NCBI GenBank assembly: GCA_025351325.1
Contig: JANXWE010000066.1
Location: 807 to 64,806, forward strand
Direction of reading: 5' to 3'
Source: Fimbriiglobus sp.
Lineage (GTDB): Bacteria > Planctomycetota > Planctomycetia > Gemmatales > Gemmataceae
Length of the DNA stretch: 64,000 nucleotides
The notes beneath the pieces are model-generated. The model searched no databases and was not told the DNA's origin. It saw only the letters and a program-made list of their open reading frames with translations. This document shows positions 1-64,000 of this stretch, piece after piece. Positions within the stretch are counted from its first letter, which is position 1. Every line of letters starts with the position of its first letter. The position numbers were made by a program, and so were the translations under genes.

Positions 1-2
1 AA

Positions 3-524
3 AGTGTCGAAACCAACGGCGAGTACACCCGGCTGAAAGATCCTTCTTACGTGAACATGCTCGCGGCCTCGGCGGCCCTCTTCGACATCGGCTTGCTCGT
101 CATCCCCGGTGGGCTTCCGTTGAAACCCGGCAAACTCGACCCCGACGAACGCCAAGTGCTACAGACGCACCCGACCGCCGGGGGAGAGATCTTGATGGGC
201 CTCGCGGAGAAGTTCCCGAGTGAAACCGGGTGCATTTCGCTCGCCGCCGAGATGTCGCGGTCGCACCACGAACGCTGGGATGGCACTGGCTACCCCGAGC
301 GATTGGGAGACTCGGACATCCCGTTGTCGGCCCGTCTGGTGTCGATTGCATCCATCTACGATAGCCTCCGTTCCCGGCGGCCGTATCGCCCGGCCGTCAC
401 CCACTCCCGCGCCGTCCGCGTGTTGACTCACGAGTGCGTCGGTCGCTTCGATCCCGCGATCTTGAATGCCTTCGTCGCCGCGGCTTCCCGCTTCGAGCAA
501 ATCTACAACGAGTACCCGATCTGA
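3..524 (+). CDS. HD-GYP domain protein (c-di-GMP phosphodiesterase family), 5' partial
   Basis: Frame 3 is open from the window edge to the stop at 522-524. The translation contains HHERWDGTGYP, the GYP signature of HD-GYP domains. Confidence 0.75.
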   Translation, partial: SVETNGEYTRLKDPSYVNMLAASAALFDIGLLVIPGGLPLKPGKLDPDERQVLQTHPTAGGEILMGLAEKFPSETGCISLAAEMSRSHHERWDGTGYPERLGDSDIPLSARLVSIASIYDSLRSRRPYRPAVTHSRAVRVLTHECVGRFDPAILNAFVAAASRFEQIYNEYPI

Positions 525-579
525 CCGGAGGCCCGCTAGAATATCCCCGTTCCATTCACTCGGATTCGGAGGAATCATC

Positions 580-1131
580 ATGCTTCGCTTGGGACTCAGT
601 CTGTTGGTGGCGGCGTTCGGCGGGTTCGCGTTGGCCGCGGACGACAAAGGCACCGTCGTCAAACTCGCCGGATTGTCCGGTACGACTCCCGCCGATTGGA
701 AAGAAGAAACCCCGTCAAACAAAATGCGGCTGGCCCAGTTCAAACTGCCGAAGGCCGAGAAGGACAAAGACGACGCCGAGATGTCCGTGTTCATCTCGCC
801 GGGCGGCGGTGGCGTCGACGCCAATTTGAAGCGCCAAGAAGCGAAGTTCGAAATCGCCGAAGGCGTGAAGAAGGAAGACGCGGTCAAACTCGACAAGGTG
901 ACGGTCGGCACCTTCGACGGCAAGTACCAAGACCTGTCGGGGACTTTCCTGTCCAAGTCGGCCCCGTTCGATCCCAACTCGAAAGTCACCAAGAAGGAAG
1001 GCTACCGCCAGCTTTATGTGATCTTCGAAGCCAAAGATAGCGAAGTGGTTTCCATGATCGTCGTCGGCCCCGCGGCCACCATCGAAAAGCACAAGAAAGG
1101 GTTCGAGGAGTTTTTGAAGAGCTTCAAGTGA
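580..1131 (+). CDS. secreted hypothetical protein
   Basis: ATG at 580 preceded by GGAGGA. N-terminus MLRLGLSLLVAAFGGFALAADDKG looks like a signal peptide. The upstream part of the 466..1131 ORF is R/S/P-rich junk. Confidence 0.6.
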   Translation: MLRLGLSLLVAAFGGFALAADDKGTVVKLAGLSGTTPADWKEETPSNKMRLAQFKLPKAEKDKDDAEMSVFISPGGGGVDANLKRQEAKFEIAEGVKKEDAVKLDKVTVGTFDGKYQDLSGTFLSKSAPFDPNSKVTKKEGYRQLYVIFEAKDSEVVSMIVVGPAATIEKHKKGFEEFLKSFK

Positions 1132-1805
1132 AGGTTCGCTTGGGATCGGATCCTCTTCACAGCGACTCGCCAACGAAGCCATCCCGGAAGAAGCGGCGGC
1201 GCGTGCCAACACCATCGCGCGCTCGCGCCGCAGCGGAATTGACGGTTGGCCTGATCGGGTTATTTGCGGTCGTGGTGTTCGTCCCGCTTTCCAGCCCGTG
1301 GTTCGTCGTCGCCATTGCCATCGCGTGCTGTGCGGTGACGGCTTACGCGGTCTACGGTGCGACCCGGTTCGACGGCGCCGCAAAGTGGTGGGGATTCGTT
1401 TGGGGTGGTCAGCACCACGATGATTTGGCGCGCGGACTCTTCAACACCGGCTTGCTGTTCGTCGGTTCGCTCGTCCCGATCGCGATGGTCAAATGCTTCA
1501 TCCGCACGCCGATCGTCCCGCACCCGATCCCGTATTTGTTCTGGTGCTTCGCACAAGATTTTCTCTTTTTCTCCATCGTCATGCGGGGCATCGAGCGGTT
1601 GTCCGCCGGATCGGTCGCGGGCCATCGACACGTCGCCGTTTGGGTCACGGCATTTTTATTCGGGCTGTCGCACTTCCCGATGTACGGGTTCATGCTCGCC
1701 ACCGCTTCGATCGCCGTTTTTTGGGGGTATATTTTCCAGCGGAGCCGCCTGCTTTGGCCGGTGACGGGATTGCACTTCATCCTCGGACTATTGGTCATGT
1801 CCTGA
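1128..1805 (+). CDS. CPBP (CAAX/Abi-like) intramembrane protease family protein, divergent motif 1
   Basis: Multi-TM protein with FLFGLSHF and LHFILGLL motifs resembling CPBP motifs 2 and 3. The usual EExxxR motif reads QDFLFFSIVMRG. GTGA overlap with the upstream stop; start uncertain. Confidence 0.5.
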   Translation: MKVRLGSDPLHSDSPTKPSRKKRRRVPTPSRARAAAELTVGLIGLFAVVVFVPLSSPWFVVAIAIACCAVTAYAVYGATRFDGAAKWWGFVWGGQHHDDLARGLFNTGLLFVGSLVPIAMVKCFIRTPIVPHPIPYLFWCFAQDFLFFSIVMRGIERLSAGSVAGHRHVAVWVTAFLFGLSHFPMYGFMLATASIAVFWGYIFQRSRLLWPVTGLHFILGLLVMS

Positions 1806-1868
1806 TGGTTCCGATCCGAGTTCCGTCCACCGGCTCGCCGTTCCGAGTCAATTCCGTAGCCAAATTCT

Positions 1869-2567
1869 ATGTCAAATATCGTCATCACTTGTCCGCATGC
1901 GCCGTGTGGAAAATCGCTGCGGCTCCCGCTCGCCGCCATCGGCCAACCGATTTCTTGCCCGCATTGCCGAACGTCCATTGGCATCGAACTCGGTGCCGAT
2001 GGCCAACCCGGCCCGCCTCGGGTCTTGCGGGCCGGGCCACGGTTGCCCCGGATGCTGTTGGTTCCCGCCGTGTCGATGTTGATCTTGGGCACCGCCGGCG
2101 TGTTCACCAACGGTTACATCGCCGCCGATGCGGCCACGCGGCCGGGAGCGGCCTTGGAGCAAGCGCGCCGGCAAGTCGGGGATCTCCGCAACCTGGACGA
2201 AATGACCGGGCCGAAGGCGTCGAAGAAAGCCAAGCCCGATGAAGAGGCGACACCGATCGACCTGTTCGCGGCCCTGGCGGGGCAAGCTGCGGCCACGGGT
2301 GAAATCCTGCGCGGCGAAGAAGCACTCGCCCAGGCGTGGGCACCGGAAGTGGTTCGCATCAACCTGATTTTTACCGGGGTCAGTCTCTTCGTGGCCGTGG
2401 GCGGATTTCTGATTCTGCGCGGCAAAGGGTACTGGTTCGCACTCGCGGCCTGTGTCGCGGCCATTTTGAACCTCAATCACGCCTGCTGTTTCCCCGGGAC
2501 GGTGGCCGGCCTCTGGGGAATTCTCGTCCTCGTCCGCGACGACGGTCGCAAGCACTTCGGCAAATGA
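1869..2567 (+). CDS. zinc-ribbon membrane protein, hypothetical
   Basis: N-terminus ITCPHAPCGKS...ISCPHCRTS (two CxxC-type pairs) followed by about four hydrophobic helices. Confidence 0.6.
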   Translation: MSNIVITCPHAPCGKSLRLPLAAIGQPISCPHCRTSIGIELGADGQPGPPRVLRAGPRLPRMLLVPAVSMLILGTAGVFTNGYIAADAATRPGAALEQARRQVGDLRNLDEMTGPKASKKAKPDEEATPIDLFAALAGQAAATGEILRGEEALAQAWAPEVVRINLIFTGVSLFVAVGGFLILRGKGYWFALAACVAAILNLNHACCFPGTVAGLWGILVLVRDDGRKHFGK

Positions 2568-2613
2568 AAAAACGCGGGCCGAATGGCCCACGTTTCCAAG
2601 ATCGAACTCGGGT

Positions 2614-5103
2614 TCAATTCCCGCTCGGCCCACGGGTGATCTTGAACTCGTCGATCCCCGAGAGACGCTTCTTCACGCCTTTCTCGGAGGAGTCGATCTC
2701 GAACTGTCGCTTGATGTCCGATTCGACGATCATCCCCGTGTCCTCTTCGATGAGAACCATTCCTTTGACGGTGCCGGACGCGCTGCCCGCAGCCGCACCG
2801 CCCATCGGACTGATATTCCCTTCGACGCTTACCACGGCTTCGCGTCGGCCCAAGCGTTCCCGGATACCGAGGTAGGTGTAGGTGATCTCTTCTTGGAACG
2901 CGTACTCTTTGACTTTGACCTTGGTTCGATTTTCCAGCCTGTCCACTTCGCCACTTTGAAACGCGAAGCGTAAATACTTGGTCACTTTCCAAGTGTCGCC
3001 CGAATTCATTTTTTTATTCGGTAATCCAATGGAGCCTTCGTGGAGCGTTTCGATCAACTCTTGGCCTTGGCTCATGTAGAGTTGTTTCAGCGGAGAACTA
3101 TCCGGGATGTTGAACGTCTGCACGAGCATCTTCGTGATTTCGCCGTTGCGGAGGAACGTCCCCGTCGCGGTCACGAGTTTGATGCCGGCGTTGATGAATT
3201 CGATGATCTCTTTTGGCGCGGGAATCTCTTTGTTGCCGCGTTTGATCTTCAAATCCATCGAGTCGAACCGGTAGAGTACTTTTGCCAGCGTCGATGCGTC
3301 GGCGGGCTTCCCGAGTTCTTCGGTCAACTTGAGCGTCTGCTGCAACAGCAGCTTCGTCTCTTTTTCAGCACCCTCCCCGTCTTCGAGCTGCTGGAGATCG
3401 CTGACGCGGACGACCGTGATCGGGCGTTTGCTGCCGATTTTGAACCGAGCTGTGAGGTCGGTCGCTTTGCGTTCGTACGCCGGCCCCGACAGTTTGACCA
3501 AGTTGCCCGCCATCCAACGCTTCGGAACCGAGGTACTCGAAAAGTACGGTTGGCTAAAATAAGATTTGCCCGCTTCTTGCGCCGGGTAAACCAGTTCCCC
3601 CGTGGCCACTTGCTTTTCGGGATCGTAGGTCATTTTCACTTCGAGCAGATTGGAGTCATCCGGCTTCACCAAGCGTTCGTCGCCGGGAGAACGCACCGAG
3701 TCGCCAGCATCACCCAGCCAACAGGCCATCCCGATTTCTTTGAGCTGCTTGCGCGGGTCGAGGCAATTCACTTTGACGGGCACGTGCGTCTTCCCGTCTT
3801 GCAGGAACGCGGCACCATACTCCACATTGGCGATCCGGCCGGCAATCAAACCCCGAACATATTCCGTCGGCACGCCGTAGGCGATATTCGTGAACCGTCC
3901 TTCGCTGTCCAAGTCCACCCGCACGGCCACCGCCACGACGGCACCATCGCCATCGCAGATCGGCCCACCCGAATTCCCGTGGACGAGACCGCCTTGAACC
4001 TGCACCGAGTACAGGTCGCCGAAAGTGTCTTTCCGCAAGGCCTGCACTTTTGTTTCGCTGATCGTGACCGTCGGTGGATCTTCACTGCGATTACGTTCGG
4101 CGATCCGCCGGCCACCGGGGTAGCCGAGCACCGTCAGTTTCTCCAAACGTTCCAGCTCTTCCGACGGACGAGTTTTTAGCGGCTTTGGAAGGTTCGATTC
4201 GTTGATGATTTCAAGCAACGCCAAATCCATGTCACGGTCGACCGCGAGGAGTTTGACCTTGGCCCCCTCGAACTTCTGCTGCTTACCCTTCTCGCCGGGG
4301 TCGACAAAGATGGTGATCTTTTTGGGTTCTTTGCTGCCGGGAGCCTTCATTCCCAGCACGTGGGCGTTGGTTACAATCAAATTGTTGTCCAGTCCGAACC
4401 AGCCGGTACCGGAACTGCCGCCACCGCGTTGATCTTCGATTTCGATGTAGACCGTGGCGCGCGTCATTTTGTCGAAGGTCGCTGCGTCCGGGGTATCCCT
4501 CCGCGTCATCGGTTTCACATCGACCGGTTTCGGCTCGATGGGCTTGACCGGTTTCGTTTCGGGCGGCTTGACTTCGACCGGTTTGGTTTCGGGTGGTTTC
4601 GTCGCCGTCGACGCCTGCGTCTCCGGTTTCACCGGCGGGTTCGGCTTGATTTCTGGCACCGTCGGATTCACAACGGGTGCCGGTGGTGTGACGTCGGTCG
4701 GCACGGGGGACGCTGCTGCTACGACCTTGGGATCGTCCTTTTTCAGGGCGAAGTAGGCGGCGACCGAACCGGCACCGAGGAGTACAACCGCGCCGACTCC
4801 CGCCATGATCAGAAGTGGCATCTTCGACTTCTTCGCGGCCTTCACAGGCTGCTTGCGATAGCGTGGGGCTTCGTCCTCGTCATCTTCCACGACGATGTTC
4901 TTCTTCACCGCTTTGATCACCGGTACGGCCTTCGCCACCGGCACCGCCTTCGCCGCCGCTTTCGCAACGGGTGCCGGGACGGCTTTGGCTTGCGGCACTC
5001 GGACGGTTTCGTCGCACTCTTCGCAGGCCACGGTTTTTCCCGCTCGGCTTTCCGGCGCTGAAAACTTGTGGCCGCAGTCTTCACAGGTCACTCGAATGGG
5101 CAT
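2614..5103 (-). CDS. membrane-anchored trypsin-like (S1C/HtrA-type) serine peptidase with N-terminal zinc ribbon
   Basis: N-terminus CEDCGHKF...VACEECDE, then an AKAVPV low-complexity stretch, a TM helix and a KP/ETKPV repeat linker. The protease core has TNAHVLG, DLALLE and HGNSGGP (His/Asp/Ser). About 400 aa of C-terminal domain is unassigned. Confidence 0.8.
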   Translation of the reverse strand: MPIRVTCEDCGHKFSAPESRAGKTVACEECDETVRVPQAKAVPAPVAKAAAKAVPVAKAVPVIKAVKKNIVVEDDEDEAPRYRKQPVKAAKKSKMPLLIMAGVGAVVLLGAGSVAAYFALKKDDPKVVAAASPVPTDVTPPAPVVNPTVPEIKPNPPVKPETQASTATKPPETKPVEVKPPETKPVKPIEPKPVDVKPMTRRDTPDAATFDKMTRATVYIEIEDQRGGGSSGTGWFGLDNNLIVTNAHVLGMKAPGSKEPKKITIFVDPGEKGKQQKFEGAKVKLLAVDRDMDLALLEIINESNLPKPLKTRPSEELERLEKLTVLGYPGGRRIAERNRSEDPPTVTISETKVQALRKDTFGDLYSVQVQGGLVHGNSGGPICDGDGAVVAVAVRVDLDSEGRFTNIAYGVPTEYVRGLIAGRIANVEYGAAFLQDGKTHVPVKVNCLDPRKQLKEIGMACWLGDAGDSVRSPGDERLVKPDDSNLLEVKMTYDPEKQVATGELVYPAQEAGKSYFSQPYFSSTSVPKRWMAGNLVKLSGPAYERKATDLTARFKIGSKRPITVVRVSDLQQLEDGEGAEKETKLLLQQTLKLTEELGKPADASTLAKVLYRFDSMDLKIKRGNKEIPAPKEIIEFINAGIKLVTATGTFLRNGEITKMLVQTFNIPDSSPLKQLYMSQGQELIETLHEGSIGLPNKKMNSGDTWKVTKYLRFAFQSGEVDRLENRTKVKVKEYAFQEEITYTYLGIRERLGRREAVVSVEGNISPMGGAAAGSASGTVKGMVLIEEDTGMIVESDIKRQFEIDSSEKGVKKRLSGIDEFKITRGPSGN

Positions 5104-5288
5104 AGATCCCTCGCCGATTGGCTGACGAACGAAAATTAGGTAATACGAGTTTATCGTAGGCCGAACGAAGTCGTTGCAACAATTGTCCGGAGATTTCCGA
5201 CGCGTCTCCAGCTACAAGACGATTATAATCGAACAATAGATGTCCCGAAATGGCGGGCTACTCGGTTTCGCATTCCAAAGGTCTTCCC

Positions 5289-7151
5289 ATGCGCGCTTGG
5301 GTTCTCGGCTTGTTCGTCATTTTGGCTTCCCACCCATTCGCCCCGGCGGCGAATCCCGAACCGTCTTTGGAGCGGATCAAGAAGGACATCGATTTCCTCG
5401 CCGGCGAGGAGTGCGAAGGCCGCGGCTTGAAGACCCAAGGCATCCTCAAAGCCGGTGACTACATTGCCACGGCGTTCCAGGATTCTGGCCTCAAACCCGC
5501 TTTCAAGGAAGGCTATTTCCAGAAATTCACAGTCTCCGGGCGAGGGAAACTCGGCACGCCGAACACGCTGGTTCTGAAAACGGGCGACGTCGAAACCGAA
5601 CTCAAAATCAAAGACGAGTTCACCGCCACCGGGGCATCCGGTGCTGGCAAAAAGTCGACTGGATTGGTCTTCGTGGGCTACGGCATCACCAGCGCCGAAG
5701 CGAAATACGACGACTATGCCGGGATGGACGTCAAAGGTAAAACCGTGGTGATTCTGCGCCGGACACCCAAAGCCGACGACAAAAAATCACCCTTCGAGCA
5801 GACCGGCGACGATTCCCTCGCCTCGCTCACCAGCAAGATCCAGAACGCGATAGCCCACGGAGCCGTTGGAATTTTGTTCGTCAGCGATCGTGGTACGGCC
5901 GCGAAAAGCGATCCGCTGATGGAAGCGGATCGCACCAGTGGTAGCTTTTTTGATGGCCCGGTGTTCCACGTCAAACGGACGGTCATTGATGAGTTGACGA
6001 AGGCCAAAAAGGACAAAACGCTCGCCGAGATCGAAGAGGCCATCGATATAGATTTGAAACCGTTCAGCTTCGCGTGCCAAGGCGTGACCGCTGAGACAGA
6101 AGTGACCATCACCCGCGACATGCTTCCCACCCGGAACGTCGTCGGGGTGTGCGAAGGGGCTGGCCCGTTCGCCGATGAAACTATCGTGCTCGGCGCCCAC
6201 TACGATCACCTCGGCCGAGGCGAATCGGGATCGCTCGCCACGAAAGACGCCAAAGATAAGACGCACTTCGGGGCCGACGACAACGGCTCCGGTACGTCCG
6301 GGTTGCTCGAACTCGCCCGCCGCTACGGCAAGATGAAGAACCGCCAGGGCCGCCGCATCGTGTTCGTCGCGTTCAGCGGGGAAGAGCAGGGGCTATTCGG
6401 GTCGATTCACTACTGCAAAGAGCCGCCGTTCCCTCTGGAAAAAACCCGATTCATGATCAACATGGATATGATCGGCCGGATGGTCGGCGTCGAACAGAAA
6501 ATGGGCGATGGCCTCCCGAAGAAAGATCGCCTCGTGGTCTACGGCACCGGCACCACCGCCGGCCTCGACAAACTGGTCGACGATGCCAACAAGTCGTTCG
6601 ATTTCAAACTGTTCAAGATCGCCGGCGGCACCGGGCCGAGCGATCACTCGTCGTTCTACGCCAAGAAAATCCCCGTGCTGTTCTTCTTCACCGGCACCCA
6701 CAAGGATTATCACAAGCCGACCGATACGCCGGACAAAATCAACATCGCGGGTTTGAAGAAAGTGGCCGATTTCGTCCAGGTGTTCGCGGACTATTACACC
6801 ACCACGGAAGAGACCGTCGCGTACTTGAAGACCAAAGGTGGCGGCGAAGATCCGACCGACACGACCCCGCGTTCCTCCGCCGGTCGAGGTGGCCCACGGA
6901 TCGGAATCATGCCTGGAAACTATGGCGAAATCGATGGAGGAGTTTTGGTGGGTGGCGTCACCGAAGGTGGCGCGGCCGAAAAAGCCGGGATCAAAGAAGA
7001 CGATGTGATTGTGAGCATCGGTGGGCTGCCCGTGAAGAATATCGAAACCTATATGGCGGCGATGTCCGGCCAGAAAATCGGCACCGAAGTCGACGTGATC
7101 GTGCTCCGCAAAGATAAGAAAGTGACCGTGAAAGTCATCCCGACGAAGTAA
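5289..7151 (+). CDS. M28 family zinc aminopeptidase with PA domain and C-terminal PDZ domain
   Basis: Signal peptide MRAWVLGLFVILASHPFAPAA. Motifs AHYDHLG, GADDNGSGTSGLLELAR, FSGEEQGLFGS and GPSDHSSF are typical of M28. The C-terminus GAAEKAGIKEDDVIVSIGG is PDZ-like. An alternative start lies at 5250. Confidence 0.85.
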   Translation: MRAWVLGLFVILASHPFAPAANPEPSLERIKKDIDFLAGEECEGRGLKTQGILKAGDYIATAFQDSGLKPAFKEGYFQKFTVSGRGKLGTPNTLVLKTGDVETELKIKDEFTATGASGAGKKSTGLVFVGYGITSAEAKYDDYAGMDVKGKTVVILRRTPKADDKKSPFEQTGDDSLASLTSKIQNAIAHGAVGILFVSDRGTAAKSDPLMEADRTSGSFFDGPVFHVKRTVIDELTKAKKDKTLAEIEEAIDIDLKPFSFACQGVTAETEVTITRDMLPTRNVVGVCEGAGPFADETIVLGAHYDHLGRGESGSLATKDAKDKTHFGADDNGSGTSGLLELARRYGKMKNRQGRRIVFVAFSGEEQGLFGSIHYCKEPPFPLEKTRFMINMDMIGRMVGVEQKMGDGLPKKDRLVVYGTGTTAGLDKLVDDANKSFDFKLFKIAGGTGPSDHSSFYAKKIPVLFFFTGTHKDYHKPTDTPDKINIAGLKKVADFVQVFADYYTTTEETVAYLKTKGGGEDPTDTTPRSSAGRGGPRIGIMPGNYGEIDGGVLVGGVTEGGAAEKAGIKEDDVIVSIGGLPVKNIETYMAAMSGQKIGTEVDVIVLRKDKKVTVKVIPTK

Positions 7152-7229
7152 CCGATTTTGGCTTGGAAAGATTGAAGAGACAATTTCCTGTACTCCGAAG
7201 GGGTATCGAGGGAGTAACAAAGTCACGCT

Positions 7230-8519
7230 CTACAGCTCCACCCGGAACACCGTCTGCCCATCGCGGCGGAACCATTCGATGGAACCGCCGTTCGCTTCGA
7301 CCGCTTGCTTCGCCACGGTCAACCCGAGACCGATCCCCTCGACTTTCCCCGTCACGAACGTCTCGAACAGTCGCCCGGCGATCTCCGCGGGTGGCCCGGC
7401 ACCACTGTCGATCACCTCCACCGTTCGCCCGACGCAGCGCACCTCCACCATTCCCTTCGGCCCGGCCGCATCCATCGCATTCCCGATCAGGTTGACGAAG
7501 AGATGCCCGAGGGAAATGGAATCGCCGGTGAATGGCACGGCGGCCCCGCGCGACCATCGCAGCTCGATTCCGAGATGCTTCGCCTGCGGCAGGAACAACG
7601 CGACCGCCCCATCGACGACTTCGACCAAATCGAGTTCAGCCTTCGCCGCCAGCGTCGGTTTGCCGAGTGCCAAGAACTGGCTCAGGGTCATTTCGATCCG
7701 GGCGAGTTGACGCAGGGCGACGTCGAGCGGTTCACGATCGGTCGGAGCCTGTTCCTGCAAATGCAACTGCACCGCGAGCTTCGCCCCGGCCGCGGCGTTG
7801 CGAAGTTGATGGGCCAAGCCACCGCTGAACTGCCCGAGGATGCGCAGGCGTTCGGTCTGCTTCGATTGCGCTTCAAAGGCTGCCAGTTTCCCGGCCATTT
7901 TGTGGATTGAATTCGTGAGATCGCGCAGTTCGTCGTCGGCACCGAGTGGGGCGGTCGCGTGGAAATCCCCGCCGGCGATGGCCCGCGTTTGCGATTCCAA
8001 ACCTCGGATTCTCGTGACGATCTTTGACCCAAAAACGTACAGTAAAAGGCCGACCAGGAAGAAGGCGATGCCGACAAACAGCGGAGGACGGATCGCTTCG
8101 CGGACGGCGGAACGCCGCAGCGATTCCGCGTAGCAGACGGCCAGCCCGTCCCCGCGATTCGGGTGATTCTCGGGTAACTGAACACGGAGTAGCCGGTACT
8201 CTTCGCCGTGCCAGGTGAACAGTTCCGACGGCTCGGGAAGCAGATCGACCCGTTCGCCGAAGGTCGTCACTTGGTCGCCGCCACTTTTGTTCAACACGAA
8301 CTCGGCACCCGACAGGCCTTTCATCTGCTCGAGCACCCGCGCCGTCAGCGGGAACGTCCGCGTTTCCGTCAACGTGCGCGCCACGGCGTGCAGTTGATAG
8401 GCGATGCGGAGTTCTTCGCGGGTCGCCGCCAACGAGGCGGCCCAGCCCGTCGCCACGAGATCGGCGATCAGCAGGACCAGCAGCGGGATCAACAATCGGT
8501 AACGGAGGCTCAAGCGCAC
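7230..8519 (-). CDS. sensor histidine kinase (2 TM, HAMP, HisKA, HATPase_c)
   Basis: It has an N-terminal TM, a sensor loop of about 130 aa, a second TM and a HAMP-like segment. The H-box is FSGGLAHQLRNAAAG and G-box motifs are DSGAGP and GIGLGL. The start overlaps the XRE gene stop by 10 nt. Confidence 0.85.
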   Translation of the reverse strand: MRLSLRYRLLIPLLVLLIADLVATGWAASLAATREELRIAYQLHAVARTLTETRTFPLTARVLEQMKGLSGAEFVLNKSGGDQVTTFGERVDLLPEPSELFTWHGEEYRLLRVQLPENHPNRGDGLAVCYAESLRRSAVREAIRPPLFVGIAFFLVGLLLYVFGSKIVTRIRGLESQTRAIAGGDFHATAPLGADDELRDLTNSIHKMAGKLAAFEAQSKQTERLRILGQFSGGLAHQLRNAAAGAKLAVQLHLQEQAPTDREPLDVALRQLARIEMTLSQFLALGKPTLAAKAELDLVEVVDGAVALFLPQAKHLGIELRWSRGAAVPFTGDSISLGHLFVNLIGNAMDAAGPKGMVEVRCVGRTVEVIDSGAGPPAEIAGRLFETFVTGKVEGIGLGLTVAKQAVEANGGSIEWFRRDGQTVFRVEL

Positions 8520-8746
8520 GGATCACCACTTCCCGCGTATTGGAACACTTGCTCCAAGGGAACACAAAAGACCCGCGCGATCCGGAATGCCACTTCCAGT
8601 GACGGCGAGTATTTGTTCCCCTCGATGGCGTTGACCGTTTGACGAGTGACGCCGACGCGGTCGGCGAGCATTTGCTGCGTCATCTCATCGTGTTGAAAAC
8701 GGAGGGCGCGGATCTTGTTTGAAATGAGTGCTTCACCCTTGCGCAT
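8510..8746 (-). CDS. short XRE-family helix-turn-helix transcriptional regulator
   Basis: 78 aa. MTQQMLADRVGVTRQTVNAIEGNKYSPSLEVAFRIARVF is a canonical HTH_3 motif. Confidence 0.9.
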   Translation of the reverse strand: MRKGEALISNKIRALRFQHDEMTQQMLADRVGVTRQTVNAIEGNKYSPSLEVAFRIARVFCVPLEQVFQYAGSGDPCA

Positions 8747-8749
8747 GGG

Positions 8750-9184
8750 TCATCTCCCCCGCCGGTACAGAAACAGTTGCGAGCCGGTTTCCGTCAATTG
8801 GGCGAGCACCCAAAACCCCAGAAGCACGTGCGAACTGACGAAGTTACCCTTCGTCATCATCGCTGCACTGAGTGCGAAGAACGCACCCGTCGCCAGCACG
8901 AAGGCCCCATTGCGCGTCCCCTTCAGCCCGATCAGGCGATCCCGTTCATCCATTTCGGAACGACGATCCCCAACCGCAATCGCAATGTGTCCCACAATCT
9001 GCACGATGATGAGCAATACGACAGCAGCGATGAACAGGGCCACTTGGTCAGGCATCACGTCGACCGCCAACTCCGTCGGCACTATCGATTCCGAGACCGT
9101 GTAACAGTACCAACCCGAGGCCGCGATCAGGCCAAGAAATACGACCCACAGACTCTTCTCTTGAAATGAGAGATTCACGCGCAT
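8750..9184 (-). CDS. small 4-TM membrane protein of the kind paired with short XRE regulators (DUF2178/DUF2975-like)
   Basis: 144 aa with four hydrophobic helices and a central SEMDERDRLIGLKG motif. The stop is 3 nt before the XRE start. Confidence 0.6.
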   Translation of the reverse strand: MRVNLSFQEKSLWVVFLGLIAASGWYCYTVSESIVPTELAVDVMPDQVALFIAAVVLLIIVQIVGHIAIAVGDRRSEMDERDRLIGLKGTRNGAFVLATGAFFALSAAMMTKGNFVSSHVLLGFWVLAQLTETGSQLFLYRRGR

Positions 9185-9222
9185 TCTCCCGATGGATTGA
9201 TGTCCGATGAACGAGACACGGA

Positions 9223-9286
9223 GTCAATTATGTTTGACATGAGAAATGATATGGGAAGCGGCTTGGATGTCAACTATTTTTGACAT
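9223..9286 (-). promoter_or_regulatory. promoter plus two palindromic operators upstream of the membrane-protein/XRE/kinase operon
   Basis: ATGTCAA-N6-TTGACAT at 9267..9286 and GTCAA-N6-TTGAC at 9223..9238. On the minus strand, TTGACA (9273..9268), 16 nt, then TATCAT (9251..9246) places the second palindrome at about +1. Confidence 0.5.
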
Positions 9287-9344
9287 TAAAAATGTTGATG
9301 GGTATGGGACGGATTGTAAGTCACGCTTGGCGTGACGTACGTGA

Positions 9345-10592
9345 TCAACCTTGTGTGCGAAGCACAATGAGAAGTGGAGTCGTTGCCGTTTTCCGTTCCG
9401 AGTACTTGTCGAGAAACGCTTTGAACTCTTTCGACTGTGCTGGGGGCGTGCGGAGGTTCGTCGGCAAGATGGCGAAGGCAATTCCGGATTTCTCGCCCGT
9501 CTTTTTCACGGCATTGGTCACTTTTCCAAGTGTATCGGCTGCAACCGATTTCGGATCACCGGTCGCCGAACGGCCGGGACGAGTCGGTGTGAGGTCGATG
9601 CCAAGAGTCTCTTTGAGATCTCGAATTTCGGTCGCACCGATTGGCAAAAGATGAGCCATGCCGACCGATCGTGGCTTCGGAGCCAGTTGCAGTTGTTCGC
9701 CCACGGCAGCCAGTAACTCGGCGATTTCCGAAGGCGAGACGCCTTCGAGATAGATTGCCACAGTCAGCGGGATTTTGTTGTTCAACAGCTCTTGGGTTTT
9801 CGCATCAATGGTCACCGCAATTCCCGATTTCTTGGCCACCGTTTGCAGCAACTCAAATGCGGACGCTGGAAACTTCGAGAAGAGATCGAGGCGGAAGGCC
9901 GGATCGAGTGCGAGTTCTTGTTTCAACCGCGTTTGCACGTCGAGGCTACCGAACTCGATGGCTTCCGTGAGGAACGGTAACCGCAAGCGGATTTCCGCGA
10001 GCGGCTTCGGATTCTCGATGATCCCGGAGCCGACGACATCGCCAATGGCAGATCGCGGGGTCGGTGCCCGTTCCAATTCCTTGGGCAGGTGAACGATCAC
10101 GTCGTTGTTCGGCACCGGTTGCACAACCGGAGGCTTTTCTTGAGGAGGATTCTGAACGGGTGCAATCGCTACGGAATCAGCGATCGGGGCGATCAATGTC
10201 GGGCCGGTGATCGGCAAACGACGCTGCTGCACTTTGTCTTGTTCACGGCGTTCCGAGGAGACGAATAGCCAGAAAGAAAGGCTGCACATGGCGAAGAAGA
10301 TCGACGCGGCGACAGCGTAGGGTAAAAAGTAGGGCCGACGGCTCGACGCCTGTTTCCGATGGCGGATTTGGATGATCGGCTGAATTCGGCCGAGTACCGC
10401 CGAGAGTTGCGACACGGGAATGGGGTGCTGCGTCGAAAAGCGCAGTTTGAGGGCATCGGCCTGCAAGGCACGGTACAGTGTCGCTGCTTCAGGCTTCGAG
10501 TTCAGCAGGTGCCCGATGGCCAGCGATTGACTCGACGAGAGTTCTCCGTCGACCGCGACCGTCAGCAATTCGAGTTCGTCGGCGTTCAACAT
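9345..10592 (-). CDS. anti-sigma factor, single-pass membrane protein
   Basis: It lies directly downstream of the ECF sigma gene. N-terminus LLTVAVDGELS...ATLYRALQADALKL is anti-sigma-like. There is a central TM (FLPYAVAASIFFAMCSLSFWLFV) and an external domain of about 270 aa. Confidence 0.7.
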   Translation of the reverse strand: MLNADELELLTVAVDGELSSSQSLAIGHLLNSKPEAATLYRALQADALKLRFSTQHPIPVSQLSAVLGRIQPIIQIRHRKQASSRRPYFLPYAVAASIFFAMCSLSFWLFVSSERREQDKVQQRRLPITGPTLIAPIADSVAIAPVQNPPQEKPPVVQPVPNNDVIVHLPKELERAPTPRSAIGDVVGSGIIENPKPLAEIRLRLPFLTEAIEFGSLDVQTRLKQELALDPAFRLDLFSKFPASAFELLQTVAKKSGIAVTIDAKTQELLNNKIPLTVAIYLEGVSPSEIAELLAAVGEQLQLAPKPRSVGMAHLLPIGATEIRDLKETLGIDLTPTRPGRSATGDPKSVAADTLGKVTNAVKKTGEKSGIAFAILPTNLRTPPAQSKEFKAFLDKYSERKTATTPLLIVLRTQG

Positions 10593-10642
10593 GGGTCTGA
10601 ATTCGTAATAGAGTTCGTTCGTCCTGACCGTTACCTGAGTCC

Positions 10643-11242
10643 TTAATCCTGGCTGGCCACCACTTGTTCACTGCCGGTGGATTCGGGATCGAGCAAGTTC
10701 CGCAATTCGAGCCGCGCCCGGTGCAATCGGCTCCGCACCGTGCCGATGGGCACCTTCATCAACTCCGCGATGTCATCGTATTTCAAACCGTCGATGTCCT
10801 TCATGAGCAACACCGCCCGGTGCTCGACCGAGAGTTTCAAGATCGCCGCCGCCAACATCCGCTCGTCTTCGGTTCGTTCCAGTGCGGAATCGGGGGCCAC
10901 ATCGGCCGAGCGATCTTCCGGGTCGATACCCGCCTCACCGTTTCTACCAACCCCGGCATCCAAGCTCACCACGGCTCGCTTCCGACGCTTGGCACTGATC
11001 GCCGTGTTGAAGGCGATCCGGTAGAGCCAAGTGAAGAACTCGGCGTCGCCTTTGAAGCTGGCCAGCGACTGGTACGCATTCACAAAAGCATCTTGAACGA
11101 CATCCAGGGCATCGTCGGGGTTGTCCATCACCCGGTTGGCCACGTGATAGAGCCGATCCTGATACCGCACCACCAGCTCTCCGAAGGAAGCGGTTTTGCC
11201 GGCCAGTGCTTCCGAAATCAGGCGTCGATCATCTGGATTCAC
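10643..11242 (-). CDS. ECF-type RNA polymerase sigma factor
   Basis: Region 2 (DDALDVVQDAFVNAY, FFTWLYRIAFN) and region 4 (LKYDDIAELMKVPIGTVRSRLHRAR) are present. GTG start at 11242. Confidence 0.9.
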   Translation of the reverse strand: MNPDDRRLISEALAGKTASFGELVVRYQDRLYHVANRVMDNPDDALDVVQDAFVNAYQSLASFKGDAEFFTWLYRIAFNTAISAKRRKRAVVSLDAGVGRNGEAGIDPEDRSADVAPDSALERTEDERMLAAAILKLSVEHRAVLLMKDIDGLKYDDIAELMKVPIGTVRSRLHRARLELRNLLDPESTGSEQVVASQD

Positions 11243-11259
11243 GTCGTTCTACACACCGA

Positions 11260-11285
11260 GACGCGGGTTCATGCCCAAAAGTTCC
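11260..11285 (-). promoter_or_regulatory. ECF-type autoregulatory promoter candidate for the sigma/anti-sigma operon
   Basis: The minus strand reads GGAAC (11285..11281), 17 nt, CGTC (11263..11260), about 18 nt upstream of the GTG start. This matches the common GGAAC-N16/17-CGTC ECF pattern. Confidence 0.4.
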
Positions 11286-11463
11286 CGATTTCCCGCAAAT
11301 CGATTCCACCGCTGGAAGTCGGACGTTAAACCCGGCCAATAATGTCGTTGCGTCTGATAAGCTATCAAATTTCCGGGTGGGACAGCTACTGCGATTGTCC
11401 GATCCGTACTATTCAATTGTACTCAGATTCGTTTTATTTCGTCGGAGAGGCTCGCCGAGCATC

Positions 11464-14400
11464 ATGGACAACCCGACCATTCAGGTTCGCGGCGCCCGCG
11501 AACACAATCTTCGCAACGTCAACTTAGAACTTCCCCGGAACAAATTGATCGTTTTCACCGGGGTCAGCGGTTCCGGCAAAAGTTCGCTCGCCTTCGACAC
11601 GTTGTACGCCGAGGGACAACGTCGGTACGTCGAAAGTCTCTCCAATTACGCCCGGCAGTTCCTTGGCCAACTCCCCAAACCCGACGTCGACTATATCGGC
11701 GGTTTGTCGCCGGCGATCAGCATCCAACAAAAAAGTGCGGCACGAAACCCGCGCTCGACCGTCGGCACCGTCACCGAGGTTTCGGACTATTTGCGGGTGT
11801 TGTACGCCCGCGTCGGCCTGGGGCATTGCCCGAATTGCAGCCGGCCGATTGCCGCCCAAACGCGAGAACAGATCCTGGGTCGGATTGCTGCGCTGCCAGA
11901 GGGAGCGCGGTTCAGCATTCTTGCGCCCGTGGTGCGTGGACAAAAAGGAGAGTTCAAAGATTTCTTCGCTGACATGGTGAAGCGTGGCTACGTTCGTGCC
12001 CGCGTCGATGGCGAAATTGTCCGTATGAGCGACGATCTCCGGCTCGACAAAAAGATCAAGCACTCTATCGAGATCGTCATCGACCGGCTGCAATTGAAAC
12101 CGACCGACGGCGCCCAACGCGTGCGGATGGCCGAAGCGGTGGAGCAAGCGCTCGCCCTCGCGGAAGGGAACGTCATCATTTCGGTGGAGCAAGAGATCGC
12201 GTCGGAAACACGCAAACCGAAATCCGAAATCCGATATTCCGACATCCTCTTGTCCGCCCACTACGCCTGCACGCATTGCAGCATCAGCTTCGAGCCGCCG
12301 ACCCCGCAACTCTTCAGCTTCAACAGCCCGATGGGGATGTGCCTCGTGTGCGAAGGCCTCGGCCGCGTCCACAGCTTCGCCCACGAATTGCTCATCGCCG
12401 AACCGACCAAAAGTCTGAGCGACGGTGCGATTCCCCTCGTCGGGGCCGTCAAAGGGATGGGCCGCTGGAAAAAGCACATCTACGAAGGCGTGGCCACCTC
12501 GCTCGGCCTCGACCTCAAAATGCCCTGGAACAAAATGCCGACCGAGCAGCAGCGGCTCTGGTTGCAGGGTTCCGGCGACCGGCACATCGTGTGGGAGTGG
12601 AAGCAGCGCGGCGGCAAGGTCTGGAAACATAGCGGCAAGTGGGAAGGGATCATCCCTCAGCTCATCGGCCAGTTCAAAAAAGCGACCGCCGGCCCGCGGC
12701 GGATGCAGCTCGAAAAGTACATGCGAGTGCAGAACTGCACCGCGTGCCAGGGGGAGCGGCTCAACCCGCAAGCCCGCGCCGTGCGCGTCGGGGATCAAAC
12801 CATTGTGCAAGTCGGCCACATGCCCATCGGCGATCTCGTGCCGTGGTTCGGCACCATGGAAAAAACGTTGACCGCCGTTCAGCGATTCATCGCCGGGGAA
12901 CTGCTCAAAGAGATCCGCTCCCGGCTCGGCTTCCTGCTCAACGTCGGCTTGCACTACCTCAGTCTGGATCGTTCTGCCCCGACCCTCTCGGGGGGCGAAG
13001 CCCAGCGCATCCGCCTCGCCGGGCAGATCGGTTCGGGGCTAGTCGGCGTGCTCTACATCCTCGACGAACCGAGTATCGGCTTGCACCCGCGCGACAACGA
13101 GAGACTGCTCGCCAGCCTGTTGCACCTCCGCGACATGGGCAACACGGTGCTGGTGGTGGAGCATGACGAAGAGACGATGCGGGCCGCGGATTACCTCGTT
13201 GATTTCGGCCCTGGCCCGGGCGTTCGTGGCGGCGAAATCGTCGCGGCGGGTTTACCGAGCGAGGTGCTGGCCAACCCGAACAGCCCCACGGGGCAGTACC
13301 TCACCGGTGTGAAGACGATCCCGATTCCGAAGAAGCGGCGACCGGTCTCCGACAAGGCCATCAAAATCGTCGGGGCCAAGCACAACAACTTGAAAAATGT
13401 GGACGTGAGTATCCCCCTCGGCGTATTCGTTGTCGTCACCGGTGTCAGTGGCAGCGGCAAGAGTTCGCTGATCAACGACGTGCTCAAGTGCGGATTTGGG
13501 ATTTCGGATTTCGAATTGGAAGAGGAAGACAGCGAAAGTGATGCCGAGCTGCCGACATCCAATTCCGAACTCCGCAGCCGGGTGGAACGGATCGAGGGTT
13601 TCGACGCGATCGACAAGTTGATCGACATCGACCAAGCGCCGATCGGGCGGACGCCCCGTTCGAACCCGGCGACCTACATCAAAGTCTGGGACGAGATTCG
13701 GACGCTCTACGCCAACATGAGCGATGCCAAACTGCGGGGCTACAACGCCGGGCGATTCAGTTTCAACCGCCCCGGTGGCCGCTGCGAGGCGTGCGAAGGC
13801 AACGGCTCCAACAAGTTGGAAATGGACTTCCTCGCCGACGTCTGGGTGACCTGCCCGATCTGCGAGGGGCGCCGCTTCAACCACGAAACCCTCCAGGTGA
13901 AGTACCGCGGCAAGAGCATCCACGACGTGCTCGAATTGGAAGTCGGCCAGGGGGTGACGCACTTCGAGAACGTCCCCAAAGTCCACGCGATGTTACAAAC
14001 TCTCCACGATGTGGGCCTCGATTACATCAAGCTCGGCCAGCCGTCGCCGACGCTCTCGGGGGGCGAAGCCCAGCGGGTCAAACTCGCCAAGGAACTCTGC
14101 CGCAAGGGGAGCGGCAAGACGCTGTACATCCTCGACGAACCGACCACCGGGTTGCACTTCGAGGACATCCGCAAGTTGCTCGAGGTGCTCCACGGCTTCG
14201 TCGATCAGGGCAACACCGTCCTCGTGATCGAGCACAATTTGGACGTCATCAAGACCGCCGATTGGGTCATCGACATGGGGCCGGAAGGGGGCAGCACCGG
14301 CGGGCAACTCGTGGCGTGCGGAACCCCGGAAGCGTTGACCAAAGTGGCCGCGTCGCACACGGGGCAGGCCCTGTTGCCCGTGCTGTTCCCCAAGAAAGCC

Positions 14401-17400
14401 AAGGCCAAAGCGGGGAAAGTTCGCAAGGCTACCGCGGCTCCGCTCCAAGTGGAGATGACGCACCTCGAAGTCGAGGGGGCGTCGCAGCACAACTTGAAAA
14501 ATGTGAACGCCCGCATCCCCCGCAACGAGATGACCGTCTTCTGCGGGCCGAGCGGCTCGGGCAAATCGTCGCTGGCGATGGACACCATTTACGCCGAGGG
14601 GCAGCGCCGGTACGTCGAAAGTTTGTCGAGCTACGCCCGGCAATTTCTCGGGCAGGTGCAGAAGCCACGCGTCGAAAGCATCACCGGATTATCGCCCGCC
14701 ATCGCCATCGAACAGAAGACCACGAGTAAATCGCCACGCTCCACCGTCGGCACGATTACCGAGGTCTACGACTACCTGCGCATCTTGTTCACGCGGGTGG
14801 GCCAGCGCTTTTGTCCGCACTGCCAGATCCCCATCGGCACCCAGACGAAGGACGAGATCGTCGAGAAGATCTTGGGCCTCCCGGAGGGGACCAAGCTGTA
14901 CATCCTCGCGCCGTTGGAGCGCAAGGGGCAGGAGAAATACGACACCGTCTGGGAGGAAATCCGCCGGTCGGGTTTCGTGCGGATGCGCGTCGATGGCAAG
15001 TCGTACGGCGTCGACGAGCCGCCGGAAATCGACCACAAGCGGAAGCACAAGATCGAAGTCGTCGTGGACCGCAACGTCGTCCGGCCCGGCACCCGCACCC
15101 GCATCGCGGACGCCGTGGAGCAGGCCCTGAGCCTCGGCCTGGGGGTCATGCACCTCGCCTACGTCGATCTCGACCGCGATGAAACGCTCTGGAAAGTGGA
15201 GCGGTTCTCGCAGCATCTCGCCTGCGACCAGTGCGGGCGGAGCTACGAGCAACTCACCCCGAACAACTACAGCTTCAACAGCCCGCTCGGGTGGTGCCCG
15301 ACTTGCGAAGGCTTGGGCGTCCAGCGCGGTGCCAGCGTGGCCCTGCTCATCGGCAACCCCAAGCTCAGCGTCCGCCAGGGGGCCATCGTCGCCTGGCCAC
15401 GCCCTGACGCAAGCAGCCCGTGGCTCCCGTTCGCAGCCGGTATCGCCGCCCACGTCGGCTTCGACCTCGACACGCCGTACCAAGATCTCGATCCCATCCA
15501 CCAGCGGGCGATCCTCCAAGGGACGGGCGAGGCCTGGATCACTTTGATTTCGGATTTGGGAATGAGGATTTCGGATCCGAAATCTAAGAAATCGAAGAAG
15601 CCTGCGAAAGGTGATTCCGACAATCCCAAATCCGCAATCCCGAATCCGAAATTCCAATACAAGGGTCTCTTCCCCGCCATCGACGAAGCGTCCCGCGTGA
15701 GTTACCAGTACCGGGCGCGGCTCGACCACGTCGTGGACGAGGTGCCCTGCGTCGCCTGCCACGGCGGGCGGTTGCGGGCCGATGCTACGGCCACGCGCTA
15801 CTTGAACCAGACGATCCGCGAAGTCTGCGCCCACCCCATCGGCATCATGCTCCGACAATTCGAAGCGGTGACGTTGGCGGACGCCGAGCAGAAAGTCATC
15901 GGGGAAGTGCTGCGGGAGATCATCAACCGCGTCAAGTTCCTCGTCGACGTCGGCTTGGAATATTTGTCGCTGGATCGCCCCGGCCCGACGCTGTCCGGCG
16001 GCGAAGCGCAGCGGATTCGACTGGCCTCGCAGATCGGTAGCGGCCTGACGGGTGTGCTTTACGTATTGGATGAACCAACCATCGGCCTGCACCCGCGTGA
16101 CAACGCCCGCTTGCTGAAAGCGCTGCATCATCTCCGCGATCTCGGCAACACGTTGCTGCTCGTGGAACACGACCGCGAAGTGATCGCCTCCGCCGATTAC
16201 CTGTTCGACTTCGGCCCCGGTGCCGGCCGGCATGGTGGGGAAATCACGGCCGAGGGAATCCCAAGTGCGGTGCTGAAATCGAAGGCGTCGCTCACGGGAC
16301 AGTACCTGTCCGGCAAGCTCGCGATCGCGGTACCCACGAACCGCCGCATCCATCGCATCGAGCCGAAGAAATTCATGCAGCACGCCGATGCCACCGTTGC
16401 CGAACTCCGGGCAGCATTCCAGTTCCCGCACAAGAGTTTCCTCAGCGTGCTCGGCGCCCGGCACCACAACCTGCGCAACGTCGATGTCCACCTTCCACTC
16501 GGGGCGTTCGTCGTCGTCACGGGGGTGAGTGGCTCCGGGAAAAGTTCGCTCGTCAACGAGGTGCTCTTCAACACCTTGGCGCGGCGGTTGAATCGCGCCC
16601 GCACCACCGGTGCGGCTCACGACGACATCACCGGCATCGAGAACATCGACAAAATCATTCGCGTCGATCAAGACCCGCTCGGTAATTCCCCGTCGAGCAA
16701 CCCGGCCACCTACACCGGTGTCTTCGACCTCATCCGCGAGCTGTTCAGCCGGATGCCTGAATCGAAAGTTCGTGGCTATCCGCCGCGACGCTTCAGTTTC
16801 AACCAGAAAGGCGGCCGGTGCGAAGCGTGCGAAGGCAACGGCCAAAAGAAGATCGAGATGCATTTCCTCCCCGATGTCTGGGTCGAGTGCGACACCTGCC
16901 ATGGCACACGGTACAACCCCGAAACGCTGGCCGTGCAGTACCGCGGCAAGAGCGTCAGCGACGTGTTGAATCTGCCCGTCGATGACGCGCTCGAACTGTT
17001 CGGCAACATCCCCAAGATCCGGGTGATTTTGCAAACGCTCTCCGATGTCGGCCTGGGTTACATGCAGCTCGGGCAGCCGGCACCGACCATGAGTGGCGGC
17101 GAAGCGCAGCGGGTCAAACTCGCCGCGGAACTCGCCCGGCCCAGCACCGGCAAGACGCTCTATCTGCTCGACGAGCCGACGACCGGGCTGCACTTCGACG
17201 ACGTTAAGAAGCTGTTGAACGTGCTCCACCGGTTGACCGATCTGGGCAACACGGTGATCGTGGTCGAGCACAATTTGGACGTCATCAAGACGGCCGATTG
17301 GATCGTCGATATGGGGCCGGAAGCCGGGAGTGGCGGTGGCGAAGTGGTTACGTGTGGCACTCCGGAAGCCGTCGTTCAATTCGCGGATGCCCACCCCGAG

Positions 17401-18492
17401 TTGCCGCTGTACACGAGCCGCGCTTTGAAGCCGGCGCTGGTAGCCGGGCCGTTCGCCGAACGCGAGCGATACGATGCCAAGAAGGCGCTCGCCAAGAAGC
17501 TCGGCGACCTCTCTCTCGACGACGTCGGCAAGGATCAGAAGTTGCCCTGGGAAGCGAACGGGATCCAGTGGCACACGCGGGATCGCATCACCACCAAAGG
17601 CTCACCCTGCAAATGGGACGGGGCCGCGTTGCTCGAGGTCATCACGGGAATTGAGCAACTCGGCAACTTCAGCGATACCGTCTGGGAGCATCGCAGCATC
17701 GTGGAAATCCCAGCCGCGAAGAAATCGCTCGGCTGGTTCTTGCACGCCATGACCGGGCACGAGGCGTACTTGAAACTCGTCTTCCGAGTCGCCCGCAACA
17801 CCTTCAAGCAGGCCACCCTGGTGGAGAAGTTAGCCCTGCGACCGCTCAGCGATTATCCCGGCCACGAGGGGTACGCCCGCGATCACCGCGTGGAAGTCTC
17901 GAACCCGCGTGGCCCGTGGCAAGAAGTCGTTGTGACCATCGTGAAAGTGGCCGAGGTTCAAGTGCCATCGTTTCGAGAATTTTTGAAACAGGCGGCCGAT
18001 TCGTTCCTCGCGGCGACTGCCAAGACCGACGGAGCCTCGGCGGTGGATGCAGCGATGCCTTGGAAAATCAACGGCGAGCAATGGCACGTTGGCGACAAAG
18101 GCTTTCCGCCCGGCAAGAAGCCGAAATGGGATCGGGCGTTGCTACCGAAGCTCCTCCAACTTCTGCACGATGTGGAGCCAACGGCCGAACTGAAGCACGA
18201 CGTCCGCGATGCCATCACCGTGCGGCTGCCGGACATCAGCCGCTTCTGGGTGAGGATCAAGACGAAAGAAGTGGCGTCACTCGAAGTCTGGCTCGTCGCC
18301 AAACCGGGTGCCTTCAACGCTGCCCGGTTCGAAGGCGTCGGTGCGTTGGCCACGGTGGAAGCCGACCGGCAAGAAGGCTGCGCGGTCGTGAAATTGCATT
18401 TCGTGCTGGCGGAACAGCTCGCCTCCAAAAAACTCCTGCCGCTGTTGCGTGAACTGCGACAGGGATTCATCGGCTTGTTCGGCGAACCGTAA
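11464..18492 (+). CDS. uvrA: giant tandem UvrA-UvrA fusion protein with unassigned C-terminal extension containing a duplicated domain (2342 aa)
   Basis: Four Walker A sites (three GVSGSGKSS, one GPSGSGKSS) and four LSGGEAQR signatures. The zinc modules and UvrB-binding-type inserts are present in each half. I chose the ATG at 11464 ([16 protein letters not shown]) because the 11206 start overlaps the divergent sigma gene and adds junk sequence. Confidence 0.85.
12179..12240. repeat. degenerate heptamer-palindrome element inside uvrA module 1 (weak copy)
   Basis: TTCGGTGGAG at about 12180 resembles the inner end of the left arm of the 29056 element. Three AwTCCGn-type units (AAATCCG AAATCCG ATATTCC) sit at 12220..12240. 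It encodes [19 protein letters not shown]. Confidence 0.35.
13490..13576. repeat. heptamer-palindrome element inserted in frame in uvrA module 1
   Basis: Left arm is GCGGATT TGGGATT TCGGATT TCGAATT (13490..13517). Right arm TCCAATTCCGAACTCCGCA (13558..13576) is its imperfect reverse complement. Span is 87 nt (29 codons), encoding [29 protein letters not shown]. Confidence 0.7.
14455..17400 (+). other. UvrA module 2 (second complete UvrA, diverged from module 1)
   Basis: [17 protein letters not shown]... with CPHCQIP, CDQC...CPTCEG and CEACEGNG...CDTCHG zinc modules and two ABC sites. The DNA differs from module 1 at many synonymous positions. Confidence 0.8.
15550..15655. repeat. heptamer-palindrome element inserted in frame in uvrA module 2
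   Basis: Left arm is TCGGATT TGGGAAT GAGGATT TCGGATC CGAAATC (15550..15584). Right arm is ATTCCGA CAATCCC AAATCCG CAATCCC GAATCCG AAATTCC (15614..15655). It encodes [35 protein letters not shown]. Confidence 0.7.
17541..18489 (+). other. C-terminal tandem duplication of an unassigned domain (about 170 + 145 aa)
   Basis: Repeat 1 begins [14 protein letters not shown]...[11 protein letters not shown]. Repeat 2 begins [14 protein letters not shown]...[11 protein letters not shown]. Both continue into alternating hydrophobic strand-like segments. Confidence 0.6.
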
Positions 18493-18572
18493 TTGTCACC
18501 ATTTTTTACCCCGATAGAGGTTTCATTCCACATCCCAGGGTCGCTGTTTCGGCGCACCCTGGGAAACCAGCA

Positions 18573-21122
18573 TTACCCAGATACGGGGATCTCAATCTTG
18601 CCGAAGAAGAGCATCTTGCGATCCCCGGTGCGGTACAGTTCCTCGAACAGGATCTGCAAGTCCGGCACCATGATTACCGGCTTTCTCACCACGGGCGCCG
18701 ACGGGATGTTCAACTTCAGAGGCACCGTCCAATCGATCATGTCGCGTTCCAGCCAGATCGTGATCTTCCGGATTCCTCGGACTTCATCGACCACGATTTC
18801 GTTGCCCTTGCGGATGTCGCCGCGGAACTGGGCCGAGACCGGCGGTTTGTCGGGGCGCTCGGGGTCTTTGAGCTTGTTACCCGCGTTGATGGCATCGGTG
18901 CCGATCCAGTAGAAGCGGTTGTCGGTTTCGCGGAACGTGTGCCACGGGTCGAAGGTGGCGGCATTGAGGCGGAGCGACGCCACGCCCCGCACTCGCGTTT
19001 TCCGATTCATCCACTCGAAGATCACCGGAACTTCGTTCTGATACCATTCGATGCCGCGCCCTTTGTAAAGTGCCATGATGGAAGGATAACCCCGTGGCAA
19101 CCAGTTCTCGTACAGCTTGCGGAGGCTGTCGTACGACGACCCGGCGGTCTCCCCCGTGACGCAGTACAGCGGCATCTTCTGCGAGTTCCGCCAGTAGTCT
19201 TGGTAAAACTGCTGCACGGGTGTCGGCCCCATGCTGACGACGCCCGCGAAGATGTCCGGCCGGCTCATGGCCAAGTCGAGCGAGAAATTCGCCCCTTGTC
19301 CGAAACCGAACGCGAAGACCTTGTCTTGGTCGATTTGGAACTTCCGCGACAAATCGCGGATGGTCGCGGTGACCAGCCAATGATCTTTCCCCGAGTAGTC
19401 GAATTTCTGATCGCCGAACTGAGAGCACCAGAGCGGCACGGCCAAGATGTAACCGTTGCGTGCGGCGTCGCCGGCGAGTGCGCCGCACATTTTCTCGGGG
19501 GATAAGCGCGGGTCGTTGAGACCGATCACCACCGGGTAGGAACGCCCCGGATTGTATTCCGGTGGCAACCGGAGGAGGTACGTCATCCCCTTGGTATCTT
19601 CGGGAATCGAACCGGTTTCGACGGTGTAGATCTCGTTCGCGCCGGCCAGCTTCGGGTCGATTTTCGCCCCGCGAATCTTGGCCAAATTTTCTTGGTCGAT
19701 GGGCGGTAAGTGCGTGATGACTTGCGCCAGCTCCTTCGGCTCCAACTTGTCGCTCGATTGCAAATATTTTCGGAGCAGCCCGTTGCGGTTGTTCAGAACT
19801 TCATCGCGCAGGTAGGCCATCGCCATCACCCGGGTGTTCCAATATTTCACCGCCGATTTCGGGTCGGGATCCGCGCCGCCTTTCCCTTTCAACCAGCCGG
19901 TGATCGCCAGAGCCAGCAGCTGATTCGCACCGCGGCTCGGATCCTGCCCGGCGATTCTCAGTTTATCCTCCTGTCCCGCCAGATCGGTGAACGTATCCAC
20001 ACGTGGCACCGTATCGGGGTGCAACTCGGCGAAGACGGCTTCGCCCCCGTTCAACAGCGTGGCCATTTCGATGCCGACCGCTTTCGCGGGTATTTGCGGG
20101 ATCACCGCACCACCGCCCAAGGCACCGTTGACGGCGAGCCGCGCGGCACCGTTTTCGCGGTCGAGCAGTTCCCGCAACAGCCGTTTGGTCAGCTCATAGC
20201 GCGGCTGGACGATCTCGATTTTCGCTTTCAATTCCGTCAATCGGGCCAAATCTTTCGCGTCGGCGTTCTTCGGTTTGTAATCGGTCAAGAACCGGCTCGC
20301 CGCCTTGTACTGCGACGAATTCACCATCGCTTCGAGTTCCCCGATCACCCAACGTGTCTCGGCCACATCGAGTTCGCTGATCAGTTTGTCGTACTTCTCG
20401 GTCGCGTCCGTCGTCCAAACCCACGGGGCGTCTTTTTTGAGTTTGTCTAAGTCGGCTCGGGCCGCCGCGATCCAGCCGACTTCTTTGAGAAAACTGGCGA
20501 TGGCGATGCGGCGGACGGGGTCGATGAACCCGAACACCGAATCGCGGGTCTCGGGGTGCGTGCTCAGCAACTTCCGGATCGTCTCCGTTCCGAAATCTTT
20601 GGTGTCGTAGGCTTGCCGCCATTCGTGCGTGATCGAAACCACGTAGAGCGTGTACGGATCCATGTAGGTGATGATCTGGTCGATTTTCTCGGCCGCGCCG
20701 CCGCGCGGGCCGATTTCCAAGGTCCGTCTCCAAGCCGAGTTGAATTCGCCGACCCGCATCTCCCCGAAGGCGGGCAATTTCTGTCGGCGGAAGCCGGGGG
20801 CGGTTTTCCGGAAGATCGTCAACTTGTCCTTGGCGAGATCCTTCTCGACTTCGGCGCCCTTGCGCGAGTGCGAGCTGTAAAAGTAAAACTTCGGGCCGCA
20901 GTCCAGAACGTCGAACGCGGCGAAGCGGGTGAACGTCGTGGCGTCGCCGTGGAAATCACGAACCGTTTCCCCTTCTTTGAATGCCCGACCGCGGAGGGTG
21001 AACCCATCCCGCATGATCACGGCTTCGTCGGCGTGGGCCACGCCGGCAGTCAGTGCCAGAAAAACCAGGGGAGCTATCCGGTTGCGAATCATCGACGCGA
21101 CCTCCGGTCGGGTGCCTGTCAA
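18573..21122 (-). CDS. large secreted protein with C-terminal esterase/alpha-beta-hydrolase-like domain that appears catalytically degenerate
   Basis: Signal peptide (MIRNRIAPLVFLALTAGVAHA if the start is 21092). The C-terminal region YLLRLPPEYNPGRSYPVVIGLND...KVFAFGFGQGANFSLDLAMSRPDIFAGVV resembles PHB-depolymerase/carboxylesterase-type folds. The nucleophile elbow reads GFGQG. Confidence 0.45.
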   Translation of the reverse strand: MTGTRPEVASMIRNRIAPLVFLALTAGVAHADEAVIMRDGFTLRGRAFKEGETVRDFHGDATTFTRFAAFDVLDCGPKFYFYSSHSRKGAEVEKDLAKDKLTIFRKTAPGFRRQKLPAFGEMRVGEFNSAWRRTLEIGPRGGAAEKIDQIITYMDPYTLYVVSITHEWRQAYDTKDFGTETIRKLLSTHPETRDSVFGFIDPVRRIAIASFLKEVGWIAAARADLDKLKKDAPWVWTTDATEKYDKLISELDVAETRWVIGELEAMVNSSQYKAASRFLTDYKPKNADAKDLARLTELKAKIEIVQPRYELTKRLLRELLDRENGAARLAVNGALGGGAVIPQIPAKAVGIEMATLLNGGEAVFAELHPDTVPRVDTFTDLAGQEDKLRIAGQDPSRGANQLLALAITGWLKGKGGADPDPKSAVKYWNTRVMAMAYLRDEVLNNRNGLLRKYLQSSDKLEPKELAQVITHLPPIDQENLAKIRGAKIDPKLAGANEIYTVETGSIPEDTKGMTYLLRLPPEYNPGRSYPVVIGLNDPRLSPEKMCGALAGDAARNGYILAVPLWCSQFGDQKFDYSGKDHWLVTATIRDLSRKFQIDQDKVFAFGFGQGANFSLDLAMSRPDIFAGVVSMGPTPVQQFYQDYWRNSQKMPLYCVTGETAGSSYDSLRKLYENWLPRGYPSIMALYKGRGIEWYQNEVPVIFEWMNRKTRVRGVASLRLNAATFDPWHTFRETDNRFYWIGTDAINAGNKLKDPERPDKPPVSAQFRGDIRKGNEIVVDEVRGIRKITIWLERDMIDWTVPLKLNIPSAPVVRKPVIMVPDLQILFEELYRTGDRKMLFFGKIEIPVSG

Positions 21123-21256
21123 AGCGATTGGTCTAGCACTATTGTTTCCGAATTCGAATCGCGGTCAAGCGTTCTGTTGCATCGCGGGGCAACCGGTGGA
21201 ACAATACAACTGACGAATCGAGTATTATCCCACTCAACGGTTCGTCCGGAAAAGCG

Positions 21257-21751
21257 TTGGAGAACCCCGTGCCCGTAAGATTCCGCTGCGACACCTGCAA
21301 CGGCAAACTCAGCATTGCCACCCGCAAAATCGGCCAATCGGTCGCCTGCCCCCGCTGCCAAGAGAGCATGACGGTGCCGAGCGCCTCGCAAATCGGCGAG
21401 GAACTCACCGAACTGCTCTTGACCGTCGGGCGTTCCCAGCGTGAAACCAACGGAGTGGGATCGGAACAGTCCCTCTCGAAAACAGCACTCCGACCCGGCA
21501 AATCGCTGGATGAGATGCCCCTCTTCGAACGATCCGATTACGAAAAACTGCTCGATCCCCACGCCAAGTTGCCGAAGCCGTTGCCGCTGCCGAGCGAAGT
21601 CCCCCTCGTCGCAATCCCAACGACACCGCCTCTGGCCATCACCGATGCCTTTATTGTTGGCCGCACCAAGGCGACCGTGTTGGCGGTCGTCATGGTGCTC
21701 TCGCTCGGGCTGGCATTCGGATTGGGTTACTTCGTTCGCGGCTGGTTTTAA
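21257..21751 (+). CDS. zinc-ribbon protein with C-terminal TM anchor, hypothetical
   Basis: VRFRCDTCNGKLSI...VACPRCQESMTVP, followed by a C-terminal helix ATVLAVVMVLSLGLAFGLGYFV. The stop overlaps the convergent pyc stop. Confidence 0.6.
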   Translation: MENPVPVRFRCDTCNGKLSIATRKIGQSVACPRCQESMTVPSASQIGEELTELLLTVGRSQRETNGVGSEQSLSKTALRPGKSLDEMPLFERSDYEKLLDPHAKLPKPLPLPSEVPLVAIPTTPPLAITDAFIVGRTKATVLAVVMVLSLGLAFGLGYFVRGWF

Positions 21752-24700
21752 CCGAAGCGAATCAACAAGTCGCCGCCATCGACTTGCGTCCCCGGTTTCA
21801 CCAGGACTTCGGCGACTTTGCCACCGAATTCCGCGTGAATCGTCGATTGCATTTTCATCGCTTCCAGCATGGCGAGCTTCTGGCCCGGCGCCACGTCTTC
21901 CCCGGTTTTGACCATGATGGCGACAATCGCGCCGGGCATCGGCGCGGCCACATGCTTGGAATTTCCCGGTTCGGCTTTCGGCCGTGCCGCCGCCACCGCC
22001 CCCAACGTCCGATCCACCACCAGGACTTCCCGCGGCTGACCGTTCAACTCGAAGAAGACGCTCCGTTTGCCTTCGGCTTGGGGGTCGCCCACGGTGAAGA
22101 ACTTGATGATCAGCGTCTTGCCCGGTTCGATTTCGACACTGACCTCATCGCCTTTTTGCAAGCCGTAGAAGAAGAGTGGCGTCGGCAACACGCTCAAGTC
22201 GGAGAACGTGGCCACGTGCTCGGCGTACTTCGTGTAGACCTCCGGATAGAGCAAGTAGGCCACCACGTCCCGATCCGTGGGCACCCGGCCGAGCTTCGGC
22301 TGCAACGTGGCCCGAGCCGCTTCAAAATCAGCCGGCGGCAGCGTGGCACCGGGGCGATCCGTCAGCGGGATCCTGCCGCGCAGAATCCGTTTCTGCAGGT
22401 CGGCGGGGAATCCGCCGGGGGGCTGGCCGAGCTTCCCTTCGAAGAATTCGATCACCGATTCCGGGAACGCCAGTTCCCGCGCCGGGTTCTTCACGTCATC
22501 CGGTGTCAAATTGTTTGCGAGCATGAACAAGGTGAGATCGCCCACGACTTTCGAGGTCGGTGTGACCTTCACAATGTCGCCGAAGAGTTGGTTCACCTCG
22601 GCGTACTTTCGGCCCACTTCGTGCCAGCGATCACCCAACCCAAGTGACTTTGCTTGCACGAAGAGGTTGGCATACTGGCCACCCGGCATCTCGTGTTGAT
22701 AGACCTCGGCCGAGCTGGAAAGTTGGCCCGTTTCGAACGGCGAATAGTAGCCACGCACTTCTTCCCAGTAGCGGGCCGTATCTTGGAGCGCGTCAAAATC
22801 GAGGCCGGTATCGCGGTCGGTGAAGCGGGTCGCTTCCACGAGCGCATTCAAACTCGGTTGAGCGGTGATCCCCGCCAACGGTGCGAATGCGCAATCGACG
22901 ATGTCGACATCTTCCTCGGCCGCCATCAGGTACGACGCCAATTGCCCGCCGGCGGTGTCGTGCGTGTGGAAGTGAATCGGGATGTCGATTTCCTGCCGGA
23001 GTGCCCGCACCAATTTCTTCGCCGCATACGGCTTGAGCAACCCGGCCATGTCCTTGATGGCCAACAGGTGGGTGCCGTTCTTCACCAGCTCTTTGGCCAA
23101 ATTCACGAAGTACGACAGGGTGAATTTGTCGCGGCGCGGGTTGAGAATATCGCCGCTGTAGCAGATGGCCGCTTCGCAAATGGCGTCGGTCTTGCGCACC
23201 GCGTCGATGGCCAGCTTCAGGTTCGGCATCCAGTTGTTCGCATCGAAAATACGGAACACGTCCATGCCCGCGTCGGCCGCTTCCTTCACGAACGCGTTCA
23301 CCACGTTGTCCGGATAGTTCGTGTAGCCCACCGCACTCGCCGACCGCAGCAGCATCTGGAACAAGATGTTGGGGATGCGTTCCCGGAGCTTCGACAAGCG
23401 ATCCCACGGGTCTTCTTTGAGGAAGCGCATCGACGTGTCGAACGTCGCCCCGCCCCAGTTTTCGAGCGAAAATAGTCCGGTGTGCATCCGGGCGTAGCGC
23501 GGGGCAATCCCCAGCATGTCGTAGGTGCGCATCCGCGTGGCGAGCAGCGATTGGTGGGCGTCCCGCATCGTCGTGTCGGTGACGAGCAGCCGCTTTTGGG
23601 CACGCACCCACTTGGCGAATCCTTCGGCGCCGAGCTTGCGAAAAATGTCGCGCGTCCCTTCCGGGAGCGGACTCAGATCGCGCGTCTTCGATTCCCACGG
23701 GCGATCCGCCGGCAACGCGGGTTGAGGCGGTCGCACGGGTGCCGTCTTCACATCCGGGTGACCGTTCACGATCACGTCGGCGAGGTACGTCAACACTTTC
23801 GTGGCGCGATCTTGTCGCACCGGCATGATGAACAGTTCGGGCGCTTCATCGAGAAACCGCGTCGTCACACTGCCGTCGAGAAAATCGGGGTGCGTCACCA
23901 AATTGATCAGGAACGGAATGTTCGTTTTCACCCCGCGGACGCGGAACTCTTGCAGGCAGCGTTCCATCCGCCGGGCCGCATCGACAAAGCGCAGCCCGCT
24001 CGCCGTGACCTTCACAAGCAGCGAATCGTAGAACGGCGTGATGACCGCCCCGCCGAACGCTGTACCGGCATCGAGTCGGATGCCGACGCCACTGGCCGAG
24101 CGGTAAGCAGTCAAGCGACCATAATCGGGCATGAATCCGTTGGCGGGGTCTTCGGTGGTCACGCGGGCTTGAATCGCAAAGCCCTGGGTCAAAATCTTCG
24201 CTTGGTCCCCAAGGCCGATTTCCGAATCGGACAGCGGCACCCCCTGCGCGATGAACAATTGGGCCCGGACAATGTCGCGCCCCGTGATGACTTCCGTCAC
24301 CGTGTGCTCGACCTGGATCCGCGGGTTCACTTCGATGAAGAAGAACTTCTTCGAATCGGTGTCGTACAGGAACTCTACCGTGCTCGCATTGTCGATGCCC
24401 ACGGCCCGACCGACCGCGAGTGCGGCGGCCAAAATCCCCTGGCGGACGTCGTCCGGCAGATTCGGAGCCGGGGCGATCTCGACCACTTTCTGATGGCGGC
24501 GCTGGATCGAGCAATCGCGCTCGTACAGGTGCACCAGATTCCCGTGCCGGTCGCCGAGTAATTGCACCTCGATGTGCTTGGCCCGCCGCACGAATTTTTC
24601 GAGGAACACATCGGAGTTGCCGAAGGCTTGGCCCGCTTCACGCTGCGCCTGTTCCAATGCGTCGGCGAGTTTGTCGGCCGAATGCACGACCCGCATCCCC

Positions 24701-25209
24701 CGGCCGCCGCCGCCCATCGACGCCTTCACCATCACCGGGTAGCCGAGCTGCTCGGCCAGTGCTACTGCTTCTGCAAGGGACGAGATCGGCTTCTCACCGC
24801 CGGACAAAATCGGCACGTTGGCGATTTTCGCAATCGCCCGCGCCGCGACTTTGTCCCCGAGTTGCCTGAGGATTTCCGGCCGGGGACCGACGAACGTGAT
24901 GCCCGCATCTTCGCAGGCTTGGGCGAAAGTCGCGTTTTCGCTTAGGAAACCATAACCGGGGTGGATGCCGTCGACACCGACTTCCTTGGCCAGACTCACA
25001 ATTGCTTCAATGTCCAAGTAGGCTCGGATCGGTTCGCCGGGGTTACCCACGCGGTACGCTTCGTCCGCTTTGAACCGGTGGAGTGCGAATCGATCTTCGT
25101 GCGAGTACATGGCCACGGTGCGAATGCCCAGCTCGTGGGCCGAGCGAAAGATCCGGATGGCAATTTCGCTGCGGTTGGCGACCATCAATTTGGTAATCGG
25201 TTTCGACAT
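21748..25209 (-). CDS. pyc: pyruvate carboxylase (single-chain)
   Basis: Biotin carboxylase N-terminus (KLMVANRSEIAIRIFRSAHELGI), carboxyltransferase core (LLVTDTTMRDAHQSLLATR) and C-terminal biotinyl motif LEAMKMQS. About 1150 aa. Confidence 0.95.
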   Translation of the reverse strand: MSKPITKLMVANRSEIAIRIFRSAHELGIRTVAMYSHEDRFALHRFKADEAYRVGNPGEPIRAYLDIEAIVSLAKEVGVDGIHPGYGFLSENATFAQACEDAGITFVGPRPEILRQLGDKVAARAIAKIANVPILSGGEKPISSLAEAVALAEQLGYPVMVKASMGGGGRGMRVVHSADKLADALEQAQREAGQAFGNSDVFLEKFVRRAKHIEVQLLGDRHGNLVHLYERDCSIQRRHQKVVEIAPAPNLPDDVRQGILAAALAVGRAVGIDNASTVEFLYDTDSKKFFFIEVNPRIQVEHTVTEVITGRDIVRAQLFIAQGVPLSDSEIGLGDQAKILTQGFAIQARVTTEDPANGFMPDYGRLTAYRSASGVGIRLDAGTAFGGAVITPFYDSLLVKVTASGLRFVDAARRMERCLQEFRVRGVKTNIPFLINLVTHPDFLDGSVTTRFLDEAPELFIMPVRQDRATKVLTYLADVIVNGHPDVKTAPVRPPQPALPADRPWESKTRDLSPLPEGTRDIFRKLGAEGFAKWVRAQKRLLVTDTTMRDAHQSLLATRMRTYDMLGIAPRYARMHTGLFSLENWGGATFDTSMRFLKEDPWDRLSKLRERIPNILFQMLLRSASAVGYTNYPDNVVNAFVKEAADAGMDVFRIFDANNWMPNLKLAIDAVRKTDAICEAAICYSGDILNPRRDKFTLSYFVNLAKELVKNGTHLLAIKDMAGLLKPYAAKKLVRALRQEIDIPIHFHTHDTAGGQLASYLMAAEEDVDIVDCAFAPLAGITAQPSLNALVEATRFTDRDTGLDFDALQDTARYWEEVRGYYSPFETGQLSSSAEVYQHEMPGGQYANLFVQAKSLGLGDRWHEVGRKYAEVNQLFGDIVKVTPTSKVVGDLTLFMLANNLTPDDVKNPARELAFPESVIEFFEGKLGQPPGGFPADLQKRILRGRIPLTDRPGATLPPADFEAARATLQPKLGRVPTDRDVVAYLLYPEVYTKYAEHVATFSDLSVLPTPLFFYGLQKGDEVSVEIEPGKTLIIKFFTVGDPQAEGKRSVFFELNGQPREVLVVDRTLGAVAAARPKAEPGNSKHVAAPMPGAIVAIMVKTGEDVAPGQKLAMLEAMKMQSTIHAEFGGKVAEVLVKPGTQVDGGDLLIRFG

Positions 25210-25268
25210 GACAAACAATCCTCGACGGCGACATCACAAACCGTTTGATACGGAATTGAGCCGACCCT

Positions 25269-25304
25269 GAAAAGCAACAACCCCGGCCGAGCCGGGGTTG
25301 TTGC
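25269..25304 (-). terminator. Rho-independent terminator downstream of the DUF1573 gene
   Basis: 14-bp GC-rich stem (GCAACAACCCCGGC / GCCGGGGTTGTTGC) with a 3-nt loop. On the minus strand it is followed by UUUU (plus-strand AAAA at 25270..25273). Confidence 0.7.
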
Positions 25305-25325
25305 TTCGTATGTTCCGGACGACCG

Positions 25326-26333
25326 TCACTTCTTGACGATGGCGGAAACATTCACGATCAGTTTCGGTTGTGTCTTGCTATCCGTCACGATCTCGATGGT
25401 GCGTTTCACTTCGCCTTCCGTATCGGCAGCCATGTTCACTTTGAGAACGTGCGCGGCGCGGGTGCCGTCGGTCACTTGTGTGACAGTCACGGCCCCTTCG
25501 GGCACTTTGACTTCGAGGATCTTGAACGGGGTTTCGCCGGTCAGCATCAGTTGCTGAGTCGAAGGTTTCGCACTCGAGGGCACATTGCCGAAGGTCACTT
25601 CCGCCGGACTGACCGCGATCGATTCTTGAACGTTGACGGTCACCGGGATGCGAATCTTCTCGATACCGACCGCGTTGGTGGTGAGGTACACTTCCGTCAT
25701 CCAGTTGCCTTTCGGACAATCCGGATCAAGCGTGGCGGCGATCTCGAATGAAACTTCGCCATTAGCCCGTACAGCCGATTTCGCTTCGACTTTCACGAAC
25801 TTGCCATTGCTCTTGACTTCTTTGATGTCCCAATTCGGCTGGTTGAACAGCGTGACTCTCATGGAGACCTTACCACCGACCGATTTTTGGACGTCACCGA
25901 AGGTCAGCGAATCGGGTGCGAAAAAGAGGTCTTCGCGAGCCACGCACGAAACCTTCAGTACCACTTCTTCCTGAACCGGATTCAGGAATGGCACCGTCAC
26001 GGTCACACTCTTGAAAGTGTTTCGCTGATGCGTCGGGATCTTCTTGGTGTCCATGTAAGCGACAATGTGTGTCGATTCACCAGCAGTGAGTTGACTCTTC
26101 GCCAACTTTGCCGCAACGCAACCACAACCGATGCGTGGGGTACCAAGATTGATCGTCTCGTTGGTCGTGTTTTTGATCGTGAAATAGTGGGCCAGCACCG
26201 GGCCAATCGACGTGGTCGAAAAGTCTTTGCTGGTTTCCGAGAAATAGTCCGGTGCTCCGGCTTGTGCCGAAGTCGTCAGGGTGGACACCAAACAAATTGT
26301 GCAGAACAAACGCCACATAGCAAATACTCCCAA
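25326..26333 (-). CDS. DUF1573 domain-containing secreted protein
   Basis: Signal peptide MWRLFCTICLVSTLTTSAQA (alternative start 26318). The GTPRIGCGCVAAK motif and repeated Ig-like beta segments are typical of DUF1573. Confidence 0.7.
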   Translation of the reverse strand: MGVFAMWRLFCTICLVSTLTTSAQAGAPDYFSETSKDFSTTSIGPVLAHYFTIKNTTNETINLGTPRIGCGCVAAKLAKSQLTAGESTHIVAYMDTKKIPTHQRNTFKSVTVTVPFLNPVQEEVVLKVSCVAREDLFFAPDSLTFGDVQKSVGGKVSMRVTLFNQPNWDIKEVKSNGKFVKVEAKSAVRANGEVSFEIAATLDPDCPKGNWMTEVYLTTNAVGIEKIRIPVTVNVQESIAVSPAEVTFGNVPSSAKPSTQQLMLTGETPFKILEVKVPEGAVTVTQVTDGTRAAHVLKVNMAADTEGEVKRTIEIVTDSKTQPKLIVNVSAIVKK

Positions 26334-26779
26334 AGTGCGGCAAGGGCGGCATCTCCCCCCGAAAAGCCAACAAATGCCGATGCAATTAATGTACCAGGGT
26401 TGCTGGCCAAACTACATGAGGAAAAAACTGGAGAAGGCAATCTCAGGGGTCATCCGCGCCCGGCCTGTACCAACTAAGCCGAACTCTGCGAACAACCGGC
26501 AGGCTTCACCAAACGCGGCACATTACCCTAAGTACTATCGGGTAGCGCACACTCTCACATCGACTTGCGCCGCTCCGGATGCTGAAAGTGACCTGTTCCA
26601 CGCTTCCGAAGTCGCGCCAGCCCGCACAATCCGATTCGTTGATTCTTTATGGGTGTCATCACTGGCTTTCTGTAGTAAGATGGGTTCAAATGATCATACT
26701 GTACAAATATAAGTCCAACTCTGGGGCCTGTCAAATGAAAATGTGGAAATTGTTTGATCTGACCTAAAGTCACCCAGAT

Positions 26780-27511
26780 TCAGCGGTGGGCCAACACGGC
26801 AACATCGACCTGCGCCGCCCCGGCGGCGAGCAATGCCAATGTCACCGCTTCCGAGGTAGCCCCCGTCGTGAGAACGTCGTCGATCAAGAGAATCCGCAGA
26901 TCTTTCACGGTCGCAAACGCACCGCTCCGAAATGCTCCAACGACGTTTTTTCGCCTCTCCATCGGCGTTTGTGATGTCTGACTCGGTGTCGCACGAACTC
27001 GTCGCACCGCCCAAGAACTGAGTGGTAATTTCAAAGCCACGCTCAAGCCACGTGCTACCGATTCCGACTGATTGAAGCCCCGTTCCCAACGCCGTCGCAA
27101 ATGCAATGGTACCGGTACGATGATCTGAGGAACCGATTGCAACAATCGGGATCGAGACTGCTCGCCCCAGAGAAATCCCATTGTTTCGGCGAGAATTTCC
27201 TGACCCGGATTCTTGCACTTCAAAATCGCGTCCCGCAGCACGCCGTCGTAAACGCCGAGCCGTTGGGCACTTTTGAAGTGGTACTTTTCATTTGCGCAAC
27301 GAGCGCAACCCACGGTGGTCGGAACGTGTGGGCCGATGCTGCTGGCACACCGCAAACAGGTTGAAAATGAGTCCGAGATCAAGGCCGATTGGCACGAAGG
27401 GCACAAACAAAGCGGCGACGGTTCCGCTGGCATTCCCACGTCGCACAACAAACAATTCCGTGGCCACACCAGTTCGCCAACAGCGTGCAAGGCCGACCGG
27501 AGATTGCGCAT
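26780..27511 (-). CDS. ComF family protein (phosphoribosyltransferase domain with N-terminal zinc fingers)
   Basis: CLLCD...CPSCQ...CLRC...CARC cysteine pairs and the PRTase motif ILLIDDVLTTGATSEA. The ATG at 27511 lies 2 nt after the upstream kinase stop. Confidence 0.8.
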   Translation of the reverse strand: MRNLRSALHAVGELVWPRNCLLCDVGMPAEPSPLCLCPSCQSALISDSFSTCLRCASSIGPHVPTTVGCARCANEKYHFKSAQRLGVYDGVLRDAILKCKNPGQEILAETMGFLWGEQSRSRLLQSVPQIIVPVPLHLRRRWERGFNQSESVARGLSVALKLPLSSWAVRRVRATPSQTSQTPMERRKNVVGAFRSGAFATVKDLRILLIDDVLTTGATSEAVTLALLAAGAAQVDVAVLAHR

Positions 27512-27513
27512 GA

Positions 27514-29043
27514 CTATGCCACTTGACGGGCGGGCACGACTTGATGGTGAATCACCGCCCGCGGCAACATGAGTGTGAACCGGGTGGACGGGCCATCCCG
27601 GCCTGCCCAACGGACTTCCCCATTGTTATTTTTTGCCAACGCCCACGCGATCGACAGTCCCAAACCCCGGCCACGGCCTGCCGAGCGACCGGAGAAAAAC
27701 GGATCGAAGAGATGATCTTGAACATGTTCGTCCGGGCCGGTTCCGCTGTCATCCACGTGGATGGTCACACGGTCGAGATCGGTCGTCGCCGACAGTTTCA
27801 CCCAGCCACCTTTACCGGCCGCTTCGAGCGCATTGCGTACCAAGTGACCCAGTGCGGTTTGGACTTGCGCCGCATCGACCTGGATCGACGAATCCGCATC
27901 GGTCAGCACGAACAATTGGATGTCTTGCGCTTCCGCATCGGCTTGGAAATCATGCTGAACCCGTGCCAGTAATGTTTCCACCGAATGCGGGCTGGTCTTC
28001 GCTTGGCTGGGGCAAGAAAACTGCCGGGTACCCGTGAGCAAATCGTGAATCCGCTGGGTCTGCCGGACAATGGTTTGGAGGTGTTGGGCTTTGTCGGGGT
28101 CGGCTTCGCGGCCACGCAACCACTGGGCGTTTCCTGAAATCACCGCCAGCGGATTGTTGAACTCATGGCTTGCCCCGGCGGCGAATTCCGCGAGTGCGTC
28201 CAATTTCGCATCGCGTAGGCGATTGTCGAAATCGAGGCGGGCTTCGGCCAATTGTTCCACCAACGCGTCGATGCGATCTTCGAGCGGCGCCATCCACGCT
28301 TGTGCCGTCCGACCACGGGCTTGCGCCGTCGCTTTCAACAGGCGTGGCAACAACATTGGCTCAACGTCATACCGCACTTCGCGGTATTCAGGCGTGTCGT
28401 TGGCGGTACTGGTCGCCAGGGAATCGAGTTCCGCATCCGATTCGCGGTTCACTTTCGGGAAGTATGTCGATTCCGAAGCACGAATGGCAGCCCGTAGCAC
28501 GCGGTTGATTCCGAGATGGCCACCGAGCGTTTGAGTTTCGTCGATGGGCAAATCGAGGTAGCCGACAGCAATTTGGAACCAGAGCGGCATCCGCCAGCGT
28601 GCCAAATGCTTGCGACCGATGGACACCGCATGATCGGGTGCACCCAGATACCACCCGAGCGGGGCCAAGAGTCCGGCGCACCAGGCGGCATCGGGGGAAC
28701 AGAGTTTCGTTTCGCGTGCTAGTTTCGCAGCAATCTGGGCCAGTTGTTGGCCAATTCGAGCCGAATCACCACTCGGGTGTCCGGTCGCGTTTGGGTATTC
28801 CAAAAGCTTCGCCGCCGTTTCGCAAAGCCCGGGCTGGCACAGTGTGGCTTCGTTCAAAACAAAAGTCGTCGGGCCGGGCGTGGGGCGCGAGTAGCGCAAA
28901 ACGTGGAGGATCAGACCGGGGTCCAAGCGAAGTACCGAAGAATCGGGGGCGTCGTCCGTCAGTACCAACAGCGATGCGGAAGCCGGGCGGAGCCACGGTA
29001 CCGTGATCGCAGATGGAGCCGCCGACGCCGTACTCACCTTCAC
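27514..29043 (-). CDS. sensor histidine kinase (cytoplasmic, N-terminal HDOD-like region)
   Basis: H-box FAAGASHEFNNPLAVISGNAQWL. HATPase motifs are LVRNALEA, DDSGTGP and GRGLGLSIA. No obvious TM segment. Confidence 0.85.
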   Translation of the reverse strand: MKVSTASAAPSAITVPWLRPASASLLVLTDDAPDSSVLRLDPGLILHVLRYSRPTPGPTTFVLNEATLCQPGLCETAAKLLEYPNATGHPSGDSARIGQQLAQIAAKLARETKLCSPDAAWCAGLLAPLGWYLGAPDHAVSIGRKHLARWRMPLWFQIAVGYLDLPIDETQTLGGHLGINRVLRAAIRASESTYFPKVNRESDAELDSLATSTANDTPEYREVRYDVEPMLLPRLLKATAQARGRTAQAWMAPLEDRIDALVEQLAEARLDFDNRLRDAKLDALAEFAAGASHEFNNPLAVISGNAQWLRGREADPDKAQHLQTIVRQTQRIHDLLTGTRQFSCPSQAKTSPHSVETLLARVQHDFQADAEAQDIQLFVLTDADSSIQVDAAQVQTALGHLVRNALEAAGKGGWVKLSATTDLDRVTIHVDDSGTGPDEHVQDHLFDPFFSGRSAGRGRGLGLSIAWALAKNNNGEVRWAGRDGPSTRFTLMLPRAVIHHQVVPARQVA

Positions 29044-29055
29044 CCCTTAAACGAT

Positions 29056-29150
29056 GCGGAATGCGGAATGCGGAGTTCGGAGTGCGGAATACGGAGAGCG
29101 GTGGAGACCCTTCTTCCACTCCGCACTCCGAATTCCACACTCCGCATTTC
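29056..29150. repeat. heptamer-array palindrome between response-regulator and kinase genes
   Basis: Seven tandem units at 29056..29104: GCGGAAT GCGGAAT GCGGAGT TCGGAGT GCGGAAT ACGGAGA GCGGTGG. After an 11-nt spacer, five complementary units at 29116..29150: CCACTCC GCACTCC GAATTCC ACACTCC GCATTTC. Confidence 0.85.
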
Positions 29151-29156
29151 TCGAAG

Positions 29157-29738
29157 TCAGGCCACAGCGGCCGTTTCCATATCCAACAAACGGCACATTT
29201 TGTCGATGAGAATCTCGACATCGAAAGGTTTGCGTTCGAAATCGTCAGCCCCCGCGAGCCGCAGCTCTTGGATCTTGTCGTCTTCCACCATCCCGCTGAT
29301 GCAGATGATGCGAACTTCTTCGAGGCTCGCATCCGAGCGAACCCGCATGCAAACTTCTTTACCGTTGATGTCCGGGAGCATCACGTCGAGCAACATGATG
29401 TCGGGGCGGTACTCTTTCACCATCATCCCGGCATCGAAGCCATTGGCCGCGATCTTCACTTCGAACCGACCGTCGTCTTCGAGCAGTCGGGCGGTGACTT
29501 CGACCAATTCGGCGTCGTCGTCCACGAGCAAGACTTTGCGCTTGCCGCTTTCGAGAGCGTCGGTCGGAATCTGGTTATCCCGCATGAATCGGTACAACGA
29601 TTCACGCGGAATCCGCCGGAATTTGGAACCGGGCACCCGGAATCCTTTGAGTTGTCCGTTGTCGAAGCAGCGAATGATGGTCTGCTGACTCACCTTGCAG
29701 ATTTTCGCGGCTTCGCCGGTTGTGAATACCGTCTTCAT
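29157..29738 (-). CDS. response regulator with N-terminal excisionase/MerR-type HTH and C-terminal receiver domain
   Basis: TGEAAKICKVSQQTIIRCFDNGQLKGFRVPGSKFRRIPRESL is the HTH. VLLVDDD...DIMLLDVMLPDINGKEV is the REC domain with the phospho-acceptor Asp. Confidence 0.85.
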   Translation of the reverse strand: MKTVFTTGEAAKICKVSQQTIIRCFDNGQLKGFRVPGSKFRRIPRESLYRFMRDNQIPTDALESGKRKVLLVDDDAELVEVTARLLEDDGRFEVKIAANGFDAGMMVKEYRPDIMLLDVMLPDINGKEVCMRVRSDASLEEVRIICISGMVEDDKIQELRLAGADDFERKPFDVEILIDKMCRLLDMETAAVA

Positions 29739-30609
29739 ACGTCATCCATCCTTCCGGCTCCAGCCGGCTCGCATGAAGGAACCCGCGCAACGGCTGACGA
29801 GGCCGGCGTTCGGGCGTGGAACCATCCTTGGCACATGGCGACCGGGAATTTCCGCAGTTTTGTGAAGCTACACAGAACAGCGAAGGCCGGTCGGATGGAT
29901 CGCGATCGTTGACTACAGAAGCGACGCAAGTTGGGGTGTTCAAGGTCATTCGAACGCGGAAAGTATAACCCGCAGGGCTTACCTGTCAACCCGATGTCAC
30001 CAAGAACCCGTGGCTTAACTGACAGTGGCGCTACGGTTTCTTTCGGAGAACCCGCACACAATGCACAGTCGCCTCGAAATCGCCAGGCTACCGGATCGAC
30101 ACATCCTCGCCATTCTACCGCAGACGATTCTGCACCAGAGCGATTCGAACACCCGCCGAAAGGGTTGGGGTGCCCTGCCGCGCGCATCCGTCGAACGGAT
30201 GTCCCCCGCGACATGAGACTTAGGGTCAACCGTGTTACCGGTAGTCCCCAAGCTGTTACGGGGGTCAATAGCGACTCAATCCAAACAAAGCAACAGCACT
30301 GCCAAGTCTGCCGGGATGATGCTATTCGCGTGGCTTGCCAAGCTTGGCGAACCAGTTGGATTCTGTCACGCTCAAAATCACCCGGCAGCTCACGCTGCTC
30401 GGCTCGCCGGGATTCGTTTTACCGCATGGTCTTTCCAGAAAGTTGGTCGCTATATAAGCAAAAAGTTACTTTCAATGATCGGTGGAGGGTAGTGTCGGAA
30501 AGTAACCTTCAGCGAATATCGGCACAACAAGATTCGCTACGGATTGTCCCTAGGATAGACTCTGCCGCAATACCCGTGGCGATTTCGACTCGTAGGGAAG
30601 TGGCCACTC

Positions 30610-32073
30610 ATGACACAGCCGTTGACCGTGGTGATTTTCGGGGCCTCCGGCGACCTGACGGGTCGAAAATTGGTGCCCGCATTGTTCAACTTGGCCCGCA
30701 AGGGTCGGTTGCCCGAAGAAGCCAGGATTCTCGGGGTCTCCCGCACCGAATTTAGCGACGAGGCCTTCCGCGAACAGTTGTCGATCAAGGGAAAAGAAGC
30801 GTTCAAAACGTCCGGCGAAGAGTGGATCGAATCCGAATGGACCACGTTCGCGGCCCGCATCCATTACATTCCCGCCGACGTCACGAAACCGGGCGGCATG
30901 GCCCCGCTCCAAACTTGGTTCGATGAACACGAAGGAAAAGCGGGCGGCCGCCGACTTTACTACCTGTCCGTCTCGCCGGAACTCTACCCGCAAGTCGCCC
31001 AGGCGCTCGGAGAATCCGGGTTCAACAAGGAGCAGGGTGGCTTCCGCCGGTTGATCGTCGAGAAGCCCTTCGGGCACGATTTGAAGACGGCGCAAGAGCT
31101 GAATCAGTCGCTGCACGCCAACTTCCGGGAAGATCAACTGTACCGCATCGATCACTACCTCGGCAAAGAGACGGTGCAGAACATCCTGATCTTCCGCTTC
31201 GCCAACACGATGTTCGAGCCGCTCTGGAATTACCAGTACATCGACCATGTGCAGATCACCGTCGCCGAAAGCGGCACCGTCGGCAAACGTGGTGCTTACT
31301 ACGATGGCAGCGGCGTGCTCCGCGACATGTTCCAGAGCCATTTGCTCCAGGTGATGGCACTCGTCGCCATGGAAAGTCCGACCCGCTACTCGGCCGACAC
31401 GTTGCGGAATGAGAAGGTCAAGGTTCTCGATTCCATCAAGATTCACACCCCCGAAGAAGCGGGCAAAAACGTGGTCGTGGGCCAATACGCCGGCTATCGC
31501 CAAGAAGCGGGTGTGCCGGTTGACACGAAGACGCCGACGTTTGCCTGTGTGAAATTGAGCATCGAGAATTCGCGTTGGAAGAATGTGCCGTTCTACCTGC
31601 GCAGTGGTAAAGGTTTGAAGAGCCGCTACAGCGAGATCTTCATCCAGTTTCGCTGCCCGCCCCACCTCATGTTCCCGCTGCCACCGGGCGAAATTCTCCA
31701 GTGCAACCGGATGCAGTTGGTGCTGCAACCGAACGAGGGCATCCACCTGAATTTCCAGACGAAGGTGCCCGAGGTCGACGGCGTGCGCCTCCAACCGCGC
31801 GATTTATCGTTCGATTTCAAAGAAGCATTTGCAACCAAGACTTTGCCCGAGGCCTACGAACGATTGTTGCTCGATGCGATTCAGGGTGATGCATCACTGT
31901 TCATGCGGAGCGATGAAATCGAACGGGCTTGGGAAATTATGGATCCGATCATCGCCGCGACTGCCGGGGCCAACGCCCCGCAACCGCAGGAATACGCCAT
32001 CGGTTCGCAAGGCCCGGAGTGCGCGGAGAAGATGCTCGGCATCGAAGGCCGCGCGTGGAATCCGGTGGGGTGA
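30610..32073 (+). CDS. zwf: glucose-6-phosphate 1-dehydrogenase
   Basis: [19 protein letters not shown] (NADP site), RIDHYLGKE (active-site motif) and [14 protein letters not shown]. Confidence 0.95.
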
Positions 32074-32076
32074 ATC

Positions 32077-32389
32077 ATGGCGATCGTGAAAGCGACATTC
32101 TTTCTGCCGGTTCGGGATAACGACGGGCGCAGCTTGCGCGGAAATTCTCGCACTCGAGGATTCGCTGTTCACCACTTTCCCCGGTTATACGCGGATGGCC
32201 GGGGTCCATGGCGTATTCCGGATGGCAGATGGAACAAAGGTGAAAGATCGGAGCCGGTCCTATTTTCTGCTCATCGATGAAACCGAATTGGAGGTGTTGA
32301 AAGGGATCATCCGAGTCTTCAAAAACTCGACGACTCAAGAAGCGATCTATTTCGATGTGCTGTATAATCTCAACGTGGAATTCATTTGA
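32077..32389 (+). pseudogene. small ORF coupled to zwf, apparently interrupted by a 1-nt frameshift (or two short ORFs)
   Basis: The frame from ATG 32077 reads MAIVKATFFLPVRDNDGRSL, then turns into R/G/P junk. The +1 frame reads AEILALEDSLFTTFPGYTRMAGVHGVF...NLNVEFI to the stop at 32389. The span is 313 nt, which is 3n+1. Confidence 0.5.
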
Positions 32390-32401
32390 GCGGAGGCCAT
32401 C

Positions 32402-32701
32402 ATGACCGAGCGTGAAACTCTCGAAAACGAGATTCGCCATCTCGTGGCTACGGCGACCGACGGGACAATCTTGTCCAACCTTCTGTTCAGTCCGCCGAAC
32501 GGGCTGTTCAGCCGGTTAGGGGTTACGCGTGAACTTCGCGAAGAAATCGTCAAATCCGAACTTTTCCGCGTCGCTCAAGATCGCATCCACGATTTGCTCG
32601 ATATCGAAGCCGAGTGCTATGCTCAAGCTCGGGTCGAGATTGAACGACAAGCCCAAGCTCGCCCCATCCGCGGATTGGCTGAACTTGCCACCACTCATTG
32701 A
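32402..32701 (+). CDS. hypothetical protein (99 aa)
   Basis: ATG preceded by GGAGG at good spacing. Helical-looking sequence with AT-richer codon usage than its neighbours. No family recognised. Confidence 0.55.
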   Translation: MTERETLENEIRHLVATATDGTILSNLLFSPPNGLFSRLGVTRELREEIVKSELFRVAQDRIHDLLDIEAECYAQARVEIERQAQARPIRGLAELATTH

Positions 32702-32734
32702 TCGCCGATTTTAGAATCGCCCCACGGAGCTTCC

Positions 32735-33823
32735 ATGCCCGCGTTGACTGTCCGTCCCGGCCCCGCTGCACTCGACTTCCTATCGCTCGGGGCGTTGGTT
32801 CATCGCCTCGATCCGGGCATCATTCCGTTCCGCAAGGCCCGTTCACTCGATATCCACGTCTCGGGTGGCGAGTACAACGTCGCGGCCAATTTGGCCGACT
32901 GCTTCGGGCTGAAAACGGGGATCGCCACGGCGATGCCGAAGTACCCGATCGGGGAACTGGTACAAGCGAGCGTTCGCGCCATGGGCGTGCAACCCCTCTA
33001 CAAGTTCTTCGATCACGACGGTGTTCGCGGCCCGAATTTGGCCACGGTGTACAGCGACCGCGGCGCCGGCGTGCGGCCACCGGTGGTCTTTTACAACCGC
33101 TCGAACGAAGCCGGGGCGCTGCTGAAACCGGGCGACTTCAACTGGAAGGAAATCTTCGCGGGTGGCGTCAGATGGTTCCACTCCGGTGGCATCTTCGCGG
33201 CCCTGTCGGACACGACTTCAGAACTGATTCTCGAAGCGATGCAGGCGGCCAAAGAGGCCGGGGCGATCATCTCATTCGACTTGAATTACCGGGCTAAACT
33301 CTGGAAAGTGGCGGGTGGGAACCGCTCGCCGCAGGAAGTGCTCGGCCGCATTGTCAAGCATGTGGACGTGCTGATCGGCAACGAGGAGGACTTGCAACTC
33401 GGTCTCGGCATCCAAGGCCCGACGGTCGAAAAGCGAGGCGAATCGAAGCTCGACTCCACGAAGTTCTTCGACGTCATCGGCCAAGCCGTGCAGAAGTTCC
33501 CGAACATCCGCGCCGTGGCGACGACGCTGCGGGAAGTCCACTCCACCAACCGCCACGACTGGGCCGCCGTGCTTTGGCTCGACGGTGAAAAATTCTCCAG
33601 CCCGACGGCCCACCTCGATGTCGTGGATCGCATCGGCGGCGGAGACGGATTCGCGACCGGACTGATCTACGGTATGATCGCCGGTCGGCCCACTCAGGAA
33701 GCGTTGAACTTCGGCTGGGCCCACGGCGCACTGCTCACCACCTTCCCCGGCGACGTGACCATGGCCAAGCTCGACGAAGTCGAAGCGCTCGCTCAAGGTG
33801 GTAGTGCTCGCGTCCAACGGTAA
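32735..33823 (+). CDS. kdgK: 2-dehydro-3-deoxygluconokinase (PfkB sugar kinase family)
   Basis: PfkB signature 2, DVVDRIGGGDGFATGLIYG. The overall pattern matches KDG kinases (VSGGEYNVAANLA). Confidence 0.8.
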   Translation: MPALTVRPGPAALDFLSLGALVHRLDPGIIPFRKARSLDIHVSGGEYNVAANLADCFGLKTGIATAMPKYPIGELVQASVRAMGVQPLYKFFDHDGVRGPNLATVYSDRGAGVRPPVVFYNRSNEAGALLKPGDFNWKEIFAGGVRWFHSGGIFAALSDTTSELILEAMQAAKEAGAIISFDLNYRAKLWKVAGGNRSPQEVLGRIVKHVDVLIGNEEDLQLGLGIQGPTVEKRGESKLDSTKFFDVIGQAVQKFPNIRAVATTLREVHSTNRHDWAAVLWLDGEKFSSPTAHLDVVDRIGGGDGFATGLIYGMIAGRPTQEALNFGWAHGALLTTFPGDVTMAKLDEVEALAQGGSARVQR

Positions 33824-33856
33824 GTTGTCAACTGCACTCCCCCGAGGTTGTCGCCG

Positions 33857-35181
33857 ATGAAGTACTTGCTGTCCGCTGTGATGACGTTGACACTGGCAAC
33901 CCTTGCCTTGGCGGAAACGCCCTTTGAGAAGCATGGTCGCATCCGTGTGGCCAAGGTCGGTACGCACCTCGAACATGCGGACGGTACCCCGTTCTTCTTC
34001 CTGGCCGACACCTGTTGGACTGGCCCGGCGTTTAGCACTGAAAAAGATTGGGAGACGTACTTGGCTGACCGCAAAAAGAAGGGTTTCACCGCAATCCAGT
34101 TCAACATGGCATCACCCTGGCGGGTGGCACCGACCGACGCCGAGGGAAACGTCTCGTTCACCATCAAAGATGGCAAATTGAGCCTGGTCGAAGCTTTCTA
34201 CAAACGGCTCGATGCTAGGTTGAAGGCGATCAACGATGCGGGCTTGCTCGCCGTGCCGGTGCTCGTTTGGGCCCACAAAAAAGGGGACGCCGGCAAGGAG
34301 TTCACCGATGAACAACTCCTCGACTTATGCAAACTGCAGGAGGCACGGTACGCCAAGGCCCACGTCCTGTGGATTCTTGCCGGGGACAATCAATACTCGA
34401 CCGATACCGAACGCTGGAAGAAGATCGGCCGCGCCGTCTTCGGCGACAAGCCGACCAGCCCGGTGACGACCCACCCCACCGGCGAGAACTTCCCCTGGGA
34501 CACGTGGAAAGACGAAAAATGGTTGACGGTGTTGGGCTACCAAAGCGGCCACGGCGATAGCGACCAGTCGATGAAGTGGATGACGCAAGGCCCCGTGGTC
34601 AAGTACGGCAAGCAGAAAGAGTTCACCCGGCCCGTCATCAACCTGGAACCGCCCTACGAAGCCCACAACGGCTACAGCAAGAAGAAGCCGCACAGCGAGT
34701 TGAGCGTGCGACGGGCTACTTATTGGAGCTTGCTTTCGGCCCCGGTCGCCGGCGTGACCTACGGCGGGCACGGGGTCTGGAGCTGGCACGCGAAACCGGG
34801 GGAGCAACCGACGGATCACCCCGGCACCGGCGTCGCCAAGGTTTGGAGCGAGGCCATTCACCTCCCCGCTGCCGGGCAGATGAAGCATGTCCGCGATCTG
34901 TTTGAATCGGTCGAGTGGACGAAACTCCGACCGGCCCCAAACCTGTTGAGCACGCAGCCGGGGGACGAAGCCCCGTCTAAGTTCGTCGCGTCCGCCGCGA
35001 CGCCCGATGACAAAATCATGGTGTTCTACACCCCCGTCGGCGGCACGATCCCGGTGAAGGCATTCCAGCAAACCCGCGAAGCGACCATCGAGTGGTTCAA
35101 CCCGCGAACCGGCGAAAAGACCCCCGGCGATGACAAGTTCAAAACGCCGGATGCCCAAGATTGGGTGCTGGTGATCCGACC

Positions 35182-35185
<4 letters not shown>
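33857..35185 (+). CDS. DUF4038 / glycoside hydrolase family 140-like secreted protein
   Basis: Signal peptide [35 protein letters not shown]...[12 protein letters not shown] and WILAGDN resemble the GH140 TIM-barrel domain. Confidence 0.6.
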
Positions 35186-35693
<508 letters not shown>

Positions 35694-35697
<4 letters not shown>

Positions 35698-36794
35698 GGC
35701 TCGGCATACTCGGGGGCGGTCAACTCGCACGGATGATGGCCCTGGCGGCCCATCCACTCGGCATTTCGTGTACCGTCCTTGACCCGAGTGCCGACCCCTG
35801 TGTCGGGGCGGTGGCGAACGTCATCCGTGGCGAGTACGACGACCTCCAGGCTCTGTATCAACTCGCCTGCGTGTCCGATTTCATCACGTATGAATTCGAG
35901 AATGTCCCTGTTGAATGTGCCCGCTGGCTCGCCGAACGGGTGCCGATGTTCCCGTCGCCAGAAGCGTTGGAAGTGTCGCAAGACCGCATCGTCGAAAAGT
36001 CGTTTTTTGCGAAGCTCGGTATCCCGACGCCGGCGTTTGCCGATGTACTGACGCGTGCGGATTTCGACCGGGCCGTCGCCCGAATCGGTTGCCCTGCCGT
36101 GCTGAAAACGCGCCGCTTCGGGTACGACGGCAAGGGGCAATTCGTCATCCGCACCCCGGATCAAATCGAGCCGGCTTGGCGACAGCTCGGGGGTCGACCG
36201 CTGATTTTGGAAGGGTTCGTGCCGTTCGACCGCGAGCTGTCGCTGCTGAGCGTACGCAGTCGAACCGGCGAATGCCGGTACTACCCCCTCGCGGAAAACG
36301 AGCACCGCGATGGGATGCTCTACCGGAGTTTGTCCCCGGCCGCAAAAACCGGCGAGGAGCTCTTCGAGCGCGCCTGCGACTTCGCCGAACGCGTGCTGAC
36401 GGAATTGAATTACGTCGGCGTTCTCGCCATCGAATGGTTCCAAGATGGCCCACGGCTAATCGCCAACGAAATGGCTCCGCGTGTCCACAATTCGGGGCAT
36501 GGTACCATCGAAGGCTCCACTTGCAGCCAGTTCGAAAATCACGTCCGGGCGGTCTGCGGACTACCGCTCGGTTCGACCGCACCCGTCGGCCATTCGGCGT
36601 TGTTCAACCTGATTGGCCATCGCCCTGACTTCGCCACGCTGTTGCAGCTGCCGGGTACACACCTGCATTGGTATGGCAAGGAACCAAAACCCCGTCGGAA
36701 AGTGGGCCACGTCACCGTGGTGACGAATACGGCCGAGGAACGAGACCATTCGGTGGAGGAATTGCTACTTCGCCACGACTTCGCCATCCGCTAG
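35694..36794 (+). CDS. purK: N5-carboxyaminoimidazole ribonucleotide synthase
   Basis: ATP-grasp protein: [43 protein letters not shown] overlap with purE. Confidence 0.9.
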
Positions 36795-37232
36795 TTTCTG
36801 TTTCAACAGCGTATCCCAGACCGTCGGGACGACGAACAGAATGGTGGCGATGCCGATCAACCCGAGCGTGATAATGCAGACTTTTGCCCAGTCCGGCGGA
36901 TTGCGGAAGATGACGGTGCATGAAATCACTGTGACGACCATGCCGACGGCGAAAAGTTTCACACGCCAGCGGATACCGCGGTGCGCTTCCCAGTCTCGAA
37001 TCATCGGACCGAAGTAGGGAGACCGACATAACCAGCGGTGCAACCTCGGCGACGAACGAGAAAAGCAACCGCCTGCGAGTAGCACCCACGGCACCGTGGG
37101 TAACCCTGGGAGTATCGCTCCAGCCAAGGCGATGCCCAAAAACATAAAACCCGCGCCGACGTAGAGCCAACGTCGCAGCCCCGTCGCTTGCCGCACGACT
37201 ACTGAGATTGTTTGCGGGCTAGGTCGGGTCAT
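36765..37232 (-). CDS. DUF454 (YbaN-like) inner membrane protein
   Basis: GIALAGAILPGLPTVPWVLLAGGCFSRSSPRLHRWL is the characteristic YbaN N-terminal motif. It overlaps the purK 3' end by 30 nt (convergent). Confidence 0.75.
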   Translation of the reverse strand: MTRPSPQTISVVVRQATGLRRWLYVGAGFMFLGIALAGAILPGLPTVPWVLLAGGCFSRSSPRLHRWLCRSPYFGPMIRDWEAHRGIRWRVKLFAVGMVVTVISCTVIFRNPPDWAKVCIITLGLIGIATILFVVPTVWDTLLKQKLADGEVVAK

Positions 37233-37264
37233 AGTAAGTCAATTGTAGTTAGACTGGGGATGGG

Positions 37265-38110
37265 ATGAATCGTCGGAAGTTCCTCAAGCGTACCTTTTGG
37301 TGCGGAGCGGCACTCGCGGGAGTCGGTAGCACGGCTGTCGGCTACGGTTTTTGGGAAGCGTCCCAAATTCGCATCCGTCGCCAAACCATTTCGCTCGAGC
37401 AACTTCCGAAAGCGTTCCATAATAAAACGGTCGCCATCCTCGCCGACTTCCACCATGGCCCGTTTGTTGGGTTACCGTTCATCCGCAGCGCGGTGGAGAT
37501 TGCAGTGTCGTTGGCAGCCGATGCCTACGCACTGGTGGGCGATTTCGCTCATAAAGGGACTCACACGGCCGAGCAGTTACCGCCCTGCCTCGAGGTACTT
37601 TCGGTACTCAAAGCTCCGCTGGGAGTGTTCGCCGTTCCCGGCAACCACGACATGCAGAACAGTGGAAAAATCTACCGGGAGGCGATCCGAACGACGCCCC
37701 TCACCGATCTCACCAACCGAGCGATCCGCTTGGAACTCAACGGCGACGCGTTATGGTTCGCGGGCGTCGATGATCTCTGGTGGGGCCAATCTAATCTGCC
37801 CTTCGCCCTGAGAGATGTTCCCACCGGCGACCCGGTGATTTTGTTGGCTCACAACCCAGATTTTGCCGAAGTCAGTCCCGATTCACGTGTGAAACTGATG
37901 TTGAGTGGTCATACCCACGGCGGGCAAATTTACGTTCCCGGACTCGGCACAGCGCGATTGCCATCGAACTACGGCGACAAGTATCGTGGGGGCTTGGTTC
38001 GCGGCCCGACATCCCAAGTGTTCGTGTCGCGTGGCCTCGGGGAAGCGGGGGTACCGTTGCGGTTGAACTGCCCGCCGGAGATCAACCTGCTGACGCTGAC
38101 GTCGGCCTAA
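37265..38110 (+). CDS. metallophosphoesterase with Tat-type signal
   Basis: MNRRKFLKRT twin-arginine-like leader. Calcineurin-like motifs are ILADFHHG, GDFAHKG, GNHD and SGHTHGGQ. Confidence 0.85.
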   Translation: MNRRKFLKRTFWCGAALAGVGSTAVGYGFWEASQIRIRRQTISLEQLPKAFHNKTVAILADFHHGPFVGLPFIRSAVEIAVSLAADAYALVGDFAHKGTHTAEQLPPCLEVLSVLKAPLGVFAVPGNHDMQNSGKIYREAIRTTPLTDLTNRAIRLELNGDALWFAGVDDLWWGQSNLPFALRDVPTGDPVILLAHNPDFAEVSPDSRVKLMLSGHTHGGQIYVPGLGTARLPSNYGDKYRGGLVRGPTSQVFVSRGLGEAGVPLRLNCPPEINLLTLTSA

Positions 38111-39087
38111 TACCGCAAATCCAATCCGACCGTCCATCCTTGGATCCAAAAGTCGGTCTGATCGCGTCCGAAGGCAGGACGGCTCGGTGGCGGAGTCGTG
38201 GAATCCAACTGGTCGGCCGCCCGACGAACTCGGCTCCAGTAGAGGAACGAGTAGCCACCGTTGACGCGGAATCGGTCGGTGAAGTCCCAGCCGAGTTTCG
38301 CCGTCCCTTCGGGCAGTACAGAAAAGAGATTCTCCCTGTCGTTCCCACCATTCACGGAGACGTCGGAAATATCAACGCCCAGGGCCACCGTGGCTTTGGT
38401 CGTCAGTGTCAGGCGGTCGAACAACCGGTGCGTTCCGCCGATACCCACTTGGGCACCGTGGAACTGGTTGAGCGTCCGGGAGTGATCGGAGTTCAAGTCG
38501 ACCGTGTCACGTAAGTTCAGGTAGCGATAGCCAAGGAGCCAATCGAGCCGGCCACGTTCGGACGTCGTCCAACCGTAGCGGAAGTTGATATCGCCACCGA
38601 TCACGGCACTGCGGGTATTCACGGACAATTGATCCGCATTGGTTCTGCTCAAGGCAGCGTCGCCGAGATACAGGAACGTCGCATCCAGTCCGAAACGGGC
38701 ATCTTCGGTCAACCAGAGGCCCCCATTGGCTCGCAATCCGGGTCGGAGTTGACTCAATTCTCGTTGGCCACTGGGCTGCGGCAAAAGTGTCCCTTGTGAT
38801 GCTGCAAAATAAAAATCGGTTGCGAACCAAATTTTTTCCGAGCGGAATGGAACACCCCGTGGAACCAGACTCTCTCCCAAGGATGTTCCCGAGCCGGGTC
38901 GTCCGAGATCGGTGTGAGCATGGCTCGGAGGAGCGAAGAACGGATCCGCAAATGGATTGCCTGTCGGAGCCGACTCAATTGGTTTCTGGGTATTGAGTTG
39001 CGGCGAAGCAGTGGGCGGGGAATCGTCTGCCAAAAGTGGAAGCCCCGAGACGATCAACAGTCCGATCCAGGCGAGTTCTTTCCACAT
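38107..39087 (-). CDS. outer-membrane beta-barrel protein (planctomycete BBP7-like)
   Basis: ATG at 39087 (MWKELAWIGLLIVSGLPLLA signal peptide). Alternating beta-strand pattern. The C-terminal strand ends in an aromatic residue (VGLDLRY). Confidence 0.6.
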   Translation of the reverse strand: MWKELAWIGLLIVSGLPLLADDSPPTASPQLNTQKPIESAPTGNPFADPFFAPPSHAHTDLGRPGSGTSLGESLVPRGVPFRSEKIWFATDFYFAASQGTLLPQPSGQRELSQLRPGLRANGGLWLTEDARFGLDATFLYLGDAALSRTNADQLSVNTRSAVIGGDINFRYGWTTSERGRLDWLLGYRYLNLRDTVDLNSDHSRTLNQFHGAQVGIGGTHRLFDRLTLTTKATVALGVDISDVSVNGGNDRENLFSVLPEGTAKLGWDFTDRFRVNGGYSFLYWSRVRRAADQLDSTTPPPSRPAFGRDQTDFWIQGWTVGLDLRY

Positions 39088-39242
39088 TTCGAGGCTCCGA
39101 AACAGTTGAATCCGCTGTCTGAACGGCGCCGCCAAGTCTGATAATCGGCACAATCGGAACTGGAATGAAAGATTTCTTTTTTAGGGTTGTATTTTTCATT
39201 GGAGTTACTTTTCCGGCTATGATAGTTTGTCGAATCGCTCGT

Positions 39243-39257
39243 TGGCACAAAGCATGC
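39243..39257 (+). promoter_or_regulatory. sigma-54-type (-24/-12) promoter candidate upstream of csrA
   Basis: TGGCAC-AAAGC-ATGC compared with the consensus TGGCAC-N5-TTGC. The GG and GC dinucleotides have the canonical spacing. The site is about 95 nt upstream of the csrA ATG. Confidence 0.4.
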
Positions 39258-39351
39258 TAAATATTCGACAGCGGCACGGAGAAGCTGCGGGGAACTTTTT
39301 CCTCACCATCACTCTCTAACAGTTTGCTCATTCACTTGGAAGGATCCACCC

Positions 39352-39660
39352 ATGCTCGTCCTCACCCGTAAGATCGGCGAAGAAATTATCATCGCCGGGA
39401 ACATTCGCATTTCGATTGTGGAAGTCGGCCCCGGCCGCGTCAAAATCGGAATTCAAGCTCCGAAATCGGTTTCGGTTGACCGGGCCGAAATTCACGAAAA
39501 GAAGCAAGCGAACTCCGAACCACATCTTGTAGAAGTCCCCAACATTCACAACCGGATTGCTGAGAAATTGCTCGGCATTCCCGCCGACTCTTCCAAACCG
39601 GTTCAGCTCGAAAATCGTGTGAAAAAGCACCAAAGCCGATTGCCCCGCAAGTCTCGCTAA
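39352..39660 (+). CDS. csrA: carbon storage regulator CsrA with extended C-terminus
   Basis: MLVLTRKIGEEIIIAGNIRISIVEVGPGRVKIGIQAPKSVSVDRAEI is near-canonical CsrA. About 45 extra C-terminal residues. GGA motifs overlap its own SD (TTGGAAGGATCC). Confidence 0.9.
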   Translation: MLVLTRKIGEEIIIAGNIRISIVEVGPGRVKIGIQAPKSVSVDRAEIHEKKQANSEPHLVEVPNIHNRIAEKLLGIPADSSKPVQLENRVKKHQSRLPRKSR

Positions 39661-39736
39661 CATTTCTGCCCTGTTCCGAAGCCGGGCTTCGCTTAAAATG
39701 CGAAATTCGCGTTCCTGGGTTCAGTTGGGGTAGGCT

Positions 39737-40183
39737 ATGCGGGTCGATGTGTACGGTCTGTTGTTCGAATCGCAAGGTGTCACGTGTCACTTGTGGTCGC
39801 CTTGGCGCTGCTCTCAATTGGAACATCGGCTCTTCGACGCGGTGAAGAATCTGCCCGACATCGAGCATGAGTCGACACCGGACGAACTGCAACTCCACAT
39901 CGGCGACGCCAAAACTTGCAAGCAGGTCATGCAAGTCCTCGCCCGCGTTCTCAAGGGCTGGCAAGAAGAAGCCACCGATAGTGGCACCGAACGCCGCAGC
40001 TGGCGCTGGTTGTTCGAAGCCGACACCGATTCCAACGGCTACGACATGGATTCCGAGAAATCGGTGATCTGGATGTACGCCCGATTATCGCTAGATCGCG
40101 GCGGGCCGGGTGAACCGGAAAAAGGCGAAGATCTCGACCTCAACGGATTCGGACTGTCCATTTGGAATGAAGAGATCAAGTAG
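39737..40183 (+). CDS. hypothetical acidic protein (148 aa)
   Basis: An ORF downstream of csrA on the same strand. No recognisable family. Weak SD. Confidence 0.45.
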   Translation: MRVDVYGLLFESQGVTCHLWSPWRCSQLEHRLFDAVKNLPDIEHESTPDELQLHIGDAKTCKQVMQVLARVLKGWQEEATDSGTERRSWRWLFEADTDSNGYDMDSEKSVIWMYARLSLDRGGPGEPEKGEDLDLNGFGLSIWNEEIK

Positions 40184-40192
40184 ACGGGTCGG

Positions 40193-40495
40193 CTACAGCT
40201 TGCTCAACGCGGTGTGCTCGTCGAGGCAAATGCTAGCCATCTCGCCGTTGTCTTTGGTGAAATGCACCGTCGGCACGACGATGTCATCTTCCTTGACCCG
40301 CTCGGTCGTCACGCCAGTGCTCAGGTAGTTGATGCCGCGAAACGCACCGACGGCTTCGGCTGTCCAGGCTTTGCCGCCCACTTTCACCTTCTGCACCACT
40401 TTGATGCGATCACCGACCTTGAGCGACTTGAGCAAGTCTACGAGGGCCGGCTCCAGCTTCCGGGTCGGCAAGAGAATCTTTTCGGGCGAACTCAT
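40193..40495 (-). CDS. hypothetical protein (100 aa), translationally coupled to ilvN
   Basis: MSSPEKILLPTRK...TALSKL. Its ATG overlaps the ilvN stop (ATGA). The longer 271-aa ORF in this frame is R/P-rich junk overlapping ilvN. Confidence 0.55.
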   Translation of the reverse strand: MSSPEKILLPTRKLEPALVDLLKSLKVGDRIKVVQKVKVGGKAWTAEAVGAFRGINYLSTGVTTERVKEDDIVVPTVHFTKDNGEMASICLDEHTALSKL

Positions 40496-40989
40496 CGGTC
40501 GCCCTCTTTCTTCGGAATGCCGCGAACCATGGCGATCCGACCCGTCCGGGCGAGTTCGAGTATGCCATACGGCCGCATCAGCTCGATGAACGCTTCGATC
40601 TTGGCTTCGCTGCCGCTGATTTCGATCATCACGTTGTTGCTCTGGATGTCCACCACCCGCCCGCGGAACGACTCGCAGAGTTGGAACAACTCCGACCGTT
40701 TTTCGGCGCTGCAAGTGGTCTTCATCAGCATCAGGTCGCGTTCGACGAAATTCTCCGAACTGATGTCGTCGACGCGGACGATCGTGATGATCTTGTCCAG
40801 TTGCTTGCGGACCTGATCGAGCACGTTGTCGTCGCCGTGGACGACGAACGTCATCCGCGAAATGTCGTGGTGTTCGGTCTCCCCGACGGCGAGGCTGTCG
40901 ATGTTGAAGCCGCGCGAGGCGAGCATCCCCGAAACGTGGGCGAGTACGCCGGGCTGATTTTGAACCAGGGCGGAGAGAACGTGACGCAT
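40492..40989 (-). CDS. ilvN: acetolactate synthase small (regulatory) subunit
   Basis: MRHVLSALVQNQPGVLAHVSGMLASRGFNIDSLAVGETE...SRMTFVV (ACT domain) aligns by eye with IlvH/IlvN N-termini. Confidence 0.85.
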   Translation of the reverse strand: MRHVLSALVQNQPGVLAHVSGMLASRGFNIDSLAVGETEHHDISRMTFVVHGDDNVLDQVRKQLDKIITIVRVDDISSENFVERDLMLMKTTCSAEKRSELFQLCESFRGRVVDIQSNNVMIEISGSEAKIEAFIELMRPYGILELARTGRIAMVRGIPKKEGDR

Positions 40990-41061
40990 GGAACCCTGTA
41001 GCCCCCAAGATGATACGAGTGCGGTCATCTTAGGGGCCGGGTCGGATACCGGCGAATCGAC

Positions 41062-42300
41062 TTACTTCCGCTGTTGCAGAATCACGGACACGCCCTTCTT
41101 GTTCGACACGATCACATCGAGCAGGCCGTCGCCGTTCATGTCTTGCACCACGAACTGGGTGCCGATGCCGCTATCGTCGTCGATGACGTTCGGCGTGAAG
41201 CTGGCGATGCCATCTTTGCCCTTCGTCACTCGGAACCAATAAATGATGGCGGGCTTATCCGAACCGGGTTCCCCCCTCCCGTGGCTCCACCACCTCTTGC
41301 CCGTGATGAGGTCTTTCTGGCCGTCGCCATCAATGTCTTGGAAATGAGCGGCATGCGTCTCGGAGAGCAGATCCTTGAACAACTCTTTCTTCTCGAAGCC
41401 CGATTCGCCACCGTCTTTGCCGGGCCGCTGTTTGTACCACCAGATCCCATATTTGTGAGCCGAAGTTCCCAACACATCGGCCACGCCGTCGCCGTCGACA
41501 TCGAATGCAAACATATCAGCGAAGTTGTCGTTGAAGGTCGTGGCGTGAAACTTCCACGGGGTCTTGCCGTCGGCCTTTTCAGGCTGTTCCCACCAGCCAC
41601 CGGAGGTCATCACATCCAGCTTCTTATCACCGTTGACGTCGCCGATGCCCAGCCCGTGACTAAAACGATTGCTGCCGGCTGAAGCCTTTTTGGTCGCGGG
41701 GTCGCTGAGCGGGTGAGCGATCCACGTGGCGTTCGGATCTTTCGGATCGGGGGTGAAGTATGCCATTTGCCCGTCGTTGCCGTCCGTCTTAGCCCCCTTC
41801 GGCTGATAGCCCATCACGAGGACTTTCTTGCCGTCGCCCATTAGGTCTTGGTACAGCGGCGTCTCGTTGCAGGCGCTGTACCAGATCTCGTGCTTGGCCC
41901 AGTGCATCGGCTTCCCGTCTTCGGCCGTGCCTTTGCCTTTGGGATTTTCGAGCCAGTACGCGGGTTCGCCGGGGAACCCGACCACGATGAGGTCCGGGAA
42001 GCCATCGGCGTTGAGATCTTCGGCCCAGCAGGCGAAGACTTTACTGTACCCTCCCAAACCATCACCGTACTCTCCGGGCTTCTGCATTTCGTGGCGTTTC
42101 CAGTCCGGGGCTTCGTACCAGAACTCGCCGACGAGCACGTCCATCTTGCCGTCTTTGTTCACGTCCGCGATGGCGCACCCTTCGGAGCGGAATTTCTTGT
42201 CGAGGACGGTCTTCTTCCAAGTGATCGTGGCGGGATCTTTGGCCAAAGCGGCAGAGCCACCGAAAATAGCGAACAGGAAAGTGAGCGTTCCGAGGCGCAT
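41062..42300 (-). CDS. FG-GAP/VCBS repeat secreted protein
   Basis: Signal peptide, then repeated Ca-binding-like loops: DVNKDGKMD, DLNADGFPD, DVNGDKKLD, DVDGDGVAD, DIDGDGQKD, DMNGDGLLD. Confidence 0.85.
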   Translation of the reverse strand: MRLGTLTFLFAIFGGSAALAKDPATITWKKTVLDKKFRSEGCAIADVNKDGKMDVLVGEFWYEAPDWKRHEMQKPGEYGDGLGGYSKVFACWAEDLNADGFPDLIVVGFPGEPAYWLENPKGKGTAEDGKPMHWAKHEIWYSACNETPLYQDLMGDGKKVLVMGYQPKGAKTDGNDGQMAYFTPDPKDPNATWIAHPLSDPATKKASAGSNRFSHGLGIGDVNGDKKLDVMTSGGWWEQPEKADGKTPWKFHATTFNDNFADMFAFDVDGDGVADVLGTSAHKYGIWWYKQRPGKDGGESGFEKKELFKDLLSETHAAHFQDIDGDGQKDLITGKRWWSHGRGEPGSDKPAIIYWFRVTKGKDGIASFTPNVIDDDSGIGTQFVVQDMNGDGLLDVIVSNKKGVSVILQQRK

Positions 42301-42468
42301 GACAGAGACTCCCGATGGGGTGAGGTAGGAATCGCAGTATGAAGCGGAACAGAAGCCGGAGCAAGCGCGAATGTTGGATGGGGAGCCAGAATTTGCCAGC
42401 TGACCCTGCCGGCTCGCCCGGGTTGTGTTAATATTTTTGATGTCGTTAAAAATCGTTCGGGGTTCGCC

Positions 42469-44310
42469 ATGCGGTCACTGACGCTGTCCTTCTTCGCTGT
42501 CTTCGTCGCGTCCCCGAGTTTCGCGCTAGCGCCAACCCCGACGATTCCCCCAACCAAAGACAAAAGTACCGAGAAATCGAAGGCGGAAAAGCCCGTCAAG
42601 CTTCCACCGTCCCCCTTGGATAAAGTCGAGGGCTACAAGAGGCATCTCATTGAAGGATTCACGGTGATGATGAGCACCGAAGCGGGCGAGGGCGAGATCA
42701 AAGATGCCGAACTGAAGCCGATGGACGTTCTGGCACTCGAATTTCAAATCATGAAAAAAGTGATGCCGGTCAAGCAGATCGAACTCTTGCAAAAAATCAC
42801 GATTTGGGCCGAGTGGGACGATTTTCAATCGGTGGGCAATGGCCGGGAAGGTCGAGCGCTGGCCACGTATTACGGCGGGAGCCAGCTCAGTTTGTTGAAC
42901 GAGAAGAAGAATCCGTTCAAGTCCAAATGCGTCACGATCCATTCGTTGAAAATATTGACGGAACAGCATCAGCCGAAAGTCGACAATCAATCGTTGGTGG
43001 TACTCCACGAATTCGCCCACGCGGTCCACGATCAACTCTTGGGGTTCGATCACGACGGAATCAAAGCGGCCTACCGCCAGGCCATGGAACGCAAGCTGTA
43101 CGACAAAGCGCAATACGTCAGCACCAACGAGGCGGAGTTTTTCGCGGAACTCACGTGCGCCTACTACGACCAACTGCAGCACTACCCGAAGACGCGCGAG
43201 GAGTTGAAAAAGCACGATCCCGTGACCCACAAATTGCTGGAATCCGTCTGGGGTACCGCCAAGAAAGCGGTGAAAGCCACGGCTGCGACCGCGAAGCCAA
43301 AACCCCTTTTGGAACTCGACGGCTCCGCCAAATTCGACCTGAAAATACCGCTGGCCGACATCGCGTTTGGGCCGACGATCCACGGCCCAGAATTCAAGGC
43401 GGGGGATGCGAAAGATACGGTTTTGATCCTCTCGAATTTCGGTGGCGATGAACTCTTGGTACTCGAAAAACTGGCGAAAATGCACGAGGAACTCTCGCCG
43501 TATGGTGCGAAAGTCGTGGTGGCCTACTCATTCGTAGCCGAACCGGACGCCGTCAAGAAAAAGCTCGAGGATCGCGGCGTCCTCTTCACCGGACTGGGGA
43601 AAGCACTCTTCGCCCAAAAAGATGGTCAATCCCGTTCGGAAAAGCCCGGCCACACGCTGATATTCGGTTCCGATGGCAAGTGTGTCTTCCGGGGCAGCGG
43701 CTACGACGCCTTGCCCCATGCGCGTGCGGCCGTGATCAAAATGCTGGTGGCCAAATTTGTCAAATCGGAAATTCCCAAAGCGCTGGCCCCTGTTTACGAG
43801 GCCATGGCTCAAGGCACAGTTCCCATTTTAGATTCGGTGCCGAAACTGAACCCGCACCTGACATCAGCTGACTTTGAGGTGGCGGCTGTGGCCAAAGCAT
43901 TGGTCGCGGCCATCTTGGCACCGGCCCAGATCCTATTGTCCGAAGCGCAAAGCAAGGTGAAATCGGATCCACTGGCAGCATTCTTCATCGCCGAGAAGAT
44001 CCCGCAAACTTATAAGGGCACGTCGTTCGCCGCCAAGGGAGCTACGCTGGCTGAGCAATTGAAGCAGCACCCCGATGTGGCGAAAGAGTTGAAAGCTCGC
44101 AAACTGTTCGAGCCGATCCGTAAAGGCGACGTTTACCTGATGGCCCAAGCGGGGAGTTTCAGCCCGCTCGACGAGAAATTCCAAAAAGAGAACGCGAACG
44201 GAATCCAACAACTCGTCGACATCTACGGCGAACTGAAAAAGAAGCATCCCCTCGCGCGGGCGACGGAAGAAGCTTCAAAAATCGTTGCGAAATACCGCAT
44301 CGGAGATTGA
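42469..44310 (+). CDS. secreted putative zinc metallopeptidase (HExxH, gluzincin-like) with C-terminal unassigned domains
   Basis: Signal peptide MRSLTLSFFAVFVASPSFALA. VVLHEFAHAVHD is followed by NEAEFFAELT, a downstream Glu motif as in MtfA/ATLF-like zincins. Confidence 0.5.
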   Translation: MRSLTLSFFAVFVASPSFALAPTPTIPPTKDKSTEKSKAEKPVKLPPSPLDKVEGYKRHLIEGFTVMMSTEAGEGEIKDAELKPMDVLALEFQIMKKVMPVKQIELLQKITIWAEWDDFQSVGNGREGRALATYYGGSQLSLLNEKKNPFKSKCVTIHSLKILTEQHQPKVDNQSLVVLHEFAHAVHDQLLGFDHDGIKAAYRQAMERKLYDKAQYVSTNEAEFFAELTCAYYDQLQHYPKTREELKKHDPVTHKLLESVWGTAKKAVKATAATAKPKPLLELDGSAKFDLKIPLADIAFGPTIHGPEFKAGDAKDTVLILSNFGGDELLVLEKLAKMHEELSPYGAKVVVAYSFVAEPDAVKKKLEDRGVLFTGLGKALFAQKDGQSRSEKPGHTLIFGSDGKCVFRGSGYDALPHARAAVIKMLVAKFVKSEIPKALAPVYEAMAQGTVPILDSVPKLNPHLTSADFEVAAVAKALVAAILAPAQILLSEAQSKVKSDPLAAFFIAEKIPQTYKGTSFAAKGATLAEQLKQHPDVAKELKARKLFEPIRKGDVYLMAQAGSFSPLDEKFQKENANGIQQLVDIYGELKKKHPLARATEEASKIVAKYRIGD

Positions 44311-44315
44311 GCGAA

Positions 44316-45620
44316 CTAATCGTGCGACTCCGGCAACAAATGCCCGAGCTTCTTCTTTTTGGTGTCGAGGTAGTCGCGGTTGTGTTCCCCCGGCGCCATC
44401 ACGATCGGTACCCGTTCGACGATTTTCAGGCCGTAACCGTCCAGGCCGATCACTTTGCGTGGGTTGTTTGTCAGCAACCGTATGTGCCGTACACCTAAGT
44501 CGTGGAGGATTTGGGCGCCGATTCCGAAGTGGCGAAGATCGGGTGCGAACCCGAGCCGCTGGTTGGCCTCGACGGTGTCCAACCCTTCTTCTTGCTGCAA
44601 TTTGTAGGCTTTGAGTTTATTCAGCAGCCCGATTCCACGCCCTTCTTGGCGCATGTACACAATGACACCCCGCCCGGCCGCCGCCACTTGCTGCATGGCA
44701 TATTGCAACTGCGGCCCGCAATCGCATTTCATACTGTGCAGGGCGTCGCCGGTGAGGCATTCGCTGTGCATCCGCACGAGGATCGGCTCTTCGCAACAGT
44801 TCACAACATGTCCCGAGTCATGGGGGATGCCAACCCCGCCGAGCGTGAGGGCGAGGTGCGGCTCACGATCCACAAGCGATGTGTACGCGATGAGGTCGAA
44901 CTCACCGTACTCCGTCGGGAGTTTCAGCGCGACTTCCCGTTGGATGAGTTTTTCCGAACGCCGACGATACTCGATGAGATCCGCAATCGAGCAAAGCTTC
45001 AAACCATGTGTACGACCATACGTTTGAAGATCGGGCAACCGCGCCATGGTGCCGTCTTCGTTGAGGATCTCGCAGATCACGCCGACTTCGCGGAGGCCCG
45101 CCAGGCGACACAGATCGACGCTTCCCTCCGTGTGCCCGGCACGGACGAGTACGCCGCCCGAGCGGGCGATCAGCCCATCGACGTGCCCTTTGTCTTTCAC
45201 CAGTTGATCCGCTCCGGCCGTGGGATCGGCGCAAACTTGGATGCTGCGTGCTCGATCGAATGCGGAAATGCCGGTGGTGATCCCGTAACGGGCGTCGAAA
45301 TTGTGGGTGAACGGCGTTGCGGAGGGGTCGAGGTTGACTCCGGGCAACAGCTCCAAACCGAGTCGCACGGCGTGGGCCGGTGCGAAGGCGACGCAGAGCC
45401 GTCCGCAGGCTTGCCGAACCATGAAGTTGACGGCGGCGGGGGTGATGGCTTCCGCTGCCATCACGAGGTCGCCCTCGTTTTCCCGGTGCTCGTCGTCGAC
45501 CAAAACCACCATCCGCCCGGCTTTGATCTCGGCCAGGGCTTCGTCGATGGTGCAGAATGGAGATTGCGGTTCGACGGCGGGCATAGCGCGGCTCGAGGTA
45601 AGAATGTCTGGACTGTACAC
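44316..45620 (-). CDS. ribBA: bifunctional 3,4-dihydroxy-2-butanone-4-phosphate synthase / GTP cyclohydrolase II
   Basis: DDEHRENEGDLVMAAE and HTEGSVDL belong to RibB. RMHSECLTGDA...CDCG and YMRQEGRGIGL belong to RibA. Confidence 0.95.
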   Translation of the reverse strand: MYSPDILTSSRAMPAVEPQSPFCTIDEALAEIKAGRMVVLVDDEHRENEGDLVMAAEAITPAAVNFMVRQACGRLCVAFAPAHAVRLGLELLPGVNLDPSATPFTHNFDARYGITTGISAFDRARSIQVCADPTAGADQLVKDKGHVDGLIARSGGVLVRAGHTEGSVDLCRLAGLREVGVICEILNEDGTMARLPDLQTYGRTHGLKLCSIADLIEYRRRSEKLIQREVALKLPTEYGEFDLIAYTSLVDREPHLALTLGGVGIPHDSGHVVNCCEEPILVRMHSECLTGDALHSMKCDCGPQLQYAMQQVAAAGRGVIVYMRQEGRGIGLLNKLKAYKLQQEEGLDTVEANQRLGFAPDLRHFGIGAQILHDLGVRHIRLLTNNPRKVIGLDGYGLKIVERVPIVMAPGEHNRDYLDTKKKKLGHLLPESHD

Positions 45621-45654
45621 CGAGACATTCTAGGCGGCCCACGGCGTTGACACC

Positions 45655-47187
45655 TTATTCCATTCCTCCGGGCGGCCCACCACCAGGGGGGCCGGCGCCG
45701 GGTGGAGGAGCCGTGCGGACAATTTTCAAATTGGATTCGATGCGAGTCACCTTCCAAGGACACGATCTCGACAGGTCGTCCGGGAAGTTCATCGACTGAC
45801 CCGCTTTCAACCCAACTTCGCGGGCCGCATTGAGTTTGGCGAGAATCACGGGATCGTCGAGAGTCAACACCATCCGCCCGAGTGCCGCGGAATTCTTCGG
45901 GTCGGACTTCAACAGTTTCAGTTCGATCGCAACCGAGATTTCGACCCGATCCGGGAAGAATCGAATCATGCTATTCTTATCGGGTGAATTGCTCAATGTC
46001 CGTCCCGACATGGTGATCTTGTCGAAGGCGACGTTGTTCCAGCAGAAGAGGAAATCTTCGCGGGTGGCATCCGTCATCATTTTTCCATCCGGAAGGGGAA
46101 CCTGAACGAAGAAATCCTTTTGCAGCGCCTTGGTATACTCCGGACTCGTCGGCCAGAAGATACCCAGTGCCCCTGTGATTTTTGAACGCTCGTAGGCGGT
46201 GAACACGATCCGTTCGCTCGTCTCTTTTGAAATCTTGCCTTTGGTGAAGACTTCATAAGCCAACGGCTGTGCCAGAAGGGCATCGGGAACGAACATAGGA
46301 ATGGGAATGCCGTCGAGTAAGGTTCGTGCGGACGCGACTTGCAAGAATTGATCCACCGTGCTTTGTGCGGTCTTATCGAGCCATTCGACCATCCAACCGT
46401 ACGGAGTTCGCTTGGCCCCTTGGGCATCCTGGACGTACCCGTCGAACGTCGCCACTTGCCATTCGCGCTTCCCGGATTCTACAGTCGCAATCATCGGAAT
46501 GATCAGATTGAATTCGCCCTCCGGACACGACAGTGTCGCGGCGAGAGCGCACTCGATCTTCCCTGGCACCTGCTGCCACTGTTTGAGGCCTTGCGGCTTC
46601 AGTTCGCACTGCCCGGGGTTGCGAAGAATCATCATCAACAGTTTGTTTTGACGGAACGTCACGAAGTCCTGCGCGAAGCGCTCTTGCATCACCGTGGTAC
46701 TACTCGGCGAGAATGCGCCCCGCTGCTTCGGTGGCAATGTTTGGTAAAACGAAGTGGACAGTGCCAAGTCATTCGGGGTGGCGGGATCGACCTTGGTCAG
46801 GTTGTCGGCCCAGCTCACGAATTGTTTCTCGGTATCCGCGCGGATCGTGTATTCCGTCGCCCCGAGATACGCCGCGTAACAGAGTCCGCCGACAACACAA
46901 ATCCACCAGGCCCGCGTGGCCCATTCCAGTCCGGTGCGGGTATTTTCGGAATTGATGATGTGCCGGCGTGCCGCGAAAGCCAGCACGACCCCCAAGATCG
47001 GGAAGACGAACAGCCACGGCTCGATGAGCGGTTTGCTTTCCCGAAATGCGAAATAGCCCAGGGACAACAAGAGCGTGGCGAAGAGCATCGCCACGCTGAA
47101 GGACGTGGCCGCCATCCAAGACAGCGGCGAATAATCCGTTTGCGGATCGAGCGGGGTGGTATTCAATCGAGGCGTCGTATCGGCCAT
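45655..47187 (-). CDS. hypothetical membrane protein with P/G-rich C-terminal tail
   Basis: About four N-terminal TM helices and a soluble domain of about 350 aa. It ends APPPGAGPPGGGPPGGME. It lies downstream of rpoZ on the same strand. Confidence 0.6.
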   Translation of the reverse strand: MADTTPRLNTTPLDPQTDYSPLSWMAATSFSVAMLFATLLLSLGYFAFRESKPLIEPWLFVFPILGVVLAFAARRHIINSENTRTGLEWATRAWWICVVGGLCYAAYLGATEYTIRADTEKQFVSWADNLTKVDPATPNDLALSTSFYQTLPPKQRGAFSPSSTTVMQERFAQDFVTFRQNKLLMMILRNPGQCELKPQGLKQWQQVPGKIECALAATLSCPEGEFNLIIPMIATVESGKREWQVATFDGYVQDAQGAKRTPYGWMVEWLDKTAQSTVDQFLQVASARTLLDGIPIPMFVPDALLAQPLAYEVFTKGKISKETSERIVFTAYERSKITGALGIFWPTSPEYTKALQKDFFVQVPLPDGKMMTDATREDFLFCWNNVAFDKITMSGRTLSNSPDKNSMIRFFPDRVEISVAIELKLLKSDPKNSAALGRMVLTLDDPVILAKLNAAREVGLKAGQSMNFPDDLSRSCPWKVTRIESNLKIVRTAPPPGAGPPGGGPPGGME

Positions 47188-47287
47188 GAGCCACCGGGTA
47201 GCAGGGCGGAAGGAAAAAACCGACGTGGCATTTCACTACAACCCATACGCCCCGGTGCCCGTGCCGGTTCGACTCGCCGCACGATCA

Positions 47288-47533
47288 TCAAACCCCGGTG
47301 AGGCCCGAGGTGTAATCGCTGCTGATGGTGTGCATGTTGCCCGAAGTATCGAGGTAAATTTTGTCCTGCAGAATTTCTTCGAGCACCACGGCCATCCGGT
47401 CCGTCGTCCGCAGATCGACGAGCGGATGCGCGCCGTTGTTGAGCTGAACCATCCGCTTTTGAATCAGCGTGGAGAGCTTGAAACGCCCCCCGACCTTGTT
47501 GACGATTTCTTCTTCCTTCAGTTGCTCGAGCAC
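47288..47533 (-). CDS. rpoZ: DNA-directed RNA polymerase subunit omega
   Basis: A GTG at 47533 preceded by GAGGAG gives [31 protein letters not shown]...AVVLEEI, matching the omega pattern (GNRF..L......R). Conserved gmk-rpoZ order. Confidence 0.75.
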
Positions 47534-48123
47534 GTTGCACTCCTCGGTTGGGGAAACTGACTTTCGATGATGCGTTCCAATTCTCGCGCCGCCGTGTCGA
47601 CCTCGGCGTTGACTAACCGGTGCTGAAACTCGCCGATGCAAGCCGACTCACGCACGGCACTCTCAAGCCGACGCCGAATGGTCTCTTCCGGCTCGCCCCG
47701 CTTCCGTAGGCGAGCCGCCAAATCATCGAAGACCGGCGGCATCAAAAATACTGTCACCAGTCCATTCGGGCAGGCCCGCCGGACTTGTTCGGCACCTTGG
47801 ACGTCGATGATCAAGATGACAGCGATACCCGCTTCGCGTGGCCCCTGCACCTCGGCCGTCGGGGTACCGTAATAGTCTCGACCGTGCACGATCGCATGTT
47901 CCAGCATCTGGCCGGCTACAATCTTCTTCTCGAACTCGTCCCGCGTCCAAAAGTAATAGTGAACACCGTGAACTTCGTCGTGCCGGGGTTCCCGGCTGGT
48001 CGCTGTAATCGCCCGGCGAATCGGCAGTTTGGTCGTGGAAAGCAGTCGATCCACAATCGTAGTTTTGCCGGCTCCACTGGGGCCGGCCAAGACGATCAGC
48101 GGTGCCAGCCGCTCACTCGACAT
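47518..48123 (-). CDS. gmk: guanylate kinase
   Basis: P-loop [18 protein letters not shown]...[19 protein letters not shown]. Confidence 0.9.
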
Positions 48124-49009
48124 TTTGAATCAACTCCCGCACTTTTTCGAGGGCGGCTTTCATTTCGACCACCAACCGCGAGATGGCGACATCGCCCGCT
48201 TTTGAACCCAGGGTGTTGATCTCGCGGCCCATTTCCTGAACGACGAATTCTAGCCGGCGACCCGCTCCGTCGACTGCACCTTTTATCACCAACTCGGCGA
48301 ACTGCTCGGCGTGTGCCGAAAGCCGCATGACTTCCTCGGAGACGTCGGTTCGATCCGCGAAAATCGCCACTTCCCGAATCAGTTGATCCGGCTCGATGGT
48401 GATCCCCGCCTCGGCCACCGCTTGGCGAACCCGCTCCATGATTCGCTTCCGATAATTCACGGTGACACCCGGAATCAGCTCTTTCACGCGCCCGAGGTCC
48501 GCGATCATCGCTCCATTCTGAGCCATCAATTCGTCGGCCATGGCTTGGCCTTCTTGCTGGCGTGCCTTCTGCAACCGAACCAGTGCAGCGTTCAGCACCC
48601 GTTCCACTTGCGGCCAATCGTCGTCCGGTAGGCCCCTACTGGCACCTTGTTCGGTGGCGATTCCCGGCAGACTCAACAATCCGCTGGCCAGATGAGGCAA
48701 CAGTTCGGGCGTTCCATTCTCCGAGCAGACCTGCCCGATCTGTTTGAGGTATACAGCGAGTGTGGTTGTGTTGAGTTTGGCCTCGGTGGACGGCGTCGAC
48801 CGAGTCGCCCGGACTTGAACATGCACGCTGCCACGGCGAACAGTCTTTCGGATGACTCTTTCAAACTCGGCTTCAAGTTGGGGGAACGGATCGCTCCCGC
48901 GCACGACGATTTTCAAGTGCCGATTGTTGACCGAGCGCAGCTCGATGGACAGGGACAAATCGGGGGTCGATTCCTGAGCTTCACCGGAGCCCGTCATACT
49001 CAATAGCAC
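48113..49009 (-). CDS. yicC: YicC family stress-induced protein
   Basis: SMTGSGEA start, SVNNRHL, and C-terminal REINTLGSKA...EMKAALEKVRE motifs typical of YicC. Confidence 0.85.
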   Translation of the reverse strand: MLLSMTGSGEAQESTPDLSLSIELRSVNNRHLKIVVRGSDPFPQLEAEFERVIRKTVRRGSVHVQVRATRSTPSTEAKLNTTTLAVYLKQIGQVCSENGTPELLPHLASGLLSLPGIATEQGASRGLPDDDWPQVERVLNAALVRLQKARQQEGQAMADELMAQNGAMIADLGRVKELIPGVTVNYRKRIMERVRQAVAEAGITIEPDQLIREVAIFADRTDVSEEVMRLSAHAEQFAELVIKGAVDGAGRRLEFVVQEMGREINTLGSKAGDVAISRLVVEMKAALEKVRELIQNVE

Positions 49010-49019
49010 AGTGCGAATC

Positions 49020-49346
49020 TCAGGGGCTGATATCGATTGGCGGAGGATTATCGTTTTGGACAGCTTTTTGACTTGCTGTTAACGAGTCTAAGTTGCTCCC
49101 TTGCATGGTCCTCACGTTGATCATGATGATCAGCACCCACACTGCCGCGAGATACAATGTAATCTTGGTGAAGGCGTCTCCCGCTCGGCTGCCGAACGGG
49201 CTTGAGCCGCCAGCCCCTCCGAACGCCCCGGCCAAGCCACCGCCTTTTCCTTTTTGAATCAGAATCAGCAGCCACATGACGAGACTGATGAAAATCAACA
49301 CGCCGTTGAGGGTGTAATCGTACCAAGCGAGCGAAAAGAGCGGCAC
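49020..49346 (-). CDS. secG: preprotein translocase subunit SecG
   Basis: LLILIQKGKGGGLAGAFGGAGGSSPFGSRAGD is the SecG signature. Two TM helices. Confidence 0.85.
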   Translation of the reverse strand: MPLFSLAWYDYTLNGVLIFISLVMWLLILIQKGKGGGLAGAFGGAGGSSPFGSRAGDAFTKITLYLAAVWVLIIMINVRTMQGSNLDSLTASQKAVQNDNPPPIDISP

Positions 49347-49427
49347 AGCGGAGCCTCCGGCACCCGAGCAGGGCGGTGTTAAGCTGCTAATGTATTGCGA
49401 ATCCCGTGGGTGAACAGGGAAGTTCCG

Positions 49428-50186
49428 TTACCGAACGGCACCAGCCACAATGGCGAGGAACGAATCCGCTTTCAAACTGGCACCACCCACGAGCGCCCCG
49501 TCCACATCGGGCAAGTTCAGTAGCGTCGCAGCGTTGTCGGGCTTCACCGAGCCACCGTACTGAATGAGGACGGCTTGGGCGACTTTCTCGCCGAAGAGGG
49601 TGCGAATTTTGCCGCGAACAAACGCATGGGCCGCCTGGGCCTGCTCGGGTGTGGCCACCTTACCGGTGCCGATGGCCCAGACCGGTTCGTAAGCCAGTAC
49701 CACGTTCGCCATCTGCTCGGAGGTCAACCCGGCCAGACCGGCCGTGAGTTGACGATCCAGAACCGTTTCCGTCTGATTCGCTTCCCGTTCGGCGAGGAGT
49801 TCACCGATACAGAAGATGACTTTCAAACCAGCACCGAGGGCGGCTGTGGTTTTTTTGTTCAGCAATGCATCGGTTTCACCGAAGCCGTGCCGGCGTTCGC
49901 TGTGCCCGAGGATGACATACTGGCATCCCGCTTCCAGCAGCATGGCGGGTGACAACTCCCCGGTGAACGCCCCCTCTTTTTCGAAGTGACAATTCTGCCC
50001 CCCGAGCGACACGGCCGTACCCTTCAGCACGGACGCCACTGCCGTCAGCCAAGCCGATGGCGGGCAAACCGCAACGCGGATATTCGGGTCGGCAGGAGCA
50101 CCCTTGGCCACCGCCGCTGCCAACTCCTTGGCCGCCGCGAGGGTGGTGTACATTTTCCAGTTGCCGGCGATAAATTTGGGACGCAT
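49428..50186 (-). CDS. tpiA: triosephosphate isomerase
   Basis: The ATG at 50186 gives MRPKFIAGNWKM. Also ILGHSERR, AYEPVWAIGTG and YGGSVKPDN. The upstream 79 codons of the ORF are junk. Confidence 0.95.
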   Translation of the reverse strand: MRPKFIAGNWKMYTTLAAAKELAAAVAKGAPADPNIRVAVCPPSAWLTAVASVLKGTAVSLGGQNCHFEKEGAFTGELSPAMLLEAGCQYVILGHSERRHGFGETDALLNKKTTAALGAGLKVIFCIGELLAEREANQTETVLDRQLTAGLAGLTSEQMANVVLAYEPVWAIGTGKVATPEQAQAAHAFVRGKIRTLFGEKVAQAVLIQYGGSVKPDNAATLLNLPDVDGALVGGASLKADSFLAIVAGAVR

Positions 50187-50239
50187 GCGATCTCGGGGAG
50201 GATGGAACACAGGTGAATGGAAACCGGAGAACAAAGTTC

Positions 50240-50268
50240 TTGGCACATTTCCGGCAAGAAGGTATGAT
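50240..50268 (+). promoter_or_regulatory. sigma-70-type promoter giving a leaderless transcript for the 85-aa gene
   Basis: TTGGCA (50240..50245), 17-nt spacer, TATGAT (50263..50268), then 6 nt to the ATG at 50275. No SD is possible. Confidence 0.45.
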
Positions 50269-50274
50269 AGCGAT

Positions 50275-50532
50275 ATGGAAACCTTGGGAAGCACCGTGAC
50301 TCTTGATCGACTCGTCGCACCGCTCGGCGATTGCCTGACGCCGGAGTCTGCGAGGCGATTGATCGAGCTGAAACCTGATCCGCTGGTGCAAGCCCGCGTC
50401 GATGATCTCGCCGGTCGACACACCGAAGGGGAATTGAACTCCTCGGAACGAGCGGAATACGGCCGACTGGTGAACTACGCGACATTTATGGCGATTTTGA
50501 AATCCCGCGCCCGTCGGATGCTCGCGGAATGA
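50275..50532 (+). CDS. small helical protein, antitoxin-like partner of the HNH nuclease
   Basis: 85 aa. The C-terminus SSERAEYGRLVNYATFMAILKSRARRML resembles small partner proteins found upstream of PIN/HNH genes. Its stop overlaps the HNH ATG (ATGA). Confidence 0.55.
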   Translation: METLGSTVTLDRLVAPLGDCLTPESARRLIELKPDPLVQARVDDLAGRHTEGELNSSERAEYGRLVNYATFMAILKSRARRMLAE

Positions 50533-50936
50533 TCAGCCCGACCACTCGACTATTTGTTCGAGAGCGAGCGAAGAACCGCTGCGAATACTGTCGAATTCAT
50601 CAAATCGACTACGAGTTTCAATCGTTTCACATCGAACACATCATCGCCAAACAACACGGCGGGAACGACGACCTAGAAAATCTTTGCCTGGCCTGTTCGG
50701 AATGCAATTGGAGCAAAGGCCCAAATTTAACCGGGTTGGTGCAAGGCAAACTCGCTCCGCTGTTTCACCCGCGAAAGCAGAGCTGGAGCCGCCATTTCCG
50801 CTGGGAAGGAACGATACTCTTCGGCAAAACGAAAACAGGTTTGGCGACGATCGCAGTTCTCGACCTGAACGGGGAATCAAGATTGTTACTGCGGGAAAGT
50901 TTGCTGTTCGAGGGCCGATTTCGACCACCAAGTTAG
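50529..50936 (+). CDS. HNH endonuclease (small, stand-alone)
   Basis: CEYCR...FHIEHIIAKQHGGNDDLENLCLACSECNWSKG gives two Cys pairs plus the His-Asn-His catalytic pattern. Confidence 0.85.
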   Translation: MISPTTRLFVRERAKNRCEYCRIHQIDYEFQSFHIEHIIAKQHGGNDDLENLCLACSECNWSKGPNLTGLVQGKLAPLFHPRKQSWSRHFRWEGTILFGKTKTGLATIAVLDLNGESRLLLRESLLFEGRFRPPS

Positions 50937-50944
50937 AATCAATC

Positions 50945-51241
50945 TTAACGCTTATCAATTTCCAGTTCGCCGTATAGCAGCATATCTGTGAAATAGACCT
51001 TTGCTCGTTCGTAGCACTCGCTCAAAGAACCATCGTACCACTCGCCGTAGGTCTTAATATCGATCTGCGACCACTCTGTGTGCCAGGCTTTTAATTCTGC
51101 CATTTCGTTGGGGTCTTTCAACGCGCGATCCATCAAGGTGTAGCGTCCGCTGTCGCTTCCGACATGTCCCCATTTTTCAAATAACGGGAGCAGTGGACGT
51201 AAGCTTGCCGGAAGGTTTTTGGGATTCATTGACTGGGACAA
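50945..51241 (-). CDS. hypothetical protein (98 aa), AT-richer than neighbours
   Basis: A TTG at 51241 lies 5 nt after a strong GAGGAG SD (alternative ATG at 51229). It follows the DAHP synthase stop by 24 nt. Trp/Glu-rich sequence. No family recognised. Confidence 0.55.
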   Translation of the reverse strand: MSQSMNPKNLPASLRPLLPLFEKWGHVGSDSGRYTLMDRALKDPNEMAELKAWHTEWSQIDIKTYGEWYDGSLSECYERAKVYFTDMLLYGELEIDKR

Positions 51242-51265
51242 AGTATCTCCTCAAACCCTAATTAA

Positions 51266-52297
51266 TCACGCTGCGCTTTCCTTCCAAAAGCTGCGTCCCA
51301 GCGCGTCGGCTAACTTGTTCAAGTCGCCCATCAGGTCCAAGAACTGGTGCGGGAGCAGTGCCTGCGGACCGTCGGACATGGCCTTCTCGGGGCAGCTGTG
51401 CACTTCCACGTGCACGCCGTCGGCACCGGCGGCGACACTTGCCCGGCACATGCTCGGAATCAGGTCAGGCCGGCCGGTGGCATGGCTCGGATCGACGATG
51501 ATCGGCAGGTGGCTTTGGCCCTTCACGTTGGGCACGGCGCTGAGGTCAAGCATGTTGCGGGTACTATCTTCGAAGCTCCGCACGCCCCGTTCGCAGAGCA
51601 CCACGCTCATGTTCCCCTCGGCCAAAATGTACTCCGCCGACATCAGCAAATCCTTGACCGTGGCGCTCATACCACGCTTGAGCAGCACCGGGATTTTCGT
51701 TTTGCCGAGTTCTTTGAGCAGGTCGAAGTTCTGCATGTTTCGGGCGCCGACTTGGTACATGTCGGTGTACCGGCCGATCAAATCCACTTGGCGTGGATCC
51801 ATTACTTCCGTGACGACCGGCAGCTCGTATTTCTGACCGACATCTTTGAGGATCTTCAAGCCGTCTTCTCCCATGCCTTGGAACGCATATGGGCTGGTCC
51901 GCGGCTTGAATGCTCCGCCGCGCAGGATGTTCGCGCCGCCGGCTTTGACGTAGCGTGCCACGGTATCCATGACTTCGTAACTCTCCACGGCGCACGGCCC
52001 GGCGATCATCGCCAAGCTGCCACCACCGATCCGCACTTTCCCGACGTAAACGGCACTGTCTTCTTTGTTGAACTCGCGCGACGCGAGCTTGAACGGCTTC
52101 AGAATCGGGATGGCTTGCTCGATCATCGGGATCTGGAGCAGCATCTCCGCGTTCGGCTTCGTTTCGTCGCCGATCACACCGATGATGGTGCGCCGTTCGC
52201 CCCGACTCAGGTGCGGGGTGAACCCGAGTTCCCGGATCCGCTCGACGGCATGATCGATCTGTTCAAGAGTGGCTTCCGGCCGGAGGACGAGGATCAT
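51266..52297 (-). CDS. 3-deoxy-7-phosphoheptulonate (DAHP) synthase, type I-beta with N-terminal regulatory domain
   Basis: The start at 52297 gives [26 protein letters not shown]...[10 protein letters not shown], like Thermotoga-type DAHPS. The core has [19 protein letters not shown] and VDPSHATG. Confidence 0.9.
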
Positions 52298-52343
52298 GAG
52301 AGGGTGTTTCAGTTCGGGGGACAGGAGGTCGTTGACAATCAGT

Positions 52344-52667
52344 TTAGAATTCTTCGGATTCGCGGCATCGGACACGAGCAAGTTCGGCTGGAGACAGATA
52401 CTTTTCTTGGCATCGCGCGACTTCTTCGATGTTGAACAGCAATGCGCCAACCGAGCGGATCCAATTGCCGAGTTCAACGTCGCTGTAGCGGTAGAGATGG
52501 AATGAGAAACAGCCCCACTCATGCGAGTGTCGCGCAGCGTATTCTTCGGGGTGCAAGCGGAGATCGTCCGGCGAGAAGAACTGTCTGAGAAGGGGTTCGC
52601 CTTCGTAGTCGAAACGACCGCGAGGTGCTTCCAAAGAGTCTGTGGTCATATCGATCACTCTCGCCAT
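52344..52667 (-). CDS. hypothetical protein (about 107 aa) between pheA and DAHP synthase
   Basis: ATG at 52667 (or 52649). Sequence ...[44 protein letters not shown]... No family recognised. The upstream part of the 190-aa ORF overlaps pheA and is junk. Confidence 0.4.
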
Positions 52668-52741
52668 CTTCAGCCCGAAGGGCTGGGAGTTCTCAGCCTG
52701 GGGCAACGCCCCTGGCGAAGCTCGCCGCGTCGTCCACGCGA

Positions 52742-53830
52742 CTACTCTTCCGAAGTCGCCGAGATCGGATACGACCCGAGCGGGGTGACGGCGTCGCAGA
52801 TCTCTTCGAGATGCTTGACGGTCTTCTTCACTTTCGGGTCGTCGCGATGACCTTCGAAGTCGACGAAGAACACGTATTCCCCTTTGGCTTCCCGGTACGG
52901 GAACGATTCGATCCAAGTCAGGTTGATCTTATTGGATTTGAACACGTTCAGCACGTCCGCGAGTGCTCCCGGGGTGTGCGATACTTGGAAGATCAGCGCG
53001 GTTTTGTCGTGGCCAGTACGAGTACTGTCTTGCAAAGCGATCACGGCGAATCGCGTTTCGTTTTCCGGGTGATCTTCGATCGCGGCGAAGATGGTCTTCA
53101 ATCCGTACCGGACACCGGCCTGACGGCTGGCCACGGCGGCGGCGAACGGCTCCGTTTGCACCAACCGGGCGGCATCGGCCGTGCTGTTCACCGGGTGCAT
53201 ACTGGCGTTCGGCAAGTTCTTGCTGAGCCACTGCCGACACTGCGACAGTGCTTGGGCTTTGCTGTACACGCGGCGGATTTCCGACGGCTGACAATTCGCC
53301 AACAAATGGTGGTGGACGCGCATCCGAATTTCAGAACAAATTTTCACGGTCGGATTGCGGATGAAACAATCGAGCGTGTCGGCGATGCGGCCGTCGGTGC
53401 TGTTTTCGAGCGGGACGACCCCGAAATTGGAGTGCTTGCGGGCCACCTCGTCGAAGACGGCCTGGATCGACCCGACGTGGGAGTACTCGGACGATTGCCC
53501 GAACCGTTCGATAGCGGCCAAATGGCTGTAACTGTATTCCGGCCCGAGGAATGCGACGCGTTGAATCGATTGGATCGCCCGCGACCCGCTGATCAATTCG
53601 CGGAAAATCGCTTTGAGGGTCACCTCCGGAAGCGGCCCTTTGCTCGCTTTGAGAATGTTCGCCAGGACTTCTTCTTCACGCGCTGCCGAGAAAACCTCGC
53701 CGCCGGTTTCAGATTTCACTTTGCCAATTTGAGCGGCGATCCCAGCTCGTTTCGACAAAGATTGCAGGATCTCCAGATCGAGTTTGTCGATCTGCCCGCG
53801 GAGTTGTTTCAAATTGCCGGCGGTGCTCAT
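52742..53830 (-). CDS. pheA: bifunctional chorismate mutase / prephenate dehydratase (P-protein)
   Basis: N-terminal CM (LRGQIDKLDLEILQSLSKRAG), PDT core (VAFLGPEYSYSH, PLENSTDGRI), and C-terminal ACT with the ESFPYR (ESRP-like) motif. Confidence 0.9.
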   Translation of the reverse strand: MSTAGNLKQLRGQIDKLDLEILQSLSKRAGIAAQIGKVKSETGGEVFSAAREEEVLANILKASKGPLPEVTLKAIFRELISGSRAIQSIQRVAFLGPEYSYSHLAAIERFGQSSEYSHVGSIQAVFDEVARKHSNFGVVPLENSTDGRIADTLDCFIRNPTVKICSEIRMRVHHHLLANCQPSEIRRVYSKAQALSQCRQWLSKNLPNASMHPVNSTADAARLVQTEPFAAAVASRQAGVRYGLKTIFAAIEDHPENETRFAVIALQDSTRTGHDKTALIFQVSHTPGALADVLNVFKSNKINLTWIESFPYREAKGEYVFFVDFEGHRDDPKVKKTVKHLEEICDAVTPLGSYPISATSEE

Positions 53831-54204
53831 ATCGCGCCTGACGGTGCAGTAGTTTGGGGCGTAAAGTTCGGCCTGCCATCAACCTACAGTCGCGGGAATG
53901 CAGCGTCAACGAATCCGACACCGGAATGCGAGAAAAGGACGAATCGGGACGATTTCGACGATTTGATAAAAGCGGCTAAATGGTCGGATGCAGGGATTGG
54001 CGTGCCGGAATGGCAGCAACTGATAACACTCTAGAATCTGGATTAAAAAAATATTACCACAAAACATTGCTACAAAACGACTTGGATCATTCTGTCACTT
54101 CGAAATTCGCCGACCAATAATTTTGGCCTGCCAGTTGCTTGTTATTGTCTGTTCGACAAAACACGATTGCTATTCAAAACACAAACATTTGAGGAATACC
54201 GAAC

Positions 54205-56157
<1,953 letters not shown>

Positions 56158-56170
56158 CGACGATTTTTAT

Positions 56171-56251
56171 CCAATGCGAGCCGGTCCCCGTGAGGGGACG
56201 GGTGATCTGGTTCGCTTCACCCGTCCCCTCACGGGGATCGGCTCGCATTGG
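56171..56251 (+). repeat. 81-nt hairpin (35-bp stem, 11-nt loop) 14 nt after the dnaK stop; likely terminator and/or REP-like element
   Basis: 56171..56205 pairs with 56217..56251 as 34 Watson-Crick pairs plus one G-U. Each arm contains its own mini-palindrome (GTCCCC-GTGA-GGGGAC at 56184..56199). It is followed by GTCTATTTTA. Confidence 0.8.
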
Positions 56252-56381
56252 GTCTATTTTAGCGATTTCTCCGATCCTTTATGCACTTCATGGCTCGCTT
56301 TCCTATCATCACTTCGCCGCATGCAGGCAACGTATCCCATCAGCGTGCGGTTCGGATCACCCTGTTTTTAGGAGACGGATC

Positions 56382-56999
56382 ATGTCGTGGACCAAGGCTC
56401 TGAGCTTCGTGGCGGTTTTGGCGTTCGGTGTCGTTTCACTGAGTCGCGCGGAAGACGCGAAGTCGATCGACGAAGAAGGATTCATCAAGGAATGGCTGTT
56501 GCTCGCGCCGATTCCATTGGCCGAAGGTGAAGAACCCGGTGCGGCCAATGACAAAGAACAAGTCAAAGATGAAGCCAAACTCGCGCCGAAAGACGGCGAC
56601 AAAGTGAAGGTCGGCGAAACCGAACTCACTTGGAAGAAGCACACCGCCACGGAATACTTCTTCGACTTCAATGCTTTCGTCGGCAAAGAGACCGAACGGG
56701 CCGTCGGGTACGCCGTGACCTACGTCGTCTGCGAAGATGACGTCAAAGACGTGTCGCTGAAAATCGGCAGCGACGACCAGTGCAAAGTCTACCTCAACGG
56801 CAAAGAAGTCGGCAAAGTCGCCGACGAACGCGCCACCGACAAAGATCAGAATTCCTACGACGGCCTCGCCCTCAAAAAGGGGAGCAACGTCTTGGTGTTC
56901 AAAGTCGTCAATGCGAGCCAGCAATGGAGCGGTTGCGCCCGCTTCACGGACAAAGAAGGCAAGCCACTCAAAGGGTTGAAAGTCGAACTGAAAAAGTAA
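56382..56999 (+). CDS. secreted hypothetical protein (beta-rich)
   Basis: ATG at 56382 after an AGGAGA SD. Signal peptide MSWTKALSFVAVLAFGVVSLSRA. The upstream part of the 56190 ORF covers the palindrome and is not credible. Confidence 0.65.
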   Translation: MSWTKALSFVAVLAFGVVSLSRAEDAKSIDEEGFIKEWLLLAPIPLAEGEEPGAANDKEQVKDEAKLAPKDGDKVKVGETELTWKKHTATEYFFDFNAFVGKETERAVGYAVTYVVCEDDVKDVSLKIGSDDQCKVYLNGKEVGKVADERATDKDQNSYDGLALKKGSNVLVFKVVNASQQWSGCARFTDKEGKPLKGLKVELKK

Positions 57000-57030
57000 A
57001 TGAGCCGGGTGACGAACTGACGCCTGCCAG

Positions 57031-57059
57031 GGCCGGAACGACCACGTTCCGGCCTTTTT
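57031..57059 (+). terminator. Rho-independent terminator
   Basis: Perfect 10-bp stem GGCCGGAACG/CGTTCCGGCC with an ACCA loop, followed by TTTTT (then CGTTTCTT). Confidence 0.85.
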
Positions 57060-57093
57060 CGTTTCTTGAACCGATAAAACTACGGCTGGCCTA

Positions 57094-57122
57094 TTGACAG
57101 CTACCTTGCATCAGCATATAGT
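57094..57122 (+). promoter_or_regulatory. near-consensus sigma-70 promoter giving a leaderless padR transcript
   Basis: TTGACA (57094..57099), 17-nt spacer, TATAGT (57117..57122), then 6 nt to the ATG at 57129. Confidence 0.55.
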
Positions 57123-57128
57123 TACTTC

Positions 57129-57476
57129 ATGGACTCCGACTTCTTCCCCAATTGGATCACACAGATGCGGAAAGGGCTGCTCGAACTGAGCGTTCTGGCC
57201 GCCCTGAAGGGGAACCGCCTCTACGGCTACGACATCGTCAAACGCTTATCCGGGGTCGGTGGACTCGTGATGAGCGAAGGTACCATTTACCCGATCCTCA
57301 GCCGCTTCAAAAAAGAGGGTTTGGTCGAGACCACGTTGGTGGAATCGACCGAAGGCCCCGCTCGAAAATATTACCTTCTCACAATCAAAGGTCAGCAGAT
57401 GCTAGCGCACATGCTCGCGGCTTGGGCCGAGGTGCGCGACGGCATCGACCACGTTTCCACGGGGCAGACACCATGA
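57129..57476 (+). CDS. PadR family transcriptional regulator
   Basis: LLELSVLAALKGNRLYGYDIVKRL...SEGTIYPILSRFKKEGLVE is the PadR winged-helix signature. Confidence 0.9.
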   Translation: MDSDFFPNWITQMRKGLLELSVLAALKGNRLYGYDIVKRLSGVGGLVMSEGTIYPILSRFKKEGLVETTLVESTEGPARKYYLLTIKGQQMLAHMLAAWAEVRDGIDHVSTGQTP

Positions 57477-58468
57477 CCGGAGCCTTCGCCATGACGGTTT
57501 TGACCGACTCCGCCGCCGGCAGATTGCACGACTACCTCACGCAAGTGCGGGTGGCTCTCGCGGCCCATCCGGATGTCTCGTCCGAGGAAGTCACCGCCGA
57601 TGTGCAAGAGCATATCGACACCGAGTTCGCCCACGTGAACCGGCCGGTGACACTTGAAGAATTGGAAGCCGTGCTCGCCCGTCTCGGCCCTCCGAACCAG
57701 TGGGCCAACGTCGGTGTCAATTCTCAAGCATTTACCAACGGGGTCGCCCCGTTCGACGGCAAAGAGTTTCTGCGGGAACTACGCCGGAAATCGCGTGGCG
57801 TGTTGGCCACCCTTTGGCGTGGGCCGGAAGATTGGCGGTTACCCTACCTGACGTTCGGGCTGACGCTCCTCGCCCCGGTGACACTCGGCTTCACATTGCT
57901 GCTAGCCTATTTGCTCGGTCGGGCGACCGTCGAACTGGCGCACGAAAAGGGTCAACCGCTCGGGGCCAGACGCTGGCTCGTCTACCCGGCGATTCTGATC
58001 GTCAATGGGTCACTGCTCTTCGGATTGCTGTTCGGGCCAGCCCTCATCGCTGGGAATTACGCCGGTCTCGAGTTCAATCACGCCATCCGTTCGGAACGCG
58101 ACGGTTGGCCGACCGGTGAGAGAATCGCGAAAACAAGAGCGCAATATGACGCGATGCGCAAAGCGAGTACACTGCCGATGCCGGATGCCGACCGCGCTTA
58201 TTACGAGCGGATTCTCGCGGTTCCCCGCCAGATGCACGTGACCAGCGATTCTGGGGGCGAAATGGTTTTCGCGGTATTGGCAGCGATCGGCCCCTTGGCC
58301 GTATGGTGGGCCATTCTCGGACTGGTGATGTGGTCGTTCCCCAAATTAGTTACGACGATCTTCCATCCGCTGCTGGACGGTTACGACTGGCTTCACGGAT
58401 TGCGGCTGGCCACGTGCAGCGGGATCGTCTTTGTCATCTGGGCCGGTACGGCCCAGCGAATTTGGTGA
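57473..58468 (+). CDS. membrane protein with N-terminal DUF1700/HAAS-like domain (PadR-associated sensor)
   Basis: ATGA overlap with padR. N-terminus LHDYLTQVRVAL...EEVTADVQEHIDTEF matches the HAAS-type helix pattern. Several TM helices follow. Confidence 0.6.
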   Translation: MTGAFAMTVLTDSAAGRLHDYLTQVRVALAAHPDVSSEEVTADVQEHIDTEFAHVNRPVTLEELEAVLARLGPPNQWANVGVNSQAFTNGVAPFDGKEFLRELRRKSRGVLATLWRGPEDWRLPYLTFGLTLLAPVTLGFTLLLAYLLGRATVELAHEKGQPLGARRWLVYPAILIVNGSLLFGLLFGPALIAGNYAGLEFNHAIRSERDGWPTGERIAKTRAQYDAMRKASTLPMPDADRAYYERILAVPRQMHVTSDSGGEMVFAVLAAIGPLAVWWAILGLVMWSFPKLVTTIFHPLLDGYDWLHGLRLATCSGIVFVIWAGTAQRIW

Positions 58469-58550
58469 CTGGGAATGGAATCAACTTTCCTTTGCAAACG
58501 AACCCGCCATCGGCTAAGTTGTAGTTGCGGAACAACCACCCGCGGGGAGC

Positions 58551-59570
58551 TTGCCGATGAGTACCGATCTCGACCAACACGACGACGAGTTGGATGTCGC
58601 CGTGGCCGACCAGACCGAACCGGGCGAAGACACTTTCTGGCAATTGCATTCGCCGCGCTTCGAGATGCCCATTTCGTACGTCAGCTCGGCTCTCATCATG
58701 GCGGGGATTCTCGCGTTGATCTTGGCGATCTCCTACCTCTCCAATACGGGCCCCAAGCAAGATCCGGTTCCGATTGCTCTCGCCAACGACGGCACCGACG
58801 ATAGCGGCGAAGGTTCCGAAGGACTCGGCGGCCAAGAGAATCCGATCACCCTCGGTGCCTCCGCCCCCACGCCAGAAGACTTCGAGTCGTTACCGCACCC
58901 CGAATTAATTCCCGAAATCAAAAAGGAGCTCGAAGAGAGGCTGAAAATCGACGATCCGGATTCGGTGGTTCCGCTCACGACCGAGAAAGTTGCCCCCTAC
59001 ACCACTTTCGATAAAAAAGTGCGCGACACGTTGCTCAACCCCGGTTCCAAGCGCGGCACGCCCGGTGGCGATGGCAGCGGTACCGATAATAAGGGTTCCG
59101 GCGTGGGTGGTAAGGGTGCTGACAGTACCCGGCAACGCTCGATGCGCTGGACAATGCAGTTCGTCACCAGCAGCGGCCGCGATTACTTGAACCAGTTGGC
59201 GACGCTCAAAGCGGTCATCGTGGTTCCGATTCCACCCGATGGCAAAACGGCTTACGTGTTCAAAGACCTCATCAATCCAAAACCGGGGAATTTCGTCGAA
59301 GAGAAGGAGTGGATGAAACTGGCCGGCCAGATTCAATTCTGCGACTTCCGCAAGCAATCCGTCACAGAAGTCTCTGCCGCCCTCAACATGAACTTCACGC
59401 CAGCGTCGTTCTTCGCGTTCTTCCCCAGAGATTTGGAAGCCGAACTCTCCCGGTTGGAAGTGGCCTACGGGAACAAGCAAGCCGATCAAATTGAAGAAAC
59501 GAAGTTCGAGGTGACGGTACGCGGTGGGGTGTCGAAAATCGTCGTCGTGTCCCAGAAATTGAAGCGATAA
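58551..59570 (+). CDS. hypothetical single-pass membrane protein with acidic/Pro-rich linker and C-terminal globular domain
   Basis: TM ALIMAGILALILAISYL, then a D/E/G/P-rich linker of about 130 aa, then a structured C-terminus of about 130 aa. Convergent with the ExbBDD operon. Confidence 0.55.
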   Translation: MPMSTDLDQHDDELDVAVADQTEPGEDTFWQLHSPRFEMPISYVSSALIMAGILALILAISYLSNTGPKQDPVPIALANDGTDDSGEGSEGLGGQENPITLGASAPTPEDFESLPHPELIPEIKKELEERLKIDDPDSVVPLTTEKVAPYTTFDKKVRDTLLNPGSKRGTPGGDGSGTDNKGSGVGGKGADSTRQRSMRWTMQFVTSSGRDYLNQLATLKAVIVVPIPPDGKTAYVFKDLINPKPGNFVEEKEWMKLAGQIQFCDFRKQSVTEVSAALNMNFTPASFFAFFPRDLEAELSRLEVAYGNKQADQIEETKFEVTVRGGVSKIVVVSQKLKR

Positions 59571-59582
59571 TGAGCTGCGAGA

Positions 59583-59623
59583 CGGATGTCGAGCGTGGAA
59601 ACGGAAACCGCGCTCGACATCCG
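59583..59623. terminator. hairpin between convergent genes (possible bidirectional terminator)
   Basis: Perfect 13-bp stem CGGATGTCGAGCG / CGCTCGACATCCG with a 15-nt loop. There is no clear U-tract on either side. Confidence 0.4.
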
Positions 59624-59625
59624 AA

Positions 59626-60249
59626 TCACTTGCCCTTCGGCCAATAAATTTGGTGGATCTCGGCTCCGCGAGCAGCATCATAGATCTTCGCCTCAGTGCC
59701 CCACGGGACATCGTCGGCCACCGTCAAATGCATTTCTTTGCGGCCGGAGTTCCGGACGTGCTCTTTCAATTCGCGGTCGATACTATCGAGGCTCACCGAG
59801 CGGTCATCGATTTTGATGACCGTGGTACCGTTGGTGTCGAGACTCACCTTCATGCGGAAGACGCGATCTTGAATGTCTTTTTGATTAACCGAAGCCGTAG
59901 CCCCGTCGGTTGGGGCTGGTGGCAGGCTGATGGAGCGCCGCAGTGAGGTGTATGTCGCGGTCAGGATGAAGAAGATCAACAGCACGAGGGCCACGTCGAT
60001 CATCGGGTTCATGTCGAGCCGCGATTCGTCCACCGGTTCCGGTGGCGGTGGCCCCATCTCGGCCACGGCGTCGATGAAGTGCGGATGATCTTGGATCTGG
60101 ATCCATTCGCTTTCCCCCGGCCCGCGCACGTCGTCCGACGGTTCCCAGTCGCCGTCGCGCAGCCCTTCGAGAACTTTCTCGGCGTTCACCAGGGTTTCGC
60201 CTTCGGGCATGCCCAGATGCCGAACTTGCCAACTTGGGGAGGGGGTCAT
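59626..60249 (-). CDS. exbD: ExbD/TolR family biopolymer transport protein with N-terminal GYF_2-like cytoplasmic domain
   Basis: MNPMIDVALVLLIFFILT is the ExbD TM motif. The C-terminal periplasmic domain includes HLTVADDVPWG. The 75-aa N-terminus ends ...SEWIQIQDHPHF. ATGA overlap with the upstream exbD. Confidence 0.8.
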   Translation of the reverse strand: MTPSPSWQVRHLGMPEGETLVNAEKVLEGLRDGDWEPSDDVRGPGESEWIQIQDHPHFIDAVAEMGPPPPEPVDESRLDMNPMIDVALVLLIFFILTATYTSLRRSISLPPAPTDGATASVNQKDIQDRVFRMKVSLDTNGTTVIKIDDRSVSLDSIDRELKEHVRNSGRKEMHLTVADDVPWGTEAKIYDAARGAEIHQIYWPKGK

Positions 60250-61001
60250 TTCTTCACCTCGTTCACTTCGGCCGCGTAAGACAGGATGGTACCCTTCAAC
60301 CGTCGGCGTTCCAAATCTTGGGCCACTTGCTTGACGTAGGCCCGCTGCAATTCGACGTGGCAGGCGATCCGCACTTCCGGTGGCCGGGAGACCGTTTGCA
60401 GGAGCGAATCGAGCCGATTCGACAGGTCGCCGACGGATTGGAGGTTGGCGTTGTCTTTCGATGGCGATACGGCGCCGACGCCGATGCCGTAAAAGACGTC
60501 GCCGTTGGGGCGCTTGTCGAGGAAGATCGTCACGGCGTCGGGATCTTTGCTCAACGTCCCGGCGTTCTTCATCCCTGGCACGCGCACCGGCGAGACCGAC
60601 GACACCGCTGTGGTGAGCATGAAAAAAATCAGCAGCACGAGGCTGACGTCGATGAGCGGAATCATGTCCACATCGTCGTCGTCGTCCTCCGGCATCTTCT
60701 TCCACCGATCCATATCGATGGCTTCGGCCGGTTCTGAGGGGTAGCTTCCGCTCGCGATTGCCGTGGCCACGGGAATGGCCGATGTCGGCTTCGGTTTGGT
60801 GATCCGTCGGAGAAAATCCGACACCTTCGGATGGTCGGCAATGCGCATCCACGGGGCCGTGGAACCGGCCGGGCGGATTTTGTCGTCGGCGCTCGCGCGG
60901 CCCTGCTCCGCCCAGCCACAGAGAACGTGGTACGGCACGCCCTTGTAGACCGTGTCGCCCACCAACAGGAAGACGTCGAAGTTTTCCCCGCGCGAAGCCA
61001 T
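60246..61001 (-). CDS. exbD: ExbD/TolR family protein with N-terminal GYF_2-like cytoplasmic domain
   Basis: MIPLIDVSLVLLIFFMLT TM motif. The N-terminus is VYKGVPYHVLCGWAEQGRASADDKIRPAGSTAPWMRIADHPKVSDFL. Confidence 0.8.
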   Translation of the reverse strand: MASRGENFDVFLLVGDTVYKGVPYHVLCGWAEQGRASADDKIRPAGSTAPWMRIADHPKVSDFLRRITKPKPTSAIPVATAIASGSYPSEPAEAIDMDRWKKMPEDDDDDVDMIPLIDVSLVLLIFFMLTTAVSSVSPVRVPGMKNAGTLSKDPDAVTIFLDKRPNGDVFYGIGVGAVSPSKDNANLQSVGDLSNRLDSLLQTVSRPPEVRIACHVELQRAYVKQVAQDLERRRLKGTILSYAAEVNEVKK

Positions 61002-61030
61002 GGTGCAGTCTCTCGGCCAAGTGAAACGGA

Positions 61031-61729
61031 CTACCGCACTTTCGCGCGTCCCTGAGTCTGCTCTTCAATTTCTTCGACTTCGGACGCGTCGCCGTCCGGG
61101 TTGTTCTTGGCGTTCAGAACCAGCGTGATCAACTTCTGGCTGGCGATCTTCATTTTGGTTTCGAATTTCCCGATCCACGCTTTGAACAGCACGTGGCAGA
61201 ACACCAGCGGAATAGCCGTGAGCAATCCGAGTGCGGTAGCAAACAGGGCCAGCCCGATCGACCCGGCAGAACTGGTCACACCGGCCGGGTTGCCCGAGTC
61301 CGACGAGATTTTGTTGAAGGTGTTGATCATCGAGATCACGGTACCGAGCAGTCCGACCATGGTGCTGATTTTGGCGATGGCCAGAATCATCGGCAGGAGG
61401 AAATGCAAGCGCGGCAGGATTTCCAGTTCGACGGCGCTCGCCATGCTCCGACGCATCGCCGCGACACCTTGCTCGGCCGCTTCGAGACCGGCGACGTAGA
61501 GCAGACTCGGGATCAGCCCCTTTTCTTCGCGGCAGAAGTTCAGCGCGGCTTTCGGGCCTTTTTGTTTCAGGTTCTCTTGCACATCGATCAGCAACGGATC
61601 CAGTGGCATGTCGCTATTCAGGTTCAGCAGCCAACGCCAGATGACGAGTGCGAATGCGATGAACGTCATCAGTGTCATGGGGATCGCGAAGAACCATTCG
61701 TTCGTGTAGAACTTTCCAATCGCTTCCAT
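61031..61729 (-). CDS. exbB: MotA/TolQ/ExbB proton channel family protein
   Basis: Three TM helices. ISTMVGLLGTVISMI and IGLALFATALGLLTAIPLV are the conserved ExbB/TolQ motifs. Confidence 0.9.
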   Translation of the reverse strand: MEAIGKFYTNEWFFAIPMTLMTFIAFALVIWRWLLNLNSDMPLDPLLIDVQENLKQKGPKAALNFCREEKGLIPSLLYVAGLEAAEQGVAAMRRSMASAVELEILPRLHFLLPMILAIAKISTMVGLLGTVISMINTFNKISSDSGNPAGVTSSAGSIGLALFATALGLLTAIPLVFCHVLFKAWIGKFETKMKIASQKLITLVLNAKNNPDGDASEVEEIEEQTQGRAKVR

Positions 61730-61868
61730 TCGGCGGTCTCACAGATCGGTGTACGTGACGTGGATAGGCTTAGCTTGCCAGAAGTGCAACGCTCCGGCAA
61801 GCGGAGACGCTGGAAAGTGATAGTACAAATTGAATAAAAAACTTGTGAACCCCAACCCCGAATTATTC

Positions 61869-62771
61869 TCATTCCACCCCGGGCAACCCAGACGGCAGCC
61901 GGTGAACATCGGGGTGCAACAGGTGGGCGAGGATTTCCAAGCTATCGACGAGGCGTGGGCCGGGGCGACTGAAGTAGGAATTTCCATCGACAACGTGAAC
62001 ACGATCAGCACGCACACACGACAACTCGGCGAAGTGCGAATACCCCCGCAGAATCGGCAGATCTTGCAGAGTCCGTTCGGTGTTGAAACCGCAACAGGCA
62101 ATAACCAAGACTTCGGGATCGCACGCCACGATTTCATTCCAACTGATTTTGCGGCTCGGCTCCCCTTCGCGGCCGATGCCTTCGACACCGCCTGCCAGGC
62201 GAATCAATTCGGGCGACCAATGCCCAGAGCAGAACGGCGGGTCGATCCACTCCAACAACACCACGCGTGGTCGGTAGCCAATCCCGGTGGTGCGATTCGC
62301 CACCGCGTCGACACGGGCTTGGAGTTCCCCGATGACTTGACTCGCTCGGTCGGCGACACCGGCCGCTTCGCCGACCAGCCGGATACAATCGTACATTTCC
62401 GACAGCCGCATCGGCTCCAAATTCACGACCTTCGGCTGGCCCGGCAGTGAGCATGCGGCCGCCATCACTTCCTCTTCGGACACCGCGCAAACGTCGCACA
62501 GGGCTTGCGTCACCATCAAATTAGGGCGGAGTTCCTTGAGCAACGGCATATCGAGGGAGTAGAGTGCTTTCTGGGTCTTCAATCGTTCCCGAACCAACCC
62601 GTCGATTTCCCGGCTCGGGGCGTCGTGCGGGATCAGCGTCCGGGTCACTTTCGGGAGCGCGGTCACGAACGGTGGGAAATCGCATTCGTGGGTGACGCCG
62701 ACGAGTTGATCGCCCAATCCAAGCTGGCAGACGATCTCGGTGGCACTCGGCAACAGGGAGACGATTCGCAT
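61869..62771 (-). CDS. periplasmic-binding-protein type 8 (BtuF/iron-siderophore-like) protein without obvious signal peptide
   Basis: MRIVSLLPSATEIVCQLGLGDQLVGVTHECDFP matches the cobalamin/siderophore-binding family start. Confidence 0.7.
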   Translation of the reverse strand: MRIVSLLPSATEIVCQLGLGDQLVGVTHECDFPPFVTALPKVTRTLIPHDAPSREIDGLVRERLKTQKALYSLDMPLLKELRPNLMVTQALCDVCAVSEEEVMAAACSLPGQPKVVNLEPMRLSEMYDCIRLVGEAAGVADRASQVIGELQARVDAVANRTTGIGYRPRVVLLEWIDPPFCSGHWSPELIRLAGGVEGIGREGEPSRKISWNEIVACDPEVLVIACCGFNTERTLQDLPILRGYSHFAELSCVRADRVHVVDGNSYFSRPGPRLVDSLEILAHLLHPDVHRLPSGLPGVE

Positions 62772-62856
62772 GGGTGGCTCTACAGTTGAGTCATTGAAGT
62801 GTAGGTAAGCCGGCCAGCGTGAGTGAGTAAGCCTGACCTCATTTCCAATCGAGCAG

Positions 62857-64000
62857 TCACTGCGGCCACTTCAGAGCAATCGTGATGTCGGTTTCCTTCG
62901 CCTCCCACGCCGCCCGCAGAACGACAGCCCAGTCGACCTGTTTCTTCACCGCCTCGGCCCGGAGACTCGCCGGGGCCCGTTTGATGGTAAGTCGGAGGGA
63001 GGCGGGGCGGGTTTTTTCCAGCAACCCGAGCGCGTCGTTCCACTCGCCCTCGGTCGTCACCGAGCGGCCGTTAACCTGGAGAATGATGTCTGTGAGCTCG
63101 GCCGACGACTCTCCGACGATGCCGAAGACGGCGACGGCCGTGGCGTAGGTCAAATTCACATCTCGGGCTACCGTATCGCTCCGGAAATCCGGTGTCATCA
63201 CCCTCAACCCTGTATCGGGACGAACGACTCTCCCGTGCCGGATGAGTTGTTCTACGAACGGTGCCGTCGTCCGAGGGCCTCGGGAGAAATTGATGTTCTG
63301 AACCGAGGTGTCGGCGAAGCCGTAAGTGTTCACCCCCACCACTTGTCCTTCCCGGTTGATCAGCGGACCACCCGAGTTCCCATTGTTGATGGTGGCCGAA
63401 TGCTGTACCGAATCGGCTTGGTCACCGCGCATCGGTGTGCGGTCCAGCCCGTTGATTGTGCCGCCAATGGCAGTCGGGGGCCCCGGGATCGCGTCACCTT
63501 TCGGATACCCGACGCTGGTGACCGCCTGCCCGACTTTCATCCCGTTCGGGTCAGCGAATGTCAGATACGGGAACGTGCAGCCATTCACCTTGATGACGGC
63601 CAAGTCGGAGTGGGAGTCGTATCCGACGAGTTCGGCAGGGAGTTCGAACGGCCGCTCGGCCTCGGCTGGGCCGACTGCCTTTATGGACTTGGCAAAGGGC
63701 CGGTGCTTGCCCTGAATCACCAAGGTGATTTGCTGGTTCAGCAGTTCGGGCTCCCCAACTAAATAGATCGTGTCCTCCTTATTCATCCCCAGTTTCTGGA
63801 ACGCCAATTCCAGTACCAGCCTGGGCTTAGGCGGGCCCGCCACGTGGCAGTTGGTCACGACGTGTCCATTCGCATCAATGAAGAACCCGGATCCGGATCC
63901 ACCCGTCTCCAATTCCACCGTGTGACGAGTCGTCACCGGCGTCTTCGTATTCGGACTGAGAACGGTGTGGGCGATCACACACTTCACTGTCTGTCTCACT
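62857..64000 (-). CDS. trypsin-like serine peptidase with C-terminal PDZ domain, 5' partial at window edge
   Basis: GSGFFIDANGHVVTNCHV, DLAVIKV and NNGNSGGPLIN form the catalytic triad context. The C-terminus has a PDZ-like segment. The ORF is open to the end of the window. Confidence 0.85.
   Translation of the reverse strand, partial: VRQTVKCVIAHTVLSPNTKTPVTTRHTVELETGGSGSGFFIDANGHVVTNCHVAGPPKPRLVLELAFQKLGMNKEDTIYLVGEPELLNQQITLVIQGKHRPFAKSIKAVGPAEAERPFELPAELVGYDSHSDLAVIKVNGCTFPYLTFADPNGMKVGQAVTSVGYPKGDAIPGPPTAIGGTINGLDRTPMRGDQADSVQHSATINNGNSGGPLINREGQVVGVNTYGFADTSVQNINFSRGPRTTAPFVEQLIRHGRVVRPDTGLRVMTPDFRSDTVARDVNLTYATAVAVFGIVGESSAELTDIILQVNGRSVTTEGEWNDALGLLEKTRPASLRLTIKRAPASLRAEAVKKQVDWAVVLRAAWEAKETDITIALKWPQ

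Follow-up and report, generated by a model that had tools for sequence, protein, structure and literature searches.

The window, a 64,000-nt stretch of Fimbriiglobus sp. DNA, carries on its forward strand a stop-to-stop open reading frame (ORF; 11206..18492) that runs uninterrupted from the ATG at 11464 to the stop codon at 18492 and encodes a UvrA protein of 2342 residues. The choice of this ATG as the start is consistent with homologues, since the translated N-terminus aligns with their annotated N-termini. No promoter-like or terminator-like site was found on the plus strand within the gene. The features of the locus are listed in Table 1. The neighbourhood of uvrA is a housekeeping one. 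The divergent gene for an ECF sigma-70 factor is a neighbour without a demonstrated functional tie to uvrA; the same arrangement is repeated at one related locus (L082).

Table 1 Features of the uvrA locus, in positions of the window
Feature	Position	Strand	Basis or remark
ECF sigma-70 factor gene, divergent neighbour	10643..11242	-	Pfam Sigma70_r2/r4_2/ECF
uvrA coding sequence (unit 1, linker, unit 2, twin-domain extension)	11464..18492	+	2342 aa plus stop
UvrA unit 1, complete class I UvrA, aa 1-974	11464..14385	+	HMM and PDB matches
Walker A, ATP site I, unit 1 (GVSGSGKS, K39)	11560..11583	+	K39 invariant, 119/119
UvrB-binding domain, unit 1, aa 132-242	11857..12189	+	Pfam PF17760; 3fpn_A match
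Insertion (DNA-binding) domain, unit 1, aa 308-418	12385..12717	+	Pfam PF17755, best stretch
Walker A, ATP site II, unit 1 (K666)	13441..13464	+	motif scan, homologue alignment
GRTPRSNP, signature domain II, unit 1 (R729, R732)	13645..13668	+	invariant, 119/119
C-terminal zinc hairpin Zn3, unit 1, C774..C800, EMDFLAD	13783..13863	+	cysteines invariant
Inter-unit linker, aa 975-1000, 26 aa	14386..14463	+	homologue alignment
UvrA unit 2, complete class I UvrA, aa 1001-1985	14464..17418	+	HMM and PDB matches
Walker A, ATP site I, unit 2 (GPSGSGKS, K1034)	14545..14568	+	motif scan, homologue alignment
UvrB-binding domain, unit 2, aa 1127-1234	14842..15165	+	PF17760, profile positions 1-108 of 109
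Insertion domain, unit 2, between Zn2 cysteines C1281 and C1429	15307..15747	+	PF17755, second stretch; alignment
Walker A, ATP site II, unit 2 (K1693)	16522..16545	+	motif scan, homologue alignment
GNSPSSNP, signature domain II, unit 2 (N1741, S1744)	16681..16704	+	N 118/119, S 117/119
C-terminal zinc hairpin Zn3, unit 2, C1786..C1812, canonical EMHFLPD	16819..16899	+	alignment
Extension lead-in segment, aa 1986-2020, helical, lower model confidence	17419..17523	+	AF2 model
Extension repeat X1, aa 2021-2193	17524..18042	+	invariant residues, AF2, hhalign
Extension repeat X2, aa 2194-2342	18043..18489	+	invariant residues, hhalign, AF2

Two class I UvrA units in one reading frame

A motif scan located Walker A motifs at residues 33, 660, 1028 and 1687 and Walker B motifs (DEP) at four sites; together with the Q-loops, signatures and H-loops they form four complete ATPase motif sets, two in each unit. 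The signature reads LSGGEAQR three times and MSGGEAQR once (residue 1876), and an earlier note on this DNA, which had listed four Walker A motifs and four copies of LSGGEAQR, was therefore right about the former only. Twelve CxxC pairs lie at matching positions in units 1 and 2, giving three zinc modules of four cysteines per unit, as the duplicated set in that note would have it.

The Pfam profiles for the UvrB-binding domain (PF17760, UvrA_inter; E 9e-71) and for the insertion domain (PF17755, UvrA_DNA-bind; E 2.5e-33) each matched two stretches of the protein. The former matched once in each unit, bearing out the UvrB-binding insert claimed for both halves, and the solved interaction domain of Geobacillus stearothermophilus UvrA (3fpn_A) matched residues 132-242. 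The NCBIfam UvrA equivalog models gave two matches in the whole protein. When each half was scored alone, units 1 and 2 reached 1347.4 and 1265.7 bits against NF001503 and 1294.4 and 1226.2 bits against TIGR00630, above the curated cut-offs of 1147 and 729.8 bits, respectively. Against UvrA chains in the PDB, unit 1 (residues 5-974) scored 1071 bits and unit 2 scored 1022 bits, and their identities to E. coli UvrA were 51% and 50%. Pfam, NCBIfam and the per-half equivalog scores agree with the original reading of one ORF that holds two complete UvrA proteins. Judged from sequence, both units are full class I UvrA, with the ATPase, zinc, UvrB-binding and insertion features all kept. In the insertion domain of unit 2 there is a variable insert rich in K, P and S as well as a 14-nt tandem repeat in the DNA (15616-15657, found by TRF), and conservation drops to 0.32 in this domain at residues 1351-1400.

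Conservation of the fusion and differences between its units

Full-length homologues formed at least 118 protein clusters (2276-2425 aa, about 100% coverage, 65-85% identity), with matches in Gemmata, Fimbriiglobus (F. ruber), Limnoglobus (L. roseus), Urbifossiella and many MAGs. These matches come from independent assemblies, closed genomes of Gemmata, Fimbriiglobus and Limnoglobus included, and some contigs measure 5.8-9.4 Mb. At 39 of the loci with enough upstream DNA, among them Pirellulales/Pirellulaceae loci L071, L075, L077 and L079, a single ORF of about 2250-3020 codons between stops carried four Walker A motifs. The C-terminal extension is encoded by at least 579 species-level genomes.

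Across 119 sequences, no variation was seen in the Walker A lysines of all four ATP sites, in the H-loop histidines or in the Q-loop glutamines; the Walker B D/E residues and those of the signature were likewise invariant but for one sequence each at S1511 and E1537 in unit 2. The same held for 23 of the 24 zinc cysteines, C1120 being replaced by Asp in 9 of the 119. Mean conservation was 0.74 for unit 1, 0.73 for unit 2 and 0.32 for the linker, and the two units are under equal purifying selection. The linker is basic and rich in K, R, P, T and A (pI 10.7), varies from 22 to 39 aa across the 119 homologues, and here lies close to 14389..14454, where a short K/A-rich linker had been placed.

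Units 1 and 2 of this protein share 49% identity over about 1000 aa (48-52% across the members compared) and at most 68-74% identity in DNA, in patches only, so that neither a recent duplication nor an assembly collapse of one accounts for the halves. The earlier note had reached the same view, with which the single ORF in more than 100 independent assemblies agrees. Since identity is about 50% between the two units and likewise between either unit and E. coli UvrA, the fusion is ancient. Orthologues were 59-77% identical among themselves for unit 1 and 58-76% for unit 2, and each unit formed its own clade in all 200 bootstrap replicates, across Gemmatales and Pirellulales. On these sequence comparisons, the single-ORF architecture is older than the split between the two orders.

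There are 21 fixed positions at which unit 1 agrees with E. coli and unit 2 differs, and 12 of the reverse kind. In signature domain II, unit 1 retains the canonical arginines R729 and R732 (E. coli R695 and R698) in all 119 sequences, whereas unit 2 has both replaced, by N1741 (R695N; 118 of 119) and S1744 (R698S; 117 of 119), a replacement also present in Pirellulaceae L079. We take R729/R732 to correspond to the DNA-binding mutant R691 of B. caldotenax. The C-terminal zinc hairpin (Zn3) differs in the opposite sense: unit 1 reads EMDFLAD where E. coli has EMHFLPD, with H754D and P757A fixed, and unit 2 retains the canonical sequence. Signature domain II displays cationic DNA-binding residues, and the C-terminal zinc hairpin has been implicated in the interaction with damaged DNA (PMC6486640). 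The reciprocal fixed changes, which are few, sit in DNA-contacting elements, and any functional effect is read across from other species.

The C-terminal extension

The extension (residues 1986-2342) measures 357 aa, against the roughly 360 aa estimated earlier for the part following the second UvrA module. Within it lie X1 and X2, of about 150-170 aa each, which hhalign identified as homologous domains (97.4%, E 1.4e-11). Invariant residues in the homologue alignment give the motif PWxxxGxxWHxxxR...W.G in X1 and MPWKxxGExWHxxxKGFPxG...W in X2. The AF2 model of X1 (pLDDT 94.6, pTM 0.89) has the order alpha-beta3-alpha-beta2-alpha; in the model of the extension, pLDDT was 71-76 over the first 50 residues, where the lead-in lies.

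No match to the extension was found in Pfam or NCBIfam, and Foldseek searches with the models returned no PDB fold match at E ≤ 0.001, a match being defined by this limit together with TM ≥ 0.5 on both chains. With the two-repeat model the best Foldseek E value was 0.0058, and with a single repeat it was 0.068. In Pfam, NCBIfam and Foldseek, X1-X2 had no detectable relatives beyond the planctomycete double UvrA. The recurring top Foldseek matches were the T3SS class I chaperone/YbjN-like fold and the C-terminal domain of phage T4 MotA, which share the secondary-structure order of the X repeats. Neither fold could be given to the extension under the definition above (TM ≤ 0.56, TMq ≤ 0.35, identity 6-16%), and the likeness, seen in predicted models, is a lead and no assignment. 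T3SS chaperones act as dimers, and the extension likewise has its repeat twice, in tandem. One may speculate that X1 and X2 together make up an accessory module of pseudo-dimeric form, with a partner protein or DNA as its ligand. As a well-folded, conserved and unannotated family, the twin domain merits a Pfam entry.

Interpretation and comparison with known UvrA systems

The gene is the orthologue of the standard uvrA of the class Planctomycetia, and its product probably works as an intramolecular, asymmetric UvrA pseudo-dimer. This product would serve as the damage sensor in UvrABC nucleotide excision repair. In this lineage an ancient duplication or fusion brought two complete class I UvrA units into a single chain, with two copies of a lineage-specific domain of about 160 aa behind them. 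The units may fold back through the flexible basic linker of 22-39 aa to form the head-to-head UvrA2 dimer within the chain; a single chain would then bring four ATP sites and a UvrB-binding domain per unit, and could load two UvrB, like canonical UvrA2B2. Once joined covalently, the units would have become non-equivalent, unit 1 with the arginine pair and an altered Zn3, unit 2 with a canonical Zn3 and the arginines lost; the outcome would be an obligate asymmetric pseudo-heterodimer. A covalent single-chain dimer with diverging halves is plausible and in keeping with the equally conserved halves and the reciprocal fixed substitutions they carry. A more far-reaching version, which is tentative and rather doubtful as a whole, is an obligately asymmetric single-chain heterodimer in which roles are split between an arginine clamp and a zinc hairpin, and in which X1-X2 ties the sensor to a partner specific to the lineage, to the condensed planctomycete nucleoid or to a membrane fraction.

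The units might instead pair between chains as a dimer of tandems, unit 1 of one chain meeting either unit of another, giving four UvrA units with up to four UvrB sites, or filaments on DNA. The shortest linker, at 22 aa, might not span some dimer geometries, and nucleotide modulates UvrA dimerisation, which is dynamic (PMC6486640); however, reciprocal complementary divergence is a prediction of an obligate 1:1 partnership, and both units occur together in every complete locus, never split at the linker. Pairing between chains is on balance unlikely. Some ABC proteins have non-catalytic halves, and a single working UvrA unit with a degenerate scaffold or regulatory copy beside it would fit the added low-complexity inserts of unit 2 and its loss of the arginine pair that unit 1 and E. 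coli invariably keep. Such degeneration is improbable, given that the catalytic and zinc residues are near-invariant in both units (S1511, E1537 and C1120 being the only exceptions), that the UvrB-binding and insertion domains are kept in both, and that both are equally conserved and score above the equivalog thresholds.

Since some UvrA paralogues serve other roles (PMC5128194; PMC9328131), unit 2 and the extension could also represent a class II UvrA-like (UvrA2/DrrC/Ecm16-type) resistance or accessory paralogue fused to a genuine UvrA, but the near-complete PF17760 match in unit 2 (profile positions 1-108 of 109) and its scores, which exceed the cut-offs of the class I equivalog models, make this very improbable. 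Broken frames at about a dozen related loci might suggest that two adjacent uvrA genes were joined artificially, through a linker frameshift or the loss of a stop codon in sequencing or assembly. These breaks, however, are frameshifts scattered between residues 250 and 2056, and many lie in MAGs with contig names suggesting long-read assembly; none of them parts the units cleanly at the linker, where the earlier note had looked for a sign against its own reading. The single ORF recurs in more than 100 independent assemblies, contigs of 5.8-9.4 Mb included, and the fusion is stated in a published study (PMC8567305). An artefact is scarcely credible and effectively refuted.

The two protomers of canonical UvrA2 are chemically identical, and their separate roles in lesion search, verification and UvrB hand-off are for that reason hard to ask about. 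A natural covalent tandem with long-fixed differences between its units would offer a ready system for protomer-specific mutagenesis and cryo-EM.

Among known systems, class II UvrAs are without the UvrB-binding domain (PMC5128194), and the presence of PF17760 in both units speaks against a class II assignment. Proteins of this class (Deinococcus radiodurans UvrA2 2VF7, DrrC, Ecm16 7SH1) are UvrA-fold ABC ATPases showing that the family can diversify, and their PDB scores were much lower (653/599 and 476/439 bits). Another catalogued UvrA of roughly double length is the long 'excinuclease ABC subunit A' equivalog NF001885 (PRK00635; 1809 positions, cut-off 3054 bits). We take it to be the roughly 1790-aa UvrA of Chlamydiae, possibly, on the same assumption, from the same PVC superphylum. 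The whole protein scored 1348.5 bits against this model, below its cut-off, and units 1 and 2 both aligned to its first half (positions 5-920 and 7-907); it therefore does not belong to that family. Since both units match the first 920 or so positions, the second half of the model is a different, more divergent module; the model has no counterpart to the extension. Canonical class I UvrA (E. coli b4058, G. stearothermophilus 2R6F, M. tuberculosis 3ZQJ, T. maritima 3PIH), whose whole domain set each unit shares, is a non-covalent homodimer of identical subunits of about 940-990 aa. The present protein differs in having two diverged units joined covalently and then 357 extra residues.

The closest system is the fused double UvrA of planctomycetes, noted in passages of Mahajan et al. 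2021 (Front Microbiol 12:643045; PMC8567305) as the same two-unit ORF of about twice the E. coli length, of which the present protein is another member; those passages also report all four UvrABCD subunits of Tuwongella immobilis as detected by LC-MS/MS, and give no account of the twin domains of the extension, the inter-unit linker or the substitutions peculiar to each unit. Full-length homologues in Gemmata, F. ruber, L. roseus and MAGs are routinely annotated 'excinuclease ABC subunit UvrA'. The novelty first implied for the fusion is thus not upheld: the class has been noted in print, and the gene is otherwise an ordinary housekeeping uvrA of a planctomycete lineage. What is added here to the known fusion is that its extension consists of two homologous domains and that its units carry reciprocal fixed changes in their DNA-contacting elements.

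Two complete UvrA units in one open reading frame

The window contains a single open frame on the + strand in which translation from the ATG yields 2342 residues, and the start is considered sound because the N-terminus agrees with those of all close homologues. The double UvrA chain carries four Walker A motifs (aa 33, 660, 1028 and 1687), four Walker B motifs, four ABC signatures and 12 CxxC pairs. Pfam detected two copies each of the UvrA interaction (UvrB-binding) domain and the UvrA DNA-binding (insertion) domain, and the NCBIfam UvrA equivalog models matched twice. When scanned separately, halves 1 and 2 scored 1347 and 1266 against NF001503 (curated cut-off 1147), and 1294 and 1226 against TIGR00630 (curated cut-off 730). 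Solved class I UvrA chains aligned with each half over its full length (1071 bits for half 1, 1022 bits for half 2); the two halves are 49% identical to each other in protein, with only patchy DNA similarity. The protein is the UvrA of its lineage. The motif, Pfam, NCBIfam and identity results thus bear out the description in the earlier note of two complete UvrA proteins in one ORF, each with a UvrB-binding insert and with duplicated zinc modules. Its count of four LSGGEAQR signatures needs one correction: three read LSGGEAQR and the fourth MSGGEAQR.

Coordinates of the uvrA gene, its parts and other features of the window
Feature	Nucleotides	Strand	Residues	Remark
Open frame	11206-18492	+
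uvrA	11464-18492	+	2342 aa	ATG start
Unit 1			aa 1-974
Linker			aa 975-1000
Unit 2			aa 1001-1985
C-terminal extension			aa 1986-2342
Repeat X1			aa 2021-2193	in extension
Repeat X2			aa 2194-2342	in extension
C1120	~14821		aa 1120	second cysteine, zinc module 1, unit 2
Tandem repeat	15616-15657		aa ~1370-1398 (insert)	14-nt unit, 2.9 copies of TCCGCAATCCCAAA
Antisense ORF in uvrA	14689-17574	-	961 aa
Antisense ORF in uvrA	11524-12954	-	476 aa
ECF sigma-70 factor gene	10643-11242	-
ORF without Pfam match	9345-10592	-		adjoins ECF sigma gene
ORF without Pfam match	45655-47187	-
ORF without Pfam match	52625-54034	+
ORF without Pfam match	57152-58468	+
ORF without Pfam match	58551-59570	+
ORF with weak ATLF match	42469-44310	+	613 aa	E 2.4e-7, 31 bits

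The gene stands alone in the window, flanked by a divergent ECF sigma-70 factor gene upstream and a convergent esterase-like gene downstream. In a distant related genome (locus L082), a divergent ECF sigma-70 gene, at 552-1154 (-), is likewise found upstream of a long uvrA, which suggests that the pairing is conserved synteny and possibly reflects shared regulation. The ORF adjoining the ECF sigma gene could encode its anti-sigma factor or partner; it is one of five ORFs of 339-510 aa that had no Pfam match at E <= 1e-4/1e-5. A further ORF weakly matched ATLF, the anthrax lethal factor N/C-terminal metalloprotease-like domain. Housekeeping genes make up the remainder of the window (pyruvate carboxylase, G6PD, PurK, RibBA, DAHP synthase, DnaK and TIM). 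Neither uvrB nor uvrC was present within the 64 kb, scans of the window found no tRNA or Rfam family, and no promoter-like or terminator-like sites were found on the + strand within uvrA. The two antisense ORFs within uvrA, although very long, were interpreted as non-genic, a probable consequence of the high G+C content (about 62%).

Spread, integrity and age of the fusion

Among 5.8 billion protein clusters, at least 118 full-length homologues of 2276-2425 aa were found (65-85% identical, ~100% coverage), annotated at source only as 'excinuclease ABC subunit UvrA'. Gemmata, Fimbriiglobus ruber, Limnoglobus roseus and Urbifossiella are represented, together with numerous Gemmataceae MAGs, and several of the homologues sit on contigs of 5.8-9.4 Mb. 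A profile of the extension, searched against one genome per GTDB species, identified at least 579 genomes encoding it, among them Gemmatales, Pirellulales, Pirellulaceae and Thermoguttaceae. Fimbriiglobus is closest to the window: the extension is 78% identical to that of the related locus L001, and the top-ranking protein over the full length shows 85% identity. Six MAGs labelled 'uncultured Alcaligenaceae bacterium' (L011, L040, L043, L046, L057 and L072) also carry a planctomycete-type double uvrA with the extension; these labels are probably wrong.

An artefact or two adjacent genes, and a recent duplication, were considered as other readings of the double frame. Frames were interrupted in about a dozen of 80 related loci, by frameshifts at scattered positions; many of these loci belong to MAGs with contig names indicative of long-read assembly, and among the frame-broken loci there was no case of the units separating cleanly at the linker. 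Enough upstream DNA and a single ORF that contains four Walker A motifs and measures ~2250-3020 codons between stops were found at 39 of the 80 fetched loci, including the Pirellulales loci L071, L075, L077 and L079. An artefact or two adjacent genes was therefore rejected, since one ORF is kept in more than 100 assemblies and the breaks are scattered and not at the linker. Recent duplication was rejected because the halves are 49-51% identical, which makes them as distant from each other as each is from E. coli UvrA. The earlier claim that the ORF is not an assembly collapse of a recent duplication holds on these same grounds.

Ten Gemmatales and Pirellulales proteins supplied both units for an alignment with E. 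coli UvrA (NC_000913.3). Identity was 48-52% between unit 1 and unit 2, 48-55% between either unit and E. coli UvrA, 59-77% among unit-1 orthologues and 58-76% among unit-2 orthologues. Units 1 and 2 each formed a separate clade in 200/200 bootstrap replicates (neighbour-joining, numpy implementation); as the unit clades are separate across Gemmatales and Pirellulales, the fusion is older than the split of these orders. Judged from sequence divergence, the age of the duplication is close to that of the split from proteobacterial UvrA.

Measured as the average fraction of identity to the query over 119 full-length sequences, conservation was equal in the two units (0.74 for unit 1, 0.73 for unit 2), with values of 0.32 for the linker and 0.52 for the extension. 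In these sequences the linker is 22-39 aa long and rich in K/R/P/T. Neither unit varies at any Walker A lysine, H-loop histidine or Q-loop glutamine. The same holds for Walker B D/E and for the signature residues, except for one sequence at each of two unit-2 positions, and 23 of the 24 zinc cysteines are invariant. Neither unit is in decay. The sole varying zinc ligand is C1120, which is Asp in 9/119 homologues. Two variable sites were also observed. The tandem repeat falls in a K/P/S-rich insert with low conservation within the unit-2 insertion domain; neither unit 1 nor E. coli UvrA has this insert. The other site, at query aa ~250-260, is a variable insert with which UvrB-binding domain 1 ends. 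L003, L031, L033 and L062 all lose frame or similarity there, and unit 1 of the Pirellulaceae locus L079 has a ~60-aa acidic/Gly-rich insertion at this position; low-complexity expansion or assembly errors may be especially frequent here.

Asymmetry of the two units, and the C-terminal extension

Positions at least 95% fixed in both units were compared with E. coli UvrA. At 287 of them all three agree, at 21 unit 1 matches E. coli and unit 2 differs, and at 12 unit 2 matches E. coli and unit 1 differs. Unit 1 retains GRTPRSNP, with R729 and R732 in 119/119 sequences; the first arginine presumably corresponds to B. caldotenax R691, reportedly the site of a DNA-binding mutant made by Croteau et al. 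in 2008. The unit-2 counterpart is GNSPSSNP (N1741 in 118/119, S1744 in 117/119), and this difference is present in Pirellulaceae too. In the C-terminal zinc hairpin, unit 2 has the canonical EMHFLPD and unit 1 has EMDFLAD. The arginine motif and the hairpin both lie within signature domain II, which exposes positively charged DNA-binding residues and whose zinc hairpin has been implicated in damaged-DNA interaction (PMC6486640). Such reciprocal, complementary divergence together with complete catalytic machinery is expected of an obligate 1:1 pseudo-heterodimer.

A single-chain pseudo-dimer is a reasonable interpretation of the sequence. The flexible basic linker would let both units build a UvrA2 body within one chain, with four ATP sites and two UvrB-binding domains, onto which two UvrB could be loaded, and units 1 and 2 would have specialised. 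The main rival to an intramolecular pseudo-dimer is inter-chain pairing, giving a dimer of tandems.

The extension, left unassigned in the earlier note, is conserved and carries a repeated motif, PWxxxGxxWHxxxR...W.G followed by MPWKxxGExWHxxxKGFPxG...W. Profile-profile comparison matched its halves with 97.4% probability (E 1.4e-11, 145 columns), so that it consists of two homologous domains in tandem, each ~150-170 aa long. AlphaFold2 gave confident models, with a pLDDT of 90.0 for the X1-X2 pair, and for X1 alone a pLDDT of 94.6 and pTM of 0.89, with the predicted order alpha-beta3-alpha-beta2-alpha. No known domain was detected in it by Pfam at E <= 10 or by NCBIfam at E <= 1e-50, and Foldseek searches of PDB and BFVD with two-repeat and single-repeat models gave zero matches at E <= 0.001. 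Weak Foldseek matches recurred to type III secretion class I chaperones, a YbjN-family protein, the T4 MotA C-terminal DNA-binding domain and LAGLIDADG enzymes. A tblastn search of plasmids gave no match to the extension. Its HMM gave 656 matches in 1.84 billion representative proteins, and all those inspected were C-terminal pieces of long UvrA. Short matches on long contigs were rejected as stand-alone copies: P0176 is a fragment of a frameshifted full-length gene, and P0257, P0286 and P0287 are 5'-truncated pieces retaining unit 2. The domain seems restricted to long UvrA, and our guess is that it is a pseudo-dimeric partner-binding or DNA-binding module.

Relation to recorded and known UvrA classes

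Mahajan et al. (PMC8567305) record the planctomycete double UvrA architecture, and also detection by LC-MS/MS of all four UvrABCD subunits of Tuwongella immobilis (Gemmataceae) in the SDS-soluble fraction. The double-UvrA architecture was therefore on record before and is the usual state in Planctomycetia, so that the novelty implied for the fusion in the earlier note falls. No biochemical or structural study of a fused UvrA was found in the literature, and searches for UvrA 'class III/IV' tandem classes yielded no usable literature, with the Goosen & Moolenaar classification, Croteau 2008 and Pakotiprapha 2008 outside the coverage. The lasting interest lies in the unannotated twin domain of the extension and in a naturally occurring asymmetric single-chain sensor on which experiments could be built. 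Among NCBIfam UvrA equivalogs, NF001885 has 1809 positions and is, we assume, the long chlamydial UvrA. Membership of the window protein in this family was rejected on score, which is 1348 bits where the cut-off is 3054, and each of its units aligns to the model's first ~920 positions.

Follow-up and report, generated by a model that had tools for sequence, protein, structure and literature searches.

Palindromic repeats lying in frame within uvrA have been known since 2013, when REPs were described there by Di Nocera, De Gregorio and Rocco (BMC Genomics 14:522, PMC3733652), the gene for the 1995-aa UvrA of Opitutus terrae included. In this double protein (Oter_2709) REPs correspond to residues 638-644 and 1601-1623, in the 999-aa UvrA of the same organism (Oter_3168) to residues 224-239 and 440-462, and the uvrA of Thioalkalivibrio holds REPs as well (PMC3733652). 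These repeats belong to GTAG- or CGTC-tagged superfamilies in which each unit is a small hairpin; they occur either alone or paired as inverted dimers, in large numbers and for the most part outside genes, and their association with repair genes was judged unlikely to be fortuitous (PMC3733652). In REPINs, two inverted REP hairpins serve as the arms of a long hairpin with a spacer between them; such non-autonomous sequence families, evolving within a genome, run to hundreds of copies outside genes and are associated with a RAYT transposase (Bertels and Rainey 2011, PMC3116915). Another type of repeat is exemplified by the TAACTGA heptanucleotide repeats of Beggiatoaceae, Cyanobacteria and Bacteroidetes, in which one preferred 7-nt sequence is repeated in tandem 2-6 or more times, as direct repeats placed mostly upstream of start codons (MacGregor 2015, PMC4679880). 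Their spread across phyla is patchy, no mobilising mechanism is known for them, and they have not been reported in frame in uvrA (PMC4679880).

The pattern reported for uvrA of other bacteria is extended here to heptamer repeats of Gemmataceae. The DNA analysed, referred to as the window, is a stretch of 64,000 nt from the planctomycete Fimbriiglobus sp. and contains a fused double uvrA (Table 1), a gene arrangement already documented in planctomycetes (PMC8567305). Counted from the ATG at 11464 the product has 2342 aa, the longest open reading frame beginning at a GTG at 11206, and it comprises two complete UvrA modules and a C-terminal extension of about 400 aa. Both modules match the solved UvrA structures 9gxk and 2r6f over their full length; they share a single reading frame, each has two ABC ATPase domains, zinc modules and signature motifs, and four Walker A motifs are present in total. 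Full-length orthologues (n=118, 65-85% identity, annotated as UvrA of Gemmataceae) range from 2276 to 2425 aa, and a 2342-aa two-module UvrA with a C-terminal extension is typical of the family. A MAFFT alignment of these orthologues delimits four hypervariable loops per fused protein, here called sites 1 to 4, and the residues that are extra relative to the solved UvrA structures coincide exactly with them. Loop positions were mapped by sequence alignment to 9gxk and 2r6f because an AlphaFold2 model of module 1 (13 orthologue rows) had a mean pLDDT of 36 and a pTM of 0.26 and was unusable; by this route the site 2 element falls where the present UvrA has about 15 extra residues.

Table 1. Coordinates of the host gene and of the heptamer features in the window
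Feature	Position	Strand	Evidence
Fused double uvrA (host gene)	11464..18492	+	ORF list, translation
Site 1 remnant, one-armed TCCG-type heptamer array	12207..12247	+	TRF, lag scan, PDB alignment gap
Site 2 left arm, four tandem heptamers	13489..13517	+	TRF, lag-7 scan, CGGA array scan, same codon in orthologues
Site 2 spacer, purine-rich (72%), 40 nt	13518..13557	+	sequence, translation
Site 2 right arm remnant, TCCAAT TCCGAAC TCCGCA	13558..13576	+	arm pairing, pair test, fold
Site 3, intact in-frame heptamer palindrome, module 2	15546..15657	+	TRF, fold, orthologous hairpins, solved UvrA alignment
Extragenic heptamer palindrome	29052..29148	.	TRF, arm pairing, fold

The left arm of the site 2 element begins two codons past the Walker-A helix motif of the second ATPase domain of module 1; in the register GTGCGGA TTTGGGA TTTCGGA TTTCGAA it encodes CGFGISDFE, and is followed by a 14-residue acidic stretch from the spacer and by SNSELR from the right arm. 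The catalytic motifs on either side are intact, and translation runs on through the segment, giving an acidic loop of low conservation; its counterpart in module 2 is an ordinary 23-residue UvrA segment that aligns to solved UvrA without a gap. The initial annotation had described the in-frame reading of the segment and its module 2 counterpart correctly. It had also read the tandem heptamers as GCGGATT TGGGATT TCGGATT TCGAATT at 13490-13517, an array that proves real and non-random by sequence, TRF, lag scan and shuffles, and its 40-nt spacer, 87-nt span and 29-residue peptide are right, the codon register being 13489-13575, one base away. TRF reports the heptamers at 13491-13517 (period 7, 3.9 copies, 85% matches), and its period-7 arrays in the window begin at 12217, 13491, 15546, 15616, 29054 and 29117. 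Scanned for self-identity at lag 7, the 64 kb contain just three such places, the site 2 heptamers among them, while the other lags from 4 to 12 yield a single match, at lag 6. Period-7 CGGA arrays of four units, called at a threshold of at least 14 of 16 bases, number 5 against 0.17 per shuffled window. A chance origin of the left array was considered and is ruled out by the lag scan, the array counts in shuffled windows and the pair test described below.

The facing inverted arm that the initial annotation postulated is present, with pairing across 16 nt at 81% complementarity, but only as a remnant. The right arm TCCAATTCCGAACTCCGCA (13558-13576) retains just two in-register TCCG units, and the element fails a test for an array plus an inverted array that the places at 15551 and 29057 pass and that none of 200 shuffles passes. 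The predicted RNA fold of -27.1 kcal/mol (z -0.9) is equalled by 36 of 200 shuffles; the right arm is eroded in this genome, leaving a hairpin no stabler than chance, and reading site 2 as a palindrome is credible only because orthologues hold intact two-armed versions at the same codon. The weak right arm and the non-significant fold might instead point to replication slippage in place, within a low-complexity coding loop, the inverted arm being a coincidence and no repeat family being involved. Among the simple repeats of bacteria, those with heptanucleotide units are common (PMC4679880), and a recurrent Gly-hydrophobic-Arg motif could have seeded GGA-NTN-CGG. A single 7-nt slip, however, would break the reading frame, and clear two-armed CGGA palindromes exist at the site 2 codon in four orthologous loci (L002, L208, L209, L211) as well as at site 3 and in the extragenic gap, with paired arrays of this kind absent from all 200 shuffles. 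As far as sequence comparison goes, slippage is largely refuted by the orthologous two-armed copies and appears highly improbable.

Two further copies in uvrA had escaped the initial annotation. At site 3 the palindrome is intact, consisting of a left arm (15546-15576), a K-rich spacer (15577-15622) and a right arm (15623-15657) with a predicted RNA fold of -43.3 kcal/mol (z -5.2); aligned to solved UvrA, it replaces the beta-hairpin of the insertion domain immediately before FQYKG. The copy at site 1 is a remnant whose units CCGAAAT CCGAAAT CCGATAT TCCGAC encode 10 residues within a 14-residue insertion in module 1 relative to solved UvrA, and its fold is not significant (z -0.56). Three of the four heptamer places in the window are intragenic; the only extragenic copy, in 57 kb of the window, occupies a 113-nt gap between genes for a response regulator (29738-29160, minus strand) and a histidine kinase (29043-27517, minus strand), both identified by Pfam. 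It is built of about 6-7 and about 4-5 units (ATGCGGA, GTGCGGA, GTTCGGA) in arms of 29-31 nt with 87-90% complementarity, folds at -62.1 kcal/mol (z -9.5, both strands) and has no stop codon in any of the six frames. The kinship between site 2 and this intergenic palindrome, asserted in the initial annotation, is borne out in that the CGGA core and the period are common to both; the unit sub-type differs, being TTTCGGA in uvrA. The site 2 segment is thus a member of a hairpin-forming repeat family found also outside genes, as had been proposed.

Set against the known systems, the elements resemble the intragenic REPs as palindromic repeats in frame in uvrA, and Opitutus terrae belongs to the same PVC superphylum as the present host. 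The REP residues of O. terrae are close to sites 1, 2 and 4 here, as well as to a less common hairpin location around residue 437, a match by number only between unaligned proteins, and the spacer of the REP dimer in Oter_2709 is K-rich like that of site 3. In contrast to REPs, each arm is an array of tandem heptamers lacking internal self-complementarity, so that pairing takes place between arms only; the ends of the site 2, site 3 and extragenic elements carry no GTAG/CTAC or CGTC/GACG tag when the sequence is read, and extragenic copies are scarce in the DNA examined (the window and nine orthologue loci). The Rickettsia palindromic elements, offered in the initial annotation as the established precedent, are an analogy and not a relative; the direct precedent is the REPs inside uvrA. 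They are about 100-150 bp long, have their own consensus sequences and are spread across many different genes. As cited in PMC3733652, they too are in-frame palindromic repeats that leave their genes functional, at positions thought to be surface-exposed. Beyond in-frame residence they appear to share neither heptamer periodicity nor a sequence relationship with the present elements, a separation based on the host, the heptamer build and the absence of an Rfam match, and they are specific to Rickettsia, whereas the elements here are concentrated in one gene of Gemmataceae. With REPINs there is likeness in the layout of two inverted arms that form a long hairpin around a spacer, and in the non-autonomous nature and evolution as a sequence family of the genome. 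With terminal inverted arms of 28-31 nt, a total of 87-112 nt and no coding capacity of their own, the elements fall within the 50-500 bp dimensions of MITEs. Head-to-tail 7-nt units are shared with the heptanucleotide simple repeats, as are the patchy cross-phylum spread and the lack of a known mobilising mechanism, but the unit sequence is another one, and instead of direct-only, intergenic arrays the elements form inverted pairs that are mostly intragenic. The cyanobacterial STRR are a heptanucleotide tandem repeat class comparable with the TAACTGA type. Rfam at gathering thresholds has no match in the whole window, and searching the literature for the repeat and for the peptides it encodes (GCGGAATGCGGAAT, AECGMRN, SAFRIPH) turned up no description; the heptamer-built repeat type is new in the sense that neither source was found to describe it. 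Two further observations also appear to be new, namely the repeated occupation of the same four loops of planctomycete double UvrA by unrelated hairpin families at orthologous positions, and covariation between paired bases at one of the four; neither conservation of position among orthologues nor covariation forms part of the description in PMC3733652.

The site 2 loop is expanded and acidic in 118 of 118 orthologues (MAFFT alignment), including heptamer-free ones such as KEALSAAVANGGRAGPDTDDLEEDDLPHSVGSHDR; the arms cover the canonical flanks and the spacer of the hairpin corresponds to the acidic stretch. A four-unit (NNNCGGA)4 array lies at the same codon and in the same register in six other genomes, among them L002, L208, L209, L210 and L211, while the copies in the window, L001 and L210 are decayed and the closest relative (85% identity) retains, by eye, a degenerate period-7 trace of the right arm only. 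Across seven genomes 69% of the cells pair and covariation is marginal, being reached in 6 of 500 shuffles. Given its presence at this codon and in this register in six further genomes, the array appears to be old rather than newly absorbed by the present one. These data bear on the mechanism put forward in the initial annotation, according to which a mobile REP- or MITE-like element was recently inserted as a unit (arm, spacer, arm) and absorbed as a new surface loop. A relative in an intergenic gap 15 kb away, comparable palindromes between genes in many phyla among the scan matches listed (most often with arms of four to six units), and loops that differ entirely in the closest relative would agree with such an event, as would the openness of the units in all six frames (58 of 64 NNNCGGA units against 50% of all heptamers). 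Yet the expanded acidic loop, of similar length whether or not heptamers are present, indicates that the element did not create the insert. The initial annotation had itself regarded the same insert in repeat-free orthologues as evidence against its view, and this is in part what is seen. The array is shared by six other lineages, the copy is eroded and not fresh, extragenic copies are scarce, and no direct repeat is visible at the borders of the site 2 and site 3 elements, where the orthologue loops are too variable to define an empty site. Recent insertion is therefore an improbable account of site 2.

With moderate confidence, the 87-nt segment is instead regarded as an old and decaying member of a hairpin-forming repeat type, in which four NNNCGGA units in tandem are followed by a spacer rich in purines and four TCCGNNN units, that has been renewed at the DNA level and tolerated as a passenger in a permissive UvrA loop. 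Site 2 belongs to the four hypervariable loops of the Gemmataceae double UvrA, all regarded as structurally permissive, and the palindrome probably entered it, or originated within it, long before this species arose. Tolerance would follow from CGGA-core heptamers being open in all six reading frames and from a loop that accepts almost any sequence. Occasional renewal by DNA-level processes that keep the arms complementary, with replacement by another family member, gene conversion and hairpin-templated correction as candidates, may have maintained the repeat elsewhere, the present copy now being a relic that would serve only as loop-coding sequence. Between sites, unit similarity within a genome is 0.13-0.56 as compared with a between-genome mean of 0.16 for copies at the same site, with no clear sign of homogenisation.

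Site 3 provides the strongest indication of pairing between arms. The hairpin is found in the same position and register in the window, L001, L002, L124 and L207; across these five genomes 88.7% of the cells pair, and 8 pairs (13 cells) are changed on both sides. None of 500 shuffles equals the real alignment in pairing, in the count of changed cells or in the covariation score; the pair count is equalled in 1 of 500, and slid controls give at most 2. Between L124 and L207, whose UvrA proteins are 91% identical, nearly every left unit shows an A-to-G change that is matched by T-to-C in the right units. In other lineages the same uvrA loops hold unrelated palindromes of at least five sequence families, clustered at the four loops and in some cases dispersed in the same genome, as exemplified by L144 (uvrA site 4 and 19209-19274). 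The register and compensatory changes at site 3, together with at least five unrelated families at the same four loops, lend some weight to the idea that the uvrA hairpins are selected cis-acting nucleic-acid structures (mRNA, or single-stranded or cruciform DNA) within the coding sequence. Such structures might slow ribosomes or RNA polymerase at set points in a 7-kb frame, shield the long mRNA against exonucleases or serve as an attenuator that responds to damage; a stable hairpin of whatever sequence would suffice, which would explain different palindrome families at the same loops, and the copy at 13489-13576 would be one in the course of being lost. Covariation is, however, also expected from replacement among members of a palindromic family, site 2 copies are decayed in three genomes, and many orthologues have short hairpin-free loops at one or all sites, including an entire basal clade, Limnoglobus roseus (P0071) and Fimbriiglobus ruber (P0010). 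Selection for a cis-acting structure is thus considered unlikely on present sequence comparisons.

The distribution of the repeats is less easily reconciled with a passenger. Of the CGGA arrays in the window and nine orthologue loci, about 23 belong to uvrA and 3 to other DNA, so that the further copies anticipated by the initial annotation exist but are not visibly abundant around the gene. In six loci with called genes, from which the coding or non-coding status outside uvrA was taken, uvrA contributes 42 kb and contains 10 strong hairpins; there are none in the other coding sequence (about 96 kb) and 6 between genes (about 11 kb). The uvrA loops carry such hairpins roughly 6-12 times as densely as intergenic DNA does. 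Stop-free frames were rejected as a coding test for hairpins outside uvrA, being uninformative in GC-rich DNA with spurious long frames everywhere. An unbiased pattern scan of many phyla places 2 of the 120 loci listed (one per genome) at uvrA; the one in L026 is in frame and lies at site 3, and the one in L073 follows the stop codon by about 10 nt. Both the density and the scan favour a cis-acting structure, as does the view of Di Nocera et al. (2013) on repair genes. Tolerance alone does not explain why uvrA loops are so much more densely occupied than other coding DNA, and against the passenger reading it must be said that a neutral passenger should not be commoner there than in intergenic DNA; selection on structure could instead account both for CGGA cores that stay in register between lineages whose UvrA proteins share no more than about 70% identity and for the compensatory changes at site 3. 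It is conceivable, if unlikely, that the loop palindromes are not passengers at all, either hairpin formation being selected or uvrA being a preferred target of hairpin-repeat mobilisation under DNA-damage stress. If so, this would explain why unrelated families converge on the same uvrA loops in Planctomycetota and Verrucomicrobiota, and perhaps also in Gammaproteobacteria, whose uvrA carries REPs at positions not compared here, and it would answer the question raised in 2013 of why REPs occupy repair genes. In the version based on selection, the gene for the excision-repair damage sensor would conceal, within its coding part, a cis-acting structure that covariation conserves and for which any stable hairpin could substitute. 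The heptamer type, the recurrent loop occupancy and the covariation turn the question of why repair genes are involved into a testable one.

For annotation, the repeats account for odd low-complexity peptides such as FGMRNAERG...SELRNPNSEFR in UvrA or in spurious open reading frames, and they serve as a warning that UvrA loops of this type evolve at the DNA level and not at the protein level. Protein-level selection for the arm peptides was judged unlikely, the DNA register being kept while the peptides are radically different. When the alignment is read by eye, a Gly-hydrophobic-Arg motif recurs at site 2 in many orthologues, and given this motif, part of the conservation of the left arm may be protein-level.

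The element at 13489-13576 lies within a fused double uvrA. Fusion of two uvrA genes has been described for Planctomycetes, with the fusion product detected in the Tuwongella immobilis proteome (PMC8567305). Identity to the 120 best database relatives ranges from 65 to 85%; 118 of these are full-length (2276-2425 aa), and those bearing names are UvrA proteins of Gemmataceae (e.g., Fimbriiglobus, Gemmata, Limnoglobus, Urbifossiella). The C-terminal extension is conserved down to ~35% identity in metagenomic relatives and yielded no match in a Pfam search. In all nine gene-called loci from other genomes with the upstream flank covered (L001, L002, L123-L126, L208-L210), the DNA upstream of double uvrA carries, in divergent orientation, an ECF-type sigma-70 gene and then a conserved gene of unknown function; a 199-aa reading frame of the window matches this slot in position. 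Alignment of the 118 full-length orthologues (MAFFT) revealed that double UvrA is highly conserved save for four hypervariable loops (sites 1-4), which coincide exactly with the insertions of the window protein relative to solved UvrA structures (9gxk and 2r6f, each aligning over its whole length to both modules). Structure prediction of module 1 gave a mean pLDDT of 36, too low for use.

Features of the double uvrA region and related repeats (window numbering unless a locus of another genome, L, is named; z, RNA fold energy versus shuffled sequence)
Feature	Position	Context
Double uvrA reading frame, 7 kb	ATG 11464 to stop 18492, plus strand	tandem pair of complete UvrA modules, then extension
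C-terminal extension, ~400 residues	17290-18489	end of double UvrA
199-aa reading frame	10643-11242, minus strand	upstream of double uvrA
Site 1	residues ~242-262; nt ~12187-12249	module 1
Site 1 remnant, one-armed, CCGAAAT units	12207-12247	module 1, within 14-residue insertion
Site 2	residues ~675-705; nt 13489-13576	module 1, after Walker-A helix of second ATPase domain
Site 3	residues ~1362-1400; nt 15546-15657	module 2, insertion domain
Site 3 heptamer palindrome, intact, in frame	15546-15657	-43.3 kcal/mol, z -5.2
Site 4, unoccupied in window	residues ~1625-1660	module 2, linker between its two ATPase domains
Intergenic heptamer palindrome	29052-29148	between response-regulator and histidine-kinase genes, both minus strand; z -9.5
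Strong palindrome, short loop, 35-nt arms	56171-56251	intergenic, immediately beyond ORF ends or between them
Strong palindrome, short loop, 16-nt arms	25272-25306	intergenic, immediately beyond ORF ends or between them
Unrelated site 4 palindromes	L123 15034-15134; L126 14978-15097; L141 9081-9137; L144 9086-9148; L162 7744-7884	other genomes
Planctomyces MAG, double uvrA	L026 3455-7012, minus strand	arrays read in frame, at site 3 (PSTEYRVPSGKAKKNSDDPRNSELGTRNFSFQYKG) and immediately past module 2
Gemmatimonas heptamer array	L073 2893-2917	~10 nt beyond uvrA stop

The four heptamers of site 2 (GCGGATT TGGGATT TCGGATT TCGAATT) are found at 13490-13517, as the initial annotation had it, and the related intergenic palindrome is likewise present. 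Period 7 stands out in the window: a self-identity scan over lags 4-12 recovered lag 7 at 12207, 13489, and 29052, the other lags giving one match, and five arrays of four CGGA cores spaced at period 7 were counted, versus 0.17 per shuffled window. The inverted arm proposed for site 2 exists, though far weaker than implied: it contains two TCCG units in register, and the arms pair over 16 nt at 81% complementarity; an array plus inverted array was detected at 15551 and 29057 (0/200 shuffles) and not at site 2. The expected hairpin does form in the site 2 RNA (95 nt, -27.1 kcal/mol), on par with shuffled sequences (z -0.9). The peptide assigned to the 87-nt span is correct, its codon register being 13489-13575. 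Heptamer arms overlie the canonical flanks of the loop, and the acidic run corresponds to the hairpin spacer (13518-13557), which is 72% purine and read in GAA/GAG-type codons. The site 3 spacer (15577-15622; 63% purine) is read in AAG/AAA codons as a basic loop, and site 3 spacers are for the most part lysine-rich. Spacers of sites 2 and 3 may represent like DNA that differs in reading frame; alternatively, charge may be selected separately in each loop.

The proposal that the element created the loop insert was not borne out: every one of the 118 orthologues has an expanded, acidic site 2, so this particular element did not bring about the expansion. A four-unit CGGA array with identical start codon and register is present at site 2 in the window and in L002, L208, L209, L210, and L211. 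Its right arm is recognisable in L002, L208, L209, and L211 and eroded in the window, L210, and L001; over seven genomes pairing amounts to 69%, with marginal covariation (6/500 shuffles). At site 3, five genomes (the window and four others) have position, register, and four-plus-four units in common, and the cores CGGA and TCCG are invariant while the remaining unit positions vary by genome. Here, 88.7% of cells pair, and 8 pairs (13 cells) are changed on both sides. None of 500 shuffles matched the observed pairing, changed-cell number, or covariation score, one matched the pair count, and slid controls gave at most 2. Between L124 (14027-14124) and L207 (4123-4222), whose UvrA proteins are 91% identical, A gives way to G in nearly every left-arm unit and T to C in those of the right arm, a concerted, compensatory change of the whole repeat array. 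Pairing, covariation, and these changes therefore indicate that the arms have been kept complementary over time. Such complementarity could be kept by selection, replacement by palindromic family members, or hairpin-templated correction, all of which are compatible with the data. The constraint is unlikely to lie on the peptide, since arm peptides are radically unlike from one genome to the next, yet the DNA register is retained. Tandem NNNCGGA arrays are stop-free in six frames for 58/64 units versus 50% of all heptamers, and the intergenic copy is open throughout in every frame.

The site 2 element is probably a decayed copy, resident for a long time, of a hairpin repeat built from heptamers. 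It would sit in a permissive, ancestrally expanded loop and give rise to a disordered, acidic stretch of protein. The initial reading of a REP-like element in frame was right in kind. It erred in history, as this is no recent clean insertion, and was incomplete, because the gene holds three copies (those at sites 1 and 3 were overlooked) and the four loops are recurrently occupied family-wide. Peptide "palindromes" of several families occur at the loops of many orthologues, of the CGGA-heptamer type (FGMRNSERG...SELRxPNSEFR; SAERGTRNAE...SALRAPR; RISD...IRNPK) and of others (ASGGRKPPE...GGLRPPLA; SRDAESSERSAKR...ALRSADSTSRL; more besides). At site 1, peptides of the right-arm type (PRSELxAPRS) are found in many orthologues. 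Site 4 of the window has a 26-residue insertion and no palindrome.

In orthologous loci (eleven with called genes plus further metagenome loci), the loop inverted repeats are genuine at the DNA level. Strong hairpins inside uvrA number 24 in 26 loci (including two duplicate contigs) and cluster at window residues 209-245, 675, 1360-1364, and 1628-1635, with a single one at 437. In six gene-called loci, 10 strong hairpins fall in 42 kb of uvrA, none in ~96 kb of other coding sequence, and six in ~11 kb of intergenic DNA, the density outside uvrA resting on these ~107 kb of gene-called flanks. Within the assembled data, uvrA is genuinely enriched in hairpins, more than tolerance alone would account for; selection for, or targeting of, a hairpin in uvrA is possible, if rather improbable. 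For some uvrA palindromes, near-identical copies are dispersed elsewhere in the genome (e.g., L144 site 4 and L144 19209-19274), so that the REP-like families, at least, are repeats distributed genome-wide. All three strong hairpins of the window outside uvrA are intergenic; those at 56171 and 25272 look like terminators and show no sequence kinship with the heptamer family.

REP inserts have been reported in uvrA of Thioalkalivibrio and in both Opitutus terrae uvrA genes (residues 638-644 and 1601-1623 of the 1995-aa UvrA; 224-239 and 440-462 of the 999-aa UvrA), and the association of REPs with repair genes was considered unlikely to be fortuitous (Di Nocera et al. 2013, PMC3733652). Tandem heptanucleotide repeats, patchy across phyla, have also been described (PMC4679880); no description of CGGA-heptamer palindromes was found in Rfam or the literature searched. 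A gene-blind pattern scan (CGGAR-NN, four units, one genome per species) returned at least 120 loci in many phyla. Among the 120 listed, 22 carry hairpins made of an array plus an inverted array; arms of four to six units are the most frequent, as is ATGCGGA among the units. Two of the 120 matches concern uvrA (L026, L073), against roughly a few tenths of a locus expected in a random 8-kb stretch. Intergenic palindromes with CGGA-core heptamers occur in Acidobacteriota, Verrucomicrobiota, Gemmatimonadota, Planctomycetota, and others (e.g., L008, L029, L033, L067, L069, L076, L100).

Follow-up and report, generated by a model that had tools for sequence, protein, structure and literature searches.

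REPIN/RAYT and IS200/IS605-type systems involve hairpin-forming, non-autonomous repeats, and transposases of this kind leave no target duplication. Rickettsia palindromic elements (RPEs) are a further group of palindromic repeats; their sequence families are confined to Rickettsia, code for a conserved peptide and lack any heptamer substructure. In the summary of Ogata et al. (2000, Science) given in PMC10969869, RPEs are described as palindromic repeats of about 100-150 bp that lie in frame in unrelated genes, are translated and occupy places where the fold tolerates them. In-frame REPs have been reported in uvrA and other repair genes, where they add 7-30 residues and are often head-to-head dimers (Di Nocera, De Gregorio and Rocco, 2013, BMC Genomics, PMC3733652). 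They occur, among others, in the tandem UvrA of Opitutus terrae (1995 aa), one insert of which reads WHGRLARVATRAKAKLTGGTPVP, with a basic centre; in many species repair genes are the only REP-tagged genes (PMC3733652). The REPs of that study carry a GTAG or CGTC tag and have stems of 5-13 bp and loops of 2-20 nt; RAYTs are discussed in the same paper, their association being with the GTAG type only.

Heptamer repeats form a second body of work. G-rich units of the types GGGNATC and GGGGATT (also GGGGAYT) were described in Xanthomonas and Nostoc, typically in arrays of about four (Rehm et al., 2015, PLoS One, PMC4692102). Most of them lie between genes, coding regions being under-represented; their G3-4 tracts form G-quadruplexes, and each Xanthomonas genome holds 70-75 convergent plus/minus pairs from which stem-loops are possible (PMC4692102). 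In-frame palindromes in uvrA and inverted pairs of heptamers are therefore both already known, while our literature search found no description of heptamer palindromes in Planctomycetes. Here we report on a heptamer palindrome in a tandem uvrA gene of a planctomycete, in a window of 64 kb (the whole stretch of DNA analysed), and on its counterparts in related loci. What looks new is that one precise site in uvrA is occupied by many unrelated palindrome families and that their arms covary between orthologues; Di Nocera et al. (2013) report neither a single protein site hit by many families nor covariation among orthologues.

Anatomy of the palindrome in the second UvrA module

The element occupies positions 15550-15655 of the forward strand (106 nt) and lies in frame in the ORF 11206-18492. 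A preliminary description of this DNA had divided it into heptamers on either side of a spacer of about 29 nt, and this parse agrees with the sequence base for base, from TCGGATT at 15550 to AAATTCC ending at 15655, with 29 nt between the two blocks of units; the translation given there was also correct. Of the five forward units that it listed, four hold, and the fifth (CGAAATC) has the opposite polarity and, with the unit preceding it, forms an 18-nt palindrome. This palindrome (15567-15584, GATTTCGGATCCGAAATC) is perfect, with GATTTCGGA and TCCGAAATC as its two halves, and is completed by the start of the loop. As a tandem repeat with a 7-nt period, the element comprises four forward and four or five reverse units.

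Its best inverted repeat pairs a G-rich left arm (15547-15576, ATTTCGG ATTTGGG AATGAGG ATTTCGG AT) with a C-rich right arm (15623-15652, ATCCC AAATCCG CAATCCC GAATCCG AAAT), the two being 30 nt long, 87% complementary and 46 nt apart. Both are built of GGATTNN heptamers: about four of them make up the left arm, where a three-unit GGRWTNN run spans 15552-15572, and a four-unit NNAWYCC run spans 15620-15647 at the right arm. The 46-nt loop (15577-15622) is purine-rich and translated, and contributes 15 aa between the 10 aa encoded by each arm.

The preliminary description had allowed that the heptamer periodicity might not exceed background. It lies far above it: in the 64 kb, three or more consecutive GGRWTNN units, or units of the complement, occur only at 13492, 15552 and 15620, and three-unit heptamer runs were found in none of 30 Markov shuffles of the window. 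Palindromes with a stem of at least 14 bp number five in the window and 0-1 per shuffle; four of the five are intergenic, and uvrA is the only coding sequence that carries one. The GC content is 0.47 in the element, compared with about 0.64 in its flanks. A stable RNA hairpin, which the preliminary description had suggested testing for, was recovered (-44.4 kcal/mol, z = -3.66 or -4.2 in two computations), and the DNA fold has z = -3.2. A chance low-complexity sequence with no origin in a repeat element, for which the short length of the element would speak, is refuted by the shuffles and is hardly credible given also the excess of palindromes, the fold z near -4 and the homologous palindromes of relatives. 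In Rfam the best match was the generic hairpin mir-240 at 24.8 bits, below its gathering score of 67.5, and this identity was rejected.

The 7-nt period and the number of about four units resemble the heptamers of Rehm et al. (2015), as do the convergent G-rich and complementary arrays seen at this site, at 29055-29148 and at many loci of a genome scan. The units here differ in being of the GGATTTS type with mostly two Gs, GGG occurring in one of four (TCGGATT, TGGGAAT, GAGGATT, TCGGATC), and the copy in module 2 lies in frame inside a gene of a planctomycete host. Any G-quadruplex formed by this element would be weak, and with no more than two Gs in most units, quadruplex formation was not retained as its main property. 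With the REPs of Di Nocera et al. (2013) the locus shares short palindromic repeats in frame inside uvrA, a described host (Opitutus terrae) that is a relative within the PVC superphylum, and a palindrome confined, among the coding sequences of the window, to uvrA. However, arms of 30 nt composed of 7-nt units and a loop of 46 nt exceed the REP definition, and the ends of the arms (15547-15576 and 15623-15652) carry neither a GTAG nor a CGTC tag. As in RPEs, a repeat of about 100 nt lies in frame at a structurally tolerant site, here a low-confidence loop between strands in the structural model, but the heptamer substructure and the planctomycete host set it apart from RPEs as these are described.

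Host gene and site of the insert

The ORF 11206-18492 (forward strand, 2428 aa, from the ORF list and its translation) encodes two complete UvrA modules in tandem, followed by a C-terminal extension of about 370 aa, and has Pfam matches to UvrA_inter, UvrA_DNA-bind and ABC_tran. Module 2 starts at aa 1087 and matches solved UvrA structures from end to end (E = 0). The palindrome lies within this second module, as had been recognised, and breaks up the UvrA DNA-binding ("insertion") domain (PF17755): the UvrA_DNA-bind match reaches profile position 70 of 110 and ends precisely at the insert. At the homologous place module 1 has a shorter, unrelated sequence of 21 aa, again in agreement with the preliminary description.

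In an AlphaFold model of a 350-aa query (mean pLDDT 85), secondary structure is absent from the inserted residues (about 198-232), whose pLDDT is 54-60 and which are flanked by strands at 195-197 and 233-235. The model accordingly predicts that the insert forms a disordered Lys-rich loop with a short beta-strand on either side, at a position where solved UvrA chains have just a short hairpin. Judged from orthologous sequences, it is dispensable, since in 14 of the 74 distinct ones the site is only 8-13 aa long.

Other heptamer elements in the window and in other genomes

A sister element lies in module 1 (13489-13576, forward strand), in the C-terminal ATPase half just after Walker A, and has units of the same GGATTTS family, as the preliminary description had noted. 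Its left side is made of GGATTTS heptamers, its loop is purine-rich and encodes an acidic stretch of 10 aa, and its right arm is decayed; the arms (16 nt) are 81% complementary, and the RNA fold of 13475-13590 shows no significant hairpin as a whole (z = 0.07). This copy is degenerate; at the same site in Gemmataceae-like relatives, an acidic loop is framed by heptamer arms. The two UvrA halves had been proposed to have acquired their elements independently at different sites. The sites are indeed non-homologous, but the acquisitions were not events in this genome, as both inserts are old and shared with orthologues.

Module 1 also holds a two-unit remnant of the complementary heptamer (12219-12232, forward strand, GAAATCC GAAATCC), translated as PKSEIR, for which no inverted repeat or partner arm was found. 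An intergenic heptamer palindrome of the same class (29055-29148, no strand assigned) takes up the whole space that separates a response-regulator-like gene from a histidine-kinase gene. Its units are GGAATGC, GGAGTTC and GGAGTGC, its 29-nt arms are 90% complementary and surround a 31-nt loop, and its unit type matches the UvrA insert of the closest relative in our comparison, L124. The 64 kb thus contain one intergenic copy and two or three inside uvrA.

A genome scan for four GGATTNS units gave at least 120 loci in many phyla, including Xanthomonadales and cyanobacteria; none of those listed is similar to the window. Among the matches listed, GGATT-type arrays often occur as plus/minus pairs 20-150 nt apart. 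Stop-to-stop ORFs are long in GC-rich DNA, which makes most of the apparent coding cases in the scan unreliable, and we accepted such cases only where a recognisable protein continues on both sides.

Comparison across planctomycete uvrA loci

We compared 80 related planctomycete uvrA loci, which comprise 74 distinct sequences. Across these roughly 80 lineages the module 2 site ranges from nothing up to perfect hairpins of 38 bp, and the inserts measure from 24 to about 174 nt. In all 80 loci and in the window the reading frame is kept without stops, and from this we conclude that the element is translated rather than skipped. Stable hairpins in coding sequences are a feature of known bypass sites, such as that of phage T4 gene 60, and the insert might by analogy be kept out of the protein by mRNA excision or by a ribosomal hop, with the hairpin as recoding signal. 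A skipped segment would have no need of such a constraint on frame and stop codons, however, and we rejected this explanation, which we regard as very improbable.

Inserts of at least 20 aa are present in 46 sequences. Strong hairpins (z <= -3, down to -12.9) were found in 21 of them and belong to at least six unrelated sequence families; in the remaining 25, which include close relatives of the window sequence, z is above -3. The preliminary description had also considered that the insert might be conserved as protein in relatives, which is not so: there it is absent, replaced or of another sequence. The wider pattern goes beyond that description, in that each of the two UvrA sites is a hotspot, occupied in other lineages by palindromes of unrelated families. 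Further palindromes in the 80 loci lie in the inter-ATPase linker (13 loci), in the inter-module linker and at the C-terminal end.

The layout of arm, Lys-rich loop and arm at the module 2 site is common to L124, L125, L122, L128, L132 and L134, with flanks 75% (L124) and 73% (L125) identical to those of the window copy, and similar AAG-rich loops occur in orthologues. L124 has a perfect 32-bp stem (z = -12.9), compared with which the window copy is far weaker (87%, z = -4.2) and is partly decayed. Several members of the clade (L138, L144, L146 and L157) have lost the hairpin and kept the K-rich loop, and unrelated palindrome families interleave within the clade that shares this K-rich core. 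The neighbour-joining tree, built from about 200 flanking residues, is too short to count independent gains reliably and was used qualitatively. An empty site (L173) and a filled one (L167), which come from distant lineages and involve a different palindrome family, differ by a clean 66-nt palindrome without a clear target-site duplication. In this the comparison resembles REPIN/RAYT systems, whereas the repetition of 7-nt units in the heptamer element suggests that it grew by slippage and not by transposition; no sign of mobility was obtained.

The persistence of a basic core bears on whether the peptide itself was selected, in which case the tip of the DNA-binding domain would make better contact with DNA through a flexible loop rich in Lys and Arg, and the arms would only have delivered or extended this loop. 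Most long inserts have a K/R-rich centre, regardless of the family to which their arms belong, and so do inserts without a hairpin (such as L138, L144, L146, L183 and L193), at a site that lies inside PF17755. Many orthologues nevertheless have 8-13 uncharged residues there, and the lasting complementarity of the arms would be left unexplained. Moreover, the loop is purine-rich in DNA, and the loop of the module 1 element, read in another frame, is an acidic E/D run; that a purine-rich loop can be read as basic or acidic points to a property at the nucleotide level and not to selection for positive charge. We consider selection of the peptide doubtful.

Among the heptamer orthologues, GGA/TCC is invariant every 7 nt and the other positions covary. 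Double-sided changes affect 13 of the 30 stem pairs, a number matched by none of 500 shuffles, and slid controls gave only 1-2 pairs. Arm complementarity stays at 87-100% with flanking protein that is only 59-75% identical. At the same site, the family with GGCGAGC...CGTGAG arms shows compensatory G:C to C:G and G:C to A:T changes. Given this complementarity and the double-sided pairs, neutral decay alone is insufficient, and therefore either template-switch homogenisation or selection on the hairpin must act.

The second of these would make the hairpin itself the selected feature, either as a structured element of the uvrA mRNA (a pause in translation between folding units of the 2428-aa protein, an RNase site or a stabiliser) or as a DNA cruciform or hairpin with a role in cis, so that structure is kept and sequence is free. 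The covariation in both families fits this, as do the strong hairpins in unrelated families, arm families that were apparently swapped around a constant purine-rich core, and the preferential REP tagging of repair genes in other phyla (PMC3733652). On the other hand, the 14 short sequences cannot form the hairpin, 25 of the 46 long inserts lack a strong one, the window copy is partly decayed, the fold of its module 1 sister is not significant, and Rfam has no match. That like palindromes recur in three or more further linkers of the gene looks more like tolerance than a positioned signal, and covariation is expected from template switching between arms too. The covariation is thus compatible with either process, and we regard selection of the hairpin as possible but rather unlikely.

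Discussion

On balance, we consider it probable, by a modest degree, that the module 2 element is a REP-like palindromic repeat derived from an ancestral insertion, tolerated in a permissive loop and nearly neutral, with the hairpin as a by-product. Under this reading the element would consist of two arms, each a short array of a 7-nt unit (GGA plus four variable bases, or its complement), around a purine-rich loop, and would go back to an insertion that took place in the ancestry of a Gemmataceae-like planctomycete lineage rather than being specific to this genome. An origin as a DNA element is supported by the intergenic palindrome of the same class, by the spread of GGATT-type arrays over many phyla and by the heptamer repeats and in-frame REPs already described (PMC4692102, PMC3733652). 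The insertion would have landed in the UvrA DNA-binding domain, where a loop joining two short beta-strands has a tip that tolerates almost anything. The element would be transcribed and translated, adding a disordered Lys-rich stretch of about 35 residues that is probably neutral or nearly so for UvrA, and the mRNA or DNA hairpin would reflect its origin and not a dedicated signal. We infer that the arms have been kept complementary over the long term by concerted evolution at the DNA level, presumably through slippage within the heptamer arrays and template switching from one arm to the other (quasi-palindrome correction).

A coding filter may act on top of these processes, with total length restricted to a multiple of three and units that are free of stops in three frames (GGATTTC, GAAATCC). 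The same filter would explain why palindromes in uvrA lie only at loops and inter-domain linkers. Two observations sit uneasily with a purely passive filter. The recurrence of at least six unrelated families at one site is more than such a filter obviously predicts, and uvrA is the only palindrome-bearing coding sequence in 64 kb, which may be compared with the repair genes of PMC3733652.

We put forward only as a tentative and improbable proposal that the beta-hairpin tip and the linkers of planctomycete uvrA are sites where a nucleic-acid hairpin is actively maintained or targeted, with unrelated families replacing one another and pairing preserved. If true, the hairpin would serve a function in uvrA mRNA or DNA that depends on its structure, or REP-like elements would favour nucleotide-excision-repair genes in homing or gene conversion; such a preference would offer a comparative handle on the association between REPs and repair genes noted in 2013. 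Taken alone, the element is another case of selfish or neutral palindromic DNA in a protein loop, and the comparative picture is more useful. For annotation, peptides such as ISDFGFRISD, NPKSEIRNPKS, NAERGTRNAE and ASGGREPP...GLTPPAR flag translated repeat DNA and not conserved protein motifs. The uvrA loop may serve as a natural test bed for how palindromes arise and are kept up inside genes, by template switching or by selection, for the over-representation of nucleotide-excision-repair genes among REP-tagged genes, and for the creation of new disordered protein segments from simple-sequence DNA.

The Heptamer Palindrome in the Second UvrA Module

The palindrome lies in a plus-strand ORF (11206-18492) whose 2428-aa translation is a UvrA-UvrA tandem, comprising two complete UvrA modules, with first ATPase halves beginning at aa 92 and aa 1087, and a C-terminal extension of ~370 aa. 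Over its whole length, module 2 can be aligned with UvrA structures that have been solved (E = 0). The extension looks internally duplicated (two related segment pairs), and the portion of it scanned with Pfam gave no match; tandem uvrA is also found in three related loci (L123, L159 and L163; L-numbers denote loci from other genomes or metagenomes).

The best inverted repeat in module 2 has two 30-nt plus-strand arms (15547-15576 and 15623-15652), 87% complementary and separated by 46 nt. The heptamer units of the preliminary description match the window sequence exactly; the fifth, listed there as a forward unit, actually has the opposite polarity and completes a perfect 18-nt palindrome (15567-15584). 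RNA folding of this segment gives -44.4 kcal/mol (z = -3.66, or -4.2 with dinucleotide shuffles), and the DNA fold reaches -23 kcal/mol (z = -3.2). GC content is 0.47 at the element vs ~0.64 in its surroundings. Three or more consecutive GGRWTNN units (or their complement) are present in the whole window only at 13492, 15552 and 15620, and none of 30 Markov shuffles contains such a run. The unit runs, the inverted repeat and the fold confirm the palindrome, with a periodicity beyond that of the shuffles, and we regard an origin by chance as scarcely credible.

Position in the UvrA Protein

Residues 293-361 of module 2 match positions 3-70 of the 110-position Pfam profile PF17755 (UvrA DNA-binding, 'insertion domain'), and this match ends exactly where the element starts. 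In an AlphaFold model of 350 residues around the element (mean pLDDT 85), strands 195-197 (WIT) and 233-235 (FQY) enclose a segment with no secondary structure and pLDDT of 54-60. In solved UvrA chains, no more than a short hairpin occupies this site, and module 1 has, as previously described, a short and unrelated sequence at the homologous place. Because of these four observations, the element is predicted to encode a Lys-rich loop that is disordered and sits on the tip of a small hairpin. Selection for a basic DNA-contact loop is an alternative reading of these lysines, to which we give little weight: the insert loops are purine-rich DNA that yields Lys in one frame and Glu/Asp in another, and therefore point to a nucleotide-level property.

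The Same Site in Related uvrA Genes

In a protein search, the alignment length of planctomycete UvrA fragments was hypervariable at exactly this site. We inspected the DNA of three planctomycete relatives there: a Planctomycetaceae MAG carries (CAAATCT)x6, and a Gemmataceae MAG has a heptamer palindrome of another unit (GAGCGCG / CGCGCTC) with a similar K-rich spacer. The conserved uvrA flanks, used as anchors in a metagenome scan, retrieved 80 loci (74 distinct sequences). In all 80 the reading frame continues across the site, and bypass or excision of the element is very improbable. Only 8-13 residues are present in 14 of the 74 distinct sequences, and at least 20 in 46, of which 21 form hairpins with z <= -3; the strongest z among these long inserts is that of L124 (-80.6 kcal/mol, z = -12.9).

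The hairpins fall into at least six unrelated sequence families. The heptamer family includes the window, L124, L125, L122, L128, L132 and L134, and the GGCGAGCGGGGGGCGTGAGCCCCC family (peptide ASGGREPP...GLTPPAR) includes L130, L135, L137, L148, L159, L167 and variants. The others are L142, L162 (-140 kcal/mol), L186, L177, and L189 with L192. In L121, L147, L202 and L196, the site holds one-sided pure heptamer arrays. The uvrA loop of L196/L197 (1776-1947) contains several different tandem repeats (GGCGGGTC, CAGTTGT and CACGGAC/GACGGAC arrays), and that of L156 (1779-1899) a hexamer array coding (DR)n.

Common Descent and Covariation of the Arms

The nearest relatives are L124 and L125 (flanks 75% and 73% identical). 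Since all six relatives in the heptamer family share the layout of arm, (S/P)K.K.K-rich loop and arm, the element is older than its source genome, which does not support the earlier proposal that the two UvrA halves acquired their elements independently, as far as this suggests events in this genome.

When the heptamer-family inserts are aligned, GGA (left) and TCC (right) are kept every 7 nt, and the four positions between them vary. In a 30-pair consensus helix, 90% of the cells are paired and 13 of the 30 pairs show double-sided changes, a number reached by 0 of 500 shuffles; slid controls gave just 1-2 such pairs. The GGCGAGC family at the site also shows compensatory changes, e.g., CGTGAGCC / GGCTCACG vs CGTCAGCC / GGCTGACG. 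The window has GGATT / AATCC where its relatives have GGAAT / ATTCC, the same unit position differing in every unit of both arms, a concerted change. Flanking identity among heptamer-family orthologues is only 59-75%; at that distance, neutral decay by itself would have erased the complementarity of the arms, and something maintains it. Replication slippage and template switching between the arms probably keep them complementary. Selection on a nucleic-acid hairpin, with which the covariation and the folds would be consistent, is a possible but unlikely explanation.

Other Palindromes in uvrA

Further palindromes in the 80 loci cluster in three places. Thirteen loci (L128, L130, L133, L137, L148, L158, L159, L162, L170, L173, L195, L199 and L203) have one in the inter-ATPase linker, ~700-875 nt downstream of the main site, after ...PVPTNRR and before ...LGARQHNLKN; the longest stem there has 45 perfect bp (L133). 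The homologous window stretch (~16300-16440) has no palindrome. Others, in related tandem uvrA genes, lie in the linker that joins module 1 to module 2 (L159, 618-661; L163, 618-703; L188, 628-693) and just past the last ATPase domain (L186, L194 and L203, ~3545-3655).

The sister element in module 1 (13489-13576) is decayed, with 16-nt arms that are 81% complementary and a fold z of 0.07. It lies between Walker A and IDQSPIG, 36 residues apart in normal UvrA and 48-96 in Gemmataceae-like relatives, some of which have clear heptamer arms round an acidic loop, e.g., GLRIADRGLRMEDGDDEPEPANGDNGQSGNPQSAIRNPQ. At 12219-12232, two heptamers of the complementary type (GAAATCC x2; PKSEIR) occupy a loop of module 1 that exceeds its counterparts in module 2 and solved UvrA in length. 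A search for their partner arm found none, and the pair may be what is left of a third element in this gene.

A Class of DNA Elements Beyond uvrA

The window contains five strong palindromes, vs 0-1 in shuffles, and the heptamer palindrome is a class of DNA element, not a uvrA invention. An intergenic one (29055-29148; GGAATGC, GGAGTTC and GGAGTGC units; 29-nt arms, 90% complementary) has the unit type of the L124 uvrA insert. It fills the 113-nt gap from the stop of a response-regulator-like gene (29157..29738, minus) to the start of a histidine kinase gene (27514..29043, minus), and could be an intercistronic hairpin in a two-component operon. Another (56166-56256; 40-bp stem, 4 mismatches, 11-nt loop) begins 9 nt past the stop of ORF 54205..56157, and its GCGAGC...CGTGAG motifs resemble the second uvrA-site family (L130, L137, L148, L159). 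Two terminator-like hairpins at gene ends, 25272-25306 (16-bp stem, 3-nt loop) and 59579-59627 (17-bp stem, 15-nt loop), are short, near-perfect and unrelated to the heptamer class.

Scanning 185,579 species genomes for GGATTNS x4 gave at least 120 loci in many phyla. Among the matches listed, many have a plus array followed by a minus array within 20-150 nt, and in-frame arrays, judged by eye, occur in planctomycete PSCyt/PSD proteins, a UvrD-like helicase, an FtsX-type permease and an aminopeptidase, encoding peptides such as NPKSEIRNPKS and SDFGFRISDFG. In a planctomycete-type PSD/DUF1553 protein (L091, ~5244-5278 and ~150 nt downstream), complementary heptamer arms (TEWGMRNAEWGM... / ...SGIPHSELRNPQS) seem to lie on either side of a native segment that is conserved, WDVKHVIRLIVTSHTYRQ, and not of a simple loop. 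Another nucleotide-excision-repair-related gene with this repeat class encodes a UvrD/PcrA-like helicase in a Phycisphaerae MAG; the GGATT-type array SNPQSEIRNPKS (L070, 4555-4582) is in frame there, close to the N-terminus.

Comparison With Known Repeats

Xanthomonas genomes each carry 70-75 convergent inverted pairs of GGGNATC / GGGGATT heptamers, mostly intergenic (Rehm et al., 2015; PMC4692102). REPs have been reported inside genes, among them Thioalkalivibrio uvrA and the two uvrA genes of Opitutus terrae; one of the Opitutus genes encodes a 1995-aa tandem UvrA with the in-frame REP dimer WHGRLARVATRAKAKLTGGTPVP. Such repair genes are often the sole REP-tagged genes of their species (Di Nocera et al., 2013; PMC3733652). 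The RPEs of Rickettsia are classic in-frame palindromes, as summarized in PMC10969869. Because the element, unlike these REPs, has no GTAG/CGTC tag and, unlike the Xanthomonas heptamers, no G3 tracts, it falls outside the tagged REPs and G-rich heptamers, yet works like them. An Rfam search with it gave no match above the gathering score.

On balance, we lean toward a REP-like heptamer palindrome that would have been inserted ancestrally and inherited in the UvrA loop, where, the loop being permissive, it would be tolerated and translated, and that DNA-level concerted evolution would keep palindromic. Taken singly, the element is unremarkable. The uncommon feature is that unrelated, covarying palindromes recur at a single position in a repair gene.
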